From a virus, in the IMG/VR virus record IMGVR_UViG_2595698497_000001: a stretch of 64,000 nt of DNA. One strand, 5' to 3'. This document shows positions 1 through 64,000 of this stretch, in pieces. The notes beneath the pieces were generated by a model. It had not been told where the DNA came from and did no database searches. It saw nothing but the letters and a program-made list of their open reading frames with translations. The translations under genes and the position numbers were made by a program. Every line of letters starts with the position of its first letter. The stretch's first letter is position 1.

Positions 1-76
1 AGAAGAAAGAACAGGACATTTAGATGTTTACAGATCTGTTCCTAATGGACAACGAGGTAGAGTTTGTCCGTATATA

Positions 77-259
77 ATGAACGGGACCATCGAGGTATAT
101 CCTTCTAAATGGACTGCTTATTACGCCCCGTTTCCACGAAAACTAATTACTTTCAGAGATGGCATTCTCCTCGTTGAAAGTGATAAATCCGACTCTTTGA
201 TATGGAAAGAGAGGTACAATTCTTTAAAAAAATGGGTTAAACAACATTATGAAACCTGA
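77..259 (+). CDS. hypothetical protein
   Basis: 60-aa ORF in a tightly packed + strand run. Confidence 0.55.
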   Translation: MNGTIEVYPSKWTAYYAPFPRKLITFRDGILLVESDKSDSLIWKERYNSLKKWVKQHYET

Positions 260-413
260 TGACATTAGCTTAGAGACAACTAGCCGACTTTTTTCCTATG
301 AAAAAATATCTAGAGAGATAGATAATATAGATAGTATAGACATACTCCGAGATCTAGCAAAATCCTACGCAAAACTATATATGAAGCAGCAAGAAGTTGT
401 AGGTAAGATCTAA
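249..413 (+). CDS. small helix-loop-helix protein, NblA-like (candidate phycobilisome degradation adaptor)
   Basis: 54-aa ORF missing from the track (MKPDDISLETTSRLFSYEKISREIDNIDSIDILRDLAKSYAKLYMKQQEVVGKI); stop overlaps the next ATG; size and two-helix pattern resemble NblA. Confidence 0.5.
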   Translation: MKPDDISLETTSRLFSYEKISREIDNIDSIDILRDLAKSYAKLYMKQQEVVGKI

Positions 414-601
414 TGAAAGTAGATATCTCCATGGATGATTTTACAATGATTATCAATGCTCTTCATTACTACAAAAAAGTAGATAAAAGAGGAAATTTTA
501 AAATGTACACAGAGGATAAGATCAATAATCTTAGAGATCGTCTATCAAAAGATCTTTGTGGTGATATCATTGCAGGAAAGCAAAGTAAACTTATAGATTA
601 A
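413..601 (+). CDS. hypothetical protein
   Basis: 62-aa ORF coupled to the upstream gene by TAATG. Confidence 0.65.
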   Translation: MKVDISMDDFTMIINALHYYKKVDKRGNFKMYTEDKINNLRDRLSKDLCGDIIAGKQSKLID

Positions 602-623
602 AGTATACAAAACATTGTGTTAA

Positions 624-941
624 ATGCTATCAACTAAATATCGCCTCAGGCTGGAGTTTATCTGCCAGCGGATCGTTAACGGGGAAGAAGTCAAACTTGA
701 CGACATGATCTGGGCAGATAAGTTAGCAAAAGCTAATAGATCAGCAGCAGAAATGTTAAGAAAAGCAAGAAGAACAGCAGCAAATCCAGATGTCCCAGAG
801 GGAGGCCTAGATGATTTTATGAACAAGATGGACCTTGGGGATCCTGATCCATCTAATCACAGATCAGGATTCTCAGGAGCTGACGAAATAGTTGAATGGT
901 TTAAACAAGACAAAACAGACGACTGGAGGCAACGTGACTAA
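624..941 (+). CDS. hypothetical cyanophage protein
   Basis: 105-aa ORF with normal phage codon usage. Confidence 0.8.
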   Translation: MLSTKYRLRLEFICQRIVNGEEVKLDDMIWADKLAKANRSAAEMLRKARRTAANPDVPEGGLDDFMNKMDLGDPDPSNHRSGFSGADEIVEWFKQDKTDDWRQRD

Positions 942-1101
942 CAAAGACAAGTGGAACAGAGGGCTAGATCTTTTTATTGAAAGCGTGCATAAGCCAGATG
1001 ATAAGCTTAGAGGCTGCGCTCATAATCAAGAATGTTATCACGAGTTGATGTGGGTTCGAGAAAACGTGTTAGAATACCTCAAAACACTTCGCTATGAGTG
1101 A
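934..1101 (+). CDS. hypothetical cyanophage protein
   Basis: GTG start at 934 overlapping the previous stop; same frame as track ORF 892..1101. Confidence 0.7.
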   Translation: MTNKDKWNRGLDLFIESVHKPDDKLRGCAHNQECYHELMWVRENVLEYLKTLRYE

Positions 1102-1336
1102 AACTGCAGTCATCTACTCAAATGGGAGCCAAGAATGCGAGCGCATGGCCTCTCTCCTCAAGAATCTTGGAGGTGAGTTTTTAGAGTACAAACTAGGAGA
1201 ACATTTTTCCGAAGAAGCGTTTAAAGGAGAGTTTGGACTAGAAGCTACGTATCCTCAGGTTACTATTGGGCTTAACCACATTGGAAACATGAACGAAACG
1301 CTCAAATATATGAGTAATCACGGAATGTTTCTATGA
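1094..1336 (+). CDS. glutaredoxin-like protein
   Basis: IYS..SQEC active-site region with one Cys, TYPQV cis-Pro motif, HIG motif. Confidence 0.75.
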   Translation: MSETAVIYSNGSQECERMASLLKNLGGEFLEYKLGEHFSEEAFKGEFGLEATYPQVTIGLNHIGNMNETLKYMSNHGMFL

Positions 1337-1462
1337 AAATTAACTACTTTGTTAGAGACGTATTATTGTTTTTTATTATTAACTCCTTTGTTTTTACTAC
1401 AATTTATTTGTGGCAAAATGATATGATTATGCCTAATCAAGGTTCCTACATCCAAAAACAAA

Positions 1463-1735
1463 ATGGACGATAATAACTTAGACAGTTTAAAGTTTCCCGT
1501 GTTTGATTCTAGAGAAAGTATTGTGAAAGCTTACGCTCAACAAAGACGCGATAGGATGGGAGACGCTATTGGCGACTACCTCACGGATGAAGACGTAGAT
1601 GCTCGCCAGGCCTACGAAGAAATCCTTGCAGAAGTCCAAACTTGGATCGACTATCATCAAAAGTTTCTTGTAAAAGCGCAAAATTTATACGCCTTAATGC
1701 AAGGCGAACGGCCCGTTATTAGTAACAAACTGTGA
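1463..1735 (+). CDS. hypothetical protein
   Basis: 90-aa ORF. Confidence 0.7.
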   Translation: MDDNNLDSLKFPVFDSRESIVKAYAQQRRDRMGDAIGDYLTDEDVDARQAYEEILAEVQTWIDYHQKFLVKAQNLYALMQGERPVISNKL

Positions 1736-1911
1736 AAGAAAATATTTCTTCTGTAAATATTGCTCGTCTCCTGAGTGAATTAGAGGGCTCTTCTGCTCTT
1801 TTAAGTAGCATGGAGTTCACAGAGGAAAAAGATATTATAGACCTCATGAAAAAGAGATTTTATAGTATGTACTTCAAACTCAAAAAACAAGAAAACTCTA
1901 TCTTGGAATAA
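1732..1911 (+). CDS. hypothetical protein
   Basis: 59-aa GTG-start ORF (MKENISSVNIARLLSELEG...) overlapping the previous stop and filling the gap to the tRNA. Confidence 0.65.
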   Translation: MKENISSVNIARLLSELEGSSALLSSMEFTEEKDIIDLMKKRFYSMYFKLKKQENSILE

Positions 1912-1916
1912 CTCAA

Positions 1917-1988
1917 TCCCAAGTAGCTCAGTGGCAGAGCCGCCGACTGTTAATCGGCTGGTCGCTGGTTCAAATCCAGCCTTGGGAG
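1917..1988 (+). tRNA. tRNA-Asn(GTT)
   Basis: Acceptor TCCCAAG/CTTGGGA, anticodon loop CTGTTAA, GGTTCAAATCC T-arm; CCA not encoded. Confidence 0.95.
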
Positions 1989-1991
1989 TTT

Positions 1992-2064
1992 GCCTACCTA
2001 GCTCAGCTGGTAGAGCAGGGCTTTTGTAAAGCTCAGGTCGTCGGTTCAAGTCCGTCGGTAGGCT
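1992..2064 (+). tRNA. tRNA-Thr(TGT)
   Basis: Acceptor GCCTACC/GGTAGGC, anticodon loop TTTGTAA, GGTTCAAGTCC T-arm. Confidence 0.95.
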
Positions 2065-2104
2065 TAAAAATCGATTAAAGTTTCTTGCAACACTTGTTAG
2101 AACT

Positions 2105-2344
2105 ATGCAAGGTTTATTTAATTTAATGGCGTTATCGTCTTTTGTAGTTTCCGCTAGTATTGTTGGTGGCGGGGTTTATCTTTATCAGAATAAAGACAAA
2201 ATCATCACTGACGCAGTGGATAATGCAAAAGAAGTAGTAATGGAAGAGATCACTAAGGCTCTTCCAGGTATCATCAACTCTGTAGTAGAGATTCCTGAAG
2301 TCCCAAAAATGCCTAAGGCTACTGGCCCAGCCCTTCCTTTTTAG
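2105..2344 (+). CDS. hypothetical membrane-anchored protein
   Basis: N-terminal hydrophobic helix, Pro-rich C-terminus. Confidence 0.75.
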   Translation: MQGLFNLMALSSFVVSASIVGGGVYLYQNKDKIITDAVDNAKEVVMEEITKALPGIINSVVEIPEVPKMPKATGPALPF

Positions 2345-2373
2345 TTGACAGCCTGCGCTTTACCTGATATAAT
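2345..2373 (+). promoter_or_regulatory. sigma70-type promoter
   Basis: TTGACA-17 bp-TATAAT with extended TG, directly upstream of tRNA-Leu. Confidence 0.9.
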
Positions 2374-2384
2374 TATATAGTAAT

Positions 2385-2467
2385 GCGCAAGTGGCGGAAT
2401 TGGTAGACGCCCAGGTTTTAGGTACCTGTGCCCTAGTGGCGTGAAGGTTCAAGTCCTTTCTTGCGCA
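2385..2467 (+). tRNA. tRNA-Leu(TAG)
   Basis: Acceptor GCGCAAG/CTTGCGC, anticodon loop TTTAGGT, long variable arm. Confidence 0.95.
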
Positions 2468-2477
2468 TCAGTCTTTT

Positions 2478-3077
2478 ATGAAAACTAAATTGATTTCACA
2501 AATTTTAGTAGTAGCAGGAATTGCGGGAGCTTTAGCTTTCACTTCACCTCGTAGTGCAAAAGAAATTATAGAAATTCCTGTAGAGCCATTTGAGCCTAAA
2601 GTAGAAATAGAAAAAACATGGCAATGTCCTGATTGCACACCTGAAGAGCAATATGTCCTTGCCGAACTCCAATCCCGAACCCGAATCACAGATCGTAACG
2701 CTCTTGCAACGATTATGGGTAACATTAAACAGGAAAGCAAGTTTATTCCCAACATATGCGAGGGAGGGGCTAGAGTTTCTTACAGGGATTGCCTTAGCGG
2801 TGGTTATGGTCTTATTCAGTGGACCTCAATAAAGAGGTATGAGAATCTAGGACAGTTTTGTAGATTTTACGGTTGCGACCCAAGTAGCCTAGAAGGCCAA
2901 ACTCGTTATATGATTAACGAGAGTGTTTTTCAACGCTATCTTCCAATGTTTGAAGGAAGCGGACAGACTGTTGATCAATATATGACTCCAGCTTACTATT
3001 GGTTGGGTTGGGGCATTAAGGGTAAGCGTCAAGTTTACGCCTACGATTATGTTAAAAAACTCAAGCACATGGTATAA
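2478..3077 (+). CDS. lysozyme-like protein (phage tail lysozyme family) with N-terminal signal/anchor
   Basis: IMGNIKQES and GYGLIQWT motifs. Confidence 0.75.
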   Translation: MKTKLISQILVVAGIAGALAFTSPRSAKEIIEIPVEPFEPKVEIEKTWQCPDCTPEEQYVLAELQSRTRITDRNALATIMGNIKQESKFIPNICEGGARVSYRDCLSGGYGLIQWTSIKRYENLGQFCRFYGCDPSSLEGQTRYMINESVFQRYLPMFEGSGQTVDQYMTPAYYWLGWGIKGKRQVYAYDYVKKLKHMV

Positions 3078-3089
3078 TTCTTGAGTTCT

Positions 3090-3161
3090 GCGGAGTTAGT
3101 TCAGCGGTAGAACGCTATCCTTCCAAGTTAGATGTCGTCGGTTCGATTCCGATACTCCGCT
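3090..3161 (+). tRNA. tRNA-Gly(TCC)
   Basis: Acceptor GCGGAGT/ACTCCGC, anticodon loop CTTCCAA, GGTTCGATTCC T-arm. Confidence 0.93.
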
Positions 3162-3165
3162 CTTA

Positions 3166-3340
3166 GGGACTTGAGACGTCCCAACCAAAGGTGCCACTCA
3201 GCAACAGGGCCATCATTGTCCTGCAAGTTTGGAACCAGCCCCCTTTGGATGTTCAGGGAGGACCCCTGTCCTACTCCATTACAAACTGTCAGAATGTTGG
3301 GTTTAAATGCCCCACAGCAAGCATTAGGATAAGTGTAATG
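3166..3340 (+). ncRNA. structured RNA, probably the manA RNA motif
   Basis: Several stems (GGGAC/GTCCC, CCAAAGG/CCTTTGG, CAGGG/CCCTG, CATTACA/TGTAATG); position between a tRNA and a photosynthesis gene matches the known manA context. Confidence 0.7.
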
Positions 3341-3359
3341 TATTCTACCCACTAGAAAA

Positions 3360-3683
3360 ATGAAGTTTCTATTAGCTATATTTGCGTCATTATTCTTTGC
3401 TTTACCTGCCATGGCTACAGAAGTCACAATGGGGGCAAATGGTAACTTAGTTTTTGAACCATCTGAAATCAATATCTCTGCAGGAGATACTGTTACTTTT
3501 GTAAATGGTATGCTTCCTCCTCATAATGTTGTTATCGAAGACCATCCCGAGTGGTCTCATGAAGATCTTGCCTTTTCAGGCGGAGAATCCTTTGACATAA
3601 CTTTTCCTGAAGCCGGAGACTTTGCTTTCTGGTGTGCCCCTCATAAAGGTGCCGGCATGATCGGCATTGCTCACGTTTCTTAA
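3360..3683 (+). CDS. petE: plastocyanin
   Basis: Signal peptide, LVFEP, HNVV and C-x2-H-x4-M copper ligands. Confidence 0.95.
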   Translation: MKFLLAIFASLFFALPAMATEVTMGANGNLVFEPSEINISAGDTVTFVNGMLPPHNVVIEDHPEWSHEDLAFSGGESFDITFPEAGDFAFWCAPHKGAGMIGIAHVS

Positions 3684-3685
3684 TT

Positions 3686-4342
3686 ATGAAAATCTTTTTA
3701 GATACTGCCGATACTGAAATCATTCGTAACCACTTTGCCACTGGTCTCATCGACGGCGTTACGACAAATCCGACTCTTATTATGAAGAGCGGACGTAACC
3801 CAGAAGATGTATATCAGGAAATCAAAGACATCGGAGTCCAAGACATTAGTATGGAGGTCGTTGGAACTGATTGGCAGATGATCGATGAGGGACGTAGGCT
3901 ATCTAAAAAGTTTGGCGAGGTGGCTACAATCAAGCTGCCTTGCACAAAAGAAGGTCTATTTGCCTGCAAGGTACTTTCAGAAGAAGGTATTAGGATCAAC
4001 GTAACTCTGATTTTCTGTGCTTCTCAAGCTGTATTAGCTTCCAAAGCCGGAGCATCATATGTCTCTCCCTTTGTAGGCCGACTTGACGACCAGTCTGTTG
4101 CAGGTCTTGAAGTTGTTCGGAGTATTTCTGAGCTATACTGCATGCATAGGAGGAGCACTAAAGTTCTTGCTGCCTCCATCCGATCAGTCCAAAGAGCTAT
4201 TAGGTCTTGGTATAACGGAGCAGAAATTGCAACAATGCCTCCTAAGGTGTTTGAGCAAATGTATGAGCATATTCTTACGGATAAAGGCCTTGAAATCTTT
4301 GATAATGATCAGAAGAAAGTAGAGGAACTTCTTAAGGCGTAA
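3686..4342 (+). CDS. talC: transaldolase (TalC/FSA type)
   Basis: FLDTAD, GVTTNPTL, IKLP Schiff-base Lys, YVSPFVGR. Confidence 0.97.
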   Translation: MKIFLDTADTEIIRNHFATGLIDGVTTNPTLIMKSGRNPEDVYQEIKDIGVQDISMEVVGTDWQMIDEGRRLSKKFGEVATIKLPCTKEGLFACKVLSEEGIRINVTLIFCASQAVLASKAGASYVSPFVGRLDDQSVAGLEVVRSISELYCMHRRSTKVLAASIRSVQRAIRSWYNGAEIATMPPKVFEQMYEHILTDKGLEIFDNDQKKVEELLKA

Positions 4343-4352
4343 GCCTTTTTTT
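4334..4352 (+). terminator. short intrinsic terminator or processing hairpin
   Basis: AAGGC-GTAA-GCCTT followed by a T run, at the talC stop. Confidence 0.55.
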
Positions 4353-4424
4353 GCAAGATTAGCTCAGCGGTAGAGCATCTCGTTTACACCGAGGCGGTCG
4401 GCGGTTCAATCCCGTCATCTTGCA
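4353..4424 (+). tRNA. tRNA-Val(TAC)
   Basis: Acceptor GCAAGAT/ATCTTGC, anticodon loop TTTACAC. Confidence 0.95.
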
Positions 4425-4446
4425 TTGTATATTACATACATTTCCC

Positions 4447-4710
4447 ATGACTAACGACTGGCGCTACTCTAAAGAACGAATGGACTTGAGAGCCAAATCT
4501 CTTGAGATCTTGGGTAAAGCTTTTACGCTTAAGCGTGAAGTTTATGAATTTTGTGACATGTGGATCTCTCAAGGCGGCAAAGACGTAAGTAACATTGTGA
4601 ACGAGTTTATAAGATATATAGAAGACGTGGAGGTAATACGACAAAATGAAGCGAAAGCATGCGAAAGCAGCAGCAAAAAAACTGATAAAAATAGCAAAAA
4701 AATATCCTGA
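4447..4710 (+). CDS. hypothetical protein
   Basis: First ATG after the tRNA (MTNDWRYS...); the track start overlaps the tRNA. Confidence 0.65.
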   Translation: MTNDWRYSKERMDLRAKSLEILGKAFTLKREVYEFCDMWISQGGKDVSNIVNEFIRYIEDVEVIRQNEAKACESSSKKTDKNSKKIS

Positions 4711-4807
4711 TCACTACTCTGACGGAGATGTAACGTATGCAAAGTTAATTCTTTCTCGATTAAAGAAAGAAAAAACACAATGTACGAATACAGAATCAAA
4801 GAAGTAG
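4646..4807 (+). CDS. small basic hypothetical protein
   Basis: 53-aa ORF MKRKHAKAAAKKLIKIAKKYPDHYSDGDVTYAKL... with GGAGG upstream; not in the track. Confidence 0.55.
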   Translation: MKRKHAKAAAKKLIKIAKKYPDHYSDGDVTYAKLILSRLKKEKTQCTNTESKK

Positions 4808-5208
4808 TTAAGGTAGTAGACGGCGACACCGTAGATATTATTTTAGACCTCGGCTTTGGACTATACAAAAAAGAAAGAGTTCGTATTGCCGGGATTGATA
4901 CTCCAGAAAAACGCACTAGGGATAAAGACGAAAAGCTTTTAGGATTAGACGCAACTAGCTACGCAGAAGAGTGGTTTGGTTGTGATCCTAAAGAATTAGA
5001 AGTTAGAACCGAAAAGGATGGCAAATATGGCCGGATGTTAGGTTGGTTCTATAAGGGTGAAGAATGTTATAACAAGAAAATAATTGACGATGGATATGCC
5101 TGGTGTTATGATGGAGGAACAAAGATCGAAAAAGGAGAATCCGCCTACGATCAGCTAGTTCAAATTAGAGGATATGCCTCTTTCTCTGAATACAAACAAT
5201 CTAAGTAA
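4780..5208 (+). CDS. thermonuclease (SNase-like) family nuclease
   Basis: VVDGDTVD, RIAGIDTPE and GKYGRMLG motifs. Confidence 0.9.
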   Translation: MYEYRIKEVVKVVDGDTVDIILDLGFGLYKKERVRIAGIDTPEKRTRDKDEKLLGLDATSYAEEWFGCDPKELEVRTEKDGKYGRMLGWFYKGEECYNKKIIDDGYAWCYDGGTKIEKGESAYDQLVQIRGYASFSEYKQSK

Positions 5209-5210
5209 TT

Positions 5211-5423
5211 ATGGAAAACATCGAAGCTCACATTGCTAAAGACAAAGAAATTCTTTCAAACCCAACTACCTCTCCTCAGCAGAGAAGGCACATTGAAGAA
5301 GAACTTCGCGAACTTGAGTATTATAAAAAAGAGCATCCAGAAGACCATCATGATCCCACTGCTCTAGAGCTATATTGCGAAATGAACCCCGAAACCGACG
5401 AATGTCGGATATACGAGGATTAA
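5211..5423 (+). CDS. cp12: CP12 Calvin-cycle inhibitor
   Basis: C-terminal LELYCEMNPETDECRIYED signature. Confidence 0.93.
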   Translation: MENIEAHIAKDKEILSNPTTSPQQRRHIEEELRELEYYKKEHPEDHHDPTALELYCEMNPETDECRIYED

Positions 5424-5435
5424 AGATAAACAGAT

Positions 5436-5460
5436 AGGACTCTAATTTAGAGTCTTTTTT
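5436..5460 (+). terminator. intrinsic terminator
   Basis: GGACTCTA-ATT-TAGAGTCT hairpin plus T run after cp12. Confidence 0.7.
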
Positions 5461-5479
5461 ATTATGTAGGGGAGACTGT

Positions 5480-6073
5480 ATGTTAGAAAATAATGATAAA
5501 AGCAAGACATCTTTGCTTAAATGGTTTACATTAGGAGTAGGAACACTGGTTGGTGTTGCTCATATAGGAGTTTTAGGCTACTTATTAAAACCCCAGCCAT
5601 CTGCGCCCATGATCAACTTACCTAGAGGTGATTACTCATCTTATAAAATTAAAGCAGGAAAGGATGGTTATGAAATTGAATACCGCGCCAACGATCCTAA
5701 GGTTTTGGAGTCTAGTAAGTCTTTAACACTTGATAAACAAAAGAAAGGATGGTTTGGTGGCACAGATGAAAAGAGAACTGAGTTTCGTCGTGATCAATTT
5801 ACCATGGACGGAGTTCGTAACATCGGAGGTGAGCTTACGCAAGAGGGAAAGTCGAGTGCAAAAAGAGAAGAGTGTATCGCGGCGGACGCTGGAGCACGGT
5901 CTCAAGGTGCAATGGCGGGAAGTAGCCTAGCTGCTGGTCTTGCCGTTCCGGCAGTTTCTAGCGTTCCCTATGTAGGGTGGTTAGCAGGTGGCTGGGCATT
6001 ACTCTTAGGTCAGAATATCGGTTCTGAAGTAGGTTCTCAAGTTGGATCTGTATTTAATGATTGCGATGATTAA
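5480..6073 (+). CDS. membrane protein with glycine-zipper-like C-terminus
   Basis: N-terminal TM helix; repeated GxxxG/A in the C-terminal half. Confidence 0.75.
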   Translation: MLENNDKSKTSLLKWFTLGVGTLVGVAHIGVLGYLLKPQPSAPMINLPRGDYSSYKIKAGKDGYEIEYRANDPKVLESSKSLTLDKQKKGWFGGTDEKRTEFRRDQFTMDGVRNIGGELTQEGKSSAKREECIAADAGARSQGAMAGSSLAAGLAVPAVSSVPYVGWLAGGWALLLGQNIGSEVGSQVGSVFNDCDD

Positions 6074-6572
6074 AAAACTTAATTCTTTAGTTTTAAAATT
6101 TTCAGTCGACGTTTTAGATTACCTCTATCGAGGTAGAGATTATCAGAGGTTTTGGGTATTAGAAGAAATTGCTAGAGCCCCTTATTTTGCTTTTTTAAGT
6201 GTGCTTCATCTTAGAGAGAGCATGGGACTCCGTGGACCAGATCATCTTTATTTGATGAAACAACATTTTGAGCAGAGCGTAAATGAAACAGAACATTTGG
6301 AATATATGGAGAGTCGGAGCGGTAATGCTTATTGGGTGGATCGCCTTGTGGCCAAACACCTCGTACTTATCTATTATTGGATCAATGTGGTTTATTACTG
6401 GTTGGCTCCTAAGTCTGCATACCACCTATCTTATGAAATAGAGGTTCATGCAGCAACAACTTACGGTAAGTATCTTGCATTAAATGGTCACGACGATAAA
6501 ATCCTAGAGATACTAAATGACGAGTTACAACATTCAAATGAGCTCATGAAAGCAATTGAGCTAGTAACATGA
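6066..6572 (+). CDS. ptox: plastoquinol terminal oxidase (PTOX)
   Basis: Di-iron motifs LEEIARAPY, NETEHL, EVHAATTY, DELQH; ATG 6066 overlaps the previous gene end. Confidence 0.93.
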   Translation: MIKKLNSLVLKFSVDVLDYLYRGRDYQRFWVLEEIARAPYFAFLSVLHLRESMGLRGPDHLYLMKQHFEQSVNETEHLEYMESRSGNAYWVDRLVAKHLVLIYYWINVVYYWLAPKSAYHLSYEIEVHAATTYGKYLALNGHDDKILEILNDELQHSNELMKAIELVT

Positions 6573-6781
6573 GTTTATTTAAAAAAGATCCACCAGTCAG
6601 TTATACAACTAAAGAAGAAGTTCAGGAGATGATCGATGCTGCCATACGAAAACATAATCGTAATGCTTCAATTATCAGTATGTGTGTTGGTTGGGTTGTT
6701 CTTGCACTTTTTGCTGAGGGTTTGCTTAGACTCATTGGAGTAATAGATCCTATTTTCCCATGGCTCAAAATAACCTTGTAG
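6569..6781 (+). CDS. small membrane protein
   Basis: 70 aa, one TM helix, ATGA coupling. Confidence 0.75.
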   Translation: MSLFKKDPPVSYTTKEEVQEMIDAAIRKHNRNASIISMCVGWVVLALFAEGLLRLIGVIDPIFPWLKITL

Positions 6782-6942
6782 AATGGATAGGAGTCTTTAC
6801 TCTTTTTATTTTTGGTATAACTATGATATGCCAAGGTCATTTTATAGCCTCTGGAAAGCACGGATACAAACATGCAGAAAGAGAGGATAAAAAAATGACC
6901 GACATAAGAAAACAAGTAGAAAATTTATTGAAAAACAAATGA
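6760..6942 (+). CDS. small membrane protein
   Basis: 60 aa, one TM helix, coupled to gnd. Confidence 0.65.
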   Translation: MAQNNLVEWIGVFTLFIFGITMICQGHFIASGKHGYKHAEREDKKMTDIRKQVENLLKNK

Positions 6943-7976
6943 AAGTTGGAATTATTGGACTTGGACGGATGGGAGAAGGAATGTCCCGTCGTATGATCAA
7001 AGCAGGAATTGAAGTACATGGCTATCGTAAAAATATTGAAAAAGCAAATAAGCAATATGAAGAGGGTTATATCAGTGGATATACCACTTCTTTGGAAGGC
7101 CTTGTTAAAGTAGTCCACACGGGGTCTGAAATGACTGGCCAGGTGCCAGGAATATTCATGATGGTCGTGCCTGCAGAAACCGTAGAGGAAACACTCAATG
7201 AGCTATTACAATTTTGTATGGAAGGCGATATTATTATTGATCATGGCAATTCCAATTTTAAAGACTCTCGACGCAGGGCAGAAAGGTTGTCTAAATTGGG
7301 CATCCAATATCTTGACTGTGGCACTAGTGGTGGTGTTTACGGTTTGGAGCGTGGATATTGTCTTATGGTTGGCGGTGCAAATACTGCAGTATCCGCTTGC
7401 TCTCCGATCTTTAGGGCCCTCGCCCCAGGTATCGGGAGCACTAACAGAACTAACCCACTTAGCTGGGAGACATCTGCCGAGCACGGTTGGTTACATTGCG
7501 GACCAGCTGGAGCAGGTCATTTTGTAAAGATGGTTCATAATGGAATCGAATACGGAATTATGCAAGCATACGCCGAAGGATTTAACATCTTGCACGAAGC
7601 TAACGCCGGGGCAGCATACGTTGCTGAGGGTGACGCCGAAGTTGCTCCAATGGATAATCCGGAAGACTATCAGTATGATATTGACTGCGCTGAGGTGGCT
7701 GAGCTTTGGCGTCGTGGTAGCGTGGTTGGTTCTTGGTTACTCGATCTTACCGCTACTGTATTACGCCGCGATAGAGAGCTTAGCAAATTCGATGGGGGAG
7801 TATCAGACTCTGGTGAGGGCCGTTGGACTGTTCACGCTGCTGTGGATCTTGGCGTACCCGCTCCTGTTATCAGTAGCGCGCTCTATTCACGCTTTGAGTC
7901 TCGCCGTTTGGGCGCTTTCGCAGCCAAGGTTCTAAATGGAATGCGAGCTATGTTTGGAGGGCACGACGTTAGGTAA
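6939..7976 (+). CDS. gnd: 6-phosphogluconate dehydrogenase (short form)
   Basis: GLGRMG Rossmann motif, DCGTSGG, GHFVKMVHNGIEYG, DSGEGRWT. Confidence 0.97.
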   Translation: MKVGIIGLGRMGEGMSRRMIKAGIEVHGYRKNIEKANKQYEEGYISGYTTSLEGLVKVVHTGSEMTGQVPGIFMMVVPAETVEETLNELLQFCMEGDIIIDHGNSNFKDSRRRAERLSKLGIQYLDCGTSGGVYGLERGYCLMVGGANTAVSACSPIFRALAPGIGSTNRTNPLSWETSAEHGWLHCGPAGAGHFVKMVHNGIEYGIMQAYAEGFNILHEANAGAAYVAEGDAEVAPMDNPEDYQYDIDCAEVAELWRRGSVVGSWLLDLTATVLRRDRELSKFDGGVSDSGEGRWTVHAAVDLGVPAPVISSALYSRFESRRLGAFAAKVLNGMRAMFGGHDVR

Positions 7977-8212
7977 TGTCTAAAAAATCTGAGGAGGAAA
8001 GAAAAAAGAGAGTAGAGGAGGTATCAAAGCATCTTCACCCACACGACGATGAGCCTGATCCTACCGCTAACATGGGGAATTACAATTTTCCTCAAATGCT
8101 TTTTGCTTTTTGCATCGGATTTTGTACTATGTTCGTTTTATTTGTTGACGAACTAAATGATTTTAAAGGTTGTCCGTTACCAAGTTATTTTCAAGATGAG
8201 GTAAAGAAATGA
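7976..8212 (+). CDS. small membrane protein
   Basis: 78 aa, TM helix, TAATG coupling. Confidence 0.7.
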   Translation: MSKKSEEERKKRVEEVSKHLHPHDDEPDPTANMGNYNFPQMLFAFCIGFCTMFVLFVDELNDFKGCPLPSYFQDEVKK

Positions 8213-8418
8213 ACCCAGCAATTTTATTTGCATGTTTTCTTCCATTGATTATTTTGTTTATAGTCATGAAACTCGCGGTTTGGGTGGAAGCCGTAAATTT
8301 AGAAAAAAATTATGTCAGAAAAGAACCTTTACGACAACGAGGACCCTATTTGGCGGATGCATATGCAGATGTTGACGAAGAAGAAGAGGAATATGGAGAT
8401 CGCACAGACTATAGATGA
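8209..8418 (+). CDS. small membrane protein with acidic tail
   Basis: 69 aa, N-terminal TM helix. Confidence 0.7.
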   Translation: MNPAILFACFLPLIILFIVMKLAVWVEAVNLEKNYVRKEPLRQRGPYLADAYADVDEEEEEYGDRTDYR

Positions 8419-8533
8419 AGTACTTTTCAGGTACTATTCTGACAAAGGTGAACCTGTTCCCAACTGGAAGGTTCGCAAAGACCCAGATTGGTGGTTAGAA
8501 TATCTAAAACAACTTGAGGACCAAGAAAAATGA
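8393..8533 (+). CDS. hypothetical protein
   Basis: MEIAQTIDEV...WWLEYLKQL; ATG 8393 preceded by GAGG, in frame with track ORF 8312..8533. Confidence 0.6.
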   Translation: MEIAQTIDEVLFRYYSDKGEPVPNWKVRKDPDWWLEYLKQLEDQEK

Positions 8534-9003
8534 GCATATGTATTGGAATGAGTAGCGTTCTTGCTGCTCTAACAACAGCTGTTATCGGTGAAGTATCACC
8601 GGAAGAAATTAAAACTTATATCTCGATAAATGCCGATCCTTGGGACAACAATGCTCAGATAAGCTTCAAAGAGCCTATGGGTTCTTTTGGTATTGAATAC
8701 GATGTTCATCCTAATGTAAGACTATTTGCAGAGCATTTATCATCCCCAATGCAATGTGACGATCACCCAGGAGTTAATCATGCAGGCGTCAAACTTCTCG
8801 CACCAATCAATAGCTTTACTATTTACTCTGGGATCAGCGTTAACAATTCTGATTTTGATAGTAATGATGGGTTTAACGGACCATTGGCATCATTAGGAGT
8901 GGAGTACGGCAATGATGTTAAAGTATATGCCGAGTACCTTGCCGGCATAGAAAAAATTGAGGATGGCAGAGCATCTTTTGGATTTAAGGTATTTTTCAAA
9001 TGA
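8530..9003 (+). CDS. putative small outer-membrane beta-barrel-like protein
   Basis: Signal-like N-terminus, amphipathic beta strands, aromatic C-terminal strand FGFKVFFK. Confidence 0.55.
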   Translation: MSICIGMSSVLAALTTAVIGEVSPEEIKTYISINADPWDNNAQISFKEPMGSFGIEYDVHPNVRLFAEHLSSPMQCDDHPGVNHAGVKLLAPINSFTIYSGISVNNSDFDSNDGFNGPLASLGVEYGNDVKVYAEYLAGIEKIEDGRASFGFKVFFK

Positions 9004-9131
9004 TCTTTGCAGATGTCTTACTTTGGGCAGCAGTACCCTTTGTACTATCCACAATCTATTTCGGGATACGAAAGGGTGAAAATAACTACTATGACTCAGA
9101 CGACTATGACGGAAATGGAACAGCGCATTGA
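9000..9131 (+). CDS. ndhP: NDH-1L complex small subunit NdhP
   Basis: 43-aa ORF MIFADVLLWAAVPFVLSTIYFGIRKGENNYYDSDDYDGNGTAH: TM helix plus the NdhP-type FG...YDxDxYxGNGxAH tail; ATGA-coupled; not in the track. Confidence 0.85.
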   Translation: MIFADVLLWAAVPFVLSTIYFGIRKGENNYYDSDDYDGNGTAH

Positions 9132-10458
9132 AATACTTACATCTCAAATAGTAATTTTTGGTGCAACAGGAGACTTATGTAAAAGAAAGCTAATTCCGTC
9201 TCTATATAAGCTTCATAAAAAAGATTTGCTCCCTAAAAATTTAACTATTGTTGGCACTTCTCGTAGAGAAATATCAAAAGAGTTTTGGATAGATTCTTTG
9301 GGAGAATATCCCGAGGATTTTTTGCATAGACTAGACTGGGTTTCCACAGATTTAGGATCTCAAGAAAGTCTTAGTAAGCTACCATCTGCAGACGATTCCA
9401 CTTACTTTTTATCTGTACCGCCGGAGAGATATGAATCAGCAATTACCAACCTCAAGGGAGCAGGACTCCTCGAAAACCCTGAACTTTCCCGCGTGGTTAT
9501 CGAAAAACCCTTTGGCCACGATTATAAATCTGCTGATAATTTATCAACTGTGGTTGCTAGACATTTACGCGAAAAGCAGGTTTATCGTATCGATCATTAT
9601 CTTGGTAAAGATACTGTTAATAACATTCTTGCTACAAGGTTTAGTAACATTCTCCTTGAGCCACTTTGGAATAGACAATACATAGAAGAGATACAAATTT
9701 TTGCTACAGAAACAATAGGGTGCGAAGGTAGAGCACAATATTATGAAACTGCAGGCCAAGTTCGCGATATGTTACAAAATCACATTCTTCAGGTTTTAGC
9801 TTTAATCGCCATGGAGCCACCAAGCAAAATGGATGCAAGGGAAGTAAGACGAGAGAAGACAAAAGTACTAGCAGCCACTAGAATATCAGAGAACATTATT
9901 CTCGGCCAATATGAAAAATATCGTGATGAAGAGGGCGTTGATCCTCGCAGTTCCACTCCTACCTATTTTGCTGGTACTTTATTCGTTGATAACTGGCGTT
10001 GGGAGGGAGTTCCTTTTAACGTAATGACAGGCAAAAAGATGCCATACGGTTGTGTTGAAGTTGTTATTAAGCTGAAAGCACCACCCCTAAAACTCTATGA
10101 AGGAGAAGTTAACGACCGTATTGTTATGCGTCTACAGCCTAATCCTCATTTGGATATTAGTATGGACATCAAATCACCTGGGCTTGGTGATGACCTTGAA
10201 CTGGCTACACTCACACATTCCTATCCACAAGATAGATCAGTAGATGGATATGAGAAACTTCTTTACGACGCAATTAACGGAGATCAGTCTCACTTTGTTC
10301 ACGCTGATGAAGTCATGGAATCATGGAGGATTGTTGATGATCTTCTCTGCACTGGTGACAGTTGTCCCATTCGCACTGCTCCTTATCTCTATAAGCCTGG
10401 GGTCTGGGGACCATATCACAAAGTCGAAAGAATAACTAAATGGGATTATCCTGCATGA
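9115..10458 (+). CDS. zwf: glucose-6-phosphate dehydrogenase
   Basis: IFGATGDL, EKPFG, RIDHYLGK, RDMLQNH; start likely 9115 because ndhP occupies the track's N-terminal extension. Confidence 0.96.
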   Translation: MEQRIEILTSQIVIFGATGDLCKRKLIPSLYKLHKKDLLPKNLTIVGTSRREISKEFWIDSLGEYPEDFLHRLDWVSTDLGSQESLSKLPSADDSTYFLSVPPERYESAITNLKGAGLLENPELSRVVIEKPFGHDYKSADNLSTVVARHLREKQVYRIDHYLGKDTVNNILATRFSNILLEPLWNRQYIEEIQIFATETIGCEGRAQYYETAGQVRDMLQNHILQVLALIAMEPPSKMDAREVRREKTKVLAATRISENIILGQYEKYRDEEGVDPRSSTPTYFAGTLFVDNWRWEGVPFNVMTGKKMPYGCVEVVIKLKAPPLKLYEGEVNDRIVMRLQPNPHLDISMDIKSPGLGDDLELATLTHSYPQDRSVDGYEKLLYDAINGDQSHFVHADEVMESWRIVDDLLCTGDSCPIRTAPYLYKPGVWGPYHKVERITKWDYPA

Positions 10459-10601
10459 GTTTAAACAAAAGAATCGGGCCTCTTTCCGCTCGGGAATTAA
10501 AAGAACAGAAAAAGTTATTCATATCGTTAAAAGAAAGAATAAGACAACTTCGTATGGCCGAGTATATCGACGACGATGAAGAGCCAGAAATCTTTTTCTA
10601 A
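10455..10601 (+). CDS. hypothetical protein
   Basis: 48-aa ORF coupled at both ends (ATGA, TAATG). Confidence 0.6.
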   Translation: MSLNKRIGPLSARELKEQKKLFISLKERIRQLRMAEYIDDDEEPEIFF

Positions 10602-10726
10602 TGAATAATATAAATGACCCGGTATGGAGCGTAATTATAATGATAGCCATAGGGTTAGCTTGTACTGGGTACGTTATTTACTACATACTAAAGCTAGCAA
10701 CAGAAGAAATGAACAAAAAGGATTGA
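10601..10726 (+). CDS. small single-TM protein
   Basis: 41-aa MNNINDPVWSVIIMIAIGLACTGYVIYYILK...; coupled to the upstream stop. Confidence 0.6.
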   Translation: MNNINDPVWSVIIMIAIGLACTGYVIYYILKLATEEMNKKD

Positions 10727-10751
10727 CATAACAAAATTTATAGTCTAAAAT
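10723..10751 (+). promoter_or_regulatory. sigma70-type promoter
   Basis: TTGACA-17 bp-TAAAAT. Confidence 0.8.
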
Positions 10752-10774
10752 TATATAGTATAAGCTATAGTGCT

Positions 10775-11290
10775 ATGAATGTATTTGTACTGGATAAGGA
10801 TCCAGAAAAAGCAGCACAATACCATTGCGATAAACATGTCAACAAGATGATTGTTGAGCATCTCCAAATGATGAGCATTGTTGCTGTAGTTAATGACTTA
10901 GATCCTGCAAAACGAACTAACGGTGAATTTTACAAAACTAGGATGTTCCGAAAGCATCCTTGTACCCTTTGGATGGGAGAAAGCTTTGGGAACTGGTCGT
11001 GGACTTATCACATGACCGAGTATCTTTGCGCAGAGTTTGAAAAGCGCTTTGGCCATCCGCATGGAGGAAAAGAAAGCCTAAAATCTTTGCTTAGAACACG
11101 TATTGCTCTTTCTAAAAAATTACCTCACGACATGACCGAGTTTGCTCAGGCTATGCCAGATGAGTGTAAAGTAGAAGGAGATGCCGTGGCAGCTTATAGG
11201 GACTATTACAACAAGCACAAGCATGACTTCGCCACATGGAAAACCGAAACCCCATATTGGTGGGCACCTGTTATTACCGAGGAAGAATAG
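10775..11290 (+). CDS. pyrimidine-dimer DNA glycosylase/DenV-like protein
   Basis: MNVFVLDKDP..AAQYHCDKHVNKM, HPCTLW, AQAMP, AYRDYY family motifs. Confidence 0.75.
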   Translation: MNVFVLDKDPEKAAQYHCDKHVNKMIVEHLQMMSIVAVVNDLDPAKRTNGEFYKTRMFRKHPCTLWMGESFGNWSWTYHMTEYLCAEFEKRFGHPHGGKESLKSLLRTRIALSKKLPHDMTEFAQAMPDECKVEGDAVAAYRDYYNKHKHDFATWKTETPYWWAPVITEEE

Positions 11291-11924
11291 TTATTGCATA
11301 GTTGGAGATCTACACGGACGTATAGAAACTCTTGAAAAAATTGTTAGCAAAGCTCCAGATCTTCATTACGTACTCATAGGAGATAGCATACATCACAAGC
11401 CTTTCTTTAAGAGAACAAAGAAAACTTCTCCGGTAAGAATTTTAGAGTATATAAAACATATGCACGAAGAAGAGAAAATGACTCTTCTATTGGGAAATAA
11501 CGAAAACTACATTTTAGAAAACTTAGTAACAAGTGAAGAGAATATAATTAAGAAAGAGACCCGGTACACTTTAAAATGTCTAAGAGAGCTTGATTTTGAT
11601 ACAAGGCTAGGTATTATATCTTGGTTAGCCCGGTGCCCTCTTACAGCCACGATTAAATCAAATAAAAAAACCTATCGACTAGGTCACGGACTTTACTACG
11701 ACAAGGTAACAAAATCTAACCGTGAAAGAATACTTTCAGGTCCCGGTTACCCGTGGTGGAAAGACAACCTAGAAGAATTCTGTCCTAATAAGAAAGAGAT
11801 TTATATCCACGGCCACTACGGCTATCCTTATATACGCAAAAACTTACGCATTATCGATGCAACTAACTTTGAAGGCGTTGGCCTTTATTACGTAGACCGG
11901 GAGGAGTTCCTGATCCACTATTGA
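11223..11924 (+). CDS. calcineurin-like metallophosphoesterase
   Basis: GDLHG, IGD, LGNNE and HGH motifs; start codon uncertain. Confidence 0.8.
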   Translation: MTSPHGKPKPHIGGHLLLPRKNSYCIVGDLHGRIETLEKIVSKAPDLHYVLIGDSIHHKPFFKRTKKTSPVRILEYIKHMHEEEKMTLLLGNNENYILENLVTSEENIIKKETRYTLKCLRELDFDTRLGIISWLARCPLTATIKSNKKTYRLGHGLYYDKVTKSNRERILSGPGYPWWKDNLEEFCPNKKEIYIHGHYGYPYIRKNLRIIDATNFEGVGLYYVDREEFLIHY

Positions 11925-11949
11925 CAGGATCAGCTTCTTGGTCTATAAT
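11921..11949 (+). promoter_or_regulatory. sigma70-type promoter of the DNA polymerase gene
   Basis: Perfect TTGACA-17 bp-TATAAT. Confidence 0.9.
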
Positions 11950-11969
11950 AGTAAAAACTGCTCTTGTTT

Positions 11970-14654
11970 ATGTCCAAACTTAATGTCCTGGGTTATGCCA
12001 CTCTTTCAGATGGGATGAATCGCCAGGTGTTCGGAGATTGCAAGACATCTCCTGTAAAACCTGAAACTATTAAAAGCATCAAAGCTTCGATGGAAAACTT
12101 CGGAGTTACGTTTCCTATCGAAAACCCAGAAAGCTTTTTCATGGAAGATTTCAAACTTCCAGAACTAAAGGGAAAAAATATTAAAGAACACTTCGAGAAT
12201 ATCTCCAAAGCCCTTGTATCGGACCAAGTCAAGATCATGAAAGATTTTGCTTACTCCGAGCTACCTAAAAAGCCTAGCACCGAATATATCGTTAACACGC
12301 CGGGATGGACCAAATATACGCCAACTAAAACCGGGTTTGATATCACCCATCCTAAGGTAATCGAAGAAGATATTGCTGTATTTGACTGTGAGACTTTTGT
12401 TAAAGGATCTGACTTCTCTCACCCCATCCTCGCCTCTGCAGTTACGGACACTGCTTACTATATCTGGATGCATGATTGTTATGTAGATCCTTCGATTGAG
12501 TATTACACTACTCTTGTTCCGGTCGGTGATAACAAAGTATTTATTGCTCACAACGTAGCTTATGACCGAGCTCGTTGCGCAGAATCATATGACATTACCA
12601 AGAATAACTATTGGTTTGACACCATGTCAGCCCACATTAATGTCTCTGGATTGGCTTCAGGGCAGAGATGGTGGTATGTGCAAAAAACCGCCAAGAAATC
12701 GAGCTTTAAGGCCGATCCTATCTGGGCTGATAAGGGGTCTTTGAATGGATTGGTAGATTGCTATAACTTCCACTGTCAGCCTATGATTCCTCTGCAACCA
12801 GAAGATAAAAAAATTAGAGATGTCTTTGTTGTAAGTGAGACCATGGAGCAGATTTGTGAACTCCGAGATGACCTAACTCAGTATGCTCTCAAAGACGCAG
12901 AGATCACTCAAGAGTTGTATTCTATTCTTATTCTTAAGTACCTTCAAAACAACCCGTCGCTGACAACTCTACTCGGTCACTTTGGTATCTCTTCTGCTTT
13001 CCTTCCCGTTGTTGATGATTGGAAAGAATGGTTTGAAGGTTGCGAGAAGGTTTGGAATGAGTCTATTGCTCGGCAAGAAGAGATTCTTGGCCAAATGGCT
13101 CAAGAGATTTACGATGCTTGGAATCAAGGAGAGATCGATGTTGACTCAGATCCTTGGCTGTCTCAGATGGATTGGGAATGCAACTTCAAACTTACTAAAG
13201 CAGGAAAGCCTTCTTCTAAATGGTACGGTATTCCCAAGTGGCTGAGGAGTGTTTCTGAGATTCAAAAGACTGAAGAGGGAAACAAGCTTGTTATCGGTGG
13301 TATCTCTACTAAAAATCGTTTGTCTCACTTTCTTCTTCGACTCAAGTGGGATGATACTCCTATGACCTACTTCACAGAGAAGGGGTGGTGTTTCCTTGAT
13401 GAAGATATGGGAGAGTTTATTCGAGTTCCCCACCCTAAGGGCGAAGGAGAGAACGTCGGTGGTGTACTTTCTAAAGACTATGCCGATGACTTTGAAACTG
13501 GAATGCTTAGCTCTGACCTTCCTCAGGCTAAAGAACTGATCAAACTTGCAATTAACGTATCCTACTGGACCTCGGTTCGCAGCCGAGTTCGTGAACAATA
13601 TGTCTCTAAAGTCAACAATCCTCTCGGCAAAAAATTCAATCTTATTGTCCCTGCAACGGTTCCACATAATACTTCTACTAACCGCGCTGGAGAAAATCTC
13701 TGGCTCACGGTTCCTGATCCAAAGTATGACAAAATTGGATCCGAGATCAAAACCCGAGTACAAGCTCCTGATGGTTGGGTTTTTGTTGAATCAGATTTTG
13801 ATGCCCAAGAGGCTGTTGTTGCTTCCATCTTTGCTGATTCCTATCACAAAGTGGCTGGGTCGACTCAGTTCTCCCATGCTATCCTTGCAGGATCGAAAGA
13901 CAACGGAACAGACATGCACTCAATGACTGCAAAAGCAATCGGGATCTCTCGAGCTGTTGCTAAGGGTTGTAACTATGGTATGCTATATGGCTGCGGGGCC
14001 AAGACTCTTGCAAACACCATCCGAAAGGGCAATAAGTCTATCCCCATGAAGCAAGCAGTTGACATGGGCAAGAAGCTCATTGAGATCAAGAAAGGACGCA
14101 AAGCATATCGAGGTATGAGGGAACTTATCGGCGGATCTGACTCATATGCTTACAACGAGATGGCAAAGATTGCTTGTGAGAAAACTCCTATTAATCCCTT
14201 GAGCGGAACTAAAATGTCTACCGCATTCCGTCCTAGTTCAGTTGGCGATGACTTCTGGACCATGAGGAATAACTGGTGTATTCAATCAACCGGAAGTGCT
14301 ATGCTTCATGCTTTCATGGCTGCTATGGAGTGGCTTATCAAAGACCACGGACTCAATGCAAAATTTAATATGTCTGTACATGACAGTATTTTGTATATGT
14401 GTCCAAAGGAAGAAGCAGAGAAAGTTGCAGCTTTATTCCAAGTAGCTCATGCCTGGTGCTGGGCTTGGATGCGATACAATTACGGAATCTACGAGCTTCC
14501 CGTTGCTAACGCATGGCTCTCTTCCATTGAGATTGACCACATCTTCCGTAAAGCTGCAGACGCAAGCACAAACACAGTATCTCAACAAAAGAAAGAAAAT
14601 GACGGACACTCAGTTACAATCAAAGACCTTATCCCCGTCTTTGAAAACCTTTGA
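11970..14654 (+). CDS. family A DNA polymerase, mitochondrial Pol-gamma-like
   Basis: Exonuclease FDCETF, AHNVAYDRAR, FDTMSAHINVSG; polymerase SDFDAQE, GTDMHSMTAKAIGISRAVAKGCNYGMLYG, NWCIQS, SVHDS parallel PolG motifs. Confidence 0.93.
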   Translation: MSKLNVLGYATLSDGMNRQVFGDCKTSPVKPETIKSIKASMENFGVTFPIENPESFFMEDFKLPELKGKNIKEHFENISKALVSDQVKIMKDFAYSELPKKPSTEYIVNTPGWTKYTPTKTGFDITHPKVIEEDIAVFDCETFVKGSDFSHPILASAVTDTAYYIWMHDCYVDPSIEYYTTLVPVGDNKVFIAHNVAYDRARCAESYDITKNNYWFDTMSAHINVSGLASGQRWWYVQKTAKKSSFKADPIWADKGSLNGLVDCYNFHCQPMIPLQPEDKKIRDVFVVSETMEQICELRDDLTQYALKDAEITQELYSILILKYLQNNPSLTTLLGHFGISSAFLPVVDDWKEWFEGCEKVWNESIARQEEILGQMAQEIYDAWNQGEIDVDSDPWLSQMDWECNFKLTKAGKPSSKWYGIPKWLRSVSEIQKTEEGNKLVIGGISTKNRLSHFLLRLKWDDTPMTYFTEKGWCFLDEDMGEFIRVPHPKGEGENVGGVLSKDYADDFETGMLSSDLPQAKELIKLAINVSYWTSVRSRVREQYVSKVNNPLGKKFNLIVPATVPHNTSTNRAGENLWLTVPDPKYDKIGSEIKTRVQAPDGWVFVESDFDAQEAVVASIFADSYHKVAGSTQFSHAILAGSKDNGTDMHSMTAKAIGISRAVAKGCNYGMLYGCGAKTLANTIRKGNKSIPMKQAVDMGKKLIEIKKGRKAYRGMRELIGGSDSYAYNEMAKIACEKTPINPLSGTKMSTAFRPSSVGDDFWTMRNNWCIQSTGSAMLHAFMAAMEWLIKDHGLNAKFNMSVHDSILYMCPKEEAEKVAALFQVAHAWCWAWMRYNYGIYELPVANAWLSSIEIDHIFRKAADASTNTVSQQKKENDGHSVTIKDLIPVFENL

Positions 14655-14916
14655 TGAAATAAATCAATACTTTCAGACCAAGTACGGGCTGTCTCTTTTT
14701 ATGCAAGAGGAGCCCTACTTGATGGATGGAAAGAAACCTCAGTATTGGGTCGGGATAAATAGCACAGAGATGGCGTTATTAAAAGCCAACGGAGACTTTA
14801 CAACAAAGTATCCTAAAAAGGCAAACATGACAAAAAACGCAGGGCATCGGTGCATTACACTCAATACTCTGCGTAATAATATCCAGAAAGGAAAAATGTT
14901 ATTTATGAGGGCTTAA
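14641..14916 (+). CDS. hypothetical protein
   Basis: TTG start overlapping the pol end; 3' part of track ORF 14449..14916. Confidence 0.55.
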   Translation: MKTFDEINQYFQTKYGLSLFMQEEPYLMDGKKPQYWVGINSTEMALLKANGDFTTKYPKKANMTKNAGHRCITLNTLRNNIQKGKMLFMRA

Positions 14917-15847
14917 GATAAATATCGTCGGGTTTAAAGGAAATATCAACTTGTTTTGCGGACGTTTCTGGATCTTTATTTGGAACAGTCCCGGCTTCAT
15001 TTCTCCATAGTCCAAAATCAATATTAAGTTTGAACCAGGGCGGATAATCTCCTTCTTTGGTTTTATCACATTTCCAAACTTTTTGAAGCCCACCCTCGAT
15101 AACTTTAGTGTTATCTATCACTTCTTCTCCATCAGAGTTAACGCTAATTGCCTCGTTAGGAATAAATTTATAAGTTGCCGAGCCATCTTCTGCAAGCCCG
15201 CAGGTTAGTTTTAACCTATCACCAAACCTTCTTTCACAACCTTTTAAATCCTCAACAATATAGCTTTCTGTAGTTTCTGGACTAGTAATTCTAGACCATA
15301 CTGCAAGTCCTGTATTTATCCCATCCTGAGTCTGCAAACATTTTCTCGTTGGCAAGAAGTCTTCAATAGATATAGGATCAAATGCTGCACAAGGCTGAGT
15401 ATAGAATCGTCCATCTGATACAGAAAGAGCTACAGTATAATTTTGTTCATAGATAAATTGAGAAGAATCTGTTACTTGAACAAATCTCTCGCTATCTAGC
15501 TCAAATCCTGTAGCAAACTCTAAGCCCGGTACTTCAGGAACCCATCCAGTTACTGCGTCGGCAATAAGATCTAGCATGGGCAAAGCAAAGCTATGTCCTT
15601 CTCTCTGAACTTGTTTTTGAACCAGAGTTACAGAATAAGTCATTCGTCTGGTTCTTACAGTAGGTATATAGGCTCCTCCGCCAGATTCGTTAGTTGTTGA
15701 ACCAGAAACAAAACTAACTATAATCATAGTTTGTTCTGCAACTCTACCCGATTGATCCAGCTCTTCTGCAAGACGCAAGACTACAGCACTCTGTCCTATT
15801 GCAGAGTGAACTCTAGAGTAAAGCTGGTTTTCAATTTCTAAAAGCAT
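14903..15847 (-). CDS. Mu gp37-like tail completion protein with C-terminal extension
   Basis: N-terminal EIENQL..R pattern, LDLIADAVTGWVP, position downstream of the gp36-like gene. Confidence 0.6.
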   Translation of the reverse strand: MLLEIENQLYSRVHSAIGQSAVVLRLAEELDQSGRVAEQTMIIVSFVSGSTTNESGGGAYIPTVRTRRMTYSVTLVQKQVQREGHSFALPMLDLIADAVTGWVPEVPGLEFATGFELDSERFVQVTDSSQFIYEQNYTVALSVSDGRFYTQPCAAFDPISIEDFLPTRKCLQTQDGINTGLAVWSRITSPETTESYIVEDLKGCERRFGDRLKLTCGLAEDGSATYKFIPNEAISVNSDGEEVIDNTKVIEGGLQKVWKCDKTKEGDYPPWFKLNIDFGLWRNEAGTVPNKDPETSAKQVDISFKPDDIYLKPS

Positions 15848-16182
15848 TAAAACTCGCCGCCAGAAAGAAAGTCAACTAAGACCCATTTGCCGGTAGTATC
15901 GTTGTAAATAAGAATATCTCCCTTCTTTACATTACGAGTAAACTCAACGTCTGATAGGTCTTGTAATTTTCTTGTAGACTCTAAACTAATAATATATTGT
16001 CTAAGCTTATCAGCACTTTCTTTATAAGAAGTACCATCTGGAAAAACTGCAGCTAGAGACTGAGTTTTGTATCCGTAGCAGTTGTTACTATTATTTACGA
16101 TTTGGAACTGACCCGGTGAATACGTAGTACCAGAACCGGAATTACATGTACAAGTACTACCACCACAAGTTTTGCAAGACAT
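15847..16182 (-). CDS. small virion protein
   Basis: Cys-rich N-terminus; LQDLSDV...GDILIYN...GKWV fibre-type motif. Confidence 0.65.
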   Translation of the reverse strand: MSCKTCGGSTCTCNSGSGTTYSPGQFQIVNNSNNCYGYKTQSLAAVFPDGTSYKESADKLRQYIISLESTRKLQDLSDVEFTRNVKKGDILIYNDTTGKWVLVDFLSGGEF

Positions 16183-16979
16183 TAGAAAGTATCTCCTGTA
16201 TTTAATCCGCCGTAATTATCAAATTCGCCATCTGCCGACTCTGTTTCGTTATCTGCAACTAGTGCATCTCCGCAGTCAGCCTCAGCCGCATCTTCTGTAT
16301 TTGTAAAGCTAGATAGGCTTCTTGTGCTTTCTAGAGCATCAAATACCTGGTTAACTTTATATGTGCTATCTCCGAGCATGTTATCAATTCCTTGAGTCTC
16401 AAGATTAAGTCCTTCTTGGCCCACTGTATTTCTAACAAATGCTTCTCTGTTGGGAGCAAGCCAGCGACGATCATTGCTGCCTTCACGGAGCACCCACTTA
16501 TTGAGAGAAGGTTCAGTAAAGCTTCTGCCTCTTTGATAGGAGCTCTTAGTCATAGAACAACTAGATCTCCAGAAGCGATAAGCCTCTTCCCATTTAAGCC
16601 CGGTACTTGGGCTACCTTTAGCCGCCCATAGTTCTAATTGCTGCAGAGCTTTTTCTGCTGCCTCTTGAACTTGCGTACGAGGTCTTAATACATCAAGATA
16701 ATATCTAGCAATTGTGGCCTGAGTTCTTCTATAAGAGCCGGCAATTAGAATCTTACCTTGAGGCGGTGCGCTATCAATATAGTTATTAATTAGCTGACCA
16801 GCGTCATTTAAAGCTAGTTGGATTTTAGTTACATCTATACCGTTTCCGGTTGGATCTTCAATATTAGAAAGCTCTACAGCTTCTTGAAATCCAAAAACAG
16901 AAATAAAATAATCTACTGTAGCTGGGGTACAATTATTTGCGACTCCGTATATGTCTCTAGGCGGTTGAGGACCTGGCAT
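16182..16979 (-). CDS. Mu gp36-like (DUF1320) head-tail connector
   Basis: FG..E..ELS, IQLALNDAGQLINNYI and IARYYL motifs; follows the capsid gene. Confidence 0.8.
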   Translation of the reverse strand: MPGPQPPRDIYGVANNCTPATVDYFISVFGFQEAVELSNIEDPTGNGIDVTKIQLALNDAGQLINNYIDSAPPQGKILIAGSYRRTQATIARYYLDVLRPRTQVQEAAEKALQQLELWAAKGSPSTGLKWEEAYRFWRSSCSMTKSSYQRGRSFTEPSLNKWVLREGSNDRRWLAPNREAFVRNTVGQEGLNLETQGIDNMLGDSTYKVNQVFDALESTRSLSSFTNTEDAAEADCGDALVADNETESADGEFDNYGGLNTGDTF

Positions 16980-17003
16980 AAACTTATATCTTTCTTCTTT
17001 TTA

Positions 17004-17011
17004 CTTTAAAC
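17004..17011 (-). promoter_or_regulatory. GTTTAAAG box (candidate late promoter)
   Basis: 24 nt upstream of ATG 16979, just past the capsid terminator. Confidence 0.65.
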
Positions 17012-17037
17012 AAAAAGGGCTGACCCGAAGGCCAGCC
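17012..17037 (-). terminator. intrinsic terminator after the major capsid gene
   Basis: Minus strand GGCTGGCC-TTCG-GGTCAGCC followed by CTTTTT; cUUCGg tetraloop. Confidence 0.9.
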
Positions 17038-17063
17038 ACTTTGTTAGGTTGAATGATAATGTA

Positions 17064-18047
17064 TCAAGCAACGACGTTGGTGAGGATAGCGCCAGCGCCG
17101 ACCTTACCATTTTGTCCCATGCCAACGAGCTCGAAGGAACGCTCAACAAGGATGTCACCGGTGAATACACGGCGCTCAATGTTGAAACGCTCAGGAGTGG
17201 CGATAGGATAACCAGCAAGGGTGTAGGTGTATCCGAAGGCAGGGTTACCGTAGTTGGCGTCCATTGCAGGAGCGAAACCATCGGTTGCACCAGAAGGCTG
17301 ATAGAAGAGAACGGCTACGTTGTTGTAGATGTTCTCAAGAGCACCAGAGGTCTGGTTAAGCTTGAGACGACGTGCAACACGAATCTCGTCAAGACCGAAG
17401 ATGTTGGCAAGAGTTGCCTCATTGACGAGTACTCCACGCTGCATGAAGTCTCTGATTCTCTTGTTACGCTTGAGAGCGTTGAAAGCGTCAGGGCTAATAA
17501 CCATCTTATTAGGATAGGTACCGATCTGAGCGCGAACAGCTTCTTTAGCTTCATCGATTAGAACTTCGATGTCAGAGGTGGCCTGGTTGAACTGGTCAGC
17601 ACCAGAAGCACGAGTTGCAAGGTCAAAGACACAGGAAGTTTCGTACGAGGAGGAGTCTGTGACTGCGCCAGCAACGGTTACTTCCCAGGACTGCATGAGA
17701 CGATTTGCAGCGTCCTTAGCAGCATATTGACGAAGGTCAAGCTGAGCGGCTCCATTCTTGGCTTCAGCAGCTACTTCCTCAGCAATCTCCCAGCTGATCG
17801 CTTCCTGACGGAGAGCGAACGAGCGTGTTCCGAACTCATTCTGGATCTTTTGGATGTTAGTTCCAGGAGCACGGAGGAAGGACTGAGCAGCAAATGCTTC
17901 CTTACCAAAAACGAGTGTACGTCCAGCACGGGTATTCATAGATACCGCAGGACCAAAAAATGTAGCTACGCCTTCAGCATTCTTGTAACCTTGGGCGAGT
18001 TGCGTAAGAATAGGGTCAATTACGCGTACCTGATCTAGATTCATCAT
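17064..18047 (-). CDS. major capsid protein
   Basis: IDPILTQLAQGY N-terminus typical of Mu-like/phage E capsids; strong codon bias; followed by a terminator. Confidence 0.88.
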   Translation of the reverse strand: MMNLDQVRVIDPILTQLAQGYKNAEGVATFFGPAVSMNTRAGRTLVFGKEAFAAQSFLRAPGTNIQKIQNEFGTRSFALRQEAISWEIAEEVAAEAKNGAAQLDLRQYAAKDAANRLMQSWEVTVAGAVTDSSSYETSCVFDLATRASGADQFNQATSDIEVLIDEAKEAVRAQIGTYPNKMVISPDAFNALKRNKRIRDFMQRGVLVNEATLANIFGLDEIRVARRLKLNQTSGALENIYNNVAVLFYQPSGATDGFAPAMDANYGNPAFGYTYTLAGYPIATPERFNIERRVFTGDILVERSFELVGMGQNGKVGAGAILTNVVA

Positions 18048-18069
18048 GATTAATATTCTCCTTCAGTTA

Positions 18070-18570
18070 TCAAGAAGCGCCTTCAGAACCAAGCTTAACT
18101 CTGATATACTGACCAGCAGTTGTGCCAGCAGAAGTATCAAGAGCGCGGCCAAGGATGAAGTTAGTACCGCCTCCACCAGAAGCAATAGCTTCACCAGAAT
18201 CGGAAGCATATACAGGAGCGTCAACAGCAAACGCACCGGAGGTTGCGTCAACTTCGACGATTGCAATACCTTCAGTTACGATGGAGAGAAGACCCTGATA
18301 GGGGAATACTCCAGGCTTAGAAGGTGTAGTGGAAGGATTGAGTTGACCTTCATATACGGCATTGGAGCCGTCGTCAACTTGATAGCCCTTGGCGGTGAGT
18401 TGTCCAGCACCAGGAGCATCGTAAACAGAAACGCCAGCGGCGAAATCGCCGTCATTGGCGGGGTATGCACCACCACGAGTTACGAAACGGTGAGCAGCAA
18501 TTGTAGCGCTGGTCGACACGGTTTCGACATACTGGTGGTCAAAAGACATGTAACGTGGGTCAGTTGCCAT
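18070..18570 (-). CDS. capsid decoration/cement protein (DUF2190-like)
   Basis: IAAHRFV, GIAIVE and ILGRALD..G..IRVKL motifs; between scaffold and capsid genes. Confidence 0.75.
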   Translation of the reverse strand: MATDPRYMSFDHQYVETVSTSATIAAHRFVTRGGAYPANDGDFAAGVSVYDAPGAGQLTAKGYQVDDGSNAVYEGQLNPSTTPSKPGVFPYQGLLSIVTEGIAIVEVDATSGAFAVDAPVYASDSGEAIASGGGGTNFILGRALDTSAGTTAGQYIRVKLGSEGAS

Positions 18571-18581
18571 TAGTATTTACC

Positions 18582-19856
18582 TTAGTTGTTGTTAATAACA
18601 AACTTAACAGCTGTTAAGTAATCGCATCCATTCTCTTCAGCGTAGGATAACGCATCTGCATGAACATCAGCGGTATTTGGATCGTAAGCGTATCCAGAAG
18701 CATTAGGCTCAACCGACTTCGATTGCTTAGGAGCAGAAGCTGGTGTTGCAAATTCTTCAAATGAAACCATGGAAGGTAGCGACTCAAGTACTCCACGCAT
18801 GAAGTCAAACTGAGAAGCCTTTCCGGTTTCTGAGAAATTCACAGAGTTCTTATGGTTAAGAGTCTCCATGAAGCGAACAAGATCGCCCTTAGGTACAACT
18901 TGTTCTGTGAGCTTTCCAGACTCATAAAGTCCTTCAGCAAACGAAGAAATCTCTTTCTCGCGAGCAAGCTTTCTTTGCTTATTAAGCTCTTCCTCGAGTT
19001 CGGCTACACGAGCGTTGAGGGAGTCAATGCTCTGATCTCCAATAGCGGCTTCGCTATGATCTAGAGATTCGGTAGCCAGAGGTGCAGCTTCTTCAGCGTG
19101 ATCAGCAGTCTCTTTCTTCTCTTCTTTAACCTCTTCGGCCATATCAGATTTCTCTTCTTCTTCCTCTTCTTTTTCTTCCTCTTTGTGCTCTTCAGCGTTA
19201 TCAACTACTTCTTCAGAGTGATCCGCTTCCTCTTCTTTTTTCTCCTCTTCTTCTTTTTCTTCCATCTTATCTTCGGCATTATCAACTACTTCTTCAGCAT
19301 GATCTGCCTCTTCTTTCTTCTCTTCCTCTTCTTCCTCTTTCTTTTCCCCTTCCGCTTCAGCGTAGGACATGTCGTTCTCCATCATGGAGGTAGCTTGTTT
19401 TTTGAGAGCCAATGCTTGGAAGAGCTCGTCTTCCTCGTACTCGGCAGCTAGAGAGGCAATTTTCTTGTCGTTATCTTCCATTTCACCAGAGATATCTTCT
19501 TCGCCTTCCTCACCAGCAGGCTCTTCGCCTCCTTCTTCTTCCTTTTCGGGCATTTCCATATCGCCAGAGGCCTCAGGAGCTTCTTCGCCACCTTCTTCCT
19601 CTAGACCCATATCATCGCTCTCTTCCTCACCAGAGGCCTCAGGGGCCATTTCTTCTTTCTCTTCCTCATCGTCTGCGTACTCCATCTGGTAGTCAGCAGG
19701 AGCTCCGGTTTCACTAACCTCGTTACCGGAGTCGTCATAAACTGTAGGCTTTCCGCCACCAATGTTGATATTGACGGTCATCGAACCCTCGGCATGATCA
19801 ACATTCTGATCTACCGAGACCTCTTTGACTTCGTCAGAAATTTTCTTCTTAGTCAT
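18582..19856 (-). CDS. putative nested in-frame scaffolding protein (Mu Z-like)
   Basis: Internal ATG (MTKKKISDEV) after the protease domain, with GTTTAAAG 26 nt upstream (19883-19890). Confidence 0.6.
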   Translation of the reverse strand: MTKKKISDEVKEVSVDQNVDHAEGSMTVNINIGGGKPTVYDDSGNEVSETGAPADYQMEYADDEEEKEEMAPEASGEEESDDMGLEEEGGEEAPEASGDMEMPEKEEEGGEEPAGEEGEEDISGEMEDNDKKIASLAAEYEEDELFQALALKKQATSMMENDMSYAEAEGEKKEEEEEEKKEEADHAEEVVDNAEDKMEEKEEEEKKEEEADHSEEVVDNAEEHKEEEKEEEEEEKSDMAEEVKEEKKETADHAEEAAPLATESLDHSEAAIGDQSIDSLNARVAELEEELNKQRKLAREKEISSFAEGLYESGKLTEQVVPKGDLVRFMETLNHKNSVNFSETGKASQFDFMRGVLESLPSMVSFEEFATPASAPKQSKSVEPNASGYAYDPNTADVHADALSYAEENGCDYLTAVKFVINNN

Positions 19857-20408
19857 AGTAGAGTTGTTTGTTTCTAGGGCTTCTTTAAACGAAATAACGG
19901 TTTTGCCCGATTGGGGCACTAAATCAATGATTTTTTCGTCGTTAGCTTCACCTTCAGAAAAAGCAGATAAGCCTTTTACAGCAGGAATAGATACTAATCC
20001 AAGGTGGCGGAGTGCCAATTTACCGGGATGGGGGTTAGTTTCCGCCTCGGGTAAGTAGAAGGAGCTACTTACTTTCTTAAACACTCCGTCCTTAATTAGT
20101 TGTTCTGCCTTAGGGGTAAGTTCAACTTTACCCCAAAGCTTTTTACCCTTTCTCCAAAGATCTTTTACCCAGCCTAATGCAGGGGTAGAATCAGTTTGAT
20201 CATGGCCGATAATCAGAGGAGCTTCATGCTGCTCTGGAGAATAAGTTCCGACAACTTGATCTAAATCCTTCTCAGTAAACATCATCTTTTGCCCAGTGGA
20301 GCTGATCTGGGGACCAGCTTTGAACATTTCAATGTGAACAACCTTTTTAGGTTTTTGAGAGGTTAGAGGCTCGTTTGAATTTAAAACTAATTCTTTATTA
20401 TCGGTCAT
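18582..20408 (-). CDS. prohead protease-scaffold fusion (Mu I-like)
   Basis: APLIIGH, ALGWV, FKKVSSSF, LRHLGLV..PAVKGL protease motifs, then a long acidic coiled region. Confidence 0.88.
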   Translation of the reverse strand: MTDNKELVLNSNEPLTSQKPKKVVHIEMFKAGPQISSTGQKMMFTEKDLDQVVGTYSPEQHEAPLIIGHDQTDSTPALGWVKDLWRKGKKLWGKVELTPKAEQLIKDGVFKKVSSSFYLPEAETNPHPGKLALRHLGLVSIPAVKGLSAFSEGEANDEKIIDLVPQSGKTVISFKEALETNNSTMTKKKISDEVKEVSVDQNVDHAEGSMTVNINIGGGKPTVYDDSGNEVSETGAPADYQMEYADDEEEKEEMAPEASGEEESDDMGLEEEGGEEAPEASGDMEMPEKEEEGGEEPAGEEGEEDISGEMEDNDKKIASLAAEYEEDELFQALALKKQATSMMENDMSYAEAEGEKKEEEEEEKKEEADHAEEVVDNAEDKMEEKEEEEKKEEEADHSEEVVDNAEEHKEEEKEEEEEEKSDMAEEVKEEKKETADHAEEAAPLATESLDHSEAAIGDQSIDSLNARVAELEEELNKQRKLAREKEISSFAEGLYESGKLTEQVVPKGDLVRFMETLNHKNSVNFSETGKASQFDFMRGVLESLPSMVSFEEFATPASAPKQSKSVEPNASGYAYDPNTADVHADALSYAEENGCDYLTAVKFVINNN

Positions 20409-20413
20409 CGGGA

Positions 20414-23400
20414 TCAGATGGTTGTGTTATTGAGTAGATAATCAAATCTATCAACGTTTCTAGAGAAGGTATCCTGTACCTGAGCAACCTGACCAGCAGG
20501 TGTTCTAATTACAGTAACAACTAGACGCTCAAGAGTTGGCGATGTTGCCACGTAAGCATCAAGTCTTAGAGTTCCATTCTCTAGGTCGGATAAAGCGTTG
20601 TTTGCGTCAGAGCAAACTACGAGATAAGCCTGTTCTGGTCTTGCACCGAATAGAGCACCTTGACGATAGAGTTGACCCATTACCTGAGAGGCAATAGACT
20701 TAGCTCTGGAGAAAAGTGTTCCTGCAGAGTCGATCTGCTCGAAGAGGATATCGTCGAAGCTTCTCGACATAACGTCAATAAGAACATTAAGAATTGCTCT
20801 GGTGTTAACGAACTTAAAGAGCTGGTTGGAGCTCATTGTTCTTGCACCCCAAGCTACGATTCCCCTGTTAGGTAGGCTTCTGATTGGGTTGAGGCCTAGA
20901 GGATAAGTAACTTCTTGCTGTTGAGCGGTGATATCGAAACGGAGGTCAGTTGCGCCTCTTAGAGGATATCTTGCGCCAGCAGGAGCTTGTTGGAATCCTT
21001 CGTTCTGATATCTAGAACATGCAATACCGGCAATGTAAGAACTTGGAGGTACGAAGCGACCGGCAAGGTTCTTAATGTAAGGAGCATAGTATGCGGCGTG
21101 ACCAAAAGGCACACCGGCTGTTTTCTTAATATAGGCTAGTTCGTCTTGAACTTCGCTAAGGCTCTCTTCATCGGCTCCGCAATCAATTAGAGCAATGTGC
21201 TGAGTACCAGAGATACCTTCGGTCTCTCCAAGCTTACCTTCAGCGGCTCTTAAAAGCGATTGAGTTACTTTAACTCTTTCTTCTCTTGCTTGAGCTTTTG
21301 TTAATCCTCCAACCTGAGCTTTAAAGCTTCCGAATGCTTCAGGAGCAAGAAGGAAACCAGGTTGATATAGACCAGATCCCATGCCTTGTTCAATAGCATA
21401 AACGAAGTCCTGTGCTCTCGACTTAGCGCTAAGCTTATAGTTAGCAAAGTCTGGGGCCTCTTCCAGTGAGCCAATTCTCGCAATGTTAGTGTCCTTAATA
21501 CCATAGCGGTTAAGTCCAGCAACAACAGGAGAAGGAATTCCGTTCTTGGAGGTAATCTTAAGTCTTAGAATGTAGTCATGACGATAGAAACCATTAGCAG
21601 CAGAGCTGTCTAGGCTTGCAGTTGTCGAAGACGAGGTAAATGTAGGGGCTGTCGAAACCACAAATTGATCATCACGGGTAACTGCCTGAGCAACCGTGAA
21701 ACGATATCCGTTAATAACAACAGGAGCACCTTCATAGAGCTCTTCAGTAAACTTAGTTGCAATTGTACGAAGCTTGTGAGTTGCGCCAGTGAACGTTGTT
21801 GCAGCTGGATTCTTAACAAGCATTGTAGTAGCGCTATATACTTCTACTACCTCGTAAGTTGCGTTATTAACTAAAATTCTAGTTCCTGGAGCTGCAATAG
21901 CTTGGAAATTAGTTCCGCTACCTGTAAGAACTCCCACCGCAGTAAGATCTGTGATATTACCGGCTTGTTCATCAGAAACGGTACCCTGAATTGTGGTACT
22001 ACCAGAGGTAACTGCCACTGTACCTGTAAGTTGTCTTCCATCATTGGAAGGTCTTAGGGCAGGTGTTCCAGCTGTAGCAGGAGAGGTGCTAATAGCTAAT
22101 CCATTATTAGGAGCAAAATTATTACTTCCTAAACCGGAATAATCAACAGCAACAGACTCAACTTTATAAAACTCGTTGATGCTCTTTTCTTCAAGAATCT
22201 CGTTGATAGAATCTCTTACGCTATTAGTTAGCTCAGCGGGAGTAGCACCATTAGCAATAATAGCTCTGTTCTCGCCAGCGATATTTAGATAGAATACCTG
22301 AACTGTATCAGGAAGATATCCAGATCTTGTTACGTTATTTCCTACGCTAGTAGCAGATCCGTTAGGAACAGTTGCGCTAACAGCAAAGGCTGTACCAGAA
22401 GCATCCCACTGGTAATACTGAGATCCAATGTCAGGGAGTGCAAGATGGCCAAGCTTACCAACTCTTTCGTCAGTAGAAATTGCTACATACACGTCATCTG
22501 GAATTACAGAAGCACTAGCATAGACTTTTTGGTCAATGAGGAAATGCTCAAGAGCCATAGCAACTACGCCTTGTACATCAGAATCTGTAACAGCGTTGGA
22601 ATCAGCAACGGAGCCACCAATAACGTCTTTAGTTACGTTATAAACAATTCTACGTACTCTTACAACCACAGTTGTGTTAGTACCAGTAAAGTTAAGAATT
22701 GCGGCGCTATTTTGAGCCGGATCTTGAAGCTTGATTCTGTTATTAGAAGCATCTACCGTGTGAACTTTATAGACTCTGTTATAAGAAACATTACCAACTC
22801 CGGCAATATCTCCAGTTCCTACGTAGTCTCCTTGTCCAGGATCAATACCTTCAAATGCAACTAGGTCACCAGCAGCAATTGCATCAGTTCCAACGGCAAG
22901 AGCGTCAATATCAACGAGGTTTACCCAACCTTCATTTGTACCGCCGCCTTGATTGTGCTGGAAAGAAGAAGTTCCGTTAGTATTAGTAGAAACAGTAGCA
23001 GCTTCAATGAAGTTACCTAATGCTCCACCAGATACGTACTTGATAGGTTCGCTAGTAGCTACGTCTCTAGAAGTACAGCGAAGAGCCAACTCTTTGATGG
23101 GAACGTAGAAGTTAACGTTACCAGCATTGGTTGGTGTTGCATAAGCGGTATCAGAAATCTGATAAGCTTTAAAAGTACTAATTTCAGGAAGAGATCTTAC
23201 GTCTTTAGAATAAATTCTGAATGTTGCTGTTTTAGCCTCTTCGTCGTCTTGCTCGATTCTGAAATAGGTTCCAAAATCGGGGTCGCTGTTCTTTAGATAT
23301 CCAACAATATCAAAAGCGTTATCATTAGCATCAAGAGCAGTTGTGGTAATAACTCTGATTTCTATACCATCAGAATCGTTGATTCCGAGGGAGGTATCAC

Positions 23401-23827
23401 CAAAATATCTTCCGCCAATTTTCAAGGAGAAGAGATTCCAGCCTGCGCCTTTGGTTACAACAACCTTAGTTTCAGGAGTTGGGGTTACGCGGGTATAGTA
23501 TAAAATACCATTTACACCAACGTTTTCAAAAAATGCACCTACTGAATCATAAGAAATCATCGAGTTAGGATTGTTAGCGGCTGTTGGAACGCCACCAATT
23601 TTACTCGTGAAGTCTGCTAGGGAGCCAATCTGTGTTGGCTTGTACGGTTGAAGTGCAGAATACTCATCAATGGGGGTATCATCATACGGATCTGTAGGTG
23701 TAGATCCGAAGATATAGCCAATAGCGTGAGACGCAATAGGCTGGGGTAATCCACCAGTTGAAGACTGAGTAACAAACACTCCAGGACGCTTAATAGCGCC
23801 TACGTTAATGTTTACAGGATTAGCCAT
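20414..23827 (-). CDS. contractile tail sheath protein with large insertions
   Basis: N-terminal RPGVFV; C-terminal PPSSYIAG, APAG, GLNPIR, GIVAWGARTM. Confidence 0.92.
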   Translation of the reverse strand: MANPVNINVGAIKRPGVFVTQSSTGGLPQPIASHAIGYIFGSTPTDPYDDTPIDEYSALQPYKPTQIGSLADFTSKIGGVPTAANNPNSMISYDSVGAFFENVGVNGILYYTRVTPTPETKVVVTKGAGWNLFSLKIGGRYFGDTSLGINDSDGIEIRVITTTALDANDNAFDIVGYLKNSDPDFGTYFRIEQDDEEAKTATFRIYSKDVRSLPEISTFKAYQISDTAYATPTNAGNVNFYVPIKELALRCTSRDVATSEPIKYVSGGALGNFIEAATVSTNTNGTSSFQHNQGGGTNEGWVNLVDIDALAVGTDAIAAGDLVAFEGIDPGQGDYVGTGDIAGVGNVSYNRVYKVHTVDASNNRIKLQDPAQNSAAILNFTGTNTTVVVRVRRIVYNVTKDVIGGSVADSNAVTDSDVQGVVAMALEHFLIDQKVYASASVIPDDVYVAISTDERVGKLGHLALPDIGSQYYQWDASGTAFAVSATVPNGSATSVGNNVTRSGYLPDTVQVFYLNIAGENRAIIANGATPAELTNSVRDSINEILEEKSINEFYKVESVAVDYSGLGSNNFAPNNGLAISTSPATAGTPALRPSNDGRQLTGTVAVTSGSTTIQGTVSDEQAGNITDLTAVGVLTGSGTNFQAIAAPGTRILVNNATYEVVEVYSATTMLVKNPAATTFTGATHKLRTIATKFTEELYEGAPVVINGYRFTVAQAVTRDDQFVVSTAPTFTSSSTTASLDSSAANGFYRHDYILRLKITSKNGIPSPVVAGLNRYGIKDTNIARIGSLEEAPDFANYKLSAKSRAQDFVYAIEQGMGSGLYQPGFLLAPEAFGSFKAQVGGLTKAQAREERVKVTQSLLRAAEGKLGETEGISGTQHIALIDCGADEESLSEVQDELAYIKKTAGVPFGHAAYYAPYIKNLAGRFVPPSSYIAGIACSRYQNEGFQQAPAGARYPLRGATDLRFDITAQQQEVTYPLGLNPIRSLPNRGIVAWGARTMSSNQLFKFVNTRAILNVLIDVMSRSFDDILFEQIDSAGTLFSRAKSIASQVMGQLYRQGALFGARPEQAYLVVCSDANNALSDLENGTLRLDAYVATSPTLERLVVTVIRTPAGQVAQVQDTFSRNVDRFDYLLNNTTI

Positions 23828-23866
23828 AAATTAAATCTTTACAAAGTAAGAGGCCTTTCAGAAAGC

Positions 23867-23874
23867 CTTTAAAC
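23867..23874 (-). promoter_or_regulatory. GTTTAAAG box (candidate late promoter)
   Basis: 39 nt upstream of the sheath ATG. Confidence 0.65.
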
Positions 23875-23892
23875 AAACGGCTATTATAAGCT

Positions 23893-24135
23893 TTAATCTT
23901 CTTCGGTACTCTTGTACAAATCGAAAAGGTTATTCATAAGCCAATCAGGGCAGCTTTCACCCCCACAACTTTGAAACTCTAAGATTTTTAGAGATTTTCT
24001 CATTATTTTATTAAAATCTGAATCTGTGACATGATATGAACAAACTTGAACAAATTCTTTCAGTCTCTCCCTATCTTTTTGTGTTGTTATAGAGCAAAGT
24101 ATAAAAATAAGTTTTAGTCTTAAAACGTCTGTCAT
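23893..24135 (-). CDS. hypothetical protein
   Basis: 80-aa ORF, ATGA-coupled. Confidence 0.65.
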   Translation of the reverse strand: MTDVLRLKLIFILCSITTQKDRERLKEFVQVCSYHVTDSDFNKIMRKSLKILEFQSCGGESCPDWLMNNLFDLYKSTEED

Positions 24136-24569
24136 TTATCCTGCGATGGTTTCTTTAATTGCTCAATAGCGTTTTGATGGACCTGAATCATGGCCATAAC
24201 CTTTGTCATAGGTTGATTTTCAAAGAACTCTAAAGCCACAAAAGAATTATTTTGCAGAGCATAACAGACTTCCAACCATTTCACTTTTGGTATGTAATTA
24301 CATAAAATATTCTCAGATACTGCTTTGAATACTCGTAAAATATCTCTTTTAGTAAGTCTATTTATCTGTATTGACGTTACACTTATCTTCTCTAGTATAG
24401 AGATAGCGTCGTTTAGTTCAAGACCTCCTTCTTTTTCTTCTCCTAAAATTCTTTCTAAGAACTCCAGGTCTTTTCCTGTTATGTCTCTAAATTGAATTTT
24501 CCTTTTTCTTTTGTCATATAGAGTAATAATATAGTTATACTCTCTTACAACTTCAAGATCTTCACTCAT
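24132..24569 (-). CDS. hypothetical protein, possible tail assembly chaperone
   Basis: FRDITGKDL pattern; adjacent to a similar gene. Confidence 0.5.
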   Translation of the reverse strand: MSEDLEVVREYNYIITLYDKRKRKIQFRDITGKDLEFLERILGEEKEGGLELNDAISILEKISVTSIQINRLTKRDILRVFKAVSENILCNYIPKVKWLEVCYALQNNSFVALEFFENQPMTKVMAMIQVHQNAIEQLKKPSQDK

Positions 24570-24906
24570 CAGATCCTAATAGAAGGCTCAAAGATTCACC
24601 TATTTTCTTTAGCTGCTTTGCAGTTAGACGCTTAGCATCTCGCAACGAAAGTTTTTTACCGCCATCTTGGGGGCAGTGAAGAATACAAATAGTTTGTAAC
24701 GTGGCTTCAATTTCTGTAATTTTTTCGTTTTCAGAGATTTCTGCAATTTTGATTAAGTCTTCGGCACAAGGCTCTTTGAGATAAAGAAAGTTACCAGTAG
24801 TAATTTCTACGGGTAAAATTTCTGGATCACCAAAATCAAAACCATCATTCACTTCTATTACACTACCGGATTCAGAAGCCGGTCTACTCATTTTTGCGGA
24901 AGGCAT
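24562..24906 (-). CDS. putative tail assembly chaperone
   Basis: LKEPCAEDL...LTAKQLKKI pattern resembling myophage chaperones; upstream of the sheath gene. Confidence 0.5.
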   Translation of the reverse strand: MPSAKMSRPASESGSVIEVNDGFDFGDPEILPVEITTGNFLYLKEPCAEDLIKIAEISENEKITEIEATLQTICILHCPQDGGKKLSLRDAKRLTAKQLKKIGESLSLLLGSDE

Positions 24907-24931
24907 GGATAATTGTGTTATACGTAACTTT

Positions 24932-24964
24932 CTTTAAACCCCAATTTGCATTTTTTGTTTAAAG
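24932..24964. promoter_or_regulatory. divergent pair of GTTTAAAG boxes
   Basis: Minus copy 24932-24939 and plus copy 24957-24964, 25 and 22 nt from divergent ATGs. Confidence 0.7.
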
Positions 24965-24986
24965 AGCCAATAGAAGAAAGGAAAAA

Positions 24987-25385
24987 ATGGCAATTGATTC
25001 TTCAAAAGCTCCATATGACTCTTGGAAGGAATCAAATACTTCTAGAGACTATAGAGACAAGACAACACAAAACTTTGATTACGTTAAAAGGGCCTTAGCT
25101 CAAGAAAAAAACTTACGATCTTCTTATAGAGTTAATCCCGGCCCAAGTAGAAATACCCGAGCAATTATGGCAAATAATTCAGAACAAAATCCCCATGTAT
25201 ATGGCTCCGAAGATATGTGGGGCTGGCAAAAATGGACGGAAAAAGCTGCTAAGAAAAATTCCACTCTTGCTCCTGGACTAATCGAAACTGGTTATACCCA
25301 AGATGCACCAGGAACTTTATATCCAGGACCGTCTAAAGTACAAGGATGGGCAGGATGCTCAAGTTGTAAAAGGAGAAAAATATGA
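24987..25385 (+). CDS. hypothetical protein
   Basis: 132 aa with AAGGA upstream; C-terminal CSSC. Confidence 0.75.
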   Translation: MAIDSSKAPYDSWKESNTSRDYRDKTTQNFDYVKRALAQEKNLRSSYRVNPGPSRNTRAIMANNSEQNPHVYGSEDMWGWQKWTEKAAKKNSTLAPGLIETGYTQDAPGTLYPGPSKVQGWAGCSSCKRRKI

Positions 25386-25654
25386 CAACTAGAAGACCAA
25401 GAACAACAAAAGCCGCTAAAGCGGAAGAACCAACTCAAGAAACACACAAAATTCCGCAAGAAGAGCTTGAGAATTTTTTTAATGATCCCGAGCCTTCAGA
25501 AGAAGCCCCTAAAGAAATTCCCACTAAAAGAATTCGCCCTCCTCAATCAAATATGATTTTTATAGGAGAGGAAGACATGAGAGACTTTGAAGCTTATAAA
25601 AAATTCTTAAGAGAGGAACAAGGTATGAAAAATATTAGACATAAAAAGATATAA
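25382..25654 (+). CDS. hypothetical protein
   Basis: 90 aa, AGGAG RBS, ATGA coupling. Confidence 0.75.
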   Translation: MTTRRPRTTKAAKAEEPTQETHKIPQEELENFFNDPEPSEEAPKEIPTKRIRPPQSNMIFIGEEDMRDFEAYKKFLREEQGMKNIRHKKI

Positions 25655-25664
25655 GTGGTATAAT
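25636..25664 (+). promoter_or_regulatory. sigma70-type promoter
   Basis: TAGACA-17 bp-TATAAT with extended TG, upstream of dCMP deaminase. Confidence 0.75.
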
Positions 25665-25683
25665 AAGTAGAAGAACCCATTTT

Positions 25684-26091
25684 ATGAAACCCGAGATCAA
25701 AGAAGCTTACATGAAAACTGCTGAGTTATTTTCTCAGGTTTCAAATTGCAAAAGAATGAAAGTAGGAGCAATTGTAGTCAAGAACGGGAGTATCTTGGCT
25801 CATGGGTGGAACGGGACACCATCAGGATTTCACACTAATTGTTGCGAGCTAGAAGATGGTAGTACAAATCCTTTTGTCCTCCATGCTGAACAAAATGCTT
25901 TAGTCAAAATGGCTAAATCTTCAGAATCTATAGATGGATCTGAATTGTTTTGCACTCACAGCCCATGTCCAGATTGCTCAAAAATGATTGCTCAAGCGGG
26001 AGTAAAAAAAGTTTACTATCGCAATGAGTACCGAATCACAGATGGCATCGATGTTCTTCAGCAACTCGGTGTAGAAGTTGAGAAAATGTAA
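25684..26091 (+). CDS. dCMP deaminase
   Basis: VGAIVV, GWNGTP, HAEQNAL and SPCPDC zinc motifs. Confidence 0.93.
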   Translation: MKPEIKEAYMKTAELFSQVSNCKRMKVGAIVVKNGSILAHGWNGTPSGFHTNCCELEDGSTNPFVLHAEQNALVKMAKSSESIDGSELFCTHSPCPDCSKMIAQAGVKKVYYRNEYRITDGIDVLQQLGVEVEKM

Positions 26092-26435
26092 TGTTTGAAG
26101 AACCAGAAGCTCGCGAAAAAATTAAAAACATTTTTAAAAATATTTCTTATATGGAGGAGGATTTAATACCTCTATTTAAGAAAGCACTTGAAGAAAACGA
26201 ACCTATTGGTCTTTATGTTGCCACAGAAGATCAGACAGACCTATCGTGGGTGTTTGGACCTGATGAAGTGGGTCGGATGATAGGCGGGAAGGAGTCTTTA
26301 AAAGACATAACAGATCAATTACTCCCTACAGAAGAAGACAGGGAAGAAGGTGTTGTTCTTGCTATATTAAAAAAAGTCGGACCGATTTACGCAATCCGAT
26401 TAGAAAAAGCAGTGCTAACAGAAGCCTTTTTATAA
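26091..26435 (+). CDS. hypothetical protein
   Basis: 114 aa, TAATG-coupled. Confidence 0.75.
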   Translation: MFEEPEAREKIKNIFKNISYMEEDLIPLFKKALEENEPIGLYVATEDQTDLSWVFGPDEVGRMIGGKESLKDITDQLLPTEEDREEGVVLAILKKVGPIYAIRLEKAVLTEAFL

Positions 26436-26437
26436 AC

Positions 26438-27406
26438 TTATTCAGGATTTAGAATATCAACAACGTCGTTCAATTTAACAATAAGTTTTTGAATTTCGTT
26501 TCCTAGCGTTGTAATTTTGGCGTCAGTGGTTGATCCGTAATTGGCATGTGTAGTAGCTAATTTTCTTACCTCTAATATAATATTTCCGCCAGTGCCGGTA
26601 CTAGATCCGGCAATAATTACCTTATCTCCTAGTTTAAAATTGTTTCCGCCGTTATTTACAACTACCGAACTAACTACACCATCTGAAACAGTTACCGTTA
26701 CGTTTAAACCGCTGCCTCCAGAGGTACTTGCAGTTAGCCCATTTACTGCGTAAGTTCCGTCTGCTTTTTCTTCTTCTGATGTTTCAACTTTAAATTTTAT
26801 TGTTTCAACTGGGCCATCTGGGCCAAACTGTGCTTTACTAAAAAGACCAAAATTATTAATAATATCTCTTAGAGCTCCAAGATTAGAAGTATCTTGATTT
26901 AAAGAAGCTTCTAAAGAATCTACTCTTGCGTCTAAAGTTTGTCCGCCTGTATTTGAGCCTACAATTGTTCTTACCTGATCAAGGCTATCTTCAAAGATAC
27001 TAAGTCTAGTTTCTACTCCGGCTTCGCTCGTTCTTTGAGATTCTTCTAATAACAAAAATGCGTTCTCTAAGTTAGAAATAGAAGACGTAGCAGCATCTGA
27101 CAAAGCTGCTTGTGCTGATGCAACGGCTGTAGAAAAAATCTTCAGGTCTCTTATACTTGCGTAAGTTCTGTCTGCGTATCTTACGTTTACAACTCCTTCT
27201 TCAGTTGTAGGATCTACCGCTTCTACAACGGCAACGCCTAGCTTTAATCCACTTTTTGTCCCTGTACCATCTTCTATAAAAATGCTTGCATTAGATAATA
27301 GTCCGTCTTGAGAAAGAACTTCTCCTGTGCTTGTAAGTTCTTGTCTGGAGACGTTTAATAGACCTCCAGCGTAGTCTTCAATAAATCTAGATCTAAGGTC
27401 TGCCAT
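26438..27406 (-). CDS. putative virion structural protein
   Basis: Coiled-coil segment plus GGSGLNVTVTV..G.VSSVVVNNGG beta module typical of cyanophage structural proteins. Confidence 0.65.
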   Translation of the reverse strand: MADLRSRFIEDYAGGLLNVSRQELTSTGEVLSQDGLLSNASIFIEDGTGTKSGLKLGVAVVEAVDPTTEEGVVNVRYADRTYASIRDLKIFSTAVASAQAALSDAATSSISNLENAFLLLEESQRTSEAGVETRLSIFEDSLDQVRTIVGSNTGGQTLDARVDSLEASLNQDTSNLGALRDIINNFGLFSKAQFGPDGPVETIKFKVETSEEEKADGTYAVNGLTASTSGGSGLNVTVTVSDGVVSSVVVNNGGNNFKLGDKVIIAGSSTGTGGNIILEVRKLATTHANYGSTTDAKITTLGNEIQKLIVKLNDVVDILNPE

Positions 27407-27429
27407 AATATTGAGCTATTTGTATATTA

Positions 27430-28548
27430 TTAGTAGCCACCGCCGTAACCGCCGCTTGGACTTGGAGAAGGCGTGGGTGATGGGGATGGGGATGGGCTGG
27501 GACTTGGAGCCGGGCTCGGGCTCGGAGTAGGGCTCGGAGTAGGCTGCGGGGTGGGAGTAGGAGTAGGACTCGGACTCGGAGTAGGCTGGGGAGTGGGACT
27601 CGGAGATGACTGAGACTGCGCTGGAGCAGGTGCTGAAGCTTGACTTGCTTGAGCAGCTTGAGCAGCTGCTTGAGGCTGAGAACTAGGATCAGTGGTTGGG
27701 CCTGCTGTCGGGGTCGGAGGAATCTGTTGTATTTGCATTCCTGTGTAGTACCCTTCTATTTGTTTATCCCCTATATTTTTGGGGAAGAAAGCGTACATTT
27801 GAATTGGAATTACACTCGTAGGAGGAGGGTTGTCCCATAAAACTAGCCAGTTATTTGAAACTAATAGCCTAATTTTAGAAGCAATTTTTCTATTACCCCA
27901 ATTTATCTCATTACCAGTTAAATCTAGCAAAGTAGAAAACTTCTTTCTAAATGGAGGTAGAGTACCTGGGATTATATTACCGGACTCTGTTTTTGTTGGA
28001 GTAAAAGAACACAGGATATTTTGTAAATTAGCCTCTGTTAACCTACAGTTCTTTAAACTCAATACTTTTATATTTTTAGACAAACCTAAATTAACTACCT
28101 CTAATTGAGAGCAGTTTGTTAGATCAAGCTTTTCTAGGGTTTGCGCTTCTGTAATAGTTACGGATTTTAATGTTTCGTTACCTTCTAAATTAAGTTCTTT
28201 CAAACAATGTCTTGCTTCGTTTATGTTTACATATACTAAGCTATTTCTTTGCAAGTTAATCCGTTCAATTTTTGGATCAATACTTATATCAAGTTCAGAA
28301 TCTATCCATAAATCGTCCCAGGTAACAATACCTTGGTTAGTTACTTTTAACTCTTTCAAAATTTGATAATTAAAGGAGTCTATTAAAATCCCTCCAGATG
28401 TGCTTTTCTCTTTATATATCCTTGCTTCATCATTTGAAACAATATTTGTGTTCTCAAATGCAACATAGTTAAAGCTATTAGATTGTTTTTTGCTAAAAGG
28501 TAATAAAACTTGATTTTCTTCTAATAAAAAGTTAGAGTAAATTTTCAT
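27430..28548 (-). CDS. leucine-rich-repeat-like protein with Pro/Ser/Thr-rich tail
   Basis: [18 protein letters not shown] and IKVLSLKNC repeats; C-terminal (PS/PT)n-GGYGGGY. Confidence 0.75.
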
Positions 28549-31500
28549 TTCAAGGATCCTCCAGAAAGGGTTTTAGGACAGAATTTTAAAAACTTTGCAT
28601 TACCCTGTCTATTAAATTTTTTACATTTAATTAGATTCATGCATGCTTGATAGGCATAAGGATCTTCTAGCAAAGAACATTTAAATGGCTCATCTTTTTC
28701 AAATTTTGCTTTAATAGCCTCTATTAATCCAAACTCGCTATTATAATAAGAGGAATATAAAGCTTCTAGAGAAGAGCCATCTTTTTTAAATACTATAGGT
28801 TCAGAGGACAGAGTATTAATAAGAGGATCTCCGTTTGATGACGGGGTAATAGACTCTCCTGGAAGTATGCTAAAATAAGCAGGTACATTCTGAGTTAAAA
28901 ATACTTCTTTTGGTTTATTTATTTCTTCTGAGCCTAAAGGCCTATCAATCTTAATACTACTATTTTCTGAGGTAGTTAAATTGTTAGAATTATCTCTTTG
29001 CGAATATACAGCTTTATTAGTAGGGCTTCCGCATTGATTTTCTTTACCTGAAAAAGTTTCTTCACATTTTGTACCACCAAATTTCTTACAAGACTCTATG
29101 GTATTAAATTGAGAGACTAGCCCCTTTGCAAGAAGGTTATCTTCTTCAATTTGAATAAGCTCCTCTCTTAATTGAGGATTTTGATATGCTTTAGGTACTT
29201 TATTGGTTTCTTTTAAATTATCTACTATATTATTATTTTTATCAACTTGAACATTAACATATTCTTTTTCCGTAGATTCCTGAGAAAATCCGGTTATAAT
29301 TTTTGTATCTTCAATTAGCCCTATAAATTTATTTAATTTTTCAGATTCAGATAACCCCTTTAATGCCGCTGGTGCAATAAAAGAATAATTAGTAGATATT
29401 TCTGTAGAAAGTATTTTAGATTGTTCTGGAGTTATAGAGTTTTCCAAAGGAATGGACTCTGGAACAGGAGAATTACCTATGCCTGGAGAACCTATTATCT
29501 CTGCTGTAGAGTTTACAGAAGGAGATCCAAAGTCGGACAAATTATTTCCTTCTGGCGTTAATCCCGCTATAATATTTGAAATTTCTTCTATTTTATTATT
29601 AGACGTAGAAATAATATTTTCAAAAGGATATATGTTTTTATTATTTTGAGATAGAGTAAACTCAAGAGAGTTTGCAAAATTATCAAGTACTAAAGACATT
29701 AAAGAAGAAAGACTCTTAATAACTAAAACCAACTCAGAAAAAATAGGGCTTTTAATTAAAAAGTTTGGTACTTGATACGAGTTATTATAATAGCTTAATT
29801 TATGCAATAATCCACTTACATAGGCAAAGTTAATTATTCTTGTAAACTGTCCTCCTGAGTACCCATCCATTAATTGTCCATATTCAGAATAAAAGGATCC
29901 GCTTCCAAATATATTAAATAGCTCTTCTGAAGTAAGAGAAAAACTCCTATCGTATAGGTTTTGTAGCACTCTAGTGGGTACGTCTCCTATCTCATAGTTA
30001 ATTACATCTGTAAATTTTTTAAGTTCTGTAGGAGCAATTTCATTAGCAGTAGGATAATCTATGTTATAAGCTTCTTTGCTAAGCCCTTTACTAGTTCCAA
30101 AAATTAAAGAATTTACAATAGGCTTTAAAAGAGAAATACTATCTTTATCTTTTAATAAATTAACTTCTTTATTACTAAGAAGATAAGAAATAGACTCAAA
30201 GAGATCTAGTTGATTTTGTGAAAGAAATTTTTTGAATAGTTCTATCTGATTTTTATCTATTGCAAATGTTAGGTTTAGTAGTAATCCTACTAATTTACCA
30301 AATCTTTGCTCATTATATACCACAGCATCGCTTCTATCTTTAAGCGAAATCATTAATAGTTTTTCTAATCCATTAGAATCTCTGGAGTATAAATATTGTA
30401 AATAAGCATCTATCGCCTCTTCTCCTCCAAACTCATATAGTAATTGAGAAAGCTCATATCCTCTTAAAAATGAAATTTGATCTCTAGAGTCGCTAATAGG
30501 GGCAAATTTTTCAATTAAATCTTTAAAGGATTCAGCAGATAAAAACTCGTTAATTTCATTTTCTTGGAAATTAAGCGATCTAAGTTGATCTACAAGAGCG
30601 CTTCTATCTTTATTGGAAAATTTAAAAGATATATCTCCTACAAAAGTACCAGGTAAGTATCCTAGAGATTCTATACCAGATAAAATTTGATCTAAATTAT
30701 TTTGAACCGCCCTTCCCCATGTAAGCAAGTCTTCCATTGCGCTACCTGCAAAAATAGGATCTACAATAACATCGGACATTTTCTTATACGAGTTATATAG
30801 GTACCTTACGCCTCCATTAAAACCAGGCATTATTTCTTTATCTGCGTACTGAGTATTTAAAATAGGAGTAGATACAAATATGTCTGATAATTCTTGTAAG
30901 TGTATTTTCATAGAGCCCCATCCCTCGTATCCTGGAACAAGCCCATCTTCATTTAAAGAGTCATTTACACTTTCTATTACATCGGCTAATTGATCAGATA
31001 TAACAACCATTCTTTCTAGACCATAAAGAATAAGGTCTACATTAGTTTTTTCAGAATAAGGATTAACAGTAATTCCTTTATATCTATCTTGAAGTCCATA
31101 GTAATATTTTGCTGCTATAGGATTATAGGTTAGTTCGTAAGTTTTATCCCCCGTAGTAACAACTTGTCCTCCTATAACATTACCTACTTCCGGCTCTCTT
31201 TTTAAAGCGTAGGGCACATAGTCAGATCCTGCATCTACAGCTTCTGGAGGGAGCTCAATATTTTGATTAAAAGATTTTAAAGATCTAAATCCTTCTAAAA
31301 AAGAAAGTCCTGCAATTTCATTTTGCACAAGACCATAGTTATACAATGTATTAAAATCTCCGAACAAAGGAGAACCTCCCAAATCAGAAAATCCAGAAAC
31401 TATACTTTTTCCAAAGATACAAGAGAAGAAATATTCATCAAATTTTGCAGCATAGTCTACGCTCCCTATAGCAGATCCTTGCGAACCTGCGGTATAGCTC

Positions 31501-32417
31501 AAACTGCCTCTGAGAGATAAGAGATTTCTTACAAACTGTTTTCCCTTACCTCCTAACGTAAGAGATAAGTCTTTTTCGTCATATTTTAGCCCTGTGTCTT
31601 TTTGAGTAACACTAGAATCAGAAATAATAGGGTTTACGTTTTTTGCATTCGCAAGAGCTGAAGAAACATACCCTTCTACATTTTTTCTAATTTTTTCATT
31701 AATTTTATTTGATTTATTTAAAAACTTTGATGAAAATTTTCTCCATTCAGAAGAATCAAATTGTCCCGTGGGTTTTCCTATATTATCATTGAGCAAATAT
31801 AACTCGTCATTATATATAGTTAGCTTTTGATAATATCCAGGGTCGACCTTATATAGTTCTTGTTGTTCTTCCCAAAATGCATCTTTTGTAATTAAGCTAA
31901 ATATTTTTCTAGATACAGGGTCATAGTTGTTTTTGCTATATCTTTGCTTATTAACTCCCACTGAAGGCGCGTATTCAGAGATTAATTGTACAAGCCTTTC
32001 TCCTGTAGACTCCTTTAAAAATGTATCTCTTTCTGTAGCAGACTTTCTTAGCTTAAGGCAATAAGAGCTAATTCTTTGATTTAATTGTTCGTTATTTCCT
32101 GTAGAGGATATAAATCCTAAAATTTGGGCTTCGATTAAATCGATAAGAGTTGCAAATAAAAGATAGTTAAGATCTACTTTTACAAAGAGAAGCAATATCT
32201 TCTGATATAGAGGCAGAACTTCTGCAGGTTTTTCTTCTTGGATTCTTGTTACAACTACTTGGAATAAGTCTAAAAATCCTTCATATTGGCTTTTTCTTAC
32301 AGCATCGACTTGATACTTACCAAAGTTAGCTTCGTATTGTTTAAAAGCGCCCTCTACCAAATCTGGCATATTATACAAAACAAAAGGAAGCTGTCTTTTT
32401 GACTTATCTGTTAGCAT
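28545..32417 (-). CDS. large hypothetical protein (1290 aa), probably virion-associated
   Basis: Long AT-rich ORF preceded by a GTTTAAAG box; no motif recognised. Confidence 0.8.
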
Positions 32418-32435
32418 TGCTAGGCTTTTTTTAAA

Positions 32436-32456
32436 CTTTAAACTTTGAGTTTAAAG
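32436..32456. promoter_or_regulatory. divergent pair of GTTTAAAG boxes
   Basis: Minus 32436-32443 and plus 32449-32456, 18 and 21 nt from ATGs 32417 and 32478. Confidence 0.7.
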
Positions 32457-32477
32457 CTTTACAGCAAAATTCTAAAC

Positions 32478-32948
32478 ATGTCCGACAAAGTTTCTGTAGT
32501 AATTATCAAAGCAAAATCTGTAGATGCAACTACAGACATTAATAAAATGACGGTGCATTTAGAACAAATTTTAACAGAGAAACAGAAAGTAGATGTTAAA
32601 ACTAGGCAGTCTGTGACAGAAGCAACGTTAAAAGGATCTGACTTTATTATTTTTGCAGGGTGGGATAGTATGTCTATTTCTCAGTTATTTTCCGCAATTA
32701 GCTTTCTTGAAAAAGAAGATGAATCTGCAAAAGAAAAACTAATTTTCTTATTTGATGAGCCAGGTGCCAGTTGCTGGGATAGTCTTAATAGGCTTTTGAC
32801 AGATGGCATGGATCTTAGAAGAATTGATAGCAAAATATTTAAAAAAATTGTTGATTGCTGGAGCTATCGTGATATAATGAGCTATATAGATGTAAAACTA
32901 CGCAAACTAGACGTTAATGCAACTTCAGGAGATCTTAACGCTGTGTAA
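32478..32948 (+). CDS. hypothetical protein (alpha/beta)
   Basis: ATG 32478 (MSDKVSVVII...) in the frame of track ORF 32445. Confidence 0.7.
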   Translation: MSDKVSVVIIKAKSVDATTDINKMTVHLEQILTEKQKVDVKTRQSVTEATLKGSDFIIFAGWDSMSISQLFSAISFLEKEDESAKEKLIFLFDEPGASCWDSLNRLLTDGMDLRRIDSKIFKKIVDCWSYRDIMSYIDVKLRKLDVNATSGDLNAV

Positions 32949-33882
32949 TATTTCAGACTCTGCTCTGGACAAAATTCTTGCGCATGATCGATGGAAGATA
33001 GAACAACAATTTGCTCACGAGAAGTGGATCGCAGAACTTAACGCAAGCGTAAAAGGATGCAATAAACCTAAAGTAATTACTTCTCAAAACCTCTCAGAAG
33101 ATGACGTTCTTGTAAATGAACTAACAGGCTACGGAGAACTTGATAATACTCATATTGGAAAATTATCTAAGACTCCTATTTGGGCCGCTTCAGAAAATAA
33201 AGCAATGGATGTTTTCTATGAGTGGAAGAAGGCAATTGTAGATATTGATGATCTTCCTAAAAAGGATATTTCCGATTCTAGGATTAAAAAGCTTTTGACT
33301 ACTTTCCTTTGGTCAAACTCTCTTGCGCAAAGATATGCTTTTTGGCCGGAAGGAAAAGATATGCATTATATCGATGCAGCTAAAAGAGAGATAAAACAAA
33401 AACTCCAGTCTTATGCAAATGTTACTATTGTGCGCGGATATGACGCTTTTAAGAAATTCTGGAAAGAAATAAACGCAGATACTAATGTCGAGTTCAATTC
33501 ATCTTTTATCGGATCTATTTTAGATAACGCATACGAGGAAACATTAAAGAAAGAAAAGCAAGAGAAAAAAGCTGATTTATTTAAATCGCCTTTGTTTCAC
33601 GAAATGTCTAAAAAGTTTCCTAAAATTTGTCTCAAAGAACTTAAAACTCAAATGGTCGCAAAAAGAGGAGACTTTATGTCTGCAATTCTTGCAATTGAAC
33701 TTAAAAACTTTTCAAAAAATATCCCAGAAGAGTATAAAGAACTATATACCCAAGAAACTTGGGAGAACAGTTATTTCAAATATGTAAGAAAATACGACGA
33801 AACTTGGCGTAATACTTACAAAGATTTCTATCTCACTATTCGCAAAGAACACGAAAAATGGAAAAAGGAATTAACATCTTAA
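32917..33882 (+). CDS. hypothetical protein
   Basis: 321-aa ORF; TGaTATAAT at 32870-32878 upstream. Confidence 0.8.
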   Translation: MQLQEILTLCNISDSALDKILAHDRWKIEQQFAHEKWIAELNASVKGCNKPKVITSQNLSEDDVLVNELTGYGELDNTHIGKLSKTPIWAASENKAMDVFYEWKKAIVDIDDLPKKDISDSRIKKLLTTFLWSNSLAQRYAFWPEGKDMHYIDAAKREIKQKLQSYANVTIVRGYDAFKKFWKEINADTNVEFNSSFIGSILDNAYEETLKKEKQEKKADLFKSPLFHEMSKKFPKICLKELKTQMVAKRGDFMSAILAIELKNFSKNIPEEYKELYTQETWENSYFKYVRKYDETWRNTYKDFYLTIRKEHEKWKKELTS

Positions 33883-34052
33883 CCACTGGACAAACTGTAA
33901 CCGTAGAGGGAGCAGAAGAATTAATTGCAGAATGGGACGAAGGTAAGCTAACTAGGGAAGAGTTAACAGAAAAACTCATGAATCTAGAAACAGTGCTTAC
34001 AGACGTAACCAAGGTAAATGAAGAAGGTCAGTTTAAAGAAACTAAAGAATAA
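33858..34052 (+). CDS. hypothetical protein
   Basis: 64-aa acidic ORF. Confidence 0.6.
   Translation: MEKGINILTTGQTVTVEGAEELIAEWDEGKLTREELTEKLMNLETVLTDVTKVNEEGQFKETKE
34031..34038 (+). promoter_or_regulatory. GTTTAAAG box (candidate late promoter)
   Basis: 30 nt upstream of the portal ATG. Confidence 0.6.
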
Positions 34053-34068
34053 TGTGTAAAAATACCAA

Positions 34069-35928
34069 ATGACCTCTGAAAATCCCCAAAGACACATCAA
34101 ATCTGGGTTTTTCGACCGGTATTTTTCCCTAGGCGTGTCTCAAGGAAACTTAGCAGGATATAAGTCTGATCCGTATTCTTATAACGGAGCACCTTATCTC
34201 CATAGCGGAGTAATCCTACCAAGAAGAGATGACATCCTCCTAGAAGAGGGTGGTGGTGGCCCTAGAGCCATTGAGAAATACATGAGGCTATTTAACGATA
34301 GCCAGATTCTCGCCGCTTGGGAAAAACTTATTGGTGAAATTGTACAGAGACCGTGGGAAGTTTATCCCGCCTCTAATTCCGATGAGGATGAGGAGGTTGC
34401 CGAGTTTGTAAGACAAGTTATCAATAGGATCGGTACAAACACTAGACAGTCTTATGGTAAAGAGTCCCTAGTTGCGAGTAACGCGGGGTTTGATACCTTT
34501 GTCAGAGGAATGTGCGAGTCAATTATACTCGGCATGTCTGTTAGTGAAATTTGCTGGATGAGACAAGGCAAATACATAGTTCCTTCTGAGTTAAAAATAA
34601 GAGACCCTAGAAGATTCTTATTTAAATTAAATGAGGATGGTACTGTAAGCCCAAGACTCATTACAAAATTTTCTCCTGTAGAGGGGATGGGAATTCCTCT
34701 AAGAGCCCTTGTTTTACATAGACATTGGGCCTATAGTAATTTCAATGATGTCCATGGATCTGGATTAGGTCGTCAGTTATATCCTTTAGTAGAGTTTAGA
34801 AGAACCCTTCTTAACTTTTGGTTACAATATGCTGATAAGCATACGACTCCTACTGCTGTTGGTAAATTCAGTCTAGGAACTCCAGAGGAAGAAGTCCAAG
34901 CTTTATTTACTGCTCTACAACGTCTTGGTCAAGAAACAGCTGTTGTTCTCCCAGACGAGATGGATATTCAATGGTTAGAAAGTAACGGACGCCCAGAACT
35001 TTACAATCAGCTTATTAGCTATATAGATCAGCAAATCAGCTTTGTAATTAACGGCGAAACAACTGTTGGCCAAGAGACCGGAAGTGTTGGCTCATTTGCT
35101 CGCGATCAAATCGCCGACTCTGTTCGTATGCGTAAGGCAAAAGCCTTTTCTGAAGAGCTTGATGAAACAATTAACTCTACATTGGTCCGATGGATTGTAG
35201 AACTTAATTATCCTGGCAAGAACCCTCCGCGTTTGGTTCGTAACTTTGAAGATCTTAAGCAACGTGAAGATCCGGTGCGTATTGTTCAAGTCCTTTCTCA
35301 GCTGGGAGCACTAGGATACGCAGTTGATGATCTAGATTGGCTTAGAGATCACCTTAACATTCCTTCGTTGATTAAGCAGGAAATGCCTGAAGGTGGAATG
35401 ATGGGAGGAGGGTTAATGCCTCCTGCAGAAGAAGAAGCCCCCATGGCCGAAGACATGGACTTTGGCACCGACCTTATGAAGCTATTCGACTTTGACGAGG
35501 GCTCTTTAAAAGAGAGAATCTCTGAGACTATCTCTTCTAACTTCAAAGGTAGTATTGATGACGTAGGCTTCCAAAGAATCGTTTCGGATGCTACAGGAAA
35601 TGAAATGACAATTTCTAGGCTCGATATTGACGAGTATACTTCTCCTGGAGAAATTATTTACGTTATCGATAGACTATTTGAAGAAATTAAAAATGTACGT
35701 CGTCAACCTCCAGAATCTCTAGAACCTAAGAGTTTGTATATGAACGAACTTCAAAGACTAAAGGCATCTTTGGAACAGGAAGGATTTACAGAAGAGGATT
35801 CTGCTTCACTTGTAAATCTTTATAATAATGTATTTAGATTAAATAGATATGTTGTACATAGAGAGGCAATTACTTTAGACCCAGAATCTAAAGGATACTG
35901 GCGCTGGTTCGATCCTTATTTTCAATAG
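34069..35928 (+). CDS. portal protein (DUF935/Mu gp29-like)
   Basis: GMSVSEICW, GSGLGRQLY, FWLQYADKH..P..VGK, ISFVINGETT and LVRWIVELNY motifs. Confidence 0.88.
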   Translation: MTSENPQRHIKSGFFDRYFSLGVSQGNLAGYKSDPYSYNGAPYLHSGVILPRRDDILLEEGGGGPRAIEKYMRLFNDSQILAAWEKLIGEIVQRPWEVYPASNSDEDEEVAEFVRQVINRIGTNTRQSYGKESLVASNAGFDTFVRGMCESIILGMSVSEICWMRQGKYIVPSELKIRDPRRFLFKLNEDGTVSPRLITKFSPVEGMGIPLRALVLHRHWAYSNFNDVHGSGLGRQLYPLVEFRRTLLNFWLQYADKHTTPTAVGKFSLGTPEEEVQALFTALQRLGQETAVVLPDEMDIQWLESNGRPELYNQLISYIDQQISFVINGETTVGQETGSVGSFARDQIADSVRMRKAKAFSEELDETINSTLVRWIVELNYPGKNPPRLVRNFEDLKQREDPVRIVQVLSQLGALGYAVDDLDWLRDHLNIPSLIKQEMPEGGMMGGGLMPPAEEEAPMAEDMDFGTDLMKLFDFDEGSLKERISETISSNFKGSIDDVGFQRIVSDATGNEMTISRLDIDEYTSPGEIIYVIDRLFEEIKNVRRQPPESLEPKSLYMNELQRLKASLEQEGFTEEDSASLVNLYNNVFRLNRYVVHREAITLDPESKGYWRWFDPYFQ

Positions 35929-35978
35929 TTCACCTAGTTTAAATAGTTATTAGAAATATTGCATATATTCTAATTGCT

Positions 35979-36407
35979 ATGCTATCTTATAAGCCAATTA
36001 CCCAAGCCCAGTACTGGATTCAGGCTTCTCCTTTCCAGCACTATTTCACAACCTTCTCTGGAATTAGAGACACATCTGCCACTACTCAGTATGCGGATGG
36101 TGTAAGAGGTCGTATCTTCCAGCTCAAGGGTCCTCGTACTCTTTCTGAAGTTACTATCACCGCTCCTTTTGACCCTGAAAAGCACGCCGATATTGTCGAC
36201 TTCTGGAAGACCTATGATTGCTCTTTTATTACTCTAACTGTTACTCCTGTTAGTTGTGGTGAAGATCCTTCTCCCCTAGGAAATAGAACTATTACTGTTC
36301 CTGACGCTCAGATTACTTCTCTTAACTTTGGTCAGGCCGACAGATCCTCTACAAATGTTTCTACTCTTGAGCTTACATTTGTAATGGACACATTCACTTA
36401 TAATTGA
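35979..36407 (+). CDS. tail tube protein
   Basis: 142-aa beta-rich protein, FTTFSGI, D.SSTNVSTLELTF C-terminus; highly expressed-type codon bias. Confidence 0.7.
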   Translation: MLSYKPITQAQYWIQASPFQHYFTTFSGIRDTSATTQYADGVRGRIFQLKGPRTLSEVTITAPFDPEKHADIVDFWKTYDCSFITLTVTPVSCGEDPSPLGNRTITVPDAQITSLNFGQADRSSTNVSTLELTFVMDTFTYN

Positions 36408-36433
36408 TCTATTATCACTAGGAGGGTTGAAGC

Positions 36434-37891
36434 ATGTCGCTCTCCAACCTTTATTTTAAAAATTGCTTTTCTGAATTAACAGAAGAGCAAAAGGCTGCAA
36501 TAGATAGCATTTCGGTTGAAGACGAAGTAGTAGATAAGTCCTGCGCAAGAGACGTAAATACCTGCGGTACGACGGTCGAAGAATTATTCGACGAGTATGC
36601 GTTGTACGATCCGCAGAGAGGATTGTATCGTTCTTGGGGCGATATAATTTTCCCTTGGGACATTGATGTATCTGTTAGATCTAATTTAAATTATTCACTC
36701 ACAGACGATAAGTGGAAGATAGCTAAGTATGCTGCTCTTTATGCTTATTTTGATGGAGACAGAGTTCTTTATATTGAAGACGACGGGTATAAGGTTTGTT
36801 TATATGAGGCTAACCAAGATATCGTAGCAATTGCTGGCCCGCTTGATAAAACTAAGTGGGATCAAGTTTGCTGTATTGAATTATCAGAACCATTTGGCCT
36901 GCCTACTTTAGAAGAGCTAGAAGAACGTTGTCATTATTATGATTTAGAATTTTTCTGGAAAAAATGGAAAAATTACTCTGGCGAATGGGAAGATAACTTT
37001 TTTGAACAAGCAATTAGCACTTGCAATACTGCTGGGGTTTCAACTGCAGAGTTTATTGAAAGGTTAAAAGAAAGAGAATCGGAATACGAATGTGCAAGTG
37101 ATAAGAGTTCTGATAGATGGCTAGAAGCAAGAGTTAGAAAAGAAAATTTCTATGAAAGAGGAGATTGTGTTTTAGTAAAAGGCGTTTGCGAAGATACTGT
37201 TTGCGTATATCTTGCTACCCAAGACATTCCCGCCACAGAGTCAAATTTTAATGAACTAAGACAATTTAAATCTCGTCTAAAGCCCTCTTCAGAAACTACT
37301 AGTTATACAGTAACAGTACAAAGCGTAGTTGATGGTAATCGTTACTTTATTGATGGTTCTCAGCAATCTACTTTAAATCTCAGAGAAGGCCAGACCTATC
37401 GCTTTAGGCAAGATGATAGCTCTAACGCTAATCATCCAATACGCTTTTCTACTACGCCTAACGGTACTCATGGCGGCGGGGCTGAATTTACTCAAGGTGT
37501 AACTATAGTTGGTACTGCTGGCAGCACCGGAGCGTATACTGAAATTACAGTACCAGAAGGCGCACCGACCCTTTATTACTATTGCGTTAATCACTCTTTA
37601 ATGGGAGGGACCGCAAACACTCTCGGATTACTTCTCTGGGAAAGACTTTACTGTCTACAAACCGGAAGAAACAAATGTTTAGAGCCTCAAAGAAAAAGAG
37701 ACTTACCTAATTACCAACTTGTAGAAATAGGATCGTTAGGCCATTATGTAGAGCAACCCATACCTTATTATAATTTGGAAGGTAAGTATATCTGCGAAGA
37801 AGATAATATAGAGACATTAAATGAAAGATTAGAATGTACTGAGCCCAGAGTACTAACAGACGAAGAGATAGATCAACTAGATCCTCCATAG
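36434..37891 (+). CDS. Cys-rich structural protein with an inserted cupredoxin-like module
   Basis: GGAGG RBS; insert LNLREGQTYRF..NHPIRF...LYYYCVNHSLMGG. Confidence 0.7.
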   Translation: MSLSNLYFKNCFSELTEEQKAAIDSISVEDEVVDKSCARDVNTCGTTVEELFDEYALYDPQRGLYRSWGDIIFPWDIDVSVRSNLNYSLTDDKWKIAKYAALYAYFDGDRVLYIEDDGYKVCLYEANQDIVAIAGPLDKTKWDQVCCIELSEPFGLPTLEELEERCHYYDLEFFWKKWKNYSGEWEDNFFEQAISTCNTAGVSTAEFIERLKERESEYECASDKSSDRWLEARVRKENFYERGDCVLVKGVCEDTVCVYLATQDIPATESNFNELRQFKSRLKPSSETTSYTVTVQSVVDGNRYFIDGSQQSTLNLREGQTYRFRQDDSSNANHPIRFSTTPNGTHGGGAEFTQGVTIVGTAGSTGAYTEITVPEGAPTLYYYCVNHSLMGGTANTLGLLLWERLYCLQTGRNKCLEPQRKRDLPNYQLVEIGSLGHYVEQPIPYYNLEGKYICEEDNIETLNERLECTEPRVLTDEEIDQLDPP

Positions 37892-37904
37892 TTTAAAATA
37901 GAAT

Positions 37905-38843
37905 ATGGCTAATGTATTTGGTGGAAATAGCTCGGGTACTTGTTCTACAAGCAGACAAAATTTGTCCTCTTCTAGACAAACAAGCTCTAGCGGCGGGTCA
38001 GCAAGTTCTTCTCCTAACGTTTTTAGTGGTGGCGGCAATTCTGGAAGTTGTTCTACAGGAGGGCAAATATTATCTGCTCCTAAAACAACAGTTTCAAGTG
38101 CTGGTCAAGTAAGCTCTTCTCCAAATGTTCTTAAAGGTGGCGGCTCGGGTGTAAATAGAGAGATAGATATTAGAGACTATTATACTAGAAGGCAAATTGA
38201 CAAAGCCCTTGCTTCTAAAATAGATAGCACAAGTGTCTATACTAATACAGAAGTATACAATAAGTCCGAAGTTGATGAAAAAATTACGGCTTTAAGTTTA
38301 ACCAATTATGCCACAGATACAGAGCTATCAACGGCAGTTTCTGCGTTAGAAAGCCAAGTAAATAACAACCTTGCGAGTAATTACTATCAAAGTTCTATCT
38401 TATACACTAGGGCTCAGGTTGATAGTTTAATTTCTGGGGTCTCGGTTTCTGGAGATTATGTTTCTAGAGCTCCTTCTTCTATAACAGAAATAACTATTTC
38501 TCCTAGCTCTGCTTCTCTACCTTTTAGTTTACTAGTTAGATCGTCAAATAATACGGAAACAACTGAAGTACAAAGATGGGAAAACACATCAACAGACTTT
38601 CTTGCAGCAATTTATGCTGATGGTAAGGCTAAATTTACAAATTACACAAGTATAGGTGAAAATGTAAGTAGTGGAAATATCGCGTTATTTACAAATAATA
38701 AAAGAGTTTCTGGTGTGGCAAATCCAGTAAGCCCATCTGATGCTGTAAATAAGCTATATATGGAAACATTTATCACAACAACGTTAGATGACGTTATTAA
38801 TGACGTTGATGAAAATTACATAGTTGACGCTTTAGAGTACTAA
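37905..38843 (+). CDS. virion structural/fibre protein
   Basis: Ser/Gly-rich N-terminus, Y(T/N)xx(Q/E)(V/I)D repeats, ANPVSPSDAVNKLY motif. Confidence 0.75.
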   Translation: MANVFGGNSSGTCSTSRQNLSSSRQTSSSGGSASSSPNVFSGGGNSGSCSTGGQILSAPKTTVSSAGQVSSSPNVLKGGGSGVNREIDIRDYYTRRQIDKALASKIDSTSVYTNTEVYNKSEVDEKITALSLTNYATDTELSTAVSALESQVNNNLASNYYQSSILYTRAQVDSLISGVSVSGDYVSRAPSSITEITISPSSASLPFSLLVRSSNNTETTEVQRWENTSTDFLAAIYADGKAKFTNYTSIGENVSSGNIALFTNNKRVSGVANPVSPSDAVNKLYMETFITTTLDDVINDVDENYIVDALEY

Positions 38844-38846
38844 AAT

Positions 38847-40871
38847 ATGCCAAGCCCTTCTACATCTCCAAGAGATATTATTCTCCACAGGAGAACTTCT
38901 GTACACCAAAAAAGACCTCTAACTACTGATATCCAGTACGGAGAGTTGGCCGTCGCATTTAATCAACAAGATCCGGCAATTTATTTAAAAGATCTTGAAA
39001 ATAAAATTAGAAAAGTAGGAGGAGTTTATTACTCTGAAGTAGCACCTGATCCAACTGCAATTTCTTTAGGATACCAAGAACTATCTCATGGAGAAATTTG
39101 GTTAAAAAAGAGGGCAATTCCTGGATCTTCGGATACAAACACAGGAGTAGATATTTACATTTGGAACAAATATTTAAATTCTGGTAGTGGTGACTGGGTA
39201 CTAGTTGGTAGTGGTCTTTATGGCCTTTTAGATGATTATTTAGATCAATTTAAAGACGGAACGGATGGATCTGACTATATACATACTGATCGCAATCAAT
39301 TAAAAATTAATAACAAATCTGCTTTAAGAGGATACGCTACTAACATTCCCAGTGCAGATGAAACGGACACTACAAAGGCTAACACATTAGTTATAAATGA
39401 TGGACATAATTTTGCTACTGGGGTTACCTTAAATGCAAATAATCTTGTTATAGATTCTTCTGACATAGATATAACTTCTGACTCAGTGGTAATAAGCTCA
39501 GACACTGGACTTACTTTTCAGACAGATTCTGTAACTGGTACTCCTGCAACATTTACTTATAATAACCATGGATTATTTAACGGAGAAAAAGTATTTGTTC
39601 TGTCTACTTTGAGTAATGGTGATCCTTCACCACTTACTTCAGGAGAGTATACTATTGCAGACGCCGATTTAAATAGTTTTAAGCTGTTTGACGGATCAAA
39701 TAATGTCCCCTCTTCAGGTAATATACGTATAAATTATTTTCCTCAGATTACTTTAGATAGCTCTTACAATGTAATTCAGTCTGGAAACTTTAAAGTAAAA
39801 GATTTAGATGATACTCCTGACGTTTCTCAAATTGCAGATGGTACTTGGGACGTTTATAAAAATACAACTAGCGGCAACATTAGAGTTTATGCTAGATCTG
39901 GAAATACTGTTTTTCCTCTTGAGGGAGCAAGTGCAGTAACTCTTGAGATAAAAAATGGAGGAGCAAATACTATTGCACAGGCTGACCCAGTTTATTTTAC
40001 TGGAGTAGATCCAATTAAGAAAAGAGTAATTGTAGAAAAAGCAGATGCTGCAAACTCGAATAAAATGAGGGCGATTGGCTTAGCTAATTCTTCTATCCCT
40101 GCGGGTCAGATTGGAATAATTACTATTTTTGGAGAACTAACAAATTTAAATACCTCTGCTATTAACGGCGGCACCTCTGGTGATGACTCGGGCAAAACTT
40201 TATATGTAAAACCAAGCGGAGGTTTAAGTCTTACTCCTACGTTAGTTGCAAATGGCATTAGACAACCGGTAGGAATTCTTGTTAATGAAAGTGCAACTGA
40301 AGGTAGAATTTTTGTTAACCATCCGAATATTAATGAGTCTGAAGCGCTGCCAAGTGGATACATTTGGATTGGATCTACACAAGACACTCAAGCTGCTTAC
40401 AGACTCAATACTAATAACTTTCAAACATTTACAGCCAATGACGGAGAGCTAGAAGTTAATCTTAACGACGAGATTACGTTTGGTGCTTATGGGTTCAGAT
40501 GGGACGGAGATGCTAGAAGTAAGATTCAAACAAAAGTAGATAGATCGGAAGCACCTCAAGGAGTCCCTTCGGCGACAAAAATAGATTCTTTCTCCACAAC
40601 ATATAGATCAGCTAAATTCTTTGTTCAGGCATCTATGCTTGATGCCGGTGGAAGTGCAAATCATCAAATTACAGAATTACTAGTAATTCACAACGGAACT
40701 GATGTATCTATTGTAGATTATGGAACCGCTTCTGTACCTGGAGACAGAATGGGAGATTTTTCTGCTTCCATAGACACAGTTGACAACGAGGTTGATATAT
40801 TTTTTACAAAGTATCCAACAATCTCTAACAGAATTGAAATAAAAGTAGTAAGAACTTCGGTTCTCTCCTGA
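38847..40871 (+). CDS. virion structural/fibre protein
   Basis: YGELAVAFN N-terminus; C-terminal YRSAKFFVQ..HQITELLVIHNG domain of cyanophage fibre-type proteins. Confidence 0.8.
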   Translation: MPSPSTSPRDIILHRRTSVHQKRPLTTDIQYGELAVAFNQQDPAIYLKDLENKIRKVGGVYYSEVAPDPTAISLGYQELSHGEIWLKKRAIPGSSDTNTGVDIYIWNKYLNSGSGDWVLVGSGLYGLLDDYLDQFKDGTDGSDYIHTDRNQLKINNKSALRGYATNIPSADETDTTKANTLVINDGHNFATGVTLNANNLVIDSSDIDITSDSVVISSDTGLTFQTDSVTGTPATFTYNNHGLFNGEKVFVLSTLSNGDPSPLTSGEYTIADADLNSFKLFDGSNNVPSSGNIRINYFPQITLDSSYNVIQSGNFKVKDLDDTPDVSQIADGTWDVYKNTTSGNIRVYARSGNTVFPLEGASAVTLEIKNGGANTIAQADPVYFTGVDPIKKRVIVEKADAANSNKMRAIGLANSSIPAGQIGIITIFGELTNLNTSAINGGTSGDDSGKTLYVKPSGGLSLTPTLVANGIRQPVGILVNESATEGRIFVNHPNINESEALPSGYIWIGSTQDTQAAYRLNTNNFQTFTANDGELEVNLNDEITFGAYGFRWDGDARSKIQTKVDRSEAPQGVPSATKIDSFSTTYRSAKFFVQASMLDAGGSANHQITELLVIHNGTDVSIVDYGTASVPGDRMGDFSASIDTVDNEVDIFFTKYPTISNRIEIKVVRTSVLS

Positions 40872-40881
40872 GCCAATTATT

Positions 40882-40889
40882 GTTTAAAG
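40882..40889 (+). promoter_or_regulatory. GTTTAAAG box (candidate late promoter)
   Basis: Intergenic, 43 nt upstream of ATG 40933. Confidence 0.65.
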
Positions 40890-40932
40890 TCTTAGATAGA
40901 TATTACAATTTGGCACAGGGGAAAGTGAACCT

Positions 40933-41178
40933 ATGGCAACAAATAAGCATTTTCACATCAAGCATGGCTTGACGGTTGGTAGTGGCGTTGATAACAGCGG
41001 TACTGCAACAAGAGAAGTAATTACAAATTCAGGACAATTAGTTGATGTTGGAGCACTTAACTCTCTAACAACGACTAACAAAACAAGCATAGTAGCAGCA
41101 GTCAATGAAGTAAAGGGCCTTGCTGGTCAAAATGCTACTATTGATGACATCATTGCTCTATCTATAGCTCTAGGGTAG
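40933..41178 (+). CDS. small fibre-associated protein
   Basis: LTTTNKTSIVAAVNE motif; IALSIALG terminus. Confidence 0.75.
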   Translation: MATNKHFHIKHGLTVGSGVDNSGTATREVITNSGQLVDVGALNSLTTTNKTSIVAAVNEVKGLAGQNATIDDIIALSIALG

Positions 41179-41187
41179 TATATCATC

Positions 41188-41568
41188 ATGGCAAATACAT
41201 TTAGAGCGTTTACAAAATCTTCTGTAGGTACGTCGGTTGCAACTGCTTATCAAGTCGAGCTAGGAGGGGCATCAACAAAAACAGCTATTGTTATTGGTAT
41301 TGCGTTGTCAAACATTCACTCGTCTCCCATAAACGTAGATGTTCAGATTGATCGCCCGGCGGTCGGAACAACCGCGGCTCCTTCTGATGACGTCTACTTA
41401 GCAAAAAACATCCCAATCCCATCAGGCTCGACTTTAGAAATCATGGCCGGTCAAAAGCTGATCTTAGAGTACAATGCCTCAGCAACGGCTGGGGATAAGA
41501 TTGTGGTGACATCGGACACAGCCTCTTCTCTCGATGTAATTGTTAACGCTCTTGAAATCACTTCGTAA
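41188..41568 (+). CDS. small virion protein
   Basis: MANTF...IPSGSTLE...GQKLIL...SLDV pattern seen beside cyanophage fibre genes. Confidence 0.8.
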   Translation: MANTFRAFTKSSVGTSVATAYQVELGGASTKTAIVIGIALSNIHSSPINVDVQIDRPAVGTTAAPSDDVYLAKNIPIPSGSTLEIMAGQKLILEYNASATAGDKIVVTSDTASSLDVIVNALEITS

Positions 41569-41573
41569 TAATT

Positions 41574-44500
41574 ATGCCACATATCGGTAATCACGTAGAC
41601 GCAATATTTTTACCAGAGTCAGTTAATACTTCGACTACTCTGAAGATTAATGGCGGGGACCTTAACGTAAACAACGGTCAATTTTTTGTTGATCAGAGCA
41701 CAACCAATGTTGGCATAGGCACTGTAACACCATCGACCCTCCTAGATATATACGGAGATGGTGTAAATACAACTCAAATAAGTTTGAGACAGTGGAATAC
41801 TGGAAATGATGGACCAGATATTAGGTTCTTTTGTTCTGGTGGAACTATTGCGTCTCCTGTAGAACCCAATACCGGAGACATACTTGGTAAGGTAAATGCT
41901 TTTGTAAATACCGGGAGTTCTTATGATCAGTTCGGTGGATTTGGGTGGACGTACCGTACCCAAGGTTTTGGGCTTAATATTAATCGTGGGTCTAGTTTTG
42001 CAATTGAAACTAAATCTATTTACGAGACTACCAATTCCGCAAAAATATATATTTCTGAAGAAGGCAACGTTGGAATTGGAACCGCCTCTCCATTTAGAAC
42101 ATTCCAAATTAACGGGTCTTATAACTCTAGCACATCTGAGTATGGAGCACCGAATCAGTGGTTTATAAACTCCTTAAGTTCTGCGTCTGCCGGAACTAAT
42201 CTAGGCTCAATTGTATTTTCCAGAAGTACGGGGAGTACGGGTGCTTCTGCTAAGATCCAGGCTACAGCAACGGGCACTGCAAATGAGACAGATTTGTACT
42301 TTTACAATAGAACCTCTGGCGGAGCTGATAATGTAAATAATTATTTAAATACAACTCCGACTCTAAAGCTCTACCACGACAAAACTGCAGAGTTTGCAAG
42401 TGATGTTAACCTTCCAGATGACGCTAAGCTTCTCCTAGGAACTGACGACGATTTTCAGATCTATTATGATGGCGGCACTGCTCATATAGATAATAACCAG
42501 GGCCAAATTAGGATGAGAGCAGCTTCTGCTTTCTTATTCTATTATGAAGGTAATAGCGGCGTAGAAGATTATGCTAAATTTTTGCAAAATGGAGCAGTAG
42601 AGCTTTATCATAATAATGTAAAGGCATTTGAAACTACCTCTACTGGCATTAATGTGCCCTTAGGTACAATTACTGGTCCTGCCACGCTTAACATTGACCC
42701 AGCTGTTGTTGGAGATAATACCGGAACTGTTGTTATTAAAGGAGACCTTCAGGTCAATGGCACGACCACAACCATCAACTCCACAACGCTTACTGTTGAC
42801 GATAAAAATATTGTATTAGCTTCTGGTGCAGCAAACAGTGCAGCAGCCGATGGCGCCGGGATTACTATCGATGGAGCTAATGCGAGTTTAACATGGGTTG
42901 ATAGTAATGAATCTTTTAAATTCTCCACAAGATTAACAATAGGTAGCGCTACCTCTGCATCCGCCAACTTAAGATTATCAAAAGACGTCGGTGGAGAGAA
43001 CACTACTACGTATTATAGTTTCTTAAACAACGGTCTCGTTCAACCGGATGTAACAGGGACAGCATATTATAACTTTGTTCAAGTAAGAACCGATGGCAAT
43101 AACGGTACAGGATATACAATTTCTAAACTCGAAGGGTACTCGGCCTCTGTCGGAAGCGGTACTATTCATGCGGATACCACGATTACAAATCTTATAGGAT
43201 TTGAGGTAAAAAATACCTGGACTGCAGGAACAAATAACTACGGATTTAGAGGGGAGATAGCTACTGGTACAAATAGATGGAACGTCTATATGGACGGTAC
43301 TGCTCCGAATTATTTTGCAGGTAATGTTGGGATTGGAACTGATAATCCCGATAAAAAATTAGTTGTATTGAGCGATGATAGTGAAGTTGTTATTGATGAT
43401 ACTAATGGAAGTCCTGTATTAAGATTGAGAAATAATGGTACGACAGGTGGAACAGTTGAATTAACTTCATCTAATAGTTTGCGTTTTAGAGCAGGAGGAA
43501 CTACAGAAAGACTTCGCATAACTGCCGATGGTGATTTATTAGTAAATCATGATTCCTCTGACGGCAGTGGTAAATTACAAGTCTTTACTAATAGTCAAGA
43601 TGGCATTGATATCCTTGGATTTTCAAGTGGTGCTACTGCTGGTGGAAGATTAACATTCTATAGAAGTAAAAGTACTGGAGTTGGTAACTTCTCAGAAGTA
43701 GCAGATGGTGACTCCTTAGGTAGAATAGATTGGAGAGGATATAATGATGATGGAACTACTAATAATCTAGGAGCAACAATTGAAGCACTTGTTTCTGGTG
43801 CTGTAAATTCAACAACTGATATGCCATCAGATCTTGTATTTAAGACAAGTCCCGATGGTGGTGCGTCACCAACAGAAAGACTTCGTATAACTTCTGCTGG
43901 TCGGGTTGGTATCGGAACCGATAATCCAGGAGAAAGATTGGATGTTCGTGGAAAAATACGTATCGAAGACGATAGTCCTTCACCAGGATTGCTTATAAGA
44001 GATACTGATGCTAGTGGAGATATTGAAATTTATCAGTATAATTCTGGTGATTTGCAAATTCTAAATAATGCCACTAGCAGAAACATCATATTTCAAACTC
44101 ATAATGGAACATCAGTTGGAGAAAAACTTCGTATAACTTCTGATGGTAGGGTTGGTATTGGTACGGACAGCCCAGCAACAAAACTTGAAATTGCTGGAAC
44201 TGGATCTCCTGCAATTAGAATAAAAGATTTAGATGGAACAAGTCAATTTGGGCAAATTGTTTCAAATAATGGTCTTCTTATAATTGAAAGTAGAAATGAA
44301 AATTCTGATGGTCAAATTGTTTTCCGTGGTAGAGATAATACTGACACCAATGAGTATGGAAGATTTGATGAAGTTGGTAGATTTGGTGTCGGTGTTCAAA
44401 ACCTTAATAGTAATTTACATGTAAAAGGTGGAAGTGAATCAACTGATAATCTTCTTTTAACTTTACAGTCAAATGGAGTTGCAAATGATGGTTCTTTATC

Positions 44501-47500
44501 CACAGGACTCAGATTAATCAACTCTACATCTAATACTTCAGTTCATGGTGCAGATATTAGAGCGATTCGTACTGGTACTAATACTGCTGATCTTACTTTT
44601 TCTCTTTATAATGGTAGTACTCCCCAAGAAGAAAGACTTCGTATAACCTCTGATGGTAATGTTCAATTAAAAACAGCAAATGCTCAATTAGAATGGCAAG
44701 CAGCAAGTGGCGGTGATAATCCTTTCATTAGATCTATTGGTACTGATCAAGAAGCATTAGAATTTAATACCGGTGGATCTTCAAGAGTTCGTATAGGCTC
44801 TGGTGGCAGCGTTGGTATTGGGACGGATAGTCCAGAAGCTCTTTTAGATGTAAACGGAGGTAACCTTGTAGTTCAAAACAGCTCCGGCAATAGCATTACT
44901 CTTAGAACACACGTGGGCAACGGAAACGATAGCCATTTTAATTTTCAAAAATCAAGAGGCGGATTGGGAACAATTGCCGATGTTCAAACCGGCGATCATA
45001 TTGGCACAATTTCTTTCTCAGGGTATTTTGGCGGAGCTTATAATACAGAATCTACCATCACAGTCGAGGTTGATTTAGGTAATCCTCTGAATCCTACGTA
45101 TAGTGACAGGATGTTTTATGATTCTAACGAGCACCGTTTCCGAACTAACGGCTCCACTAGAATTGCAATTTCAGCAGCTGGCTCCGTAGGCATTAACACT
45201 ACCGCCCCATCCGCCCGACTCCACGTGCGTGGTACACAAAATGCTGGTGGTATTCTGGTAGAGGATAGCAGCACGAGCACCCAAGCACCAGCAATTGAAG
45301 TCATTGGAAAGAGACAAGATGGTAATGTTCATCATAGTTTTTCTGGAAAATTACTCTTAGCAAAAAATCGCACGGATGCTAAGATTCAGGGATCCGATAG
45401 CATACTAGGCACTGTTGCATTTGGAGGTAACCACTCTACTGGCAGCACGGGCAACATCTTATATGCTGCGGCTATTCACGGTGTTGCTGAGAATTCTTTT
45501 GATGCAAATAACGACATGCCTACAGGCATAACATTCCGCACTGGTTCCACTGGTCGAAGTGGAGATACAAATAATGTACACATCACAAATGAAAGACTTC
45601 GTATAACTTCTGATGGTAACGTCGGTATTGGAACAAATGCTCCAAGTACAAAACTTGATGTTTTTGGAGCTATCAAAAGTAGCCCAGTTGCCTATGGAAA
45701 CAATCAAGACGGAACTTACCTTATTGCAGGATCAACGTCGTGGTCAGGAGCCACTAGTAACTGGGGGCTTATGGCTTTCAGCACAAAATTAAATCAAATG
45801 CCGGGGGAACCGCAAGAATAACTGTTGATACAATAAGCGGTGAAGCTTTATGTGTATTAAATAATAATCACATTGGAATTGGAACTAATAATCCGCAAGG
45901 AACTGTACACATTTCATCAGGAACTTCCGGTGATTGCGAGCTGATACTTGAATCTGATACAGATAACAATGAAGAACATGACAATCCGAGAATAATATTC
46001 AAACAAGATGGCGGACTAGAAGAATCTGCTATTGAACAATTAAATAATGAGTTAACTCTATCAAATTCTGTTGCTAGTCATGGTGGTATTGTTTTTAAAA
46101 CCGGAACTAATTCCCCTTATACAAATGCAACAGAAAAAATTCGTATAACTCCGAGTGGTCAAGTAGGCGTTGGAGTATCAACTGTTGCTAGAGGGCCACT
46201 CCATATCCACCAAGGAACCACTGGTGATACTCAGATTCACATGACCAACTCTGAGACAGGGACGAGCTCTTCTGATGGTTTTACTATCTTCCAAGGTGCG
46301 GGGTCTAGTGGCGAACAATGCGGATTTGTAAATAGAGAGGAAAACGGAAAAATAAGGTTCATTATGAACACCGGCCCAGACATGGGTGGCAACCCAACAA
46401 TCGAGGATCAGATGGTTCTGCTTAGCAACGGCAACCTTGGAGTTGGCGTCTCTGATCCTACAAGATCACTCCATGTTAGCGGCAATAGTTATATTACAGG
46501 TCGTGTAGGAATTGGCACAACAGAGCATTCGAGCTATTATCTATCTATTAGAAATACCGGCATGGCCACCACCACTGGTGGTGTACTTGTTGACTGTCAT
46601 GACTGGAGCACAAATTCTTCTGAATACGGAATAAATGTTGATATTGATAGCAGCAACCGAACAAACCTAACCACGAACAGAACACACCGAGGCATAAGCA
46701 CTGACATGAGAATCCGTGTCGCCCAAAACGCCAGCAACACTTCTGGCACTAGGCAGTCTGCGTACGGAACGTATAGCAGTGTGCACGTTGATGACACAGA
46801 TAATAACGATGGAAAAATGTATTATGTGTGGGGTTCGTACTCTAGAGGCAGAGTTGATGGTATTAATTGCGCCAATCTAAGAGGTGCTTATAACCTTGCT
46901 CAGTGCGCCGATAACGCCACTGGCCAAGGGCGAACAGTGGATAGTGCGTACGGCACTTATTCCAACATGGTAAATGATGGTAATCAGACCACCATCACAA
47001 ACGCCTATGGAGTATATGCCAACGTAAACCAAGACGACGTCGGTGGTGCAATGACAAACGCCTACGGAGTTTACTCTAAGCTAGACAGGGACGCCGGTAC
47101 CGGAGGAACAGGGCATCTCTTTAGAGGAGACTTTGACGGAACTTGGAGCACTAAGCGTGGCCTTTGGCTTACAGGAGACACGGAAAACTCGGTGAATGGA
47201 ACATTTTCCGCTGCTTCTAAAGACTTTAAAATCCCGCACCCTCTCCCAGAGCTTTCTGAAACAAAAAATTTAGTCCATACTTGTATTGAGGCTCCTGCTC
47301 ACGACTTGATTTACAGAGGAAAATCTGAACTTGTAGACGGCTTTGCAATAATTAATTTGGATACAAAGTTTAGAATGACAGAAGGAACTTTTGTTGCTCT
47401 GAATAGAAAAATTCAATGCTTTACTTCTAATGAATCGGATTGGAGTGCAGTTAGAGGTTCCGTGAGCGGAAACATTTTAACAATTGAATGCCAAGATAGC

Positions 47501-47656
47501 TCTTCTACCGCAACGGTTTCTTGGATGGTCATTGGAGAACGCCAAGATGATAAAGTTAAGTCTATTGTTACAACAGACGCGGACGGCAACCTAATCTTAG
47601 AACCAGATCGTGAACCAGAAGAACCTGATACTGAAAAAGCAGAGACGCCAGACTAA
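41574..47656 (+). CDS. long modular tail fibre protein 1, interrupted by a -1 frameshift (about 2027 aa if fused)
   Basis: Frame 0 (41574..45821) and the -1 frame (open 45761..47656) both encode GIGT/ERLRIT modules; C-terminal KDFKIPHP domain lies in the -1 frame. Confidence 0.85.
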
Positions 47657-47657
47657 G

Positions 47658-47665
47658 GTTTAAAG
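47658..47665 (+). promoter_or_regulatory. GTTTAAAG box (candidate late promoter)
   Basis: Intergenic, 26 nt upstream of ATG 47692. Confidence 0.65.
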
Positions 47666-47691
47666 TAGACTATATATTATAGACAAGCAGC

Positions 47692-50600
47692 ATGGCATAT
47701 ATTGGACGTAATCCGGCCATTGGAACACAGAAGGTATTAGATAGCCTAGAGTCTCAGTTTAACGGAAGCAAAGTAACTTTTGATCTGAGGTATAACTCAA
47801 ACACCATCTACCCACCCATTGCTTCGGCGCTAATTGTCAGCCTTGGTGGTGTTCTTCAAGAGCCTGGTGTAGCCTACACTGTAACGTCTGACACTATTAC
47901 CTTTGCCTCGGCACCTCCGATAGGGACGGACTGCTGGATCTTGCTCTATACAGAGTTTGGAAGAGCGGCAGATAGTGCTACCAATTTTTCTGTATCCAAT
48001 AACCTCACTATTGGCAACGAGCTGCACGGCCCTGCCAACTTTATCATCGACCCCGCCACAATTGGAGATAATACCGGCACGGTGGAGATTAAGGGCAACC
48101 TAACGGTCCAGGGTACCCAGACCACTGTTAACTCCACGACGGTCGATCTTGATCATCTGTCCCTAGGAGACGGCGAAATTGCAAATTTTGGCACTGACAA
48201 CGATCTTAGGATATATCACTCTGGCAATGTTTCTAGAATTTATGATACTTCAACCAACTTACAGATTGCCGGCAGCATAGTCGAATTACGCAATTCTGGG
48301 ACAAATGAGGTGATGATTGCCGCCTATGAAGACGATAGGGTAGAGCTTTATTATGACAGTAGCAAGAAACTTGAAACAACAAATACTGGTATTGATGTAA
48401 CTGGTCACACTGAAACTGATACCTTAAATGTTTCTGGTATTTCTACATTCCAAGGTAATGTTCATCTTGGAGATAATGACAGATTAAGAATTGGTGATGG
48501 AAATGATTTAGAGTTGTATCATGATGGAACTGATGACCTCATTCGCAGTTCTGGAACTACTCTTAAAATCACAGGAACTAGAGTTGTAGTAAACAATGCT
48601 GCCAATAATGCAAATCAGGCAGTATTTACTGCTGGTGGATCAGTAGCACTCTACCATAATGCATCCAAAAAATTTGAAACCACTTCTTCTGGTATTGATG
48701 TAACAGGACATACTGAAACTGATACCTTAAGAGTTTCTGGTATTGCTACCTTTACAGGATCAGAAACCAACTTTGAAGGATTGACAAAGATAACACGTAC
48801 AAACGACGGACAGGCATTACAGTTAATAAACACCAGCAATGCTAATAATGCTTATGTGGATCAACGATTTAACATTGATGGACATTCTAGAGCTAGTATA
48901 AGGGGGCAGATATTCGGGGCAAATTTAGGTGGATTACTAAGATTTTATACTGCTGCTAATTCACAAGTACTCACAGAAAGAGCAGTTATTGATTACAATG
49001 GAAGATTTGGAATAAACGTTACTTCTCCAACAGAGACTTTAGATGTTGGAGGAACTACTCAAACTCAACAGTTAAATGTAACTGGTGTTTCTACGTTTGC
49101 TAATACTATTTCTGTTGCTGAGACAATTCAACACACAGGAGATACTAATACCTCTATCAGCTTCCCTTCTAATGATTACATTAGACTTACAACATCTGGT
49201 TCCTCTAGACTTAATGCTACTCCAAATGGTTACATTCTATTAGGAACAAATAGTGAACCTTCTGGTGGTGATGCTCATGCACGAAATGCAAGGCTAGTTG
49301 TTCAAGGAAGAATTGGCAATACTGCTGATAGTGGCCGTCTTAATCTGCAACGTGGATCATCTACATCTAATGGCTCTAGCATTGGAAGTATTACTTTTAC
49401 TGATAATAGTAATAATGCTTATGCAAGAATTGAAACATTAGCTGATGCTGCACCAGGAACTAATGATTATCCAGGTAGAATTGTTTTCAGCACCACACCA
49501 GACGGATCTGCATCACCAACAGAAAGCCTTCGTATAACTTCTGCTGGATATGTCTCTATTCCAGATGATAGTGGTAGATTTACTGCCGGTAGTAGTAATG
49601 ATCTGCAAATTTATCATGATGGAAGTAATAGCTATGTAGAGGATGTAGGAACAGGTGCTCTCATCATGAAGGGAAGTACTGTTCGTATTAGATCCACTAC
49701 TAACGAGAATATGCTTAGTGCTTCTCAAAATGGAGCAATAAGTCTTTATTACGATAATAGCGTAAAACTTGAAACAACATCTACTGGTATTGACGTAACA
49801 GGGAAAACAGATACTGATACTTTAAATGTCTCTGGTCTTTCTACACTCCAAGGAACTCTTGAATTTGATAGCACTTTGCAAAGTTATGATCCGGCTGGAG
49901 GTGGGGGATCCGACACATCAACAAATGCAGCAATTGCTCTTCCTAGTGGAAAACAAATTGTTGGAGTTGACGATGGATATATTAGAAGCTTATTAAGCTG
50001 GAGTGATAGTAGTAATATCATAATAGGACAACAAAACACATCTAAAATTCAAGGCATTCAATTAAAACCGGGAACTAATGCTGGAGTCGGACTTCATTAT
50101 GGTGGAAGTGGTGATAATTTAAAATTTAGAACCACGTCTACTGGCGTTGATGTACTTGGGACCATAACTGCATCTAGTGATGGTTCAAACCCTATAATAC
50201 TTGTCAAAGGCAGCGGTCCTAACTTTATTCGATTTGCATCTGACTCAAGTGGAACTGTAGACGCTGACTCGATAGATTTTGTATACAGAGCAACTCCTAA
50301 TACATTAGGATTTGAAAGATCGTCTGATGGAACAACTTTTTGGACGACTGATGCCGATACAGGAGTAACAAACTTTAACTATACTCCGACAGTATCTGGT
50401 AGTAGTATTTTTAATGCTTCTAACTTAAACGCCGGAACAATTCCTGATGCCCGCATACCGGATGTAATCACACCTACTACCAGAGTCCAAACACAGGAGA
50501 TACGCGCCAACGGTACTCAGCTTGTACTTAATGCTGGTGAAGCTGCTGGTAAATTTTCAGGTCAAACCGCTGAAAAGATCTACCTCAACTCTGAGGGCGG

Positions 50601-52083
50601 GACACGAATCTCAACGCCTACCGGCGGGGGAAATTTTGAATCGGGTTACGTCACAAACATCACAGAGATAACAGGACAGGGAATTTTCTTTCATAACGGA
50701 ACCACCCGTATAGGTGAAATTACAACTCAAGATACAACATGGTTAAGGATCAACCAAACTACTGCTAAGAATATCTACACTCCGCGTTACATCCGCGCAG
50801 ATGGTGGTTTATTTGTTGATGGAACAGCAAAAGGAATTAATGGAAGCGGTAACTTCATTGGCGGCACAATTGCAGGTGCTTCTGATGTTACAGACGCAAA
50901 TACTGCTAATACAGTTGTCAAAAGGAATGGATCTAGTGATATCAATTGCAGATTAGTACGCCAATCGTATCAAAACCAAAGCACCATTAGCGGTGGCATA
51001 GTTTACCGAATTAATAACGGCAACGATAACTATCTCAGAGTTTGCAATAGCCCCAGCGCAATCAGAACATTTCTCGGAGTTACTGCTACCGGTAGCGACG
51101 GAAATTACCTCAGAGCGAACGCTACTGACACTGCCACTGGAACGTTAACGTTCAACGGTCTTGTCAATATTCGCACCGGTCTGGATTTTGCAGATGGTGA
51201 TTTTATACGGATGGGATCCAGCGATGACTGGACTGCTACCTTTAACAACAATAACTGGCTCTATATAAATCAAAAGGGGAACGGAATTATTTTCCAAGAC
51301 AATGGCACCGGTAAGATGGTTTTGGAAGACAGCGGAATCTTTAGGCCACATAGTAACAACCAGGGCGCTATTGGTACAACTACCCATCGATGGAATATTG
51401 TATACGCCTACGGCATAAGATCACAATCTCAAGGAAGTCCTGGACATAACAACAGCACTACCGGTTATGCACTAAGCAGCACCGGCGCAGGCTACTTTTC
51501 ACGTTCTGGCGGTGAAGCGCTTTATTGCAACAGAAACCAAAACGGCGGTATTGTTCGTTTCGGTCGGAGCGGGTCTGAAAAGGGGCAAATTGTAATGAAC
51601 ACCAACTCGGTGTCTTATCAAACCACGTCAGACTATCGACTTAAAGAAAACGTTGTTGCTTTAGAAAACGGAATAGAGCGAGTTAAGCAGCTTAAGCCAT
51701 ATCGTTTCAACTTTATTGATGATCCTAACGAAACCCTTGACGGTTTCCTTGCTCACGAGGCTCAAGAAGTTGTACATGAATGTGCTTCTGGGACAAAGGA
51801 CGAAATGAAAGGTATTGGCACACTCACCGAGTGGGATGGAACCACCCTTGAAACTGACGTTGTTGAGCCTGATGAATTAACTTGGGAAGAAACAATTACT
51901 GACGAAGAAGGCAATGAGACTACTCAAACACGAACCCGTACATGGACACAAACTGGTACTCAACCGGTTCATCAAGGGATCGACCAAGCCAAACTTGTAC
52001 CGTTGCTAACTGCCGCGCTGCAAGAAGCAATTACTAAAATTGAACAGTTAGAAGCTCGCATTACTCAATTAGAATCTACGTAG
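47692..52083 (+). CDS. long tail fibre protein 2 with C-terminal S74-type intramolecular chaperone
   Basis: MAYIGRNP..FNG..LGGVLQEP anchor; three ETT..GIDVTG.T.TDTL repeats; TSDYRLKEN...KLVPLLTAALQE. Confidence 0.9.
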   Translation: MAYIGRNPAIGTQKVLDSLESQFNGSKVTFDLRYNSNTIYPPIASALIVSLGGVLQEPGVAYTVTSDTITFASAPPIGTDCWILLYTEFGRAADSATNFSVSNNLTIGNELHGPANFIIDPATIGDNTGTVEIKGNLTVQGTQTTVNSTTVDLDHLSLGDGEIANFGTDNDLRIYHSGNVSRIYDTSTNLQIAGSIVELRNSGTNEVMIAAYEDDRVELYYDSSKKLETTNTGIDVTGHTETDTLNVSGISTFQGNVHLGDNDRLRIGDGNDLELYHDGTDDLIRSSGTTLKITGTRVVVNNAANNANQAVFTAGGSVALYHNASKKFETTSSGIDVTGHTETDTLRVSGIATFTGSETNFEGLTKITRTNDGQALQLINTSNANNAYVDQRFNIDGHSRASIRGQIFGANLGGLLRFYTAANSQVLTERAVIDYNGRFGINVTSPTETLDVGGTTQTQQLNVTGVSTFANTISVAETIQHTGDTNTSISFPSNDYIRLTTSGSSRLNATPNGYILLGTNSEPSGGDAHARNARLVVQGRIGNTADSGRLNLQRGSSTSNGSSIGSITFTDNSNNAYARIETLADAAPGTNDYPGRIVFSTTPDGSASPTESLRITSAGYVSIPDDSGRFTAGSSNDLQIYHDGSNSYVEDVGTGALIMKGSTVRIRSTTNENMLSASQNGAISLYYDNSVKLETTSTGIDVTGKTDTDTLNVSGLSTLQGTLEFDSTLQSYDPAGGGGSDTSTNAAIALPSGKQIVGVDDGYIRSLLSWSDSSNIIIGQQNTSKIQGIQLKPGTNAGVGLHYGGSGDNLKFRTTSTGVDVLGTITASSDGSNPIILVKGSGPNFIRFASDSSGTVDADSIDFVYRATPNTLGFERSSDGTTFWTTDADTGVTNFNYTPTVSGSSIFNASNLNAGTIPDARIPDVITPTTRVQTQEIRANGTQLVLNAGEAAGKFSGQTAEKIYLNSEGGTRISTPTGGGNFESGYVTNITEITGQGIFFHNGTTRIGEITTQDTTWLRINQTTAKNIYTPRYIRADGGLFVDGTAKGINGSGNFIGGTIAGASDVTDANTANTVVKRNGSSDINCRLVRQSYQNQSTISGGIVYRINNGNDNYLRVCNSPSAIRTFLGVTATGSDGNYLRANATDTATGTLTFNGLVNIRTGLDFADGDFIRMGSSDDWTATFNNNNWLYINQKGNGIIFQDNGTGKMVLEDSGIFRPHSNNQGAIGTTTHRWNIVYAYGIRSQSQGSPGHNNSTTGYALSSTGAGYFSRSGGEALYCNRNQNGGIVRFGRSGSEKGQIVMNTNSVSYQTTSDYRLKENVVALENGIERVKQLKPYRFNFIDDPNETLDGFLAHEAQEVVHECASGTKDEMKGIGTLTEWDGTTLETDVVEPDELTWEETITDEEGNETTQTRTRTWTQTGTQPVHQGIDQAKLVPLLTAALQEAITKIEQLEARITQLEST

Positions 52084-52101
52084 ACAGATAATTAATCCCA
52101 A

Positions 52102-52109
52102 GTTTAAAG
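52102..52109 (+). promoter_or_regulatory. GTTTAAAG box (candidate late promoter)
   Basis: Intergenic, 39 nt upstream of ATG 52149. Confidence 0.65.
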
Positions 52110-52148
52110 TTACAGTAGAAATATTGTAATTAAAGCTATAAGGTTGTT

Positions 52149-55100
52149 ATGCCCTTAACCCGTATTGATTCTGCGTTCCTTGACCTAGATGCAATAGGTG
52201 GGATAGATTTTGATGTGCAGTCAGGAGTCCCGACGTTTAGTGTTGATGCTGTAAACCACCGAGTTGGTATTGGTACTGATAGTCCGACAACAAAATTAGA
52301 AGTCATTGGAGATATAACGGTATCAAAGCAAAATGCATTTATAGAATTAAAAGACCCAGACACGGCTGATGCAAACTACCGACTAAGAAACCAGGGCGGA
52401 TCATTTAGTATTTACGACGTTACTAACAATCAAGTAAAAATCGCTGCTACAGCTGGGTATGTAACAATCTATCCCAATCTAAATGCCAATAACGGCCTAG
52501 ATGTGATGGGAACAATTACCGGAGATGGCAATTTAGACATTGCTGATGGCATAAGACATTACGGAGATACTAATACTTCTATTAGTTTTCCTGCCGCTGA
52601 TACAATTACGGCAGAAACAGGTGGTACTGAAAGACTTCGTATAACTTCTGGTGGTAATATTGGTATTAATAATACTACTCCAGATACAGTTTTAGACGTC
52701 AATAGCGACGGAACTGCTGGAATTATTCAACTCACTGGAGCAAGACCCTCTGATAGTAACAATGCTTTTTTCTCAGGTAGATCATCAAGAGGAACTATTG
52801 CTTCACCTACAACCCTTGTAACAAATGATATTATTGCAACTTTTCAGGGTAAGGCACATGATGGATCAAATTACTTACAAGCAGGAAGAGTAAGGTTTGG
52901 TGTTGATAGTATTTCTACTGGAAATTTAAGTTCAAACCTACAGTTCATGCTCTCCAATAATGGAGAATTTGAAGCACTTCGTATAACTTCTGATGGTGAT
53001 GTAGGAATCGGAGTTGCTGACCCAGATGTGTATAGTCTTGGTGGCAATAATAGATATGCTGCTATAAAAGCATCTGCTGGATATACAGTATTGAATTTGG
53101 TTGATTCAAATAATTCTGGATCATACTTACAATTTGGAAACTCTTCAGTTAGAAGAGGATCTTTACAATTTTTGAGTAATTCTGACTTTGTTATTACCTC
53201 CAATGCAAGTAATAGTGGAACAACTCTCACAGAAAGACTTCGTATAAAATCTGCTGGTAGAATTGGTATCGAGACTGATGATCCAACTGAAAGACTAACT
53301 GTTCATGGAACTAACAATGACACCACTCCTATTTTAGGATTAAGATCAGGTAATAGTCAAACTACCATTAATAATGGAGCACAAATTGCCTTTGGATTTA
53401 ATGGAACAAATCACTATCAGCATTTTATTCATACTAGACATAACGCATCAAATAATAATAATGCAATAGATTTTTATGTTTGTGACGGAACACAGCAAAA
53501 TACTGTAACTTCTGGTTCTATCCATACATTAAGTATGGTATCTGGAAAAGTTGGTATCGGAGTCACAAATCCACAAGGAACTGTACACATTTCATCAGGA
53601 ACTTCTGGAGATGCAACGTTAATTCTTGAAGCAGACACTGACAATAGTAACGATGCGGATAATCCATATATTGTGTTTAGGCAAGATGGTGGTGTTAATG
53701 CCTCTGCAATAGGACATGGTGTGAATTCTGGAGTTGATGGTAATGTGCTTACCATAGCAAATTCAATTAGTAATGGTTCTATAACTTTTGCAACAGGAGC
53801 TACTAATGGTTATGCAAACGCGACAGAAAGACTTCGTATAAATTCTGATGGTAAGATAAATGTAGGTGGATCAGCTGGGGCGGTTGGAACTAAATTTAAC
53901 ATTCTCAATGGAAGTGATAATCAAAATATACTTGGAATTACTGGTGCAGATGAATCTAGTGAATATGCAGCAATTGGAGTTAGTGGAGGTAATGCTGTAT
54001 TTACTGGTGGAGGAGCTGGCACAACAAGTACAGGTATAATTTTTAGAACTGCTGCAAGTGGCGCAGAAACTGAAAGAGTTCGTATAACTTCTGATGGTTC
54101 AGTTGGTATCGGAACTGTAAGTGCCGAACATCAACTTACTGTTTTTAATAATGGATATACTGGAGTTACTATTAAATCAAGTAGAACAAATGCCACAAGT
54201 AACATTGGTGGACTTGATTTTAAAACTCAAAACACAACTGTTGCCCGTATTCAATCTTTTGTTGATGGATCAATTAGATTTAGAAATACCTCATCCTTAC
54301 TAGACAGACTTCGTATAACTCCTACTGGTAATGTTGGCATTGGAGTTATTGATCCAGAATGTAAACTTCAAGTTGGGGGTGATTTACAAGTAGGAGATTC
54401 TAATAATCCAGGCACATTTATTAACGTGGTTGGTGCTGGTGTAGGTCAGAATTTTGGGATTAGATTTGGTGGTGGTTCTAATAACCCAGAATCAAAGTTT
54501 TCAATCTTGGGTAATACCAATGATGGTCATATGCGATTTAGATTTGGTGGAACAGAAAAGTTCCGTATCAGATCTGATGGTAAGTTTGGATTTGGAACTG
54601 GTGGGAATATAGATGAAAGGGGACACATAGAAACTGCTAGTGGAAATTGTAGATTAAAATTACAAACTGGAAATACTGCCGTTGCTGGTTTTGTTCTTCA
54701 AACTTCTGCTAAAAGATTTGATATCCAGGCACAAAATAATTTCTTCCAACTTTATGATAGTACTGTAGGTACAGATAGGATTCGTATAGATTCCGATGGT
54801 GATGTGGGTGTCGGAATTGCTGATCCACAAGAAAGGTTACATGTGGCAAGAATTGTCATGATAACCGGCAATACGCCACAAATCAGACTAAATGCTAATG
54901 ATTCTGATGCATCTGATGGTGATAGAACGATGCTCGGGCAGGCAACAGGTAATGGTAATTTTGTAACCACTGCTGTTGATAATGATACCATTCTACGAGG
55001 AACTTCAACTGGTAATTTATTATTTGGTGTTGGTACATCAGAAAAATTCCGTATAACCTCTTCTGGTAATGTTGGCATTGGGACTAACAATCCTGCTTCA

Positions 55101-57509
55101 AAGCTTTCAAACTCCGCAACAGCAGTTAGTGATGGAACCCAGAGTGTAGGTTCAAATGGATTAAACTGGAAAACTTCGAACTCAAATGCGTATATCGCTG
55201 GCTTCGAAAACCAGTCTACTGGTAACGGGGCTCTGTTCCGGGTTGGTGATGATAATTCCGCCCGAAAGATCCTACATGCAATGAACGGATCTGGGTCTAC
55301 TGTATTTCTAGCTAGAGGTGACGGCAACGTTGGCCTTGGTACAAACAGCCCAGGAGGAAAACTGCATGTCGAATCAGCGGCAACTACGGCCGGTTGGCAA
55401 ATAAGAACAGATAGCGTTGGCTTAAGCAATGAAAGTGGATTCTATCGCGATGCCTCTGATCACTACGAGGTGGTAATCAGAAACGGCCTTGGTGGTCTTT
55501 CGTATGTTAAAAACGACGGCGGGGCTTCTACTGCAAATCTTAGATTCAACGTACAGGGAGGCGAGCGTCTTACCATACTTTCCAGTGGTAACGTTGGCAT
55601 TGGTACTAACAACCCCGTCTATCCTCTTCATGTTCAAGAATCGGCTTATTTCCGCAGAGGTATACAAGTAGCAGTACTCTCTTCAAATGAACTTCAGAGT
55701 AGGTCTCCGATCAACTCTGGTTTTTATAACGTAGACAATACTACAACTGCAAACGGGTGGCCATTTACCGGTTGGGCACATCTCCTTGCAAACACACATA
55801 GCAACACCACCAACTACTACTCCCAGCAATTTGCCAGCAGCTTCTATAACCAAGAGCTATACTTCCGTAACACTAACAACGGTAGCACAACAACCACCCA
55901 GTCCTGGGGTCAGGTGATGCATACCAACTCCGCCCTAAAGCCTGTGTTTGCCGAATCTAGTGGTGTTACAGACGCATATAGCAGATATTGGTACCCTGGT
56001 GGTGAGTATTATGTTTCTGTTCATGGCATCACCGCCCCTGGCGATGCAAACAATATGATTGAGCAAGGCTACTATCACATTGCAAATAACACTTCCAACA
56101 ACCCGACCTCCGCCTACGGATATTTAAATGTCCATCGGCATGCCGGATCTCAATACTCTCTCCAGCATTTTATTGTGAGCTCAGACACTGGTAGGCAGTG
56201 GATGAGAGCTTCGTATCCTGACGGCAGCCAATCAAGCGGAAGAAACTGGTACCAATGGTATAGCTACGGAGCCCTTGAAAGGGAAAACACATTCACAAAC
56301 CGCCAGCACATCATCGGCCCCTCTTCTACATCTACATTTACAGGACTTCATCCCAATACAAGTAATAATAGGGCTCAGTTTGTTCTGCATAGCAACTACT
56401 CTGATTTGGTTATCTCGTCTTCACAAAACAATAATAACCACGGAAGTACCTTATCGTTTGTAACACAAAATCCTTCTAATACTGCAGATTATAATAAGTT
56501 TGTTATTAACAAAGGAAATTATGGCACAAGAAATCAATTCTTAGAATTTGGATTTATTGACAACGAGTACACCAACCCTCATGACTACGTTAATAGTACT
56601 AACACTGCGGTAACTATCGACGGTAATAACAAACGGTTGGGTATTGGGCCCGGTGCACGAACTCCGGGATATCCATTAGACGTTCGTTTTGCTGGAGACT
56701 CTGGAATCCACGCCTCTAGTAGCAACTCTCACTGTTCTTTATTTTTAAATGCTTCAACAGGAAACGGTAGCTACATTAGAATGTCGGCCGGTGGAAATCA
56801 AAAATTCTGGATTGCCACAGACGGCAGCGGCCATTTAAACTTCAGACCAAATGCCGGAGGTACAACTATAAGAATGCAAAACGGCGGAAAACTTGATGCA
56901 TTCGCAGGGATTTATGTGTCCGGCGCGTCGCTAACGCTTGCAAATACTGAGCTAGACTTTACTACCGCAAACCATAAGTACATTGACTTCTACACCAATA
57001 ACGGCAACACGGTGAACTTTAGAATGCCGAATAATTCTAACGTTTTCCACACTGGTATACAAATGGTTAAAGCCGGAGCAGTAAATCTTTACCATAATAA
57101 CACCGTTAAATTCTACACCACTAGCACCGGAACTTTCACTAACGGCATACAGGGCAGTTCTGATGCTCGATTGAAAACAAATGTTATAACTGTACCTAAT
57201 GCTCTAGATAAAGTTAGAGCAATGAGAGGAGTTAAGTTTAACTGGATAGAAGACGGCAGAGCAGATTACGGTGTTATTGCTCAAGAGGCAGAAACCGTTG
57301 TTCCTGAGCTGGTAGGAGACCACGAGACTAAGAAATTAACCCAAGCTGGGTCTCTCAAGAAACGCCCAGATGACTCTGATTATATTACCACAACAGAAAA
57401 AGGATTCTCTTATATGTCTATGGTAGGTATACTCATCGAGGCAATCAAAGAACAACAGGCCACTATCGACTCCTTAACGGCCCGCATAGATGCATTAGAA
57501 AACCCATAA
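52149..57509 (+). CDS. long tail fibre protein 3 with knob-like domains and C-terminal S74-type chaperone
   Basis: About 11 GIG/ERLRI modules, DANNMIEQGYY knob-like segment, SSDARLKTN...ILIEAIKE. Confidence 0.9.
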   Translation: MPLTRIDSAFLDLDAIGGIDFDVQSGVPTFSVDAVNHRVGIGTDSPTTKLEVIGDITVSKQNAFIELKDPDTADANYRLRNQGGSFSIYDVTNNQVKIAATAGYVTIYPNLNANNGLDVMGTITGDGNLDIADGIRHYGDTNTSISFPAADTITAETGGTERLRITSGGNIGINNTTPDTVLDVNSDGTAGIIQLTGARPSDSNNAFFSGRSSRGTIASPTTLVTNDIIATFQGKAHDGSNYLQAGRVRFGVDSISTGNLSSNLQFMLSNNGEFEALRITSDGDVGIGVADPDVYSLGGNNRYAAIKASAGYTVLNLVDSNNSGSYLQFGNSSVRRGSLQFLSNSDFVITSNASNSGTTLTERLRIKSAGRIGIETDDPTERLTVHGTNNDTTPILGLRSGNSQTTINNGAQIAFGFNGTNHYQHFIHTRHNASNNNNAIDFYVCDGTQQNTVTSGSIHTLSMVSGKVGIGVTNPQGTVHISSGTSGDATLILEADTDNSNDADNPYIVFRQDGGVNASAIGHGVNSGVDGNVLTIANSISNGSITFATGATNGYANATERLRINSDGKINVGGSAGAVGTKFNILNGSDNQNILGITGADESSEYAAIGVSGGNAVFTGGGAGTTSTGIIFRTAASGAETERVRITSDGSVGIGTVSAEHQLTVFNNGYTGVTIKSSRTNATSNIGGLDFKTQNTTVARIQSFVDGSIRFRNTSSLLDRLRITPTGNVGIGVIDPECKLQVGGDLQVGDSNNPGTFINVVGAGVGQNFGIRFGGGSNNPESKFSILGNTNDGHMRFRFGGTEKFRIRSDGKFGFGTGGNIDERGHIETASGNCRLKLQTGNTAVAGFVLQTSAKRFDIQAQNNFFQLYDSTVGTDRIRIDSDGDVGVGIADPQERLHVARIVMITGNTPQIRLNANDSDASDGDRTMLGQATGNGNFVTTAVDNDTILRGTSTGNLLFGVGTSEKFRITSSGNVGIGTNNPASKLSNSATAVSDGTQSVGSNGLNWKTSNSNAYIAGFENQSTGNGALFRVGDDNSARKILHAMNGSGSTVFLARGDGNVGLGTNSPGGKLHVESAATTAGWQIRTDSVGLSNESGFYRDASDHYEVVIRNGLGGLSYVKNDGGASTANLRFNVQGGERLTILSSGNVGIGTNNPVYPLHVQESAYFRRGIQVAVLSSNELQSRSPINSGFYNVDNTTTANGWPFTGWAHLLANTHSNTTNYYSQQFASSFYNQELYFRNTNNGSTTTTQSWGQVMHTNSALKPVFAESSGVTDAYSRYWYPGGEYYVSVHGITAPGDANNMIEQGYYHIANNTSNNPTSAYGYLNVHRHAGSQYSLQHFIVSSDTGRQWMRASYPDGSQSSGRNWYQWYSYGALERENTFTNRQHIIGPSSTSTFTGLHPNTSNNRAQFVLHSNYSDLVISSSQNNNNHGSTLSFVTQNPSNTADYNKFVINKGNYGTRNQFLEFGFIDNEYTNPHDYVNSTNTAVTIDGNNKRLGIGPGARTPGYPLDVRFAGDSGIHASSSNSHCSLFLNASTGNGSYIRMSAGGNQKFWIATDGSGHLNFRPNAGGTTIRMQNGGKLDAFAGIYVSGASLTLANTELDFTTANHKYIDFYTNNGNTVNFRMPNNSNVFHTGIQMVKAGAVNLYHNNTVKFYTTSTGTFTNGIQGSSDARLKTNVITVPNALDKVRAMRGVKFNWIEDGRADYGVIAQEAETVVPELVGDHETKKLTQAGSLKKRPDDSDYITTTEKGFSYMSMVGILIEAIKEQQATIDSLTARIDALENP

Positions 57510-57588
57510 TGCGGGTTTCCGTATGAGCATAGTTTACAAATTTAGTTTTTTGGTTTAAAATATATACGTACATATATAACGTTAACGT

Positions 57589-57831
57589 ATGGAACCCCAA
57601 GATCTTAAGACTAATTTTACTGAGCAACTCGAGAAGCTCAATACTGAAATTGGCCAGCTTCGTCAGGCCCTTGCTCAACGCCAGGAGCTAGCCATCAAAC
57701 TCCAAGGAGCCATTGAAGCTATGCAACTTCAACTAGGCGAAGAGCCTGGTGCAGCTCCTGAGCCAGAAGCTGTAGCCGAAGCAACTGCCGAAGTACCAGA
57801 CGCCGAGCCCGTAGAAGCAACCGCTGGTTGA
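57589..57831 (+). CDS. small coiled-coil protein
   Basis: 80 aa; GTTTAAAA at 57553-57560 upstream, terminator downstream. Confidence 0.8.
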   Translation: MEPQDLKTNFTEQLEKLNTEIGQLRQALAQRQELAIKLQGAIEAMQLQLGEEPGAAPEPEAVAEATAEVPDAEPVEATAG

Positions 57832-57855
57832 TACCGACTCAGAAATAAAAAGAAG

Positions 57856-57887
57856 AGCGGGAGGGAGCGATCCCTACCCGCTTTTTT
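57856..57887 (+). terminator. intrinsic terminator, probably bidirectional
   Basis: AGCGGGAGGGA-GCGA-TCCCTACCCGCT hairpin plus T run, between convergent genes. Confidence 0.85.
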
Positions 57888-58146
57888 AGTCTTTAAATAC
57901 GATCTCTGGTTCGCTTAGTTTTGGATTTAGCTTTCCTCCCAGTATCCATATTTTATTGATTTTTTTGTTATCGTCGAAGTATAAGTCAAATATATCCACC
58001 ATTGTATGCGATCGAACAATATCTGTAAATACCAAGTTGTTTTCAGAGATATACTCCACCCCATGGCAATCAACAGTAAGCCTAGATAAGTCAATCTTAT
58101 CGACTTCTATTTTCTCTCCAACGATCCTTACTTTTGCTTTACCCAT
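57886..58146 (-). CDS. hypothetical protein
   Basis: 86 aa, TAATG-coupled. Confidence 0.7.
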   Translation of the reverse strand: MGKAKVRIVGEKIEVDKIDLSRLTVDCHGVEYISENNLVFTDIVRSHTMVDIFDLYFDDNKKINKIWILGGKLNPKLSEPEIVFKD

Positions 58147-58475
58147 TAAGAGATTTTCTCCGACTCTAGATTACTTGCTAATTTTAACATATTATTTAAT
58201 ATTAGTCGAATCCATCTTTCGTCTTCTTCAGTATTTTCTGTAAGAGTTAGTATTTCAGGTAGGTCAAATTCAGCCTCCGAAAGAGTAGGCCAGCCGTTCT
58301 TTAAATAGCTTAAAACCCACTCTTTTATCTCTTCCTTGATAAATCTTCCACCAAGTAATGCCCACAGCCCTCCGCTCCAAGTAAAGATGTCTCCATTAGA
58401 TAATACAACTATATCCCCTGGATCTTTTTCTTTAGGAAACTGAGCGTTGCCTCTTGGTAACCTTGTGATTTTCAT
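58146..58475 (-). CDS. hypothetical protein
   Basis: 109 aa, TAATG-coupled. Confidence 0.7.
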   Translation of the reverse strand: MKITRLPRGNAQFPKEKDPGDIVVLSNGDIFTWSGGLWALLGGRFIKEEIKEWVLSYLKNGWPTLSEAEFDLPEILTLTENTEEDERWIRLILNNMLKLASNLESEKIS

Positions 58476-58651
58476 TATTCAGGAGTGATTTCGACTTCTC
58501 CAAGAGTAGACTCATTGGCCGGTCCTTCTGGAAAAATAGAATTTAGAGCAGCCTCTAGTTCCCCAATCATTGCCTTTACAAGGATTTTATTACCGCTTAC
58601 CTTCGCGTCTGCGTAAGCATCAATTAACTGAGCAAAACCTGCTTTATCCAT
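58475..58651 (-). CDS. hypothetical protein
   Basis: 58-aa ORF (MDKAGFAQLIDAYADAKVSG...) below the track cutoff, coupled to the next gene. Confidence 0.7.
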   Translation of the reverse strand: MDKAGFAQLIDAYADAKVSGNKILVKAMIGELEAALNSIFPEGPANESTLGEVEITPE

Positions 58652-58679
58652 AGTATACTACTAAAATAATCTCCATATC

Positions 58680-58707
58680 CTTTAACCCAAAAGGTTGCTG
58701 TTTAAAG
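58680..58707. promoter_or_regulatory. divergent pair GGTTAAAG(-) / GTTTAAAG(+)
   Basis: 28 and 33 nt from divergent ATGs 58651 and 58741. Confidence 0.6.
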
Positions 58708-58740
58708 ATATATTAGTTATATTATCCACCATTTCTCGGC

Positions 58741-61110
58741 ATGAGGTATATTGGTCTAGACCCTTATAGAAATACAGTAGTCCAAATTGATGGGAACAAA
58801 AGTCAGTACATTAACGTAAGATCTTTTGGAGCAACAGGACTCGATCGCTATTTTACCGGCTCGGTCTCCGGTGTTAATTCTTCAGGAACCTCTATTTACT
58901 TTAATGGAATTTCTGATTTTTACGAGTATGAAAACGACTATTTTATAATCGGTAGAAGGATTACTGCATTTTTCTACGAAAATACTTCTACGCCATCGGC
59001 GGCGTTGTATAATTTTATCTTCACAAACCCAGACTCAACTCCAGTAGGTGCAATCCACGATAGCACAGGAGCGGCGGGCTCAGAAGTTAAATATTTTGTA
59101 TATCCTTTCAACCCACAAACAGGAGTTCTATCTCCCTATGGATCAGAGATTACTCAAAATAATATTGTATCTGACCCAGACACTACTTTTGACGAGCAAA
59201 ATTATATTCAGTTTACCCTTCAAAGATCTAGCAACCAGTACCTACCTTTAATTTTTAGAAGATACAATGGCGTACTTAAATTCCTTGGAATACCAGGAAA
59301 TAACGCGGTAGGAACAGGGTCTACAATTACCTTCCAAGATAGAGGGGCTATTCAAATTGCTTCTTGGGACGAAGACTATGTTGCAGGTAATTCTAGATTC
59401 TTTATTCCAGATTTCTTAAGCGATCAAATTTCTTATGCTGCTAACGATGCTGGACCTACTATTAAAGTAGTAACAGGAAAAAGAACTTTAGAGATCAAAT
59501 ATAAAAACGAGATTACAGGAGCTCTTGAACTCGTAGATGCATTTAACAACCAGGCAGATCTTTCTCCGCTGTTTGGAGGGAGCACTACAGTTAAATTCAA
59601 GTTTGACGATACAAAGGCCATCCAAGATGCAATTGATTACGGAAAAGACTTTATTATCAAAGATATTTTCTTCCCATCTGGAACTTATAACGTTGGCCAC
59701 GTCGAATTATATAACGAAAACGGAACAAACAACGCGTACGATGGCATTTCTTTAAGAGGAGTTGGTACATCTTCGATTATTAAAAGAGGACCTTCGTTTA
59801 TTAACACTCAAGACAAGTATGGCTCGATAGGTATTATGGGTAACCCTAGCGATAGAGTTACCGGTATTAGCTTTAGTAATCTTGCTTTTGATGGTAATAA
59901 AACAGAAACATTTGCCACAAAGAACCCAGCAAACGACATCTATGGAATTTCTAGTAAGTACCAAGACATGCTTGCTTTAGAACACGTAGATTTGCTTACT
60001 GTAGATAATTGCTCGTTCTATAATGGAGCCGGCACCGGAATTTATTCTATAGACTCTGAAAAACTAAATCTTACAAACTGTAAGATATTCCAGATGTCTA
60101 AGCCTTACGAACCTAACATTCCTCCTCTTAAGATTAGAGAAACTGACAAAGTTATTGCGCAAGGCAACCTATTTGAAAACTGCACCGGTGTTGCAGACTT
60201 TACTGGTATTGATGTCTCGGTAATTAACAACAATATCGTTAATAATTGTGGCGATACTGGATTACTACTAAGAGCTTCTGATAACTGGAATGCCACTGGC
60301 AACCTAACCTTTAACTCCTCTGGAAGCGTTATTCAGTCTGTTGATCTATATCAAAACGATTACAGCAGAGCTTCTATTGCCATTAAGAAGGGTACTCCTA
60401 TGGCACCTTACTACTTCACAGTAACCGAAGGCCAGCTTCCTGTAGATATTGCTGTTGGAACTTTGGAAGCAAAAGTATATGCATTAAATGCAAATTATAC
60501 TATATCCAATGTAAACTCCCCGACAACGTATCTTAAAGTTATTGAAAGTGTTGATCAGCTAAGAGCCGGTATTTTTGGTGTAACTGCACCTATAGCCAAT
60601 ATTGCTGCAGGAGACAACACTATTAACGGAGACGCAAACGCAGGCCACGCAATTTTAGGCACAAGCAATTACAATTTAATTGATGTTGATGGCTCTAATC
60701 CTCACTATGGCTACTCTTACAGAATTACTGGTAAAGTAAGATTAGGAGACTTCCCTATCAAGCAAATCAAGGCAATCTCTTCTACACAAATTAAGCTTTT
60801 CTTTGAAACTACTTCTGATTTCCTCAAATTCTTATTCTTTGTAGGAGGAGCCGGTGGTTCTAATGATAAGATTATTAGTTTTGGAATAGCAGATAGTAAT
60901 AACGATCTTGCTAGCTGGAACGATCAAAACGTTGAATATTCCATACTAGGGACTACTGCAGCTGATTCTACTCTTACCCTTGCAATTCCTTCTGATGTAA
61001 GTGACGCGTTCCCCAATGGAAACGAAACCCTTGTAACCAGAGGGGCCTCGGTTAAAATTGTAAGAGATAATTACTTCATTGCTGACGGAAATGTCTACGT
61101 ATCTGATTGA
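58741..61110 (+). CDS. right-handed beta-helix (pectate-lyase-like) virion protein, possible depolymerase
   Basis: INVRSFGATG ... DDTKAIQDAID...FFPSGTY and parallel beta-helix repeats (VDNCSF, GNLFENC, NNIVNNC). Confidence 0.8.
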   Translation: MRYIGLDPYRNTVVQIDGNKSQYINVRSFGATGLDRYFTGSVSGVNSSGTSIYFNGISDFYEYENDYFIIGRRITAFFYENTSTPSAALYNFIFTNPDSTPVGAIHDSTGAAGSEVKYFVYPFNPQTGVLSPYGSEITQNNIVSDPDTTFDEQNYIQFTLQRSSNQYLPLIFRRYNGVLKFLGIPGNNAVGTGSTITFQDRGAIQIASWDEDYVAGNSRFFIPDFLSDQISYAANDAGPTIKVVTGKRTLEIKYKNEITGALELVDAFNNQADLSPLFGGSTTVKFKFDDTKAIQDAIDYGKDFIIKDIFFPSGTYNVGHVELYNENGTNNAYDGISLRGVGTSSIIKRGPSFINTQDKYGSIGIMGNPSDRVTGISFSNLAFDGNKTETFATKNPANDIYGISSKYQDMLALEHVDLLTVDNCSFYNGAGTGIYSIDSEKLNLTNCKIFQMSKPYEPNIPPLKIRETDKVIAQGNLFENCTGVADFTGIDVSVINNNIVNNCGDTGLLLRASDNWNATGNLTFNSSGSVIQSVDLYQNDYSRASIAIKKGTPMAPYYFTVTEGQLPVDIAVGTLEAKVYALNANYTISNVNSPTTYLKVIESVDQLRAGIFGVTAPIANIAAGDNTINGDANAGHAILGTSNYNLIDVDGSNPHYGYSYRITGKVRLGDFPIKQIKAISSTQIKLFFETTSDFLKFLFFVGGAGGSNDKIISFGIADSNNDLASWNDQNVEYSILGTTAADSTLTLAIPSDVSDAFPNGNETLVTRGASVKIVRDNYFIADGNVYVSD

Positions 61111-61164
61111 TTAGATTAAAGATACTTATAGATATTACGATTTTCCGTTATTACATAGAAGAAT

Positions 61165-64000
61165 ATGGCTTCAAAAGTATCCGTAGGAAAAACTGCCCCG
61201 GTGCCCTTGGGGCAACAACCAGCGGCTAATTCGCTGCCTGTTGTTTTTGCAGAAGACCAGCAGCCAATACCCGTTGAAGAACAAAATTTAGTTAAGTCAG
61301 AAGTTGCGCTTTCATTGCTAGGTATTCCTAGATCTGAAGTTGCGCTAGGTATTTTTGCAGACGTTAATACTTACGACGTAAACCCAACAGAGTGGGCCAC
61401 TATACCCCTAGATCCTACCTTAAATAGCAATGGCGTTGCTACAGATGGCGTAGAGCATATTCCAGAAGAAGCCGGAGCAAGGTTAGTTTCTTCTAACGGT
61501 AAAACTACAATTTTAACCTCAAAGCGTTTCTTCCGCTACCAACCAGGTAGAGTTTCGGCTTCTACCATGGGTGTGAAGATGAACCTCACTGGTACTGAAA
61601 CAGACGCAATGAAGGGCGCACCTTCTATCAAGAAGTGGGGAATTTTTGATAAGTTTGACGGATATTATTTTGAAGTAGCAAACAGTGGGGAGGGGAATAA
61701 CTTTAGATGCGTAAGAAGAACTCAAGCAGTTATTCCTCAACAGCCCTCTGGTTATGGAACAAACGGAGGATGGTTAGCTAACCCTCTTGCAGGTAGCGCC
61801 GATGTAACATTTCACACCAACACCAACTTTGGCGAAGTAGGAGTAGATCCGATAATCATTAGAGATGGTCTTATTTATGTAGCCGCAGCCATCAATGATC
61901 CTAGCCTCGTTTACTCTCCTGCTGATGTAAGAGCTATTGATAACGCTTCATCTCCAGAAAACGAATTAAAAAATAAGAACTTTAACTCTGACTACGCTGT
62001 AAGATTGGCTTACGACGACGGCACAGATTGGCAAGAGCACATGGAGAACAGAAAGTTTATGTTCCCATTTGACCAAGATACCGTTGAGCCTTTAACTCCA
62101 GAAGATACCTCTGTTTCTAGAGGGTATATCAGAGCTGATGCCCACTGTAACTTCTATCAGATAATCTCTAATTTTAATAGAAAAGGAAGTAATAATTCTT
62201 TCCCACAAGATTTTACTAGTCTTCAGGGAGTTTCTGATTTCTGGAGTGGTTCGGGTTATGATTATAGCGACGGAGACTATTGGGAGACTGGAGCACAAAG
62301 CACATTAACAAACAATTCCAAGAAAAAGATTTGGCACCTTTTAGTTAACATTCAGGGCGCAGGAGCTGCGGGTGGTACTGCTGGTACTAGAATTTCTAGT
62401 GGTGAATTTACAAATGCCAATAACGCTCTTCCTACAAACGTAAGAAGTAGAACAGACGGAGCTCAGCGCGGTAACGTAACTCTAAAAGAATGGTATAACC
62501 TTTGTGTTCCTAAGCCCTATCGCATGGTCTACGAGTGGCGACCAGTTAGAGCAATGTTCTCTGGCGATAAACTCGATGGGCAAACCAGAGTAGTTAGACA
62601 GAGCGATATTAACACTGCAGCAACTGACTCTTTCACTGGAAGCGGTGATGGCATTAATCGCCCAGGAGAAAAGATCGATTTAGCAAACGGAACTCCATTT
62701 GAAACAACTTCCGCTTACAACATTGACTTTACAAAGGTCACCATGTGGAAGACAGAATTCTCTTGGTATGGTGCTGTTGGTGCTTTATTCCTTTGCTACG
62801 TACCTATCGAAAATGGCGAAGCAAGATGGGTAAGAGTACACCACATCAGAGCTTCTAACCAACATGCAGTGGCGTCTCTTGGCAACGCAACTCTGCCAAT
62901 TACATATTTATCTCACGGCTCAACACAGGGTACCCAACCTGATGAAGGTAATACCTTAACTAAGTACGGTGCTTCCTACTATATTGATGGCGGAGACAAA
63001 GGAACCGTAAGACTACTTTCTAAGGCTTCTGATTATCGTCGCGAAGTAGCTCCTGGATTTGTAAATCTTCTCGGAGGATCAAATCTTGCAAACGGAGGTT
63101 ATACAAGATCTGGTTCAGATGCGTTTCTAACAATCAAAGCAGGAAGCGGCATGACGGATGTTGATGCAAGATATGGCTTTGATAAAGACACCGCAATTGG
63201 CCTTATGGGCGCTTACATTGAAGGAGACATTACTTCAAAGGTTAAGTGGATAACTCAAGATGTCAGCGGTGATATTAAGCTATATTTTGAGAACGGAATC
63301 CCAGGTAGTGGAGCCAACGCAAACATAAAATTAATTGTACCTAGAGCTCAACAATCTCTAATGAGTTTAAGAGCAAAAGACTTCATTGTTAATAGAGAAG
63401 GTCAAGGTGTAAGAAACAGACTTCAGATCTATCCTATTAAACTTGGTGCTGGATGCTCTGGTGGAACAACTGGAGATGTTATTAATCTTCGTACAGTTAA
63501 GAACCCTCTTAAGATTGTAAGCAATGTTGGTTCTCTTGGAACTACTCATATTTACGGAGGGTCTGGGGCTACTGCAACTGTAAAAGAAGTTGGTGGAACT
63601 AATGACGTTGTAAATACTGGAAGATCTACCGCGGCCGTAGAAGTTGAATGGAACACCGGTACTAATCCTAGTGCTTATTTAGCTGATGGAAAATACACAT
63701 ATGGCTACTTCTTAGGTACTACATCTGCAAGCCAGGCAATACCATCAAATGGCGTTTTTACCGACACCGACATTACCCAAACTTCTTGGTTCCCTGTTCT
63801 TGGAAGACTTTATAGAGAAGGAAGCGATTATTACTTCTCCAAGTATTACTCTTATCCAGAAGAAGTAAGAATTGCCGGATCTTTCTTACCCGAAAGGCAT
63901 CTTCAGGTTACTGAATATCCTGCAACATATGCCAATACTGGCTGGGAAATGTTTACAGAAATTGCAAACTCAACTCTTCAAGGACATACAGACTACGGAG
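61165..64000 (+). CDS. large virion structural protein (runs off the window end)
   Basis: Open from ATG 61165 (MASKVSVGKTAPVPLGQQ...SEVALSLLGIPRSEVALGIFADVNTYDVNPTEW...KRFFRYQPGR); absent from the track because it is unterminated. Confidence 0.85.
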   Translation, partial: MASKVSVGKTAPVPLGQQPAANSLPVVFAEDQQPIPVEEQNLVKSEVALSLLGIPRSEVALGIFADVNTYDVNPTEWATIPLDPTLNSNGVATDGVEHIPEEAGARLVSSNGKTTILTSKRFFRYQPGRVSASTMGVKMNLTGTETDAMKGAPSIKKWGIFDKFDGYYFEVANSGEGNNFRCVRRTQAVIPQQPSGYGTNGGWLANPLAGSADVTFHTNTNFGEVGVDPIIIRDGLIYVAAAINDPSLVYSPADVRAIDNASSPENELKNKNFNSDYAVRLAYDDGTDWQEHMENRKFMFPFDQDTVEPLTPEDTSVSRGYIRADAHCNFYQIISNFNRKGSNNSFPQDFTSLQGVSDFWSGSGYDYSDGDYWETGAQSTLTNNSKKKIWHLLVNIQGAGAAGGTAGTRISSGEFTNANNALPTNVRSRTDGAQRGNVTLKEWYNLCVPKPYRMVYEWRPVRAMFSGDKLDGQTRVVRQSDINTAATDSFTGSGDGINRPGEKIDLANGTPFETTSAYNIDFTKVTMWKTEFSWYGAVGALFLCYVPIENGEARWVRVHHIRASNQHAVASLGNATLPITYLSHGSTQGTQPDEGNTLTKYGASYYIDGGDKGTVRLLSKASDYRREVAPGFVNLLGGSNLANGGYTRSGSDAFLTIKAGSGMTDVDARYGFDKDTAIGLMGAYIEGDITSKVKWITQDVSGDIKLYFENGIPGSGANANIKLIVPRAQQSLMSLRAKDFIVNREGQGVRNRLQIYPIKLGAGCSGGTTGDVINLRTVKNPLKIVSNVGSLGTTHIYGGSGATATVKEVGGTNDVVNTGRSTAAVEVEWNTGTNPSAYLADGKYTYGYFLGTTSASQAIPSNGVFTDTDITQTSWFPVLGRLYREGSDYYFSKYYSYPEEVRIAGSFLPERHLQVTEYPATYANTGWEMFTEIANSTLQGHTDYG

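Follow-up and report, generated by a model that had tools for sequence, protein, structure and literature searches.

Why does a short peptide, repeated along the tail-fibre genes of a cyanophage, keep its silent letters as well as its residues? The locus lies in a window of 64,000 nucleotides, the whole stretch of DNA analysed here, whose source is a TIM5-like cyanomyovirus (Aurunvirus); S-TIM54 serves as the reference genome for genome-wide searches. Three fibre genes on the plus strand carry the repeated tract unevenly: gene A (41574..47656), a modular phrog_9942 tail fibre, holds seven copies, gene B (47692..52083, 1463 aa) one, and gene C (52149..57509, 1786 aa) nine, with an S74 chaperone domain (PF13884) at the C-terminus of both B and C. 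Gene A is interrupted by a frameshift near 45762, giving an ORF at 41574-45821 and then a second frame up to 47656, so that tract 7 (46133..46159, plus strand) is read in the second of these frames. An extra G at 45762 is found in contigs from runs X6, X7, and X12, and the S-TIM54 orthologue is a single ORF. Shaft and cleft segments form the modules, which have a putative role in receptor binding and whose sequences point to a trimeric triple-β-helix fold. Anchoring on the gene B N-terminus collects 80 loci, with junctions in just 2.

A protein-defined search recovers the 17 codon-locked junctions at 43506-55067 that the first-pass annotation had described, each a 27-nt tract encoding E-R-L-R-I-T-S-x-G. 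All lie on the plus strand, among them tract 5 (44781..44807), tract 6 with the full consensus (45591..45617), and tracts 10 to 13 (52971..52997, 53232..53258, 53826..53852, and 54072..54098) and 17 (55041..55067). The Arg-Ile pair is CGT ATA at 15 of the 17, the exceptions being the two already named, CGC ATA in tract 1 (43506..43532) and CGT ATC in tract 15 (54555..54581). Leucine is CTT in 11/11 copies, and the first arginine is AGA in 10/11 and AGG once. The core had been placed at 17 junctions across the three genes; exact TTCGTATA is present at 14 of these. These 14 copies (2.0 expected in the window) are all on the plus strand between 43882 and 54788. Outside the fibre genes, CGT ATA encodes only 2 of 41 Arg-Ile pairs.

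The constraint acts at the nucleotide level, as proposed, and this is borne out by both codon counts and junction pairs. Relative to background usage, CGT (16/17; 0.14), ATA (16/17; 0.25), CTT (11/11; 0.30), and TCT (13/14; 0.33) are strongly enriched in the tract. Of 136 junction pairs, 5 are dropped and 131 with non-homologous flanks are kept, in agreement with the claim that the modules between copies are divergent; among 14 window modules compared there is one match, of 78 nt at 82%. Across these 131 pairs, excess synonymous identity is 0.54-1.00 over the nine codons from E to G and -0.10 to 0.22 over the adjoining V-G-I-G-T. This per-codon test, together with V-G-I-G codons near background usage, upholds the view that the silent sites of V-G-I-G are free. 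One later position, codon +16, also has a synonymous excess (0.66). The peptide E-R-L-R-I-x-x-x-G is found at every junction in the set and V-G-I-G is absent from several; in genome G001, 24 joints carry the motif, which is restricted to fibre genes and to a single strand per genome. Many phages are unlocked, with a tract excess below 0.25 in 23 of 58 scoreable loci despite an identical peptide, and podoviruses lock a different left half. The exact 21-mer has 1 match in 185,579 cellular genomes (one per species), and no host origin was found there.

The tract occurs in two linked spellings. Spelling A, CGT ATA ACT TCT, occurs in two unrelated families of Synechococcus myoviruses, and spelling B, CGC ATC ACA TCA, in Prochlorococcus-type myoviruses; the linked haplotypes account for 52 (A) and 23 (B) of 180 protein-ascertained R-I-T-S junctions. 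The spelling appears to track host genus. Both run against codon usage: the AT-rich B genomes have a background of 0.04 for CGC and 0.16 for ATC, and their junctions carry CGC at 121/150 and ATC at 125/150. The left half, GAA AGA CTT CG, is common to both spellings, with CTT at 90/93 and 100/107; such a shared half also fits a bound site. The type phage is reported to have cytosine methylation. Methylation as the cause of the A/B differences is rejected, three of the four being transversions, and Baran et al. was found to contain no mention of methylation, recombination, or tail fibres.

Relatives of the source phage exchange, gain, and lose modules at or beside the tract. In close wild relatives, in-frame gains and losses form joints of 579, 825, 471, 483, and ~384 nt. 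Specifically, a 579-nt in-frame deletion in one relative ends at 43903, beside tract 2 (43875..43901), and an 825-nt in-frame deletion seen in relatives ends at 44157, in the V-G-I-G of tract 3 (44121..44147); a relative with ~384 extra nt has an 11-nt overlap at 44631-44641, in tract 4 (44631..44657). Blocks common to S-TIM54 end at 49541 in tract 8 (49522..49548; 427 nt) and begin at 54781 in tract 16 (54774..54800; 314 nt). In addition, the sequences of relatives switch at 52639 within tract 9 (52629..52655), in one relative into the second spelling, and tract 14 (54303..54329) is fused to tract 16 at TTCGTATA in the contig of one relative. A V-G-I-G-T-x-x-P junction without a tract (43320..43357, plus strand) is the start of two natural deletions, which cross over in V-G-I-G on just 5-6 shared letters, and of an S-TIM54-shared block. 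Two joints are weak, one at 54089-54573 with a short side of 30 letters and one at 53822-46130 that possibly reflects two paralogous modules; short-sided joints of unknown content are excluded from the joint count. The window modules match loci of T4-like phages at 80-94% identity.

Crossovers span about 70 nt and are centred in the tract. Among 636 junction contexts from viral contigs, 60 pairs share the upstream flank only, 42 the downstream flank only, and 7 both, these pairs and the block ends below being non-independent events. Linkage to the upstream module falls through successive bins from -15 nt (0.79, 0.69, 0.33, 0.31, and 0.09) and that to the module downstream climbs (0.04, 0.33, 0.44, and 0.81), leaving positions +12 to +23 weakly linked to either flank (0.33, 0.44). 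Mosaic block ends lie near profile-defined junctions in 148 of 297 cases (68 expected), the other half falling elsewhere; a strict-motif count gave 96/258 against 15% and missed degenerate junctions, hence the profile recount. Breakpoints overall spread over about -20 to +55 nt around the tract; the sharp ones, among those listed for pairs of at least 95% identity, lie at about -19 to +52 nt, and natural joints occur at +3, +7, +14, +25, and +33 relative to it. The proposal of a module-shuffling site therefore divides: exchange, gain, and loss at junctions stand, and a crossover point fixed at TTCGTATA as its centre is unsupported, the breakpoints being scattered. Two deletions cross over in V-G-I-G from a tract-less junction, and TTCGTATA is missing from the second pool's spelling of the peptide.

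A dedicated recombinase is unsupported. The first-pass annotation saw no recombinase gene in the window, and a scan of 30 among the 88 listed ORFs indeed matched no such family; it also suggested seeking a recombinase or annealing protein elsewhere in the genome. S-TIM54, S-SM2, S-SKS1, S-PRM1, and P-TIM68 have no match to PF00589 or to the resolvase family PF00239, though a remote or host enzyme may act; models of RecA/UvsX, Rad52, AAA_24, resolvases, and integrases likewise had no match in S-TIM54. PF00589 is present in the podovirus S-CBP1. Within the 17 junctions, the best inverted arms of the tract score 6.7/11 against 6.6 in shuffles, which rules out a lox-type site for want of a dyad, and the window holds no inverted cassettes and no inverted repeats involving the tract. 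Together, the spread of crossovers, the two deletions that cross in V-G-I-G, the half of block ends lying away from junctions, the absent dyad, and the lack of a tyrosine recombinase in the five myoviruses favour short-homology recombination over a site-specific system.

We consider it probable that the 27-nt tract is a conserved module joint at which short-homology recombination keeps the codons uniform by favouring the commonest spelling, and it is likely that swapping itself maintains this uniformity. The peptide would be retained because it leads into a capping loop between triple-β-helix segments, and its conservation would both supply starting homology and keep chimeras foldable. General recombination may act through UvsX in T4-like phages; in Aurunvirus, RecA of the host or an annealing protein yet to be recognised may do so. 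If a perfect-match seed is needed, majority-spelt joints would spread, and separate co-infection pools would settle on differing spellings. The lock would stop before V-G-I-G because V-G-I-G is absent from several junctions and E-R-L-R-I-x-x-x-G from none; nevertheless crossovers run through the unlocked V-G-I-G, and position alone therefore cannot account for the sharp right edge. When a perfect-match gate is imposed, a toy simulation yields a contiguous locked core and retains a rare-codon spelling, and without the gate it yields scattered identity; its parameters are arbitrary, with two seeds per setting, and lower rates give just weak locking. A bolder form of this reading, which we regard as doubtful, makes the tract a self-enforcing plug standard, sequence-recognised or match-gated, through which unrelated marine virus families share one module library, partitioned by spelling according to host (Synechococcus versus Prochlorococcus) and overwritten when a module crosses. 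In its strongest form, the left half common to both spellings would be recognised by a protein of the phage or the host.

A passive origin is unlikely. Here no perfect match is needed: the protein permits joints at the hinge alone, and a tract uncoupled from its flanks drifts within each pool or stays ancestral. The weak linkage at +12 to +23, the V-G-I-G crossovers on so few shared letters, and the many unlocked lineages agree with this, whereas the retention of CGC and ATC in AT-rich genomes and the lack of any contiguous block in the ungated simulation do not. Quite unlikely, too, is a sequence-specific protein (a nickase, Chi-like factor, or half-site recombinase) that binds the left half and starts an exchange resolved along a gradient. 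Such a protein would suit a left half fixed in both spellings, a motif that in each genome keeps to the fibre genes and a single strand, spellings that track host genus, and the likeness of part of the tract to a loxP arm. It fits poorly with the lack of a dyad, of PF00589, and of resolvases in the five myoviruses, with breakpoints that scatter and deletions that begin at a tract-less junction, with the single cellular occurrence of the 21-mer, and with the other left half locked in podoviruses.

A constraint on RNA or translation, be it a hairpin or a promoter, a site of processing, or a pause that separates folding units, is very unlikely, even though every copy lies on the coding strand and S-TIM54 has tRNAs for AGA and ATA. 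Folding energy is on a par with that of synonymous recodings, with a mean z of -0.10 and -0.17 over 80 junctions in each case, promoter-like signals number 43 against 43.3 with none listed at a tract, the Rfam search returned no match, and the Arg and Ile codons are opposite between the two spellings. The promoter, hairpin, and Rfam RNA readings of the tract are rejected on these grounds. Codon bias or recent whole-module duplication is the most improbable account. AGA (0.55) and GAA (0.68) are already common; yet CGT, ATA, CTT, and TCT are minority codons (nominal P 6e-6 to 3e-13), and flanks are non-homologous in 131/136 pairs, so that codon counts, flank comparison, and module comparison refute it. 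Collectively, none of the three outcomes named at the outset as damaging to a module-shuffling site was found: codon usage and recent duplication do not explain the lock, and breakpoints are enriched at the junctions.

No part of a cyanophage genome varies more than its fibre genes, which likely set host range, and a countable 27-nt joint makes their rebuilding testable. The spelling marks the gene pool through which a module last passed. The joint also shows that Aurunvirus and T4-like phages exchange genes in shared hosts. The tract offers a clean example of recombination, rather than translation, shaping silent sites.

No description of the 27-nt tract was found in the literature searched, most subscription journals lying outside its scope, and several known systems share parts of its design. 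In the account consulted in part, Bdellovibrio MAT fibres combine trimeric β-helix segments, an S74 chaperone, and mosaic tips (Caulton et al. 2024, PMC10769870; PDB 8OML, 8OL4, 8ON4), with a capping-loop consensus ending P-x-x-x-L. By sequence comparison, the tract peptide matches this capping-loop motif: gene C residues 149-386 align with 8OML (E 5e-5), two junction peptides included, and PF13884 in genes B and C is a further MAT-like feature. MATs, which sit on the bacterial surface, carry a signal peptide and an N-terminal domain of 130 aa, whereas the genes here are phage virion genes and are not assigned to the MAT family proper; neither codons nor crossover sites are treated in the parts of that account consulted (PMC10769870). 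Tailspike receptor-binding domains are flanked across genera by motifs of 44, 95, and 20 nt, proposed as recombination hotspots; these flank one domain at 63-81% identity, and the portion consulted has no silent-site test or repeated array (Pas et al. 2023, PMC10408124). The PeSLs of RB49 and phi1 are short direct repeats that bring about the shuffling of modules and are able to excise circles; as described in the sections consulted, they are intergenic promoter-terminator elements held by a regulatory job, whereas the tract is in frame (Arbiol et al. 2010, PMC2839356). Neither of the PeSL features, a sigma-70 promoter and a stem-loop terminator, was found at the tracts by folding or promoter counts.

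Cre/loxP, the Cin/Gin/Min invertases, the Rci shufflon, and integrons involve repeats that lie in frame within fibre or pilus-tip genes, a feature that the tract shares. Such site-specific systems use a single crossover base, whereas natural joints fall here at several positions, and no dyad, inverted cassettes, or recombinase was found with them. The principle is already known from PeSLs and from T-even fibre motifs. In 1998, Tetart, Desplats, and Krisch reportedly described recombination between motifs conserved in the distal tail-fibre and adhesin genes of T-even phages. Like those, the tract is a short conserved coding crossover point that swaps parts of divergent genes, with DNA more conserved than its flanks and mosaic boundaries enriched there. 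It differs in placing one motif at every joint (17 in the window, 24 in G001), in a silent-site lock with sharp edges, and in being common to Aurunvirus and T4-like phages with two pool-specific spellings. What is new here is one peptide in two linked spellings, each held against codon usage.

The 17 module junctions of the fibre genes (43506-55067) carry a 27-nt tract encoding E-R-L-R-I-T-S-x-G in fixed codons, as the first-pass annotation had proposed from inspection, and all 17 were recovered with a peptide-only search. Relative to background codon usage in these fibre genes, junctions masked, CGT occurs at 16/17 junctions (background 0.14), ATA at 16/17 (0.25), CTT at 11/11 (0.30), TCT at 13/14 (0.33) and GGT at 15/17 (0.33), the accompanying P values being nominal, with copies taken as independent. 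This lock extends over nine codons and stops at Gly; the adjoining V-G-I-G peptide, put forward as a freely varying internal control, indeed behaves as one, its top codons (7/12, 8/13, 7/11 and 8/12) lying near background. Of the two explanations that the annotation had set against its own reading, ordinary codon usage leaves the locked codons far above the background of the same genes, and whole-module duplication finds one 78-nt alignment only between any two of the 14 inter-junction segments; the modules of the window are not recent copies of one another. Explanations by RNA structure, promoters and Rfam families all failed when tested.

The window derives from a TIM5-like cyanomyovirus and encodes a mitochondrial-type DNA polymerase domain, a tail sheath and a Mu-like portal. 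Long matches to 41-58 kb come from a single record, that of the Aurunvirus S-TIM54 (85% across 35% of the query); this phage carries CGT ATA in 9/9 junctions, and the exact 15-mer has four matches in it, every one within fibre genes. Three fibre genes, A (41574..47656), B (47692..52083) and C (52149..57509), all on the + strand, span 41574-57509, with an S74 chaperone at the C-terminal end of B and C. The reading frame of gene A is shifted at five consecutive G (45757-45765, near 45762). Because contigs of three runs have six G here and the S-TIM54 orthologue is a single ORF, the break is private to the window sequence, whether a sequencing error, a private mutation or a slippage-prone site. 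A second repeat family, V-E-L-Y-x-x-N-x-x-K-x-F-E-T-T-x-T-G-I, recurs in the N-terminal portions of A and B (42597-42655, 48340-48398, 48643-48701 and 49738-49796; 64-80% alike). Elsewhere, a 485-aa ORF at 36434, a fibre-like gene lacking the tract, shows a large length change, its S-TIM54 counterpart having 2140 aa (window 34069-38843 against L129:1-8982), and five tRNA genes (Asn, Thr, Leu-TAG, Gly and Val) lie among talC, ptoX, gnd and zwf at 1917-4425, which is ordinary for the group.

The lock is lineage-dependent. Among 62 de-duplicated, protein-ascertained loci with at least three junctions, 58 of them scoreable, tract conservation exceeds that of V-G-I-G in 41; 18 loci show an excess of at least 0.5 and 23 an excess below 0.25, and since the latter encode the same peptide, the peptide does not demand these codons. 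Among 180 protein-ascertained R-I-T-S junctions, spelling A (CGT ATA ACT TCT) accounts for 52 and spelling B (CGC ATC ACA TCA) for 23, every other haplotype occurring at most 8 times. With each junction classed by the remaining junctions of its locus, A loci hold CGT at 117/130, ATA at 111/130 and ACT at 78/86, and B loci CGC at 121/150, ATC at 125/150 and ACA at 81/85, counts inflated by loci found through DNA spellings and by overlapping loci of one contig. Background codon usage is nearly equal in the two groups (CGC 0.04). Spelling B may be a chimera, since 2/5 copies in the podovirus S-CBP1 have the same right half. A third spelling, in contigs of 48-57% GC (loci L016, L020, L022, L058, L073, L076, L097, L114 and L120), runs on through the V-G-I-G part (GGG CTC GTA GGC ATA GGG).

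Spelling follows host as a trend, not a rule. Spelling A stands at 19/20 junctions of four named marine Synechococcus myoviruses from the protein search (S-TIM54, S-SM2, S-SKS1 and S-PRM1), and B in P-TIM68 and the complete T4-like genome G001, where ATC ends 23/24 matches. Photosystem genes, found in 8/53 contigs searched, are nearest to Prochlorococcus-phage genes in five B contigs and to Synechococcus-phage genes in three A contigs. Exceptions are Sf-CH5 with neither spelling (0/3), P-SSP3 with one CGT ATA, Aurunvirus relatives with B copies, and the Pelagibacter phage Kolga (L654:2331-4076), whose two B-like junctions hint at exchange across host phyla. The T4-like Synechococcus phage Sf-CH5 (L218) also has a hybrid joint at 12630 and 13734, a myovirus left half followed by CGT ATC GAC AGC.

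Fibre modules are shuffled at the junction. Degenerate peptide patterns (two sets, of 128 and 121 loci, with flanks taken from 80 loci of each), both DNA spellings and named phages together gave 636 distinct contexts, in which 60 pairs share only the upstream and 42 only the downstream 120-nt flank and 7 non-identical pairs share both, the flank-sharing pairs forming 41 and 30 connected groups rather than independent events. Eleven one-flank pairs are mixed in spelling: five contrast full spellings, each side being its resident majority, five involve single-change CGT ATC copies unlike their A-type neighbours, and one is ambiguous. Breakpoints are enriched as anticipated, 148 of 297 ends of shared blocks (at least 150 nt at at least 85%) falling in the interval from -30 to +65 nt around a junction, where 68 were expected; the remainder lie away from junctions. 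Recurring off-junction ends in fibre ORFs of L526, L601, L550, L521 and others, for example at G-T-N/E-G-E-L-V, Q-M-T-G-M/ and Q-A-G-I/ (slash, block end), are possible secondary exchange points. Additionally, 7/14 window segments are matched in other loci of the collection, several by T4-like phages at 80-94%.

Gains and losses also occur in close wild relatives, as read from assembled contigs. In one contig, which shows 2 differences in 2324 nt, a 579-nt stretch (43323 to 43903) is missing and about 384 nt are present in addition, overlapping by 11 nt within tract 4 (44631..44657); a stretch of 825 nt (43331 to 44157) is absent from contigs of two studies; another contig rejoins tract 16 (54774..54800) to tract 14 (54303..54329) at TTCGTATA (471 nt); and one, a weak case, skips 483 nt inside a tract. 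All five lengths are divisible by three. The 579-nt and 825-nt deletions begin at a tract-less V-G-I-G-T-x-x-P junction (43320..43357), crossing over within V-G-I-G or immediately ahead of it. Upstream-module linkage falls from 0.91 (-30..-16) through 0.79 (-15..-4) and 0.69 (-3..11) to 0.33 (12..23), 0.31 (24..38) and 0.09 beyond, and linkage to the downstream module rises in successive bins from -15 (0.04, 0.33, 0.44, 0.81). Crossovers are centred on the tract and tail off to both sides of it; they share no single-base position.

No dyad was found at the tract and no inverted copies of it, and integrase and resolvase had no match in five lock-carrying myoviruses. Part of spelling A (43875-43890 and other tracts) resembles one loxP arm, and A holds ACTTC twice, 10 nt apart; a second loxP-like arm is absent at the tract, and the likeness is lost in spelling B. 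A protein reading the left half of the tract, which is common to both spellings, is possible. RecA/UvsX was found in 3/3 T4-like genomes tested; RecA/UvsX, Rad52 and AAA_24 had no match in S-TIM54.

Residues 149-386 of gene C, two junction peptides included, match Bdellovibrio MAT structures (8OML, E 5e-5), in which, according to Caulton et al. (PMC10769870), capping loops bound clefts of a trimeric beta-helix. From this match we infer that the tract would encode the last strand and turn ahead of a capping loop, a natural place for joining segments. Through protein conservation, every joint would share about 60 nt of homologous sequence. Were a perfect-match seed required for general recombination, majority-spelt joints would recombine most and spread, and their spread would hold rare codons and let separate pools diverge. 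A toy simulation reproduced this mechanism qualitatively at high recombination rates and weakly at lower rates, which shows no more than that such a process is workable.

In T-even phages, crossover reportedly occurs at conserved motifs within fibre genes. PeSLs (PMC2839356) and tailspike motifs (PMC10408124) are earlier known cases beside it. Literature searches found no published account of the tract or its spellings; the tract is a real, sharp variation on known crossover at conserved fibre-gene motifs.
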